34,640 nucleotides of DNA from Catajapyx aquilonaris (GCA_000934665.2 JYFJ02000999.1:62001-96640); one strand, 5' to 3'; shown: positions 1-34,640, counted from the first letter of the stretch. Translations and numbers: made by a program. Notes: generated by a model from the letters alone, not told the origin.

Positions 1-392
1 CGTAAGTCTCCGACAGTCTTCTAAGGAATAGATGCATCACAAAAATGACTATCAGTAGTACTGATTCACTTGGAAATGATTACTACTTCTTGTTTAGCCT
101 AACCTTGAGAGTAATTTTTGCATCAGCACATCGCATGTCAGTGACGTACCTCATGAGCTGCTTCCTGGTGAATGTCTAACGGATCCTGTTCAAAATGAGT
201 GACATTTGCCACAGTCACCAGATGCTCTTCTTCCACTGGTTCTACTTTCACATCCACTTCATCAATGGTAAGGCCCTCGTAGAACTGCGCACACGGCTCC
301 TCCTTCAGCCGCAACTTCCACTCCTCTTCATCCGTGGTAATGCTCCCTTCATCATCATCTTCCTCCACTTCTTTTTTGATTTCCAACGACAT
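1..392 (-). CDS. Gene A (partial, runs off the left edge): acidic N-terminal exons of a cluster paralog
   Basis: ATG at 392 (MSLEIKKE...EQDPLDI) after acceptor ttttccag. Donor GAG|gtacgt at 150. Next exon starts at 20 (ttag|AAGACTGTCGGAGAC) and is homologous to gene B exon 3011-2892. The zinc-finger exon is presumably outside the window. Confidence 0.75.
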
Positions 393-575
393 GTGCCTGG
401 AAAATAATGGAATCGAACGCTGTCTATTATTCTATTCTAATCTATGATCCTTCAATCAACTGGTTTTCAGAAGTTACTAAAGGCAGGTACGTACACTCCA
501 GGTGGTTTTCTTGCGTCCATACAAATTTGTCCTCCTTCCAACCCACAGCTTCCCACTGCTGTCCCTTCTCCTTCC

Positions 576-635
576 TCAGAACGAGGCAAAAGAGAAGGAA
601 AAACAAGCCGAAAGTGACTCCAGAAGAGACGCCAT
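576..635 (-). other. 19-codon uORF (MASLLESLSACFSFSFASF*) starting inside a YY1-type motif, gene A leader
   Basis: ccaagATGGCG at 635, in-frame TGA at 578-576. Near-identical copies at 3665-3606 and 12265-12206. Confidence 0.6.
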
Positions 636-772
636 CTTGGATTGGAATAAAAAAAGAAAAAAAGGGTGCATTCCCACCGCCGAAAAGGAAAAGGGTGCAT
701 TCCCACCGCTGAACAACGTACAGGGATGGGATTAAACGCTATTAAGAAAAGAACAGCGACAAGTAACCGCTA
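631..772 (-). promoter_or_regulatory. Subfamily-1 promoter module: YY1/Pho-like GCCATCTTGG, 2x GGGTGCATTCCCACCGC, AACGCTATT/AACAGCGA/GTAACCGCTA block
   Basis: Same ordered motifs recur at 3661-3800, 9796-9915 (degenerate) and 12261-12435, each immediately 5' of a paralog. Confidence 0.6.
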
Positions 773-1093
773 TCATACCTAAAGCGTTGCAGTGCTCTCA
801 GTGATCTGAAAGTGGGCTAGGTAATTCGAACATACAATTAGAGAGAGAAAAAAATGACGTTTATTCTGCATATTAGTGACACTGACATCTATAGATAAGA
901 AGCAATACTGTAACAAAATTATTAGACTACCATTACATGGGTTTACACTGACGTATGATGGGGAATTCTGAATCAGATGACACCACAGAGTGCTAGACTA
1001 TGGAGCTCAAATGACAGGAGATGAAATCATGGGAGGCTAATGGTTGCGGATGTCACGACGCAAACTTGATGGGACGACACACTTTTTGCAAGC

Positions 1094-3413
1094 CTAACAA
1101 TCATGTGGCTTTTCTCGTATGCGAGCGCAATCATGTCTTTTTAAAGCCATCGAGCGACTAAACTTTTTCCCACAAATATCGCAACTGTAAGGTTTCTCTA
1201 CCATGTGAATTCTGACATGGGCGGAGAGAGAAGAGGAACCCATGAATGCTGCGTTGCAAACGGGACAACTGAATGGTTTCCATCCGGGATGGATTTTCAT
1301 ATGCTTTTTCCATTGATGTGAATAACAAAATGATGTCTTACAAATGTGACAGGTGAATGGTCTCTCTCCTCTGTGCGAACGCATGTGTTTTTCCAAACTC
1401 CTTGGAAGTACAAACTTCGCTGTGCAAATCTGGCACACATGTGGCTTATCTCGGGTGTGAGCAATCATATGGTGTTTTAAATAAGGTGCGCGAATGAACT
1501 CTTTTCCACAAATATCAGAACCATCAGGTTTCTCTTTCGCGTAAATTCTGACATGTGCAGACAGAGCAGACATATCACTGAATAATCCTTTGCAACCCGG
1601 ACACTTAACTGGTTTCCTTTTACGGTGGGTTCTCATATGTTTTCTCAAACGTCTTAAATGACCAAATGATGCCTTACAAACCTGACAGCTAAATGTCTCT
1701 CCTGTGTGCGTGTACATGTGTGTTTTCAAACCAGAAGGCTTTGCAAACGTTCTCTGGCAAACGTGGCAAACATTCACATGTCTGTTTACCTCCCCATGAA
1801 CATGGTAAGGAACCTGTTTTGCTGCTAAATGTTCACATACATGTTGTGTAAAATCAGATGATTCTGTAGAAGGTTTCTTGCAAAATCGACATACAGAAAG
1901 TTGATTGGCTGCACATGTCTTCGCACTTTTTGCAGAAGTAGATTCTGCATAAGAACCTCCCGTCCCAGTGTTACATCCACTTGGCTCCCCTAATATGCCA
2001 ATGTGTATCACGGTGGACATTTTTAGCTGCTTCCTCGACTGCAAGTTTTCTTCATCGGTCTGTTGTTGTTCCTGCAATATGCAAAAATATACTCGATCAC
2101 CCCAAGGCATTGTCATCATTACAGTCAAGCACTTTTTTTTTTTTTCAGAGATAGTTTCTACATATGTGTGCAGAAATGAAAGATGGTTGTCTAATTTTCC
2201 TCTTAGAAAGTGGTCAAACTAGGAAGGTCCATTGTTGACAAAAATTCTGCACATTTTTAGCTGCTTTACAACAACCAAAATGTATTAAATCACTTGCAAC
2301 AGTTCAAAATAACAGCTTGCATTCCTCTCCTCGAGGTTTTTAAAAAGGTGATAGCTGACCTCTACATTGACCAAATCAATTAAAATGGGGCAGCCTAAAA
2401 TTGAGAATGTTAATCACTGTGCTTTTTGAAGGTAGTGACGTTCAAAAAAATAACATTCATGTTTTAATATTTATCAGAGGAGAGGAATATGATTCACATT
2501 AAATGTGAGTTAGGCTCATATTCAGAAACTGAAACATACGGCAATGCAGATTATCCATGCTAATTAATGCACAAGTGCGCCTGGAAAACCGAAAATCACA
2601 GATAATTCAAAAATTATACACCATAAAAATGGGATAGATTCAGAGATTTTTAACAAGCTGCTGAATATACTGTATGCTGCTTTCCTATTGTTTAATCAAA
2701 ATAATATAACGTACCATATATTTTTAATTTATGTTCTTTAAAAAAAGTTCACCTGACATACTGACATTCTTTCGAACTTTTTTTATTTCTAGCAAGTCTT
2801 TTTTGGCAATGCATGTCAATATGCAACACATACAGTGTACTTATTGCTTATGCCTAGCCTTGAATGCAATTTTTGAATGAGGACGAAATACCTCACGGAA
2901 GATTTCATGGGAAATGCCAAAGGTATCCGGTGCAAACTGAAGAAGTTCTTCTCCGCTGTCCACGTCTTCCTCCACTGGCTCTTGCTCATGTAAGTCTCTG
3001 ACAGTCATCTTCTGAGAAATACATGCATCACAAAAATTTCAGAATTGATTGCATAGATCTATCAGGAACACTGATTTACTGGAAATGATTACTACTTCTT
3101 GCTTACGCCTTGCCTAGTAATTTTTGTATCATGGCAGAATTTCCAAGACGCAGCCACAGTGACGTACCTCATGGACGGCTTCGTGGGAAATGTCTAAGGG
3201 ATCCTGTTCAAAATAAGACACATCTGCCACAGCGACCAGATCCTCTTCCTCCACTGGCTCCACTTTGACATCCTCTTCTTTGACGGTGGCAAGGCCCTCG
3301 TAGAAGGACGCAGAGGGCTCCTCCTTCACTCTCAGCCTCCACTCCTCCTCCGTGGTGATGCTACTTCCATCATCATCTTCCTCTTCTACTTCTTCTTTGA
3401 TTTCCAATGACAT
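1094..3413 (-). CDS. Gene B: acidic-N-terminus C2H2 zinc-finger protein, ~447 aa, ~9 fingers (several degenerate)
   Basis: Exons 3413-3168, 3011-2892, 2071-1094, all GT-AG and phase 0, frame continuous. CxxC...HxxxH repeats with TGE/KP-type linkers. Confidence 0.8.
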
Positions 3414-3605
3414 GATCCTACAAAATAAATCCCAGTCAGGTTACACAGTGTGACTATAGAAGCGAAGCACGGCCTGTTTCCATGGTTTGATTGCCATGGA
3501 CAAACAGACAGGCAGGCAGACTATCCAGTTGCCCCACACCCTTTGGCCTCCACCTTCCAACCTACCTCTCCCCACTGCTCATCCTTCCTGTGCCTTTTTC
3601 CTTCC

Positions 3606-3800
3606 TCAGAACAAGGCGAAAGAGAAGGAAAAACAAGCACAAAGTGACTCCAGAAGAGACGCCATCTTGGATTAGGAAAAAAAAGAAAGAAAAAGAAAAA
3701 GGGGTGCATTCCCACCGCCAAAAATAAAATGGGTGCATTCCCACCGCTGAACAACAGACGGGGACGGAATTAAACGCTATTGAGAAAAGAACAGCGACAA
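3606..3800 (-). promoter_or_regulatory. Gene B promoter/leader module with 19-codon uORF (3665-3606)
   Basis: Copy of the 576-772 module with GCCATCTTGG and 2x GGGTGCATTCCCACCGC. Confidence 0.6.
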
Positions 3801-4077
3801 ATAGCTGCTTTGAAGGCATGGCTCTCAATGGTGAGCTTACTAATCATAGTCATTGCTCTAAAAATTAAACTAAATGACATTAGTTTAAACCAATAAGTTC
3901 AAAAATGCTCCAAACCCCATCAGTTATCTCGCAACCTATAGTAAAAACCTGGACGGCTGAAAACGGGAAGTAATTGAGAGAATTGATCAGGAAATAATTT
4001 TTTTAATGATTCAGGCCTCCAAATAACGTGATATGCGCCACATGCGCGAGTTCATGGAAGTTCCAAGTGGAAGATTC

Positions 4078-6362
<2,285 letters not shown>

Positions 6363-6520
6363 GATTCCTGCTTTGATGAGATGACAAGGATCCTTCTGTA
6401 GGTGTGTGTGTGTGTGTAGCTCGTCGGCAGGCAGCTTTGCCTGGATTAGGTCTGACGGGGGACCAAGCAAATCAAACCACCAACGACGACGAGAGGAACG
6501 AGGCGAATCTGTGGGGGTCA

Positions 6521-6675
6521 CATTTATACCCTCTGCGACGTCACGCCGGGTGGGATTAACATGTGACAGTTACCCGTTGAATGCGCGTGCGTGCCAGCCT
6601 CCTATTGGCTGGGATGCAACGTGGCTGGATGGTGTGAACCTGGCCTCGAGGGGCGGGAATGTCGCTGATTGGTCC
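6521..6675 (-). promoter_or_regulatory. Alpha-tubulin core promoter (TATA, two CCAAT boxes, GC box)
   Basis: TATAAA at 6528-6523, CCAAT at ~6604-6608 and ~6668-6672, GGGCGGG at ~6651, all upstream of the ATG exon. Confidence 0.65.
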
Positions 6676-7579
6676 GTTTGAACGAGGCGGTTTGCCCCGT
6701 TGCATGACGGGAAATATTACGTGTTGTGCAGCGTTGCCAAATTGTGCAACGTCTCTTTTCTTCTCGTGGCCCCATTTTTATCATCATTTTTTTCCCCCGA
6801 CATGTGTGCGAATATTCATTCGATGGGGGACATCGACCTACGCTGATATCAGACACAATGCAAGTTTCGCTGACCTATTTTTTTTAAAAAAAAAGGAAAG
6901 GCGGATAGATTAAATTATAGGGGCGGATAATCAAGTTCAAATAATAAACAGTTCAGATACCGCTTAATCGGCCATTGTGCCCCAATAAACGAAATTAACA
7001 TTTTCTTCAGCATAGCCAGAAACGGCCTGAACCTATGTGAAGGTTAAATACTTATTAATTAAATAGTATTAGCCCCGCCTTGTTTGGTGAGCAGTAATTA
7101 AAATTAAATGTTTGACCCACCGGTTCTTAATTAATAATTTGCTGGATTAAAATGGGGTGGGCCAATAAACCGGCAATAAACAGATATGATTACCAACCAC
7201 CTTATCGAGTAGTTGCACATGAGCCTTTGTCATAGCCACACTAATTATAGCTCATGGTGATATTGGGCAGCGTACGGATAGCAGCTCAGATAGCTTATCA
7301 GAAAGTGGTCAATGTTTCAGATAAGGACAAGTAAAATAACCTGTCAGACACTTCAAAAGTTTCGCGTCTGTAATATTCCTAAACAGTTTTATATGCTGCT
7401 GATGTCCTCTGATTGATGCAGGGAACTTGTCATATTTCATGGATTAACTAGCAAGATATTGCTAATTATCAGTTGATGAAAATTATCATCGAACCGAACT
7501 CAACAACAGAAAAAAAACCTTTACATAGCAATGAGATCAATGCGAATAACTACAGGGTGAGTCATTACTCATTTATTAT

Positions 7580-7800
7580 TTAATTTATGCTTAAAACTAG
7601 TAGCCGTACAAAATGCTACATTGCAAACGAGGCACTTATATGGCTTTTCTCCTGTATGAATGCGCATGTGTTTTTAACTCAGATGACCTACCAAACCTTT
7701 TCCCACAAACATCACAAGGATAAAACCTCTCCTTTGTGTGCCTTCTCATATAATGTTGGACCAAATCAGAAGAGTCAATAAATGTTGTCTTACAAACCTG
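7580..7800 (-). pseudogene. Decayed C-terminal fingers of gene C beyond the stop
   Basis: After GERPST-TGA the frame continues QVCKTTF...HYMRRH...CDVCGKRF, then a frameshift in an A run precedes [16 protein letters not shown]. Confidence 0.75.
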
Positions 7801-9573
7801 TCAGGTAGACGGTCTTTCTCCCGTGTGAGTACGCATATGCCTTGTAAGTACATATTTATGAACATATGCTTTCCCACATAAATGGCAACAAAATGGCTTC
7901 TCACCTGCGTGAATGCTCATATGCCTTTTCAAACCATATACACTTACAAATGCTGCCTTACAAACCTCGCAGATAAATGGCTTTTCACGGGAGTGCACCC
8001 AATTCTTATGTTCATTTAATTCAGTCAAGTCACTAAACAATTTCCCACAAAGGCGGCAAGGAAGTGGTGTAGGCCTATATTCAATGTGCACATACGAATG
8101 TTTGTTCAAAGCCAAAGTAGTAGTAAACTTTTTCTTGCAATGCTGACAACTATATAGAGTCAATCCTGCATGTCTTCTCATATGTATTTTCAAATTTGAT
8201 GAATCAGTAAACTTGGACTTGCAAATCTCACAACGGAAAGGTTTTTCACCAGTGTGACTTGGAATGTGTTTAGCAAGGGCAGAGACACATGCGAATCTTT
8301 CGCTGCAGTACAGACAACTATATGGTATTCCCCCTGCCTGCTTCCTCTCATCTACTGCCACATCAATTTGCAATTCATTGCATTTCGTGTCTTCCTGGGG
8401 ATTCCCTCCAACCGGTGGCGTAGTTTGTGTATCTGGATGATTCCACTTCACATTTTCAACACTATCCTTATCTTGTCCCTGAAAGATGCAAACATATCAC
8501 TTACAGTTGCCTGCATGATTGATATTCTCAATAAAATACATCCAACCGAACCCTTGTCACAAACTCGGACACTACAGGCAGATTCCACACACTGATCTGA
8601 TTCACATTCCTATCTAAAGTCCTTCTGTTCACGAGCAATAACCATTACCTGATATATTAGCAAATAATAATTCATCAACATCCTAATGATGTTCAGGAAA
8701 TTCAACTTTAGCACACTGCATGTGTACACACAAGCCCAGCAGTGAGATCACCAGTTCACCACTGTAATGGCAAGACTTGACATCGCTTTTACTTGTTGAA
8801 AAGTATTTATGAAAATTATAGAAAAAGGGTGCGGCACATTAACTGAGACTATTGCCGTAAATCTTGTTTTCACGTGCAAACTAAAATATTTCATTATTAA
8901 ATTGCATTGAAGTAGGATTCTATACGTGCATTTGAATAAGCCTACCTGCAGTTTAGGAACAGCACTGGGCTTCAGTGCCCGCCTCTTCTGGGGTACGTAG
9001 GGATATAGTGACTCCCTGTCGAAATGATCTATACACCCCCGATGATGTGCCTTGGGTGCATACGTTGGCGGTAAATTCAGCGCTGCTTGCCATTGGCGCA
9101 TCAAATGTTCCTTTCGACATGGAAATGAAAATAAACTGAGACGACCCTTGTGGCTGATTTCACTGCGCTGACAGACTACACAAAATCGACCATAGGAAGC
9201 ACCAACACCAGGAGCTTCCTGATCATCCAGCAGCGTCCGCATGTACGGGTATAACTGAAAAAGTCCAAAGTCATTGTAATATTTAGTAGCCCACTAGGGA
9301 CTAGGCCTAAGTAAAGTCATGACCCTGTACTTGTACCTCACTGGTGCCTTCATGTGCGAGTTCTAATGGATCAGCCTCGTAACCAGTGGCATTTGGAACG
9401 ATGAGCAGCTCCTCTTCCTCCATCTTAACCTCCTTGACATCCGCTTCAACTAACGCATGATGATTGAAGCATGCCGACGTGTCCTCCTTCAGCTGCAACA
9501 TCCACGTCTCCTCTACGTCAATGGTGTTTCCAACCACCTCCTCTTCCTTCACCTCTTTTTTGATCGCCAACAT
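7801..9573 (-). CDS. Gene C: acidic domain + THAP domain + 6 C2H2 fingers, ~407 aa
   Basis: Exons 9573-9337, 9254-8946, 8478-7801, GT-AG, phase 0. The middle exon has the THAP signature CVVC...LFSFP...W...CIDHF...LKPSAVP. A non-coding first exon ends at 9719 (gtgagt). Confidence 0.8.
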
Positions 9574-9718
9574 GGTCCTAGAAAATGTTTGTCAATCAGT
9601 TTAACATATGGGGGTAATTTTTGTCCCACTCATAGTTTAGTATGTACAGTACTAGTACGCGGGCCACATTCTGGAGTGCCTGCCTACCTTCCCCTCGAGC
9701 CACCCCTGCACGACTCAC

Positions 9719-9915
9719 CCTGAACCAGCACTTCCAGGCTCCAAAATCAAGCTCAAATCGATGGAAATGTGACGAACAAAGAGTGAGGAAAAGACGCCAT
9801 CTTGGATTGGGAATTTTTTGACGGGGTGCATTCCCACCCACGACACAAAGGCCTGCCAGGGAATCGATGGGACTAGGCGCTATTAAACAAATCACGCTAA
9901 ACTCAGTAACTGCTA
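9719..9915 (-). promoter_or_regulatory. Gene C first exon/promoter with 15-codon uORF (9800-9753, MASFPHSLFVTFPSI*)
   Basis: ccaagATGGCG at 9800, GGGTGCATTCCCACC at ~9824, donor G|gtgagt at 9719. Confidence 0.6.
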
Positions 9916-10199
9916 CTGAATAGCTGCTTCTCTATTAGGAAGCTATTTCAGATGATTAAATTATTTTTTAAAAAAAATCCTGTACCTGCAATTTTAACTA
10001 AGTGTTAATCATCGTATGCGATTTTTTTTGTTACTAATTAGAAGCTGGATGGCAGTTTCTTCTTGATACCATTTTGTTTTCTCAGCTCGTTTGTGAACAT
10101 CTGGTAAAAAAAGGGGGGAGGGGGACTTTTCAGTTCTGCTGGAATATCAATCTTTTTTTTTTCCATGTAATACAGTCACTCATTAACTAACAACAACAT

Positions 10200-10610
10200 G
10201 GTTTTCTCCTTTCACAAACATTACATGATTGTTACGACGCAATGCTCTCAGTCACTCATGAACTAAAATGCAAGTAACATCAAAATGCAATTTTTAATGT
10301 TCACTGTACTTTATTATATCTGAATGAGTAGCAGAAACAATTTAATTACCATCACATGGGTTTTTAACTATAGCTTTTGATGGTGGTTTGTGGGTTTAGA
10401 ATTTGACGACCCATAAAATACTATGTAGAGCTAGATAATGGGAGCTCAAATATTGACAGGAGCCGAAATTACAATCCTGTGTGAACCAACGTGTGTCTCT
10501 TCAAACTTGATGGATCGTTAAACTTTGATGGCCAGACCCGTGTGAGTTCTAACATGCATTTCCAATGCAGGTGAGCGATTAAACTTTTTACCACAATAAT
10601 CACGGCCGCA
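10200..10610 (-). pseudogene. Remnant of the 3' end of a C2H2 exon and its 3'UTR, paralogous to gene E
   Basis: 10469-10605 encodes PSKFNDPSSLKRHTLVHTGL, matching the end of gene E (13363-13530) with an internal deletion. 10200-10470 matches 13130-13370. Confidence 0.7.
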
Positions 10611-11105
10611 AGATTTTTTTTCTCCTGGATGGGCAGGACTGCAGGGTAGATCTTTAATTTTCCTAATGAATTTGGTCTAACTAGGAAGGTCCATTGTTCA
10701 CAAAGATTCAGCTGCTTTTCAGAAACCAAAGAGCACTAAGGCACTTGCAACAGTTCAAAGTAATTGCTTGCTTTCCTCTATGAGCTGTAAGGAAGAAAAT
10801 AGTATTGGTGGTATTCATAGTAATCTAATTTTTAAATATGGGATAGCCCAAAATAGTTGCTTCATAAATATTATATCTCTATATTGCCATTAATTAATTG
10901 ACTTATTCATACAGTGATTTTCTGGGTAATACAGTGTCTCATTCATCAGACATTTCTTATGTTATACTCCCTGAATGCCCTTTTGAATTGGTCAAAAGAT
11001 AGGGCTGCGTAACACCTTTTGCAGTAGTACTCACAATAGCCTTCATACAAAGTGTGTGAGCAGTGTTCACAAGAAAAATCAACTTTTTTAGGATTGTCTT
11101 TTCAA

Positions 11106-12099
11106 CTATAGCGACTCTGATAAGTGCGGCTGAAAGCCTAACTTTTCTACCTTCGGAAGAGCATGTGGCCGATTAGTATGCGTGCCTCTTCGATCACATG
11201 GAGATGTTAATCCCCGTTTCTTTTTATCAACTAGAACATCCACTTTCCCTCTTTTAATGCCGTGAATACTCATGAATGCAAGCTTGCACACACGACATTC
11301 AACTCCATTTGACAGAATAACACAGTAGGTAACAGTGCAGTTTCGCCCATTATCATCATTCTTGCTGGACCTGCGCTTGACAGGTGCAATCCTCACCAAA
11401 CTGAAGAGGTATGCTGCCTGAGAATTATAAGATTTATAACTATCTTTTCCATGTCCATTCCAATACTTATGGAAAATGTCCCTGCGGTCCTTATCAGACA
11501 CTCGTTGAAAGCATTTTAGTGGGCAGTGGCAGGCAGGCCCCATCTCTGCTGGTGGTTTGTCCTTCTGTGTACCTCGATACGTTTTGTGCTGTTGACCCAG
11601 AATTTGCTTGATACCACTTATTGACACACATTTGTTAGCAGACTTAAGTTCCTTCTGACTAGGTAGCTTGGGCTCTTCTGCATCTGTATTCTGAAAGAGC
11701 ATTGTAAAAAGGACGTCTTCAGTTTTCAGTGGTAGTGCTTTCTGCCCACTTGTTAACGATACATGAATCATAATTTTATAATTCAGTTTTCAGATAATCC
11801 TTGAAAGCAATTTTTGCATCACGTCAGAATTTAATAGACACCTCATGACAGTGACATACCTTATGGAAGGCTTCATGGGAAGTGTCTAAAGGATCCTGTT
11901 CAATATAAGACAGACTTTCCACAGCAACCAGTTCCTCTTCTGGTTCCACTTTGACTTCCTCATCATCCACTTCTTCTTTGAGGCTGGTAAGGCCCTCATA
12001 GAACTGTGCAGAGGGCTCCTCCTTCAGCCGCAACTTCCACTCCTCCTCCGTGGTGATGCTCCCTTCATCTGCCTCTTCCTTTTTGATAGCCAACGACAT
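11106..12099 (-). CDS. Gene D: acidic domain fused to a Chapaev/CMC-transposase-like N-terminal domain, ~274 aa, no intact C2H2 exon
   Basis: Exon 12099-11860 (MSLAIKKE...EQDPLD, donor AAG|gtatgt) and an exon from 11690 (ctttcag|AAT), phase 0. Motifs CHCPLKC, FHKYW, QAAYL, VKRR, RVCKLAFMSIHGI, DRRGTHTNRP. Alternative donor at 11151. Family assignment is from motif memory only. Confidence 0.65.
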
Positions 12100-12205
12100 G
12101 CTCCTTCGAAAGTGAAGAATCCCAGTGAGGTTGCGTAGTACGGAATCTAAAGCGCCAGTGCAATGCGCCCCACCCTTCGGCCGCCTTCCTGGTCCTTCTC
12201 CTTCC

Positions 12206-12435
12206 TCAGAACAAGGCAAAAGAGAAGAAAAAACAAGCAGAAAGTGACTCCAGAAGAGACGCCATCTTGGATTGGAAGAAAAAAGAAAGAAAAAGGGTGC
12301 ATTCCCACCGCCGAAAAGGAAAAGGGTGCATTCCCACCGCCAAAAAGGAAAAGGGTGCATTCCCACCGCCGAACTATGGACGGGGAATGGATTAAACGCT
12401 ATTGAGAAAAGAACAGCGATAAGGAGTAACCGCTA
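12206..12435 (-). promoter_or_regulatory. Gene D promoter/leader with 19-codon uORF (12265-12206) and 3x GGGTGCATTCCCACCGC at a 29-bp period
   Basis: Motif copies at 12295, 12324, 12353. Homologous to 576-772. Confidence 0.6.
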
Positions 12436-12617
12436 CCGATCATACACACCGCAGTTTAGCTATTCGCTTTAGTTATTAATTACTTTAATTAGGTCCCTAT
12501 TAACACAATGTCGCGCTTATTGCGGATAGCACGTTGGCACTCATTACCTGCAGGATGACAAGCATGCGGGTGACAACTCTTGGGTGCAGTGTGCTTAACA
12601 ACCTAAAAAAAGTCAAC

Positions 12618-13085
12618 TTACATAGCAATGAGATCAATGATGCAAATGATGAATTTTCATATGCATTTTCAAACCATATTGTTTATTAAATGTTCCCTTG
12701 CAAACCTCACATATATATGGCTTTTCACCTGTGTGCATCTGATTATGTTGTTTTAATTCAGTCAAGTGACTAAACAATTTCCCGCAAAGGCGGCAAGAAA
12801 ATGGTGTACGCTTATCTTCCACGTGCGCCAATGTAATATGTCTGCTCAAATCTGAAGTAGTAGTAAACGCTTTCTTGCAATGCTGACAACTATATGGTTT
12901 GGATCCTGCATGATTTCCCATATGTATTTTCAAATTTGATGAATCGCTAAACTTGGCCTTGCACATCTCACAGCGGAATGGTTTTTCCCCATTGTGACTT
13001 GGCATGTGTTTAGCCAGGGCAGAGACACTTACGAATGTCTTGCTGCAGAACGGACAACCGTATGGTATTCCCCCTCCCTGCTTAT
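12618..13085 (-). pseudogene. Orphan truncated copy of the gene C zinc-finger exon (5 fingers)
   Basis: GIPYGCPFC...GEKPFRCEMCKAKFSDSSNLKIH parallels gene C. The 3' flank TTACATAGCAATGAGATCAATG matches 7521. There is an in-frame stop just upstream and no 5' exons or promoter. Confidence 0.7.
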
Positions 13086-13362
13086 CTACCGCTTATCCGA
13101 CAGCTTATGAGGTATTGCATGGATTTTTGTGCTTTCACAATCATTACCTGATTGTTATGACGTAATGTCCTCAAGTCCCTCTCATAATTAAAATGTAAAT
13201 TAACAGTGAAATGCAATTTTTAAAGTTGACCGTACTTTATTATATCTGAATGAGTAGGAGTTACAATTTTATTGCCATTACGTGGGTTTAAATATTGCTT
13301 TTGAAGGTGGTTTGGGAGATTAAGGATGAGATGGCCCATAAAATACCGCAGATCATGGAAGC

Positions 13363-15643
13363 TCAAAATGACAATCCTGTGTGAACCAACATGTGTCTCT
13401 TCAAACTAGATGGATCGTTAAACTTCGATGGGCAGACCTGGCAGCCGTATGGTTTTTCGCCTGTGTGAGTTCTAACGTGCATTTTCAAGGCAGGTGAGCG
13501 ATTAAACTTTTTACCACAATAATCACAACCGTAAGGTTTTTCTCCCGTGTGAGTTCTGATGTGTGTGGTCAGAGTAGATGAATCACTAAACGATGCATTG
13601 CAAAACTGGCAGGCAAACGGTTTTTCACCCGTGTGAGTTCGCATGTGTCTCTTTAAATCGCCTGCGTGAATGAAGACTTTTCCACATTGATCACAACTAA
13701 ATGGCTTCTCTCCTGTATGAATCAGCATATGCCGTTTCACTTCAGAAGGCTTAGTAAACTCCTTTTTGCAAACCTGACAACTTAATGGATTCTCTTTTGT
13801 GTGGAGAAGCATATGTCGTTTCATGAAAGGTGACCTAGTGAACTCCTTTTTGCAAACCTCGCAACTGTATGGTTTCTCCTTTGCGTGAATTCTCAAATGC
13901 GCTTTCAAACTAGACAGATCGCTAAAAGTTGCCTCACAATACCGACAGCAAAATGGTCTATGAATCCTCACATGTGTCTCTAAATCAGCTGAGCTCCTGA
14001 ACATTTTCTCACACATACTGCAAGAATGTATCTTCTCTGATTCGTGCAAAACCATATGATTTTTCAAATCTGAAGTGCTCCCAAACTCTTCCTTGCAATG
14101 CTCGCAATGAAACGGTTTCCCTGTGGTCTCTATACTAATATGGCTGGCCAAATTAGATGACGACTGAACTCCCCCGCCAATGTCAGTCCCATAATGTCCG
14201 TCCAGTTGGATAACTTCCTTCCCATTTCCTTCACACACGTTCTCCTCTTCTTGCTGAAAGATGTCAATACATTAGTACCATAATATATTCCTTCCTTTCT
14301 GAGAATATAGGTTAGATAAGCATTTCTCAACTTTTTTACCATTGCAGATGGTACCAAGACAGGCTTTTAAAATTTGTATGGCAAAAATTTCGCTTTCATT
14401 TAATCAAGCTACCTGCGTACATAGTAGACACTGCCAGGGAGCATATACTACATAAGAGGCACAAACTTCGGTCAGCGCCATTGATTTCCGCGTCTCTCTG
14501 TTTGGGGCCGTTGCCAAGACTGGCGGCCATTTTGAAGTGTGGGCAACGCCAAGGAGGTATAAATAGGGTACAGGCAAAAATAGGGTCCGCCATCTTTGAT
14601 GGTTTTGACGGCCATGGCAACTATACATGGCAAGAACACGCGCGAATCAAAGATGCCGGACCCTATTTCAGCCTGTACCCTATTTTTACCTCGTTGGCAT
14701 TGCCCACACTTCAAAATGGCCGCCAGCCGTGGCAACGGCCCAAACAGAGAGACGCGGAAATGTTGTTGTTGGTTTTAAGGGAAATGCCTGGCTTGTATGG
14801 CTCTTTCGTATTGAGCCTTGGCAGCCAGGGGCCAGGAGTGTTATTGACCCTCCTTAGCCGGTGGGGCTGGGTAGGATGAGGATGATGTGGGTTGGAAGGG
14901 CTTGGACGGGGACGGGTGATGAGGGCGCTGTTCTCCCCAGCCGATCGCTGGGCAAGCCAACCGTGTCAGCTGGTTCGACCTGGTGCCTACATACATCGAT
15001 GGTCGGGCAAGCCCTTCGTGAAGACGCGGAAATCGAATGTTGGCGCCTCTTATGTAGTATATGCTCCCTGACACTGCCTTGTGATTTAATTTTGGCATGC
15101 TGTGTAGCTTATTCATTTGATTTAGAGTGATTCAAATGCTCACACACCTGACTGATTCTCTTCTCTGAAATGGCCAAGGGATCGTCCGCACCATCAGGGA
15201 CATCGGACAAGGTAAACGACGCCTCCTCTTCACCCTCCTCCACTTTAATGTCCTGCGCTTCACCTTCCGAATGGTAGTGAGAGGGCGACAAGGCCTCCTC
15301 CTTAATCCACGTCTGCTCCACACCAATGTCCTCATCATCTTCGCAGACATTGTCTTGACTTGAGGAGCCGGGTCCCTTCCAACTATGGATAGAGAAGTTA
15401 TCCTGTATGGAGTGACGCTTGTGATTGTATATTCTTGTAAGGGAAGCCTTCCTAAGGGCGCGAGCCCATGGAATAAAGAATAAACAAACAAACAAGCAAA
15501 TGTCCTCATCATCACACCTTTCTTCGGTCACCTCTGCCTTAACCGGCTTGATGCCCCTTAAGGAATTATAATTATCAAAATAACGTGACATGCAATGGGT
15601 AGTACAACGGATATGCTCACTTCGAATCATCTCCTGCCTCCAT
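13363..15643 (-). CDS. Gene E: acidic-N-terminus C2H2 protein, ~440 aa, 9 fingers
   Basis: Exons 15643-15621 (MEAGDDS, phase 2), 15556-15148, 14253-13363. Canonical TGEKP linkers in the C-terminal half. Confidence 0.8.
14435..15070. mobile_element. Foldback MITE, probably P/Galileo superfamily, in gene E intron 2
   Basis: 26-bp perfect TIR CAGGGAGCATATACTACATAAGAGGC, CA...TG ends, 7-bp TSD ACACTGC (14428-14434, 15071-15077), internal palindrome ~14485-14761. Confidence 0.85.
15340..15498 (+). mobile_element. 5'-truncated non-LTR retroposon 3' end inserted in coding exon 2 of gene E
   Basis: 15-bp TSD AATGTCCTCATCATC (15325-15339, 15499-15513). Ends in AATAAAGAATAAACAAACAAACAA. Confidence 0.8.
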
Positions 15644-15660
15644 CCCGGGCTCAGTTTAGG

Positions 15661-15855
15661 TCAAAATTGGAGGAAATAATGTAGGAAAATCACTTTCGGA
15701 ATGAAAAAGAACGACGCCATCTTGGAAATATTCGAGAGGGTGCGTTCAGAGACTCCCACACTGTAAAACGGCTAACGCGACGTAGCATCGCTGTTATTAG
15801 CAAATCGCTTCTCACAAGTAGCGGTTATCAGTGTACGCTAGTCGTTACTCGTTCA
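15661..15855 (-). promoter_or_regulatory. Gene E promoter/leader with 19-codon uORF (15720-15661, MASFFFIPKVIFLHYFLQF*)
   Basis: ccaagATGGCG at 15720. GGGTGCGTTCAGAGAC, CATCGCTG and GTAGCGGTTATCAG blocks are shared with genes F-I. Confidence 0.6.
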
Positions 15856-16613
15856 ATGAACTGAATTTATCAATTGATATGAAATCAATTTTAATCGCCG
15901 AGTGGTAAATATTATTAAGGCATCCGTGTGATAATTTCGCATATTTTTTTTTCCTTCTCTCTGTCTATGACTTTGGGCAAAAAAAATTATTTCATATACC
16001 GGTACATACATACTTTTAATTATAATTTACACAGAAACATTATAAGGCAAACTGGCCAGTTTATTTCTTCGGCGGTTACAATAATCCACAAAAAATGCAC
16101 CGTTTTACGGACAGGGGCAGAAAATTCTGACACTTGACAAATAGTATGCTTAATAGTATTTAATTAAATGGGAAAGCTTAATTATTAAGCTGTCCCACTT
16201 AATTTGCAAAGGGGGGGGGGGAGGGGGAAACTATCACGTCCATTAATTTCATCAGTAAGGTGTGAGCCTCGAATTATTTCAAAAAATTGTCATAATTTCT
16301 CTAATGGTAAACATGACATAGGCAGACAAATGAAATGGTGATTTTCGATGCAATTTTATTCCATTGCCTAACATTATATAGCAAAAAAAAAAAAAAATGT
16401 AAGTACATAACATGTCAATTAAAAATAATAATTTATTGTACAATCATGTGGCCTAGGTTCTAATCTGCAATGCACAATTTGCATGAACAAATCCAAGTCT
16501 TACATTTACATAGCTTCTAAATGTATTTTTACAAACCTAAAAACTATGTAGTTTCCCTGTGACGCTTTATCATGTCTTTTCCGAGAGATGATGCCGTGAC
16601 AAAATCCATTAAA

Positions 16614-19018
16614 TTAATTTTCTTGCGTATGAGCACTCTCATGCCTTTTTAAAGCCATGGCGTAACAAAACATTTTCCCACACACATCGCAAGAAAAGGA
16701 GTCCCCCCCTGGGTTCCTTCTGATGTGCGCGGTCAGATTAGAAGCATCACTAAATGTTGCCTGGCAAATGGGGCACCTGAACGGTTTTTCTCCCGTGTGA
16801 GTCCGCATGTGCGTTTTTAAACTACTTCCCTGGGTGAAGCTTTGCTCGCAAACAGGACATGAAAATGGCTTTTCTCCTGTATGACTCACAGCATGCCTCT
16901 TTAAAGCAGATGGGCTATAAAACATTTTTCCACAAACATCACAACCAAATGGCTTATCACCTGTGTGAGTTCTAGTATGTCTGTTTAAATCGGATGAGGT
17001 GTAAAACAATTCTCCACATGCATCGCAACCAAATGGCTTCTCACCTGTGTGCTTTCGCATGTGCGTGGTCAGAGTATAAGAGTCCCTAAATGTGGCATTG
17101 CAAATATGACAGCTAAATGGTTTTTCGCCAGTGTGAGTTTGCATATGTACTTTTAAGCCACCTCCCTGAGTGAAGCTTTTCCCACAAATAAGACAAGAGA
17201 ATGGCTTTTCCCCTGTGTGAGTCCTGACATGTTTTCTTAAATCAACCGCACGACTAAATATCTTCCCACAAAGATGGCACGATAACTGCTTCTTTCCTGC
17301 TCCTGTATGCATCAATGTATGTTGTTTCAAATCGGAAGGTAGATCAAACTCTTCCCTGCATATCAAACACCTAAATGGCTGCGCCCCAGAAGTCTCGGCC
17401 ATCTCTCTCGCCACGTGAGTTGTCACATTAAATGGGACACCAGCACTCAATCCTCTTCCATTGGGAGTCCCAAAAGGCACATGCAATTTCTTGACCTCCT
17501 TCAAATTTCCTGCACAGGTCCTTTCCTCTTCTCCCTGAAATATACAAGTATTTTAGTGGAATCCTTCACTTCACATGTGAATGGCTAATTGGCCTCATCA
17601 ATATCACCTTCTAATATAGTTACAAAGTCCTGATGTTGCTTTGAAATCGTGAATAGGAGTCATGATTGTTCTCATTGAACAACAACAAGTTCGAAATATT
17701 TGGATGTACTAATTTAATTGTGAGATTATCGCTGTCAATTGGGCATATCTTGGAGGGCAGCTTACACACCTTACTGATGCTTTTATCTGTAATGTCCAAG
17801 GGATCATCCGCATCTTCAGGTGCATCCGATATGGCGACAGATGCCTCTTCCTCCACCTTAATGCTGCTGATGTCTTGCCCTTCAACTTCTGAATGGTCAC
17901 GAAAGTGCGGCAAGATATCTTCCTCGTAATAACCCTCTTCATTCCCCTCCGTCTTAATGAAAATTGTCTCGTTCCTAAAAGAACAATGATACACTAATGA
18001 ATTGCCAAAATTTGGCGCAAACTGATTCTCATCATCACATAATAATTATATGAAACGCATTCCCGAAACATTGAGGCAGTGAGGTTGCCATGACGGGTCT
18101 GGTATGTAATACCGAAAGACATAATACAGACAGATTAAATTTCCGAAAGCTTTATTACCGAAAATATACGAAGAACATATACCTTTCCACTTTTTTCCCG
18201 TCCGTATTTTATCCCGTCCGTATTTTTTCCGTAGGTATTAGACCCGGGACCGGCCATGACATCAACAGTGATTTATTGTTGCTGATTCACTGTTCCCACA
18301 GCAGCATGGGGACGATGACATTCAACATTATCAAATTGCGCCATGGTAAAAGGCGAAGAATGGACTCTACTGCTACGTAGTAAATAATGGACGGTACATT
18401 AACAAATGAGGTGCAGTACTTGGGATAAAAATGGGCAGCAATAAGTGAACACCCATTTTCATTAAAGAAATTTCAGTGAACAAATGCAAGGCTCAAAAAA
18501 CCAATTTCTAAAACTGGAAAATAATGTTCGAATATCATTTTCCATTGGACCGCCAGGTTTTATTTTTGCCCCACTGTTAATATTACCGTGCTGTTAATAT
18601 TAACAAGTATTACCACTGTCAACAATCACAAATCGCTGTTTTCATTTGCATCGGAACTGTTCCACAACCATAGATTCAGACATACATTTTTTTTTTTTTT
18701 TAACCACGCTGAAAATATTATGATCAACATTTTGGGCATAATAGTATGAAACCAACAAAAGCTTGATTACATAGCTAGTTACTGTGATGTAAAAAAATTT
18801 GTTAAAAAAAAATGTCATGAGCAATATTCAAGCTCAATAATTTCCATCAATTTTCTAAGTACCCGGCAGTCTGTAAGTGCGACTGCCATTCCCACACCGA
18901 CCACAACGACCCATACTCACTCCGGATCATCCCCTGGCTCCATTCCAGGCTCAGATTTGGGCAGAATTTGAGAAAATAAGGAAGGAAAATCGTCTGCGGA
19001 ACGAAAAGGGGCCGCCAT
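16614..19018 (-). CDS. Gene F: acidic-N-terminus C2H2 protein, ~407 aa, 9 fingers (one lacks the last His)
   Basis: Exons 19018-18921 (MAAPFRSADDF...MEPGDDP, phase 2), 17974-17770, 17534-16614. GT-AG, frame continuous. Confidence 0.82.
18095..18252. mobile_element. Small MITE-like insertion in gene F intron 1
   Basis: Flanking direct repeat GCCATGAC (18087-18094, 18253-18260), GGGTCT/AGACCC inverted ends, internal short repeats. Absent from the paralogous introns of G and H. Confidence 0.6.
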
Positions 19019-19205
19019 CTTGGATTAATTATGGGCGCGTTCAGACTTCACCGACTGGTAAACAGCTGGACATAATAGCATCACTGCTATCATAAAATCG
19101 CCGCTACTCCTCACGTGTAGCGGTTATCAGAATAAGCTAGTCGTTACTCTGTCAAATTATCTATTTGATTGGAGTCAATTTAACTCGCACGTTATCGATT
19201 TCGTT
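19011..19205 (-). promoter_or_regulatory. Subfamily-2 promoter module (YY1-like CCGCCATCTT, GGGYGCGTTCAGA, GTAGCGGTTATCAG, DRE-like TATCGATW)
   Basis: Recurs at 22141-22340, 27126-27320 and 31963-32185. Perfect DRE TATCGATA at 32175-32182; TATCGATT at 19193, 22328 and 27308. Confidence 0.6.
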
Positions 19206-19558
19206 AAAACCCTTGCCATAATTTTAAACGACTTTTATTTGCAACTAATTCATTCTAAGTTTATTTCTCCACAAACATTACAGGTAATTTACAATATGCG
19301 TACAATAAAATGTGTAGAAATGTTATTTTAACTCTTCAGGTAAGGGGGCATATGACAAGCATTCATAGTCCTCTTGGACACTATAGTCACATGAGTACAA
19401 AACTCTCTCGCAAATCAGGCAGCTAAACGGTTTTTCTTCCTTGTGATGTTCGCATCTGCTTTTTAACATTATTTCCCTGAGCAAAGCTTCGCTCACGAAG
19501 ATGACATGAAAATGGCTTTTCTCCCGTATGAGTTCGCATGTGTGTGTGTGTGCTTTTT

Positions 19559-22148
19559 TTAACTACGTCCCTGAGCGAAGCTTTGCCCACAAACATGACA
19601 TGAATATGGCTTTTCTCCTGTGTGAGCTTGCACATGTATTTTGAAAGCCACAGCACCAGAAAACTTTTCTCCACACACATTGCAAGAAAATGGCTTCTCC
19701 CATGTGTGCTTTATTCGCATGTGTCTGGACCAAGCAGACAAATCACTAAATGCTCTCTTGCAAATAAGGCAGCTAAATGGTTTTTCTCCCGTGTGTGTAC
19801 GCATGTGCTTTTTTAAAGTACTTCCTTGAGCAAAGCTTCGCTCACACAGTTGACATGAAAATGGCTTTTCTCCTGTATGAGTTCGCATGTGCTTTGTTAA
19901 ACTACCTGCCTGAACGAAGCTTTGCTCACAAACATGACATGAATATGGCTTTACCCCTGTGTGAATCCTCACATGTGTCCTTAAAGAGGCTGAATCAGAA
20001 AACATTTTCTCACAAACATCACAACCAAAAGGCTTCTCGCTTGTGTGAGTCCTCATGTGTATGGTCAGAGTAGATGAATCCCTAAATGCTCTCTTGCAAA
20101 TCTGGCAGCCAAACGGCTTTTCTCCAGTGTGAGTTCGCATGTGTGACTTTAAACCACTTCCCTGAGTGAAGCTTTTCCCACAAATACGACAAGAAAATGT
20201 CTTTTCCAGTACGTGAGTCCTGACATGTTTGCGGGTCCCATAAGACACATCCAATTGCTTGGTCTCCTCTCCTCCCTGAAAGATACAAGTATTTCAGTGG
20301 AATCCTTCCGTTCACATGCGAATGGCTAATTGGCCTCATCGAGACCACTTTCTATAATGGTTACAAAGTGCTGATGTTGCTTTGAAATTGGTAGAAGTCA
20401 TTATTCTCAGTGTACCATGACAAGTTGGAAATATTTGGATGCAATATTTGCAATTTTCACTCCAAAATTGTCATCTGCACATGTTATTTTTAAACACGCA
20501 AACTTGCAAATAACCTGTTGACATGTGAACACTGATGAAATGTATGAATATTTTACATATTGTACAATGAAGTCTCTTTATTCCAGTGATCCCAGCTGAA
20601 TTGGAGAGAGTTTCTTAAATGTACTTTAATGTACTGTGAACTGTGGAAGATTATTATCACTGTCAATAATCAGGATTATCTTGCAGCTGGCAGCTGACAC
20701 ACCTTCCTGGTCCTTTTATCTGTAACGGCCAAGGGATCATCCACATCATCAGGAGCTTCCGACATGGCAACTGAAGCCTCCTCCTCCTCCACCTTAATGC
20801 TGCTGATCTCTTGCACTGGAACAACTGGATGCAGATGAAAGTGTGGCGAGGTGTCTTCCTCAATCCCAATCTTCCAGGTCTCCTCAAAAGTGATATCCTC
20901 ATCCTCACACACTTCTTCTTTCACTTCTGTCTTAATGGAAATTGGCTCCTTCCTAAAATAACAACAATACACGGTACACAATACACAAGTGAACTCTTTG
21001 TCAAAATTAGGGGCAACCGGATAAAGCAGTATCACATAAAATATTACTCGATAAAAAGCTTCCATGGACACAACATATTCATTCCGCACCCACTGCAGGG
21101 GTTGAAATATTCGGATGCAAAGGTGAAATTTGCACACCAAAATTGTCATCTGCACTCCAAAACTGAGCCTTGGAGTGCAACGTTTGCACTCCAATTGGCT
21201 CTCATGGCTATACCCAGTCAAATTAAAAATTAAGCACTCCAAGTAAGCGATTTGCACTCCAGATAGAAGTCTGGAATGCAAACTTTGCATCTGGACAAAA
21301 AAAATGTTAAATTTCGAGCCCTACCACTATGGCTAAGTGGTTTACCATGGCAACTGGTTACCATAACATCACAGTAACGCCAGCACAATGCCATGGTGAC
21401 GATGACATTCAACATTATAAATTCTGCCATGGTAACCAGACGGTGCGAAAAACGGGCTCTACCAAAGAGTTCTGCTATTATATAATAGAATACCTAGAGG
21501 AGGTACTCCCTATCCTTTTCCATTAGACAGGCTGAGGCAGCCGCCATCTTGTTGGAGGTCATATTGTTGTTCTAACAGTTGTCTAGCAACTGGGACAACA
21601 ACCAATAATGACAACTGGGCGACAATTAGTTCAATAATGTCAGGCGTCCGCCATCTTGTTGGAGGTCATATTGTTGCCTGCATTGTTGCCTGCCTCACGT
21701 ACATTTCAGGCCGAGTACCTCCTCTAGGTGTATATATAATATAGCTGAACTCTTTGGGCTCTACTGCTAGTATAATAATATAAATTCGGTAAGTACATTC
21801 AATGAGCAACAATTGAACATAATGCATATTCATAAATTTCAATGAACAAATGCACAACTGTAGAACAAAGTTCCGAAACTGGGAAGAAAATGTTTGAATA
21901 TCATTTCCATGGACCGTCACTTTCGTTTTTCCTTCCTCTTTTTGCCCAACTGGTGGTTGTCAACTACCAGAAATCAGTGTTTTGGCTAAACAACCGTCAG
22001 TGTGTGTGCCATGATCGGTGTCATCCCCTCCCACGATGCCCCATACTCACTTCGAATCATCCCCTGGCTCCATTCCAGGCTCAGTTTTCGCCAAAATAGG
22101 AGAGAATAAGGAAGGAAAATCGTCCGAGGAACGAAAAGGGGCCGCCAT
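19559..22148 (-). CDS. Gene G: acidic-N-terminus C2H2 protein, ~354 aa, 7 complete fingers, premature stop in finger 8
   Basis: Exons 22148-22051, 20952-20703, 20275-19559. Decayed finger sequence continues to ~19400. Confidence 0.78.
21096..21323. mobile_element. hAT-like MITE relic with TGCACTCCA subterminal repeats (second copy ~26350-26574)
   Basis: Ends CAGGGGTTGAAAT / ATTTCGAGCCCTA. No clean TSD. Related fragments at ~20422, 25481 and 31178. Confidence 0.5.
21463..21756. mobile_element. P-superfamily-like MITE (294 bp) in gene G intron 1
   Basis: ~45-bp imperfect TIR CAAAGAGTTC...ACCTAGAGGAGGTACTC, CA...TG ends, 8-bp TSD GGCTCTAC (21455-21462, 21757-21764). Empty site in gene H at 26726-26733. 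Confidence 0.88.
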
Positions 22149-22929
22149 CTTGGAATTCTTTGGGTGCGTTCAGAGACTCGCCTATTGGGAAGCCTTCCAA
22201 TCATATTCGCATCGCGGTTATTATTAAATCGCCGCTATTTCTTTTCCAGTAGCGGTTATCAGATGGCGCTATTCGCTACTCGTTCAAATACCTGCTCGTT
22301 AATTGGGAGTCAATTAAACTCGCACGCTATCGATTTCGTTGAAACCATTCCGAATTTTAAATAATTCTTTTTTGCAACGAATTTATTATAAGTTTATTTC
22401 TCCATAAACAAATACAGGTGTTCAAATAATGTGTGTTTTTTTTTGCAGAAACCTTATTTGAACAAATACAGTATATGTATTTGCTTTTTCCCTAAGTGGG
22501 CAATAATTTAATTGGAGATTACAATACACAAAAGTTTAAGCACTAATTAACGAATATGCACATTTAATTTGCTGTATAGGTATTGATGCATGCATTACTT
22601 GAACCAGCAAGGAAATAACTGCTGAGGACACTCATGCGTATAGCCCATTCTGACTTTCATCACGGAATGCTTTGTCTGCCTCAATGACTCGGGTCATGTA
22701 CATTTTGAAAAGTCGTTGAGTGCAATTTTAATTTTACAGTTTAAACGTGCGCATTAAATGTTTATAATACTAAGCATTAATGGTAATACTGGTGAAAACA
22801 AATCACTTTTGAAACCTATCTCATTATTCATTCACATTACAGTACCGGACTACAATCATATTTAATTTATATGAGGGGTGTGGTGGGAAAACGCGATAAC
22901 CCACAAAAGTGTAATTTTTTCGGGAGGGA

Positions 22930-23263
22930 TCGGCCTACACCAGCGTTGTTCCAGCCAGAGTCAAACGAAACAGGTTAGCAAAAACATTGGCTCGAATATG
23001 AGCCTGACTAACGTCTGTTGTGGATCAGTTGCGCCCCGTTTCAACAGGATCAGCAGTTTCACTTGAGGCCTTTTTAAGAAACCCGAGGTTTCAGTAGAGT
23101 ATCAGCCAAGAGTAGCTCAGAATGAGGCGGGCGATGGGATATGCCAGCAAGCTCCAGGGTCAGAACCGAATTTATTGAGTAATATTATTGTAAGGAGCGT
23201 TTTTGACGAGTCGTGTGAGTCATTGGATTACGTAAGATTATTATGATTATGATTATGATTATG

Positions 23264-23307
<44 letters not shown>

Positions 23308-25980
23308 TTTGTACGTTGGGTTCTGGGAGGAAAGACGGTGTTGCAAAAGTAACACGATCTGCTAGTTCATGGCCATCATGATGTGAGAGAAAAAAAAAGA
23401 GAATAATACGTAAGGAGGAAGAGGACTCCGAACCAAGATGGCAGCCACTGTCATTCGATCTTCTGACTAATTGCAAAAATTACATTATATTACGACTGCA
23501 GCATCTTCAAGGTGGCCCAGTTGGTGAAGATAGTTGGGGCATTTTTGTCGCACTAATCATTTCTTGCCCCGTGAGAATCCCCTGCGATACTTTGAACAGT
23601 TGGTCCTCAAGTCATCCTTCAACACACACGTCTACTGTTTAATCCATTACACAAAATAATGGAATTCACCCTTCGTCCATTCTCCTCCCGATACTTGTTT
23701 CCAATTTACGAGGACTACAACTCACAGGAGGGTCCTGTGATGACATATATCTTGCTCCCACCCACCGTGGAGAATGTGCTGTCCCCGACTGCCTTGCGAC
23801 TCGGTGGACATGTGATCCCACACAGGTCCATCATACTCTCACCCGAGGGTCATCACGGAGGGATGTCGGTGCTGCGTGTAGCCAGCGAATGGATCGCTGA
23901 CTGGAGATGACTGCCTCCTGAGGCGAAGATGGTGGTGCAGCCATGGCGCCAGGGTATACTAGGAGCTAGCAGCCAGGACACACCAGTGGCAGCCAGCCAT
24001 GGCTCTCCAGCGACGCAAGACTCGACCAAGGGGACACGTCAAGCCAGGTGGTCACCCATCAGCAGTTCCAGCCTGGAGAAGCTAGTGAGTGATCTGTTCC
24101 TGGCCGAATTTGGACGTTCCTCACAAGGAGCATCCTTATTTCTTGTGCTTATCTTTTCCTGGTGGCTTGGTCAACGAAAAACTATAACATCAACCTTCTT
24201 GGGTGAAATACAATTTAGTTGATGACACTATAGTGTACAAATGCTTGTGATGGACCACTGCTAACATGAGTCTGGACCTGAATTTTAATGCCTTCTGAAT
24301 ATATCTTTTTACAATCATGACAACGAAACGGTTTCTCTGCGATGCTTGAGCATGCATCTTTTCAGAGAAGATGCCTTAGCAAACATTGAATTTCAAGCCT
24401 GCCCATTAAATGGCTTTCTCCTGAGTGAACTCTGGCATGCTTTTTTAAAGCAATGGCGTAACAAAACATTTTCCCACACACATCACATGGAAACGGCTTC
24501 CCCTCTGGGCGCCTTTTCATGTGTGTGCTCAGATGAGAAGAGTCCTTAAACGTTCCCTTGCAAAACGGGCAGCTGTTGGTTTTTCTCCCGTGTGAGTCCG
24601 CATGTGTGTTTTTAAACTACTTCCCTGAGTGAACCTTTGCCCACAAACATCACATAAAAATGGCTTTTCTTCTGTGTGAGTCCTTCTATGTTTTTTTAAA
24701 TCAGATGAGCTATAAAACCTTTTCCCACACAAATCACAACCACAAGACGTCTCCCCTGTGTGTGTTCTCTTGTGTGATATTAAACTACTTCCCTGAGTGA
24801 AACTCTTCCCACAAATCTGGCAGCCAAACGGCTTTTCTCCAGTGTGAATTCGCATGTGTGACTTTAAACCACTTCCCAGCTGAGTGAAGCTTTTCCCACA
24901 AACATGACATGAATACGGCTTTTCCCCTGTGTGAATCCTCACATGTGTCCTTAAAGAAACTGAAGCAGAAAACATTTTCCCACAAACATCACAACCAAAT
25001 GGCTTCTCCCTTGTGTGAGTCCTCATGTGTGTGGTCAGAGTAGACGAAGCCCTAAATGCTCTCTTGCAAATCTGGCAGCCAAACGGCTTTTCTCCAGTGT
25101 GAATTCGCATGTGTGACTTTAAACCACTTCGCTGACTGAAGCTTCTCCTACAAATACGACATGAAAATGGCTTTCGCCCTGTGTGAGTCCTCACATGTCT
25201 TCTTAAATGAAACGCCCTACTAAACATTTTCCCACAAATACGACAAGAAAATGTCTTTTCTCCTAGGTGAGTCCTGACATGTTTGGGAGTCCCATAAGAC
25301 ACATCCAATCGCTTGGTCTCCTCTTCTCCCTGAAAGAAACAAGCATTTCAGTGGAATCCTTCAGTTCAGATGCGAATGGCTAATTGGCCTCATCGAGACC
25401 ACTTTCTAATGGTCACAAAGTGCTGATGTTGCTTTGAAATTGTGAGCAGAAGCCATGATTATTTTCAGTGTACCATGAAAAGTTGGAAATATTTGGATGC
25501 AGAAATGTGCAATTTTCACTACAAAATTGTCATCTTCACTCCCTTTTTTTAAAACATGCGAACTTGCAAATAATCTGTTGACAGGTGAACACTGATGAAA
25601 TGTATGAATATTTTACATAATATTGTACAATGAAGTCTCTTTATTCCAGTGAGCCCAGCTGAATTGGAGAGAGTTTCTTAAATGTACTCTATAAGTGAAC
25701 TGTGGAAGATTATTATCACTGTCAATAATTGGGCATATCTTGCAGCTGGCAGCTTACACACCTTCCTGGTCCTTTTATCTGTAATGGCCAAGGGATCATC
25801 CACATCATCAGGGGCATCCGACATGGCAACTGAAGCCTCTTCTTCCTCCACCTTAATGCTGCTGATCTCTTGCACTGGAACAACTGGATGCAGATGAAAG
25901 TGTGACGAGATGTCTTCTTCAATCCCAATCTTCCAAGTCTCCTCAAAAGTGATATCCTCATCCTCACACACTTCTTCTTT
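22930..25980. repeat. Recent segmental duplication unit; partner copy ~28760-31690
   Basis: Near-identical intergenic, 3' flank, intron and exon sequence between the units of genes H and I. The G unit also matches H from its zinc-finger exon through its promoter. Confidence 0.8.
23236..23305. repeat. (ATT)n/(ATTATG)n microsatellite
   Basis: Direct reading of the sequence. Confidence 0.9.
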
Positions 25981-27133
25981 CACCTCTGTCTTAATGGAAA
26001 TTGGCTCCTTCCTAAAATAACAACAATACACTGTACCCAATACACAACTGAACCCTTTGCCTAAATTAGGCGCAACCCGATAAAGTAGTATCACATAAAA
26101 TATGAAGCAATAAAAAGCTTCCATGGTCAAAACATACATCCTCACCACTCGCTCTCGAGGCTTCCACAACAATCACACCTTCCCCCCCCCCAAAAAAAAA
26201 AACAGCATCTCCCTTTACAATCAAACATATCAATGCTGCCAACACTCTTTCATCACTCTACTGCCCCTTCCCCTCAACCTTGGTGATTGTGGCAACGGAT
26301 AATATTGGCATCCTTTCTTCGCTTGCCCCATTTCATTCCGCACCCACTGCCGGGGTTGAAATATTCGGATGCAAAGGTGCCACTTGCACTCCAAAATTGT
26401 CATCTGCACTCCAAAACTGAGCCTTGGAGTGCAAAGTTTGCACTCCAATTGGCTCTCCTTTTAAATATGGCTATACCCAGTAATTAAAAATGAAGCACTG
26501 CAAGTTATCGATTTGCACTCCAGATTAAAGTCTGGATTGCATACGGAAAAAAAATGGTTAAAATTCGAGCCCTACCACTATGGCTAAGAGGTTACTATAA
26601 CATCGACAGTGACTATCATTGCTGGCTCATTAATTGTTTTCACAGTAACGCAAACACAATGTCATGGCGACGATGACATTCAACATGATAAATTCTGCCG
26701 TGGTAACCAGGCGGTGCGAAAAACGGGCTCTACTGCTAGTATAATAATGTAAATTCGGTAAGTACTTTCAATGAGCAACAATTGAACATGATGCATATTA
26801 ATAAATTTCAATGAACAAATGCCCACAACTGTAAAACAAAGTTCCAAAACTGGAAGAAAATGTTTGAATATCATTTCCATGGACCGGCAGTTTCGTTTCC
26901 TTTCTTTTTTTTTTCCAGTTTTTCGCCCAACTGCTGGTTGTCAACAACCACAGAAATCAGTGTTTTGGCTAAACAACCGTCAGTGTGTGAGTGCGATGAT
27001 CGGTGTCATCCCCTCCCACGATGCCCCATACTCACTTCGAATCATCCCCTGGCTCCATTCCAGGCTCAGATTTCGCCAAATTTGGAGAAAATAAGGAAGG
27101 AAAATCGTCTTTGGAACGAAAAGGGGCCGCCAT
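24529..27133 (-). CDS. Gene H: acidic-N-terminus C2H2 protein, ~382 aa, 8 fingers, late frameshift removes the last two fingers
   Basis: Exons 27133-27036, 26011-25762, 25329-24529. At ~24576, CCA ACA GCT replaces CCA TTC AGC of gene I (net -1). The ancestral stop lies at ~24393. Confidence 0.78.
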
Positions 27134-27441
27134 CTTGGAATTCGTTGGGTGCGTTCAGAGACTCCCCTATTGGGAAGCCTCCAATCCTATTCGCATCGCG
27201 GTTATCATAAAAATCGCCGCTATTTCTTTCCAGTAGCGGTTATCAGATGGAGCTAGTCGCTACTCGTTCAAATACCTCGTTAATTGGAGTCAATTAAACT
27301 CGCACGCTATCGATTTCGTTAAAACCATTCCGAATTTTAAATAATTCTTTTTTGCAACGAATTTAATTATAAGTATTTCTCCATAAATAAATACAGGTAT
27401 TCAAAAAAATGCGTGTGTGTGTGTGTGTGTGTGAGTGTGTG

Positions 27442-27779
27442 TTCATGTCTTCAATAAGGTCTGGGGACGGACGTTTGTGCTTTTACTGTAGCTGTGGGGA
27501 CGTCTGTCCCCACAGTTCGAATTGCGGGGACATTTGTCGGTCCCCACAGTTTCACACACGCGATGTGTACTATTACAGTGGGGACATATGTCTAAATTAG
27601 TGGGGACATGTCCCCACTATTTTCATTTGTAGGGTTTCACAAAAGTCCATTTTTATCAGCCTAGGTTAGTGTAGGGTAGGGGAGGGTAGGGTAGGGTAGG
27701 TTAGGTTAGGTTAGGTTAGTTTACACTCGCTTCGAAAAGTTGAATTTCCAGGTCCCCACTCCTTAGTGAAGACTAGGCT
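27442..27779. mobile_element. (TG)n-flanked MITE-like element 1 with internal GGGTA/TTAGG tract
   Basis: Inverted repeats 27447-27468 / 27752-27773 (19/22 match), repeated GTGGGGAC/GTCCCCAC, TTAGG run 27701-27719. Confidence 0.75.
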
Positions 27780-27794
27780 GTGTGTGTGTGTGTG

Positions 27795-28057
27795 ATCAGA
27801 CATTGCTATCCTTGTGAGGATATTTTTCGCTTGTTTCCTATCCTTGTGAGGACCGAAAACCTTACGAGGACTTTTTTTCGGCCCTCATAAGGTACACAGT
27901 CCTCACAAGGATGGCGGAAAATCAAACCAAGACCTCCTTTTTACTGTGAAAAAATAGGTCACCAAAATTTCGTGTGTATTTTGTAGGTTAGGTTAGGTTA
28001 GGTTAGTTTTAAATTTTTATTTTTGCCAGACCCTCACAAGGATAGCACTTTATAACA
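27795..28057. mobile_element. (TG)n-flanked MITE-like element 2 with internal TTAGG tract
   Basis: Perfect 16-bp inverted repeat TGCTATCCTTGTGAGG (27804-27819 / 28032-28047), TTAGG run 27984-28006. Confidence 0.75.
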
Positions 28058-28086
28058 TGTGTGTGTGCTGGGTGTGTGTGTGTGTG

Positions 28087-28134
<48 letters not shown>
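28058..28134. repeat. (TG)n + (TTG)n microsatellite
   Basis: Direct reading of the sequence. Confidence 0.9.
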
Positions 28135-28136
<2 letters not shown>

Positions 28137-29932
28137 TTTGCAGAAACCTTATTTGAACAAATACAGCATGTATTTCCTTTACCTAAGTGGGCAATAATTT
28201 AATTGGCGATTATAATACACAAAAGTTCTCGTTTTAAGCACTAATCAACGAATATGCACATTTAATTTGCGGTATTGCTGCCTGCATTACTTGAACCAAG
28301 GAAATAACTGCTGAGAAGTTCTCATATAGCCCATTCTGACTTTAATGGAATGCTTTGTCTGCATCAGCCCCCAGACACTTATACTACATTATGATGTTAT
28401 CATCTGCCCGGGCGTTTTGCAGGAGGTGCTCACCTGAGACCGCCATGAGACATTTCACTCTCCGGTTAAGTGGCGACCCTAGCGGACTAGGCTGAACTTT
28501 ATAGGTACGAAAGGGAAGCGCTACATTGGGGGACCCAACATGGTCGCCAGCAGCCATTTTTACGATTAACTTTAATTGTGATTAACTTTTATTTCGTTTT
28601 CCGTGACCAGCCATAGACCAGACAAGTTGCACAAGTCCTTTGTTAGTGATAAATAACTCGTTTATTTATTTGATACTGTGGTCAGTATAAGTCGATAAGT
28701 GAAGGAGAGAGCGTATTAAATACCACCCAGGGTATATTGGAGGCTAAGGGCATCAGTAGTTAATCGGCCTACACTCAGCGTTCCAGAGTCAAACGAAACT
28801 GGTTAGCAAACATTGGCTCGAATATGAGCCTGGCTAACGTCTGTTGTGGATCGGTTGCTCCCAGTTTCAACAGGATCAGCAGTTTCACTTGAGAGGCAGT
28901 CTGGTTCATGGCCATCGTGATGTGAGGGGAGGAAAAAAGGAGAATACTACGTAAGGAGAAAGAGGACGCCGAACCAAGATGGGAGCCACTGACATTCGAT
29001 CTTCTGACTATTTGCAAAAATTACATTATTACAACTGCAGCATCTTCAAGGTGGCAGTTGGTGAAGACAGTTGGGGCATTTTTGTCGCACTAATCATTTC
29101 TTCATAAGCACTGTGAGAATCGCCCTGCGATGCTTTGAACAGTTGGTCCTCAGTCATCCTCCAACACACACGTCTACTGTTTTATCCATTACACAAAATA
29201 ATGGAGTTCACCCTTCGTCCATTCTCCTCCCGATTACTTGTGCCCAATTTACGAGGACTACACCTCACAGGAGGGTCCTGTGATGACATCATCATGCTAC
29301 CACCCGCCGTGGAGAATGTGCTGTCCCCGACCGCCTTGCGACTCGGTGGACATGTGATCCCACACAGGTCCATCATACTCTCACCCGAGGGTCATCACGG
29401 AGGGATGTCGGTGCTGCGTGTAGCCAGCGAATGGATCGCTGACTGGAGATGACTGCCTCCTGAGGCGAAGATGGTGGTGCAGCCATGGCGCCAGGGTATA
29501 CTAGGAGCTAGCAGCCAGGACACACCAGTGGCAGCCAGCCAGGGCGCTCCAGCGATGCAAGACTTGACCAAGGGGACACATCAAGTCGAGTGGTCACCCA
29601 TCAGCAGTTCCAGCCCGGAGAAGCTAGTGAGTGATCTGTTCCTGGCCGAATTTGGATGTTCCTCACAAGGAGCATCCTTATTTCTTGTGCTTATCTTTTC
29701 CTGGTGGCTTGGTCAACAAAAAACTATAACATCAACCTCCTTGGGTTAAATACAATTTAGTTGATGACACTAGAGTGTACAAATGCTTGTGATGGACCAC
29801 TGCTAACATGAGTCTGGACCTGAATATTAATGCGTTCTGAATGTCTTTTTACAATCCTGACAACGAAATGGTTTCTCTGCGATGCTTGGGCATGCATCTT
29901 TTCAGAGAAGATGCCTGAACAAACATTGAATT

Positions 29933-31970
29933 TCAAGCCTGCCCATTAAATGGCTTTTCTCCTGCGTGAACTCTGGAATGCTTTTTTGAAGCAATGGCGT
30001 AACAAAACATTTTCCCACACACATCACATGGAAACGGCTTCCCCTCTGGACGCCTTTTCATGTGTGTGCTCAGATGAGAAGAGTCCTTAAACGTTCCCTT
30101 GCAAAATGGGCAGCTGAATGGTTCTTCTCCCGTGTGAGTCCGCATGTGTGTTTTTAAACTACTTCCCTGAGTGAAGCTTCGCCCACAAACATCACATGAA
30201 AATGGCTTTTCTCCTGTGTGAGTCGCAGCATGCCTTTTTAAATTAGGCAAGTTATAAAACCTTTTCCCACAAATATCACATCCAAATGGCTTATCGCCTG
30301 TGTGAGTCCTCCTATGTTTTTTTAAATCAGATGAGCTATAAGACCTTTTTCCACACAAATCACAACAATAAGGAGTCTCCCCTGTGTGTGTTCTCTTGTG
30401 TGCAGCCAGAGTAGAAGAGTCCTTAAATGTTGCCTTGCAAAACTGACAGCTGTACGGTTTTTCCCCCGTGTGAGTTCGCATGTGTGATTTTAAAGTACTT
30501 CCCTGAGTGAAGCTTTTCCCACAAATATTACAAGAAAACGGCTTTTCTCCGGTATGAGTTCGCACGTGCTTTGTTAAACTACTTGCCTGAGCGAAGCTTT
30601 GCTCACAAACATGACATGAATATGGCTTTTCCCCCGTGTGAATCCTCACATGTGTCCTTAAAGAAGCTGAATCTGAAAACATTTTCTCACAAACATCACA
30701 ACCAAATGGCTTCTCGCTTGTGTGAGTCCTCCTGTGTGTGGTCAGAGTAGACGAATCCCTAAATGCTCTCTTGCAAATCTGGCAGCCAAACGGCTTTTCT
30801 CCAGTGTGAGTTCGCATGTGTGACTTTAAACCACTTCCCTGAGTGAAGCTTTTCCCACAAATAAGACAAGAAAATGGCTTTTCCCCTGTGTGAGTCCTCA
30901 CATGTCTTCTTAAATCAACCGCACTACTAAACATTTTCCCACAAATACCACAAGAAAATGTCTTTTCCCCTACGTGAGTCCTGACATGTTTGGGGGTCCC
31001 ATAAGACACATCCAATCGCTTGATCTCCTCTTCTCCCTGAAAGATACAAGCATTTCAGTGGAATCCTTCAGTTCAGATGCGAATGGCTAATTGGCCTCAT
31101 CAAGACCACTTTCTAATGGTTACAAAGTGCTGATGTTTGTGAGTAGAAGCCCTTATTATTCTCAGTGTACCATAACAAGTTGGAAATATTTGGATGCAAA
31201 AATGTGCAATTTTCACTCCAAAATTGTCATCTGCACTCGCTTTTTTTTAAAAAAACATGCGAACTTGAAAATAATCTGTTGACAGGTGAACACTGATGAA
31301 ATGTATGAACATTTTACATATTGTACAATGAAGTCTCTTTATTCCAGTGAGCCCAGCTGAATTGGAGAGAGTTTCTTAAATGTACTCTATAAGTGAACTG
31401 TGGAAGATTATTATCACTGTCAATAATTGGGCATATCTTGCAGCTGGCAGCTTACACACCTTCCTGGTCCTGTTGTCTGTAATGGCCAAGGGATCATCCA
31501 CATCATCAGGGGCATCCGACATGGCAACTGAAGCCTCCTCTTCCTCCACCTTAATGCTGCTGATCTCTTGCACTGGAACAACTGGATGCAGATGAAAGTG
31601 TGGCGAGGTGTCTTCCTCAATCCCAATCTTCCAGGTCTCCTCTATAGTGATTTCCTCATCATCACACCCTTCTTCTCTCTCTGTCTTAATGGGAATAGGT
31701 TCATTCCTATAATAACAAAAACACACACATTTGTCAAAGCAAAAAATAAATTTAAAAAATAATCTGCAATCCCCAATATTCAAGCTCAATCATTTCCATT
31801 AATTTTCTATGTACCCAGGACTATTCGAGCGTGACTATTACTCCCATCCCTCCCGCAGCTTGCACCACTCACTTCGAATCATCCCCTGGCTCCATTCCCG
31901 GCTCAGATTTCGCCAAAATTGGAGAAAATAAGGAAGGAAAATCGTCCGAGGAACGAAAGGGGGCCGCCAT
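29933..31970 (-). CDS. Gene I: acidic-N-terminus C2H2 protein, ~482 aa, 12 fingers (one lacks the last His)
   Basis: Exons 31970-31873, 31706-31460, 31036-29933. GT-AG, frame continuous. Confidence 0.85.
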
Positions 31971-32622
31971 CTTGAAAATTTGTATTGATTTTTTATATTC
32001 TGGGTGCGTTCAGAAATCACGGCCTGCAAAGCGGCGTTTTTTCAAATCGCATCGCTGCTGTCATCAAGAGCCGCTAGTTCTCAACCAGTAGCGGTTATCA
32101 GATAATGGCGTTAGTCGCTACTCGTTCAAAGTGCTATAAATAATTATTGATTGGAGTCAATTTAACTCGTGCATTATCGATATCCGTTGTAGTCCTTCAA
32201 AATATTAAACTGCATCGAAATTGAAAGGTTTATTTCTCCATAAACATATACAGGTATTCAAAATAAGTGCAAAAAATGCGTAAAAAAAGCCATTATTAAA
32301 GTTGGTGCAATTTTTATTTTACTTATGTAGTTATGTACTTTAAATATGTGCATTTAACGTTTCAAAAAACTTATCATTAAAAGCAGCAATGTCAATACTG
32401 TTGATGGAGAAGAAAAAAAATTAATTTTGAAACCTATCTCATTCACTCACGCTATTATTTTGTCCCTTTTTTTTTTACACCGATTCACTTCATGCTGCCG
32501 CAGTGTTGTTGGGTTGTTGCAACAAATAACTGGGCACCACCGGTATGAGAGTGGCTAACTCCTAGCTGGAAATTTACCTCCAGTGACATAAAATGTATGG
32601 ATGGAATATACGAACCTGACAA

Positions 32623-33633
32623 CTAAGCGGTTTCTTTGTGATACTTTATCATGTGTCTTTTCAGAGAAGTTGCCTTAACAAACGTTGCATTGCATGCCTT
32701 GCATTTAAATGGCTTATCTCCTGTGTGAGCTCGCGCATGTCTTTTTAAAGCCATAGGATAGGAAAACTTTTCTCCACACTCATCGCAAGAAAAGGGCTTC
32801 TCCCCTGTGTGCTTTATTCGCATGTGTGTGGACAGAGTAGAAGAATGCCTAAATGATATCTTGCAAATCTGGCAGCTAAACGGTTTTTCTCCGGTGTGAG
32901 TTCGCAAGTGTGACTTTAAACTACTTTTCCGAGAAAAGCTTTTCTCACAAACATGACATGAAAATGGCTTTTCCCCTGTGTGAGTTCTCAAATGTCTCTT
33001 TAAATCAGCTGAACCATCAAACATTTTTCCGCAAGCATCACAACCAAATGGCTTATCGCCTGTGTGAGCCCTTATATGTTTTTTTAAATCGGATGAGGTA
33101 TAAAACATTTCTCCACAGGCATCACAACAATAACGCGTCTCCCCCCTGTGCCTTCTGGTGTGTGTGGTCAGAGTATAAGCGTCCCTAAAGGTTGCATTGC
33201 AAATCTGGCAGCTAAATGGTTTTTCTCCAGTGTGAGAACGCGCATGTCTTTTTAAATGATATTTCCCAGTGAAGCCTTTCCCACAAATAGGACAAGAAAA
33301 TGGCTTTTCCCCTGTGTGAGTCCTCACATGTTTTCTTAAATCAATTGTGTTACGAAACATTGTCCCACAAAGATGGCAAGAAAATCGCTTCTCTCCTGCT
33401 CCTGTGTGCATCAATGTATGTTGTTTCAAGTCTGAAGGCAGAGCAAACTCTTCTCTGCAAATCCGACACCTAAATAGTTGCACCCCAGAAGTCTTGGGCG
33501 TCTCTCTCGTCACGTTAGCTGTGAAACCAAATGGGACACCGGTGCTCAATCCACTTCCATCGGGAGTCCCACAAGGCACATGCAATTGCTTGACTTCCTC
33601 CAAATTTCCTGCACAGGTCTTCTTCTCTTCTCC
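32623..33633 (-). CDS. Gene J: terminal C2H2 exon (10 fingers), closest to gene F; upstream exons not seen in the window
   Basis: Acceptor ttttcag|GGAGAAGAG at 33633 as in F-I. Open to the stop at 32623. Confidence 0.8.
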   Translation of the reverse strand, partial: GEEKKTCAGNLEEVKQLHVPCGTPDGSGLSTGVPFGFTANVTRETPKTSGVQLFRCRICREEFALPSDLKQHTLMHTGAGEKRFSCHLCGTMFRNTIDLRKHVRTHTGEKPFSCPICGKGFTGKYHLKRHARSHTGEKPFSCQICNATFRDAYTLTTHTRRHRGETRYCCDACGEMFYTSSDLKKHIRAHTGDKPFGCDACGKMFDGSADLKRHLRTHTGEKPFSCHVCEKSFSRKSSLKSHLRTHTGEKPFSCQICKISFRHSSTLSTHMRIKHTGEKPFSCDECGEKFSYPMALKRHARAHTGDKPFKCKACNATFVKATSLKRHMIKYHKETA

Positions 33634-34133
33634 CTGAAAATTACAGTACTAAGTGAATTGTGGAAGATTATTATTGCTGTCAATTGGGCATATTATATTG
33701 TATGGCATATTTAACATCAAATCAGACTTGATGAGACAGACATTACTACATAAAATATTTAACCCGCAGTAGTCAGATGGACTAATTCTGGCAAAAGAAG
33801 CTCCAAACTATTGTTGTGACTTATGGTATCCACTTTCAAAAGACAAGCCTATAATGCAATCTTTTGACAGTGAGTTGCAGAATCGATGACTTTGTTACCG
33901 ATGTAGCGGAGCATGAGCTGAGTAACTGACCTTAATGCCCACAAATTCTTGTTTATATATACATTCAGCGACTTTCCTCGGAGGTTGTCTTTTTATTGTG
34001 AGTGATTAGGTTAGGTTCTTAAAATTTACCAGTTCTTGCACTCCAAAGTAATTTGAGTTACATATCGTCCATGCCTCACGCTGACTGACATCAAAAGAAC
34101 AGCCTCTTCCTTTTGAAGTGAGATGACTGAATC

Positions 34134-34640
34134 CAGTGTTCGAAATTGGGATACATAGGCAGGTCGCCAGTGGGACCTGATATGTATAGCATGGTCGCCA
34201 AAACTGTATGTCTAGTCGCCATTATTTTATATTTTATATATCATTAGTCATTACTGTTCCACAGCATAAAATCGCCTATAGTTATAGTGTACAGCGTTAA
34301 TATGCATCACAATTCAGAAGCATACTTTAGTATTTTACCAACTGCTTCTTTTTAGACACGGAACTGCAATAATAGCCTATACAAATCACATCAATGATGG
34401 ATTCACTTTGTTCCTCGGTGTTGATTTTATGCTGGCAGACTCCTCTTCTTCCTCGTCAGCCCGTTTGCTGACTTTGGCAATGCTACTGCCCACAAAAAAA
34501 TCCGAAATCTTGCGTTTTGCCATTTTCCTCGGGAGAGCACTTCTCGAGTCCGATCCGCCTCTCTTGCCGACTGCGACTCGAAATCAGTCGAAAAAGTGGA
34601 AAGACTATCTAAGACTATTTCGAAACTTCTCTCTCTCCCC
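34134..34640. mobile_element. Possible hAT-like element end, running off the window
   Basis: CAGTGTTCGAAATT start, three GTCGCCA subterminal repeats, and a short minus-strand ORF 34523-34386 beginning MAKRKISDFF. The second TIR is not visible. Confidence 0.4.

Follow-up and report, generated by a model that had tools for sequence, protein, structure and literature searches.

The recurrent expansion of zinc-finger (ZNF) families against transposons is generally attributed to lineage-specific effector exons such as KRAB, FiNZ, and ZAD, and the capture of transposase domains by KRAB genes is documented in vertebrates. The locus analyzed here resembles the KRAB-ZNF genes of tetrapods and the FiNZ-ZNF genes of cyprinid fish, which form the same tandem clusters with a lineage-specific effector exon upstream of the C2H2 exon. 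[quoted passage not shown] For the KRAB-transposase fusion KRABINER, Cosby et al. (10.1101/2020.05.07.082677) describe a ZNF gene whose last intron received a transposon, with a splice acceptor just upstream of the transposase open reading frame (ORF), a 1-nt deletion within that ORF, and a transposase N-terminal region that is presumed to be the DNA-binding part. The same study required RNA support for every junction of a host–transposase fusion.

The window is a stretch of 34,640 nucleotides from Catajapyx aquilonaris. The favored reading (probability roughly 0.6) assigns the region to a tandem cluster of C2H2 zinc-finger transcription-factor genes that evolves by birth and death and in which a phase-0 intron tolerates inserted exons; one of the paralogues (D) is read as debris. 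Transcript evidence consisted of contigs from a single public run (X1); the kind of run is not on record and the contigs show neither strand nor level.

A Shared 5′ Module in Four Paralogues

Four minus-strand paralogues (A–D) of the tandem C2H2 cluster have a promoter module, a leader intron, and an acidic exon in common. Their 5′ modules (A 100-800, B 3090-3860, C 9300-9950, and D 11800-12460) align on the minus strand with a mean column identity of 68%. The motif GGTGGGAATGCACCC is present in eight copies in the window, every one upstream of A–D (two each for A and B, one for C, three for D), with 0 expected by shuffling, and CCAATCCAAGATGGCGTCT occurs once per paralogue (four matches allowing up to 3 mismatches, 0.03 expected). 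The acidic exons are ATG-initiated open frames of 79–82 codons followed by GT. The alignment and the motif counts bear out the earlier description, made from the sequence only, of a promoter, a leader, and an acidic exon with a phase-0 donor that are common to the four paralogues. The module comprises the following features:

564..772, minus strand: promoter module of paralogue A, two copies of GGTGGGAATGCACCC and one of CCAATCCAAGATGGCGTCT
9792..9838, minus strand: promoter motifs of gene C, one copy of GGTGGGAATGCACCC and a CCAAT/AAGATGGCG box
12184..12435, minus strand: promoter module of paralogue D, three copies of GGTGGGAATGCACCC, 29-nt tandem
150..392, minus strand: acidic exon of A, 81 codons, ATG at 392, donor GT after 150
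3168..3413, minus strand: acidic exon of B, 82 codons
9337..9577, minus strand: acidic exon of C, ATG at 9573, 79 codons, three psi-K-x-E motifs
11860..12099, minus strand: acidic exon of D, 80 codons, donor AAG/GTATGT

In the subfamily module, GGTGGGAATGCACCC repeats and a CCAAT/AAGATGGCG box make up the promoter, which is followed by a leader exon without coding sequence and by the first coding exon, acidic and ~80 codons long. The acidic exon ends in phase 0 and the finger exon starts in it, and a segment landing in the intron between them can therefore be included with the frame kept, provided that it is open, of phase 0/0, and bordered by splice sites. Three different outcomes can be seen in the paralogues: a duplicated half acidic exon in B, a THAP exon in C, and, in D, the 5′-terminal third of a defunct DDE-transposase gene. 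As had been proposed, the second exons that follow the acidic exon differ (40 codons in B, 103 in C, and 194 in D), and all of them are present in frame.

The psi-K-x-E motif is the SUMO consensus, and each acidic exon contains three to four such motifs compared with 0.4–0.6 in shuffles, a comparison in which the paralogues are not independent samples. Based on these motifs and on the analogy with KRAB and FiNZ, the acidic N-terminus of gene C may be a SUMO-dependent repression domain or a cofactor-recruiting effector domain. The acidic exons of C and D matched no Pfam family at E ≤ 1, which rules out KRAB, SCAN, and zf-AD. No relative was identified among 147 candidates in longer proteins and the Atlas search gave no usable match; no family, fold, or homologue emerged from the searches made. 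The library protein P0009, a match with an acidic N-terminus, was considered as a relative of the acidic exon and rejected (E = 4.5). By description, the acidic exon is similar to FiNZ in its Glu-rich, single-exon character but differs in length (~80 codons vs. 28).

The duplication of FiNZ within a gene is comparable to the half-exon duplication in paralogue B, where two exons are predicted downstream of the acidic exon:

2892..3011, minus strand: predicted exon 2 of B, 40 codons, bordered by AG and GT, phase 0/0, read from the sequence
1094..2071, minus strand: predicted C2H2 finger exon of B, acceptor AG at 2073-2072, stop at 1094-1096

Exon 2 partially duplicates the acidic exon, resembling its 3′ half. 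In paralogue A, the start of a second acidic exon is found at bases 20-1, where it is cut by the end of the window. Both the 40-codon acidic duplicate in B and its beginning in A (at base 20), as previously claimed, were found in frame in the sequence. No splice joints of B were seen among the contig pieces listed for run X1. Two P-like MITEs had been suggested for the window; one MITE-like inverted-repeat element was seen, at 14426-15079.

Gene C Encodes a THAP Domain between an Acidic Exon and a C2H2 Array

Among the paralogues, gene C is a real gene, spliced and working. Contigs of run X1 join its leader, acidic exon, THAP exon, and C2H2 exon, with joints exactly at the predicted borders 9337>9254 and 8946>8478, and define the following features:

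9578..9718, minus strand: leader intron of gene C, 141 nt, spliced out in a run X1 contig; end of the leader exon at 9719
8946..9254, minus strand: THAP exon, 103 codons, phase 0/0
7801..8478, minus strand: C2H2 finger exon, 225 codons and a stop, five to six finger matches, linked with the THAP exon by a contig

Besides the leader intron, the segments skipped in the contigs are 9255-9336 (82 nt) and 8479-8945 (467 nt). All three introns have CT..AC ends on the plus strand, corresponding to GT..AG on the minus strand, and the three junction contigs show 0–1 differences over 301 and 484 letters.

THAP domains are characterized by a zinc signature (C-x2-4-C ... C-x2-H) and a C-terminal AVP motif. 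The second coding exon of gene C matches the Pfam THAP family (PF05485) with 42 bits (gathering cut-off 23.9, E = 1.7e-10), residues 25-102 of the exon covering profile positions 1-86 of 87, and its translation (FCVVC ... GCIDHF ... SAVPKL) contains an intact C-x2-C ... C-x2-H signature and AVP motif. The nearest solved chain is THAP1 (E = 0.013), with the FP, W, C..HF, and AVP elements aligned. The THAP domain assigned to gene C by the sequence-only reading is thereby confirmed, by a Pfam match above the cut-off in an exon that is spliced between the acidic and finger exons. Gene C shares the full-length THAP domain, the C2CH signature, and the C-terminal AVP motif with THAP1-like factors (PF05485), but its THAP domain is internal, between the acidic exon and the C2H2 array, and not N-terminal as in those factors.

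The finger exon matches zf-C2H2 in five stretches (E = 3e-23) and zf-H2C2_2 in six stretches (E = 1.4e-31), and the fingers form a tandem C2H2 array with H/C links. Overall, gene C encodes a product of roughly 407 aa with an acidic domain, a THAP domain, and about six C2H2 fingers. This product would bind DNA sequence-specifically and has DNA-binding modules of two kinds, both zinc-dependent.

Paralogue D Contains a Fragment of a Transposase-Like Gene

The intron of paralogue D contains a segment related to a family of DUF7869-type proteins, and the remains of a finger exon are located downstream of it:

11109..11690, minus strand: predicted exon of D, open for 194 codons up to a stop and matching the acidic exon in phase, predicted acceptor ending in CTCTTTCAG
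10958..11122, minus strand: frame-shifted continuation of the transposase ORF with an in-frame TGA; homology ends at about residue 213 of 589
10197..10779, minus strand: remnants of the finger exon of D, frames broken

The predicted exon corresponds to the N-terminal Cys-rich domain (CxC..C ... C) of the family, which is widespread in arthropods; 966 library proteins match at E ≤ 1e-3, and 134 of them reach E ≤ 1e-10 (best E = 1.9e-27, 42–45% identity to the closest members). All eight nearly invariant residues of the domain family are retained, and the domain is modeled with confidence (pLDDT 85.8, pTM 0.77). Of the two exons for which a Pfam comparison had been suggested, that of C matched THAP and that of D matched none. 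In the Atlas, the D exon matched only clusters of “hypothetical protein”, with Arthropoda as the commonest taxon. A Foldseek search with the domain fold returned nothing at E ≤ 1e-3, and the best match in a wide VIA search was weak (Z = 3.6; some helix-turn-helix folds at about 3, e.g., the SETMAR DNA-binding domain with Z = 3.4). Judging from its position alone, the Cys-rich domain may bind DNA.

Among 27 full-length or long relatives of the D exon, 15 carry DUF7869, located C-terminal to the matched domain, and no other Pfam family was matched at E ≤ 1e-3. A PDB profile search with 15 full-length family proteins gave no matches at E ≤ 10, and no papers were found in a literature search for “DUF7869”. 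The full-length model of the family (pLDDT 88.6) superposes with residues 315-488 on retroviral integrase cores (Z = 10.6, rmsd 3.1 Å, 133 aligned residues) and also on Mos1 (Z = 9.3) and Metnase (Z = 9.1). Three aspartates (D336, D411, and D453) show no variation, and at least 90% of 58 sequences have E460. DUF7869 accordingly models as an integrase/mariner-like RNase H core. The family is multi-copy in beetles, a planthopper, a cockroach, and krill, where its members are always unnamed. It might be linked to the fungal KDZ/CxC transposases; scans of the paralogue exons and the family proteins contained no CxC or KDZ Pfam families. The D module had been labeled transposon-type and Chapaev/CMC-like. 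The homology to a transposase-like N-terminal domain agrees with the first term, whereas the Chapaev/CMC label was not confirmed: in fold, the family comes nearest to the cores of integrase, Mos1, and Metnase, and D lacks element ends.

Each of the 17 family proteins compared matches D at 11663-11118 alone, and two of them continue in another frame to 10958 through the TGA. None of the 17 aligns with its catalytic half at D, and the window contains no RNase H-like DUF7869 core. The end of the homology at 10958, after a frameshift and a TGA, indicates that D holds a fragment and not a member gene. Compared with the DUF7869 proteins of insects and crustaceans, D shares the N-terminal CxC...C...C domain but contains only about the first 213 of ~600 residues, followed by the frameshift and stop, and lacks the RNase H-like core. 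The D ORF is open for 227 codons and both disabling lesions are located just past the domain. No terminal inverted repeats were found around the fragment. One other match to the family (31046-30948, E = 0.007) lies within an unrelated finger exon. The zinc-finger exon of D is mostly deleted: 10655-10779 matches the intron directly upstream of the B finger exon, and 10197-10618 matches the last fingers and the 3′ flank of the exon at 13118-13541.

In its anatomy, D parallels the KRAB-transposase capture route described by Cosby et al. (10.1101/2020.05.07.082677), as the sequence-only reading had suggested. In both cases a transposon is located between the effector and finger exons with an acceptor at the start of the transposase ORF, an indel shortens the transposase product, and the N-terminal region is the part captured. 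D differs from KRABINER, as described there, in that its junction is a predicted one, that its parental gene is decayed, that the donor is an unnamed DUF7869-type element and not mariner, and that the lineage is arthropod-like and not vertebrate.

Of the three junctions that had been predicted, the two in gene C are present in contigs of run X1, whereas the junction of D (11860>11690) was not seen among the pieces listed (8 of 130 pieces and 6 of 52 loose ends). Contigs drop rare forms and an unseen joint is therefore not evidence of its absence. The contigs do not cover 11515-11815, and those over the acidic exon of D all differ from the window at 11998. Two contigs are identical (0 differences) to 10922-11162 and 11216-11450, and run X1 therefore contains either this stretch or an identical copy of it from elsewhere.

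Alternative Explanations

The spliced form of the gene C contigs argues for cDNA, a processed DNA copy being the formal alternative. That the contigs derive from a processed retrocopy or a close paralogue elsewhere and not from transcription of the gene C locus might be entertained given the unrecorded kind of the run, the invisibility of strand and level, and the finding that 61 of the 111 contigs placed in the region are just 90–95% alike. It is highly improbable, however, as the junction contigs show 0–1 differences and break exactly at the GT..AG sites of gene C, and a fourth intron, in a neighbouring gene (15383-15620), is skipped in the same way. THAP is the DNA-binding domain of the P-element transposase, and the THAP exon of gene C could have been captured from a THAP-bearing transposon, in which case the intron of this subfamily would have recruited transposase DNA-binding domains more than once. 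The segment that contains the exon (8344-9481) is without a counterpart in the other paralogues of the window, which fits an insertion, and a THAP domain (Pfam E = 1.1e-6) and the D-type Cys-rich domain occur together in one library protein (P0073). However, THAP domains are also common in ordinary host proteins and are present in just 1 of the 54 scanned proteins of the DUF7869-type family; none of 90 candidates among longer proteins is related to the exon, its sole convincing match within the window is itself, and its flanks contain no transposase remnant, terminal repeat, or second copy in the window. Capture from a transposon is consequently an arguable but unlikely origin, and the earlier claim that the exon derives from one is not substantiated.

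For paralogue D, the broken and truncated transposon copy and the decayed finger exon suggest debris in a dying gene. Most likely, judging from its sequence, D is a decaying paralogue in which the finger array was deleted and an intronic transposon piece was broken past its N-terminal domain. Several findings speak against debris and for a functional host–transposase fusion, in which the frameshift would trim the product to the captured N-terminal domain and the product would bind and regulate the cognate transposon family. The fragment lies in the orientation of the gene within the effector-to-finger intron, and the phase-0 donor and acceptor with 194 open codons predict an in-frame fusion. 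A strong predicted acceptor is located nine codons upstream of the start of the family homology, and the promoter, leader acceptor, ATG, and donor of D all look intact. The domain has kept its eight residues and its confident model, and the lesions are confined to the sequence just beyond it, a pattern that is also expected of a selected capture of a DNA-binding domain; the chance that both lesions lie within the terminal ~165 of the ~706 bases with homology is ~1 in 20 (post hoc). The zero-difference contigs over the ORF and its 3′ side and the published KRABINER route, identical in outline, point in the same direction. Against such a fusion stand the lack of a contig joint from 11860 to 11690 among the pieces listed, the weak best fold match of a domain whose binding to DNA is presumed, an in-frame ATG at ~11771 that would let the fragment be read alone, and the loss of the parental finger exon, which leaves no sign of a maintained host gene. 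A functional fusion is for these reasons improbable. A transcript that fuses the acidic exon to the transposase N-terminal domain is anatomically possible but unproven, and would more likely be incidental than selected, in keeping with D as a decaying paralogue.

Implications for ZNF Gene Evolution

The statement that the acidic exon “repeatedly captures” transposase domains is not supported, as it would be founded on one verified non-ZNF exon (in C) and one unverified transposon fragment (in D). In our reading, the cluster contains one candidate KRABINER-like capture and is not a demonstrated recurrent capture system. It is quite improbable that this arthropod ZNF subfamily is a recurrent acceptor of foreign DNA-binding domains in which the THAP exon of C and the domain of D are both transposon captures and the D product is a KRABINER-like regulator of its own transposon family. 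Were this the case, the fusion of effector and transposase domains would extend from vertebrate KRAB genes to invertebrate ZNF genes with an unrelated effector.

Gene C provides a verified transcript in which an apparently undescribed acidic exon, a putative effector, is combined with two kinds of DNA-binding module. The window also yields evidence that the unnamed arthropod DUF7869 family is a transposase of the DDE/RNase H type whose Cys-rich N-terminal domain is distinct. Paralogue D may record, within the same subfamily, a transposase capture that is at a very early stage or has failed, and if its fusion were real, convergent repressors composed of an effector and a transposase domain would become testable outside the vertebrates.

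Shared 5' Module of Paralogues A–D

The 34.6-kb eukaryotic window contains about ten C2H2 zinc-finger genes or gene pieces, all on the minus strand. Four of these, paralogues A–D, have a 5' module in common (68% mean column identity in the alignment), made up of a promoter, a leader intron that is short and ends 4 nt before the ATG, and an acidic exon ending in phase 0 before a GT, in agreement with the sequence-only reading. The motif GGTGGGAATGCACCC was found in eight copies in the window (none expected), exclusively upstream of A–D (2, 2, 1, and 3 copies, respectively), and CCAATCCAAGATGGCGTCT is present in one copy per gene.

392–150, minus strand, acidic exon of A
3413–3168, minus strand, acidic exon of B
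9573–9337, minus strand, acidic exon of C
12099–11860, minus strand, acidic exon of D

The acidic exons comprise 79–82 codons with 27–35% Asp and Glu, and each contains 3–4 psi-K-x-E motifs (0.4–0.6 in shuffles). As psi-K-x-E is the SUMO-acceptor consensus, this richness is a lead, not a result, as to how the acidic domain may work. The exons matched no Pfam family, and the scan ruled out KRAB, SCAN, and ZAD. None of 147 candidates among the longer proteins of a 5.8-billion collection was a relative and the Atlas clusters gave no match; within the resources searched the acidic exon appears to be undescribed.

In the other genes of the window (15.1–33.6 kb) the acidic exon is similar in style (IK[TV]E ... 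IKVEEEE ... DDPL) but more distant, and the A–D promoter motifs are absent. Three of them have mutually near-identical type-2 acidic exons, and their downstream finger exons are alike too; these loci are recent whole-gene tandem duplications. A short interspersed repeat, with similar ORF translations in its four copies, occupies the spacers between type-2 genes.

20676–21320, minus strand, type-2 acidic exon
25678–26172, minus strand, type-2 acidic exon
31376–31789, minus strand, type-2 acidic exon
18847–19047, 21986–22234, 26980–27186, and 31838–32041, copies of the short interspersed repeat

The arrangement of effector exon and finger exon in tandem clusters is like that of the KRAB and FiNZ families. 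According to the Wells preprint, FiNZ is a Glu-rich domain without known homology encoded by a single exon, and the A–D acidic exon resembles it in all three respects.

Between paralogues B and C there is an alpha-tubulin gene that looks intact, with two long coding exons (5335–5712 and 4078–5226) and an initiator Met that is apparently on a separate upstream exon. The tandem repeat just upstream generates long spurious ORFs in several frames. A MITE-like element is located in the intron that separates an acidic exon from the finger exon at 14271–13363.

5712–4078, minus strand, alpha-tubulin gene (Pfam Tubulin and Tubulin_C)
5790–6251, 64-nt tandem repeat (7.1 copies, 92% matches)
14426–15079, MITE-like element (41-nt terminal inverted repeats, 88%; 99-nt internal hairpin)

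Gene C Is Spliced and Encodes a THAP Domain

Splicing was assessed with the contigs of one public run (kind unrecorded) aligned to positions 7000–16000; the run contains one third of the sampled words from 7800–12500. Gene C contigs (records of 484 and 301 letters, 0–1 differences) skip exactly three stretches, 9578–9718 (141 nt, the leader intron), 9255–9336 (82 nt), and 8479–8945 (467 nt), all with minus-strand GT..AG ends. The proposed junctions 9337>9254 and 8946>8478 are thereby both observed, and gene C is a verified spliced gene. A neighboring gene's intron (15383–15620) is likewise skipped. Contig depth within the aligned stretch is highest over the MITE-like element, as expected of a repeat.

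The middle exon of gene C (103 codons) encodes a full THAP domain, as had been recognized from the sequence (Pfam E = 1.7e-10, 42 bits vs 23.9, profile positions 1–86 of 87), with intact C-x2-C ... C-x2-H and AVP motifs; the nearest solved chain is THAP1 (E = 0.013). Together with a last exon of 5–6 C2H2 fingers, this gives a product of ~407 aa in the order acidic domain, THAP, fingers. No counterpart of segment 8344–9481 (the THAP exon and both flanking introns) was found elsewhere in the window and no THAP exon relatives were found among longer proteins. Finger-like sequence runs ~200 nt past the stop of the finger exon (7603–7800, minus strand; blastn matches to other finger exons), suggesting that the array may have been shortened by a premature stop or frame change.

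An orphan piece of a finger exon lies directly against the 3' flank of the gene upstream of it. It is missing the first ~135 nt and has neither an acceptor nor 5' exons, and it is left over from the segmental duplication from which C and D arose.

12634–13092, minus strand, orphan finger-exon fragment (82% identity to the gene C finger exon, 7910–8343)

The D ORF Derives from a DUF7869-Type Transposase Family

A full HMMER scan of 1.84 billion representatives with the Cys-rich D ORF identified 966 proteins at E ≤ 1e-3, of which 134 reached E ≤ 1e-10 (best E = 1.9e-27; none at 1e-30). Of the 27 hits that were longest or most complete, 15 have Pfam DUF7869 C-terminal to the matched domain, typical members are 600–680 aa long, and a search with one full-length member returned 157 relatives. 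Named relatives, from beetles, a planthopper, a cockroach, and flies, are annotated as "uncharacterized" or "DUF7869 domain-containing" and are often numerous within a genome. The relatives are mostly insect with one krill hit, and Arthropoda is the commonest taxon in the closest Atlas clusters. This makes the arthropod setting assumed in the sequence-only reading plausible. The term DUF7869 was found in no searchable paper.

An AlphaFold model of one member (58-sequence alignment, pLDDT 88.6) was compared with solved structures. Foldseek gave eight matches at E ≤ 1e-3, the best being IstA, foamy-virus integrase, TnsB, and Mos1, and a second aligner placed residues 315–488 on retroviral integrase cores (Z = 10.6, rmsd 3.1 Å, 133 residues), Mos1 (Z = 9.3), and Metnase (Z = 9.1). 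Within this span D336, D411, and D453 are invariant and E460 is conserved in ≥90% of the 58 sequences. These fold matches and conserved residues place the family among DDE/D transposases or integrase-like enzymes, and its Cys-rich domain forms a distinct N-terminal part. The proposed transposase origin of the D domain is borne out by family homology, but the name "Chapaev/CMC-like" was not confirmed. In the short spacing of its acidic residues and in its nearest folds, the family resembles integrase or mariner-type cores more closely. The Cys-rich domain has no recognizable fold among solved structures, and a putative role in DNA binding is suggested by its position within a transposase.

Five library proteins (P0001, P0003, P0005, P0008, and P0013) carry 2–7 tandem Cys-rich domain copies each without the DUF7869 core; either mis-assembly of arrays or domestication as multi-domain proteins may account for them. 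In one of 54 scanned proteins (P0073, 342 aa, predicted in another organism), a THAP domain at the N-terminus (Pfam E = 1.1e-6) is joined through an acidic linker to the Cys-rich domain; a common transposon source of both modules is conceivable, no more.

State of the D Locus and the Proposed Capture Slot

All 17 family proteins aligned to D match 11663–11118 in the reading frame predicted for the exon, and for two of the 17 the match extends in a different frame over 11122–10958. This extension crosses an in-frame TGA at the position where the SHYSR motif has its conserved Arg. No family homology was found at D beyond ~residue 213 of ~600, and the catalytic core is therefore missing; no inverted repeats bounding the piece were found. 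The finger exon is reduced to two pieces, both with broken frames.

10655–10779, D remnant homologous to the intron just upstream of the B finger exon
10197–10618, D remnant with the last one or two fingers and 3' flank (matches 13118–13541)
~10780–11805, D-specific insert

The most probable reading, at about 0.6, is that D is debris in a dying paralogue that may yield at most incidental chimeric transcripts. That D is a selected fusion gene is unlikely, although its promoter and leader acceptor appear undamaged, as do its ATG and donor, a good, in-phase acceptor is predicted at 11691/11690 (CTCTTTCAG|AAT), and the Cys-rich domain keeps 8/8 nearly invariant residues (model pLDDT 85.8). Two contigs match D without differences (10922–11162 and 11216–11450) and could represent a terminal exon with 3' UTR, RNA that was not spliced, or a second, identical copy located elsewhere. 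The fragment could also be read alone from an in-frame ATG near 11771. Host–transposase fusions are widely known and a broader screen exists. As described in the Cosby et al. preprint, the vertebrate fusion KRABINER arose when a transposon lay in a zinc-finger gene's last intron, with an acceptor where the transposase ORF begins and an ORF-shortening indel. D reproduces the first steps of this route but lacks the junction evidence which that study required, and its host gene has lost its fingers.

In paralogue B, the 40-codon acidic duplicate that had been proposed is recovered as a predicted exon that resembles the 3' half of the acidic exon (EPVEE..., ...ISHE...E), and the start of such an exon is also present in A, at the window edge.

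3011–2892, minus strand, predicted exon 2 of B (40 codons, AG and GT borders, phase 0)

The observation itself holds up: the A–D subfamily has an effector-to-finger intron with phase-0 borders on both sides and three different in-frame occupants. The stronger idea, a slot in which transposase DNA-binding domains are captured again and again and directed at their cognate elements, is supported only in part. The THAP occupant of gene C is certainly expressed as part of a protein and the D occupant is certainly transposon-derived, but no single occupant was shown to be both. The clearest by-product of the analysis is the placement of the unnamed DUF7869 family of arthropods, with its new N-terminal domain, among the RNase H-type transposases.
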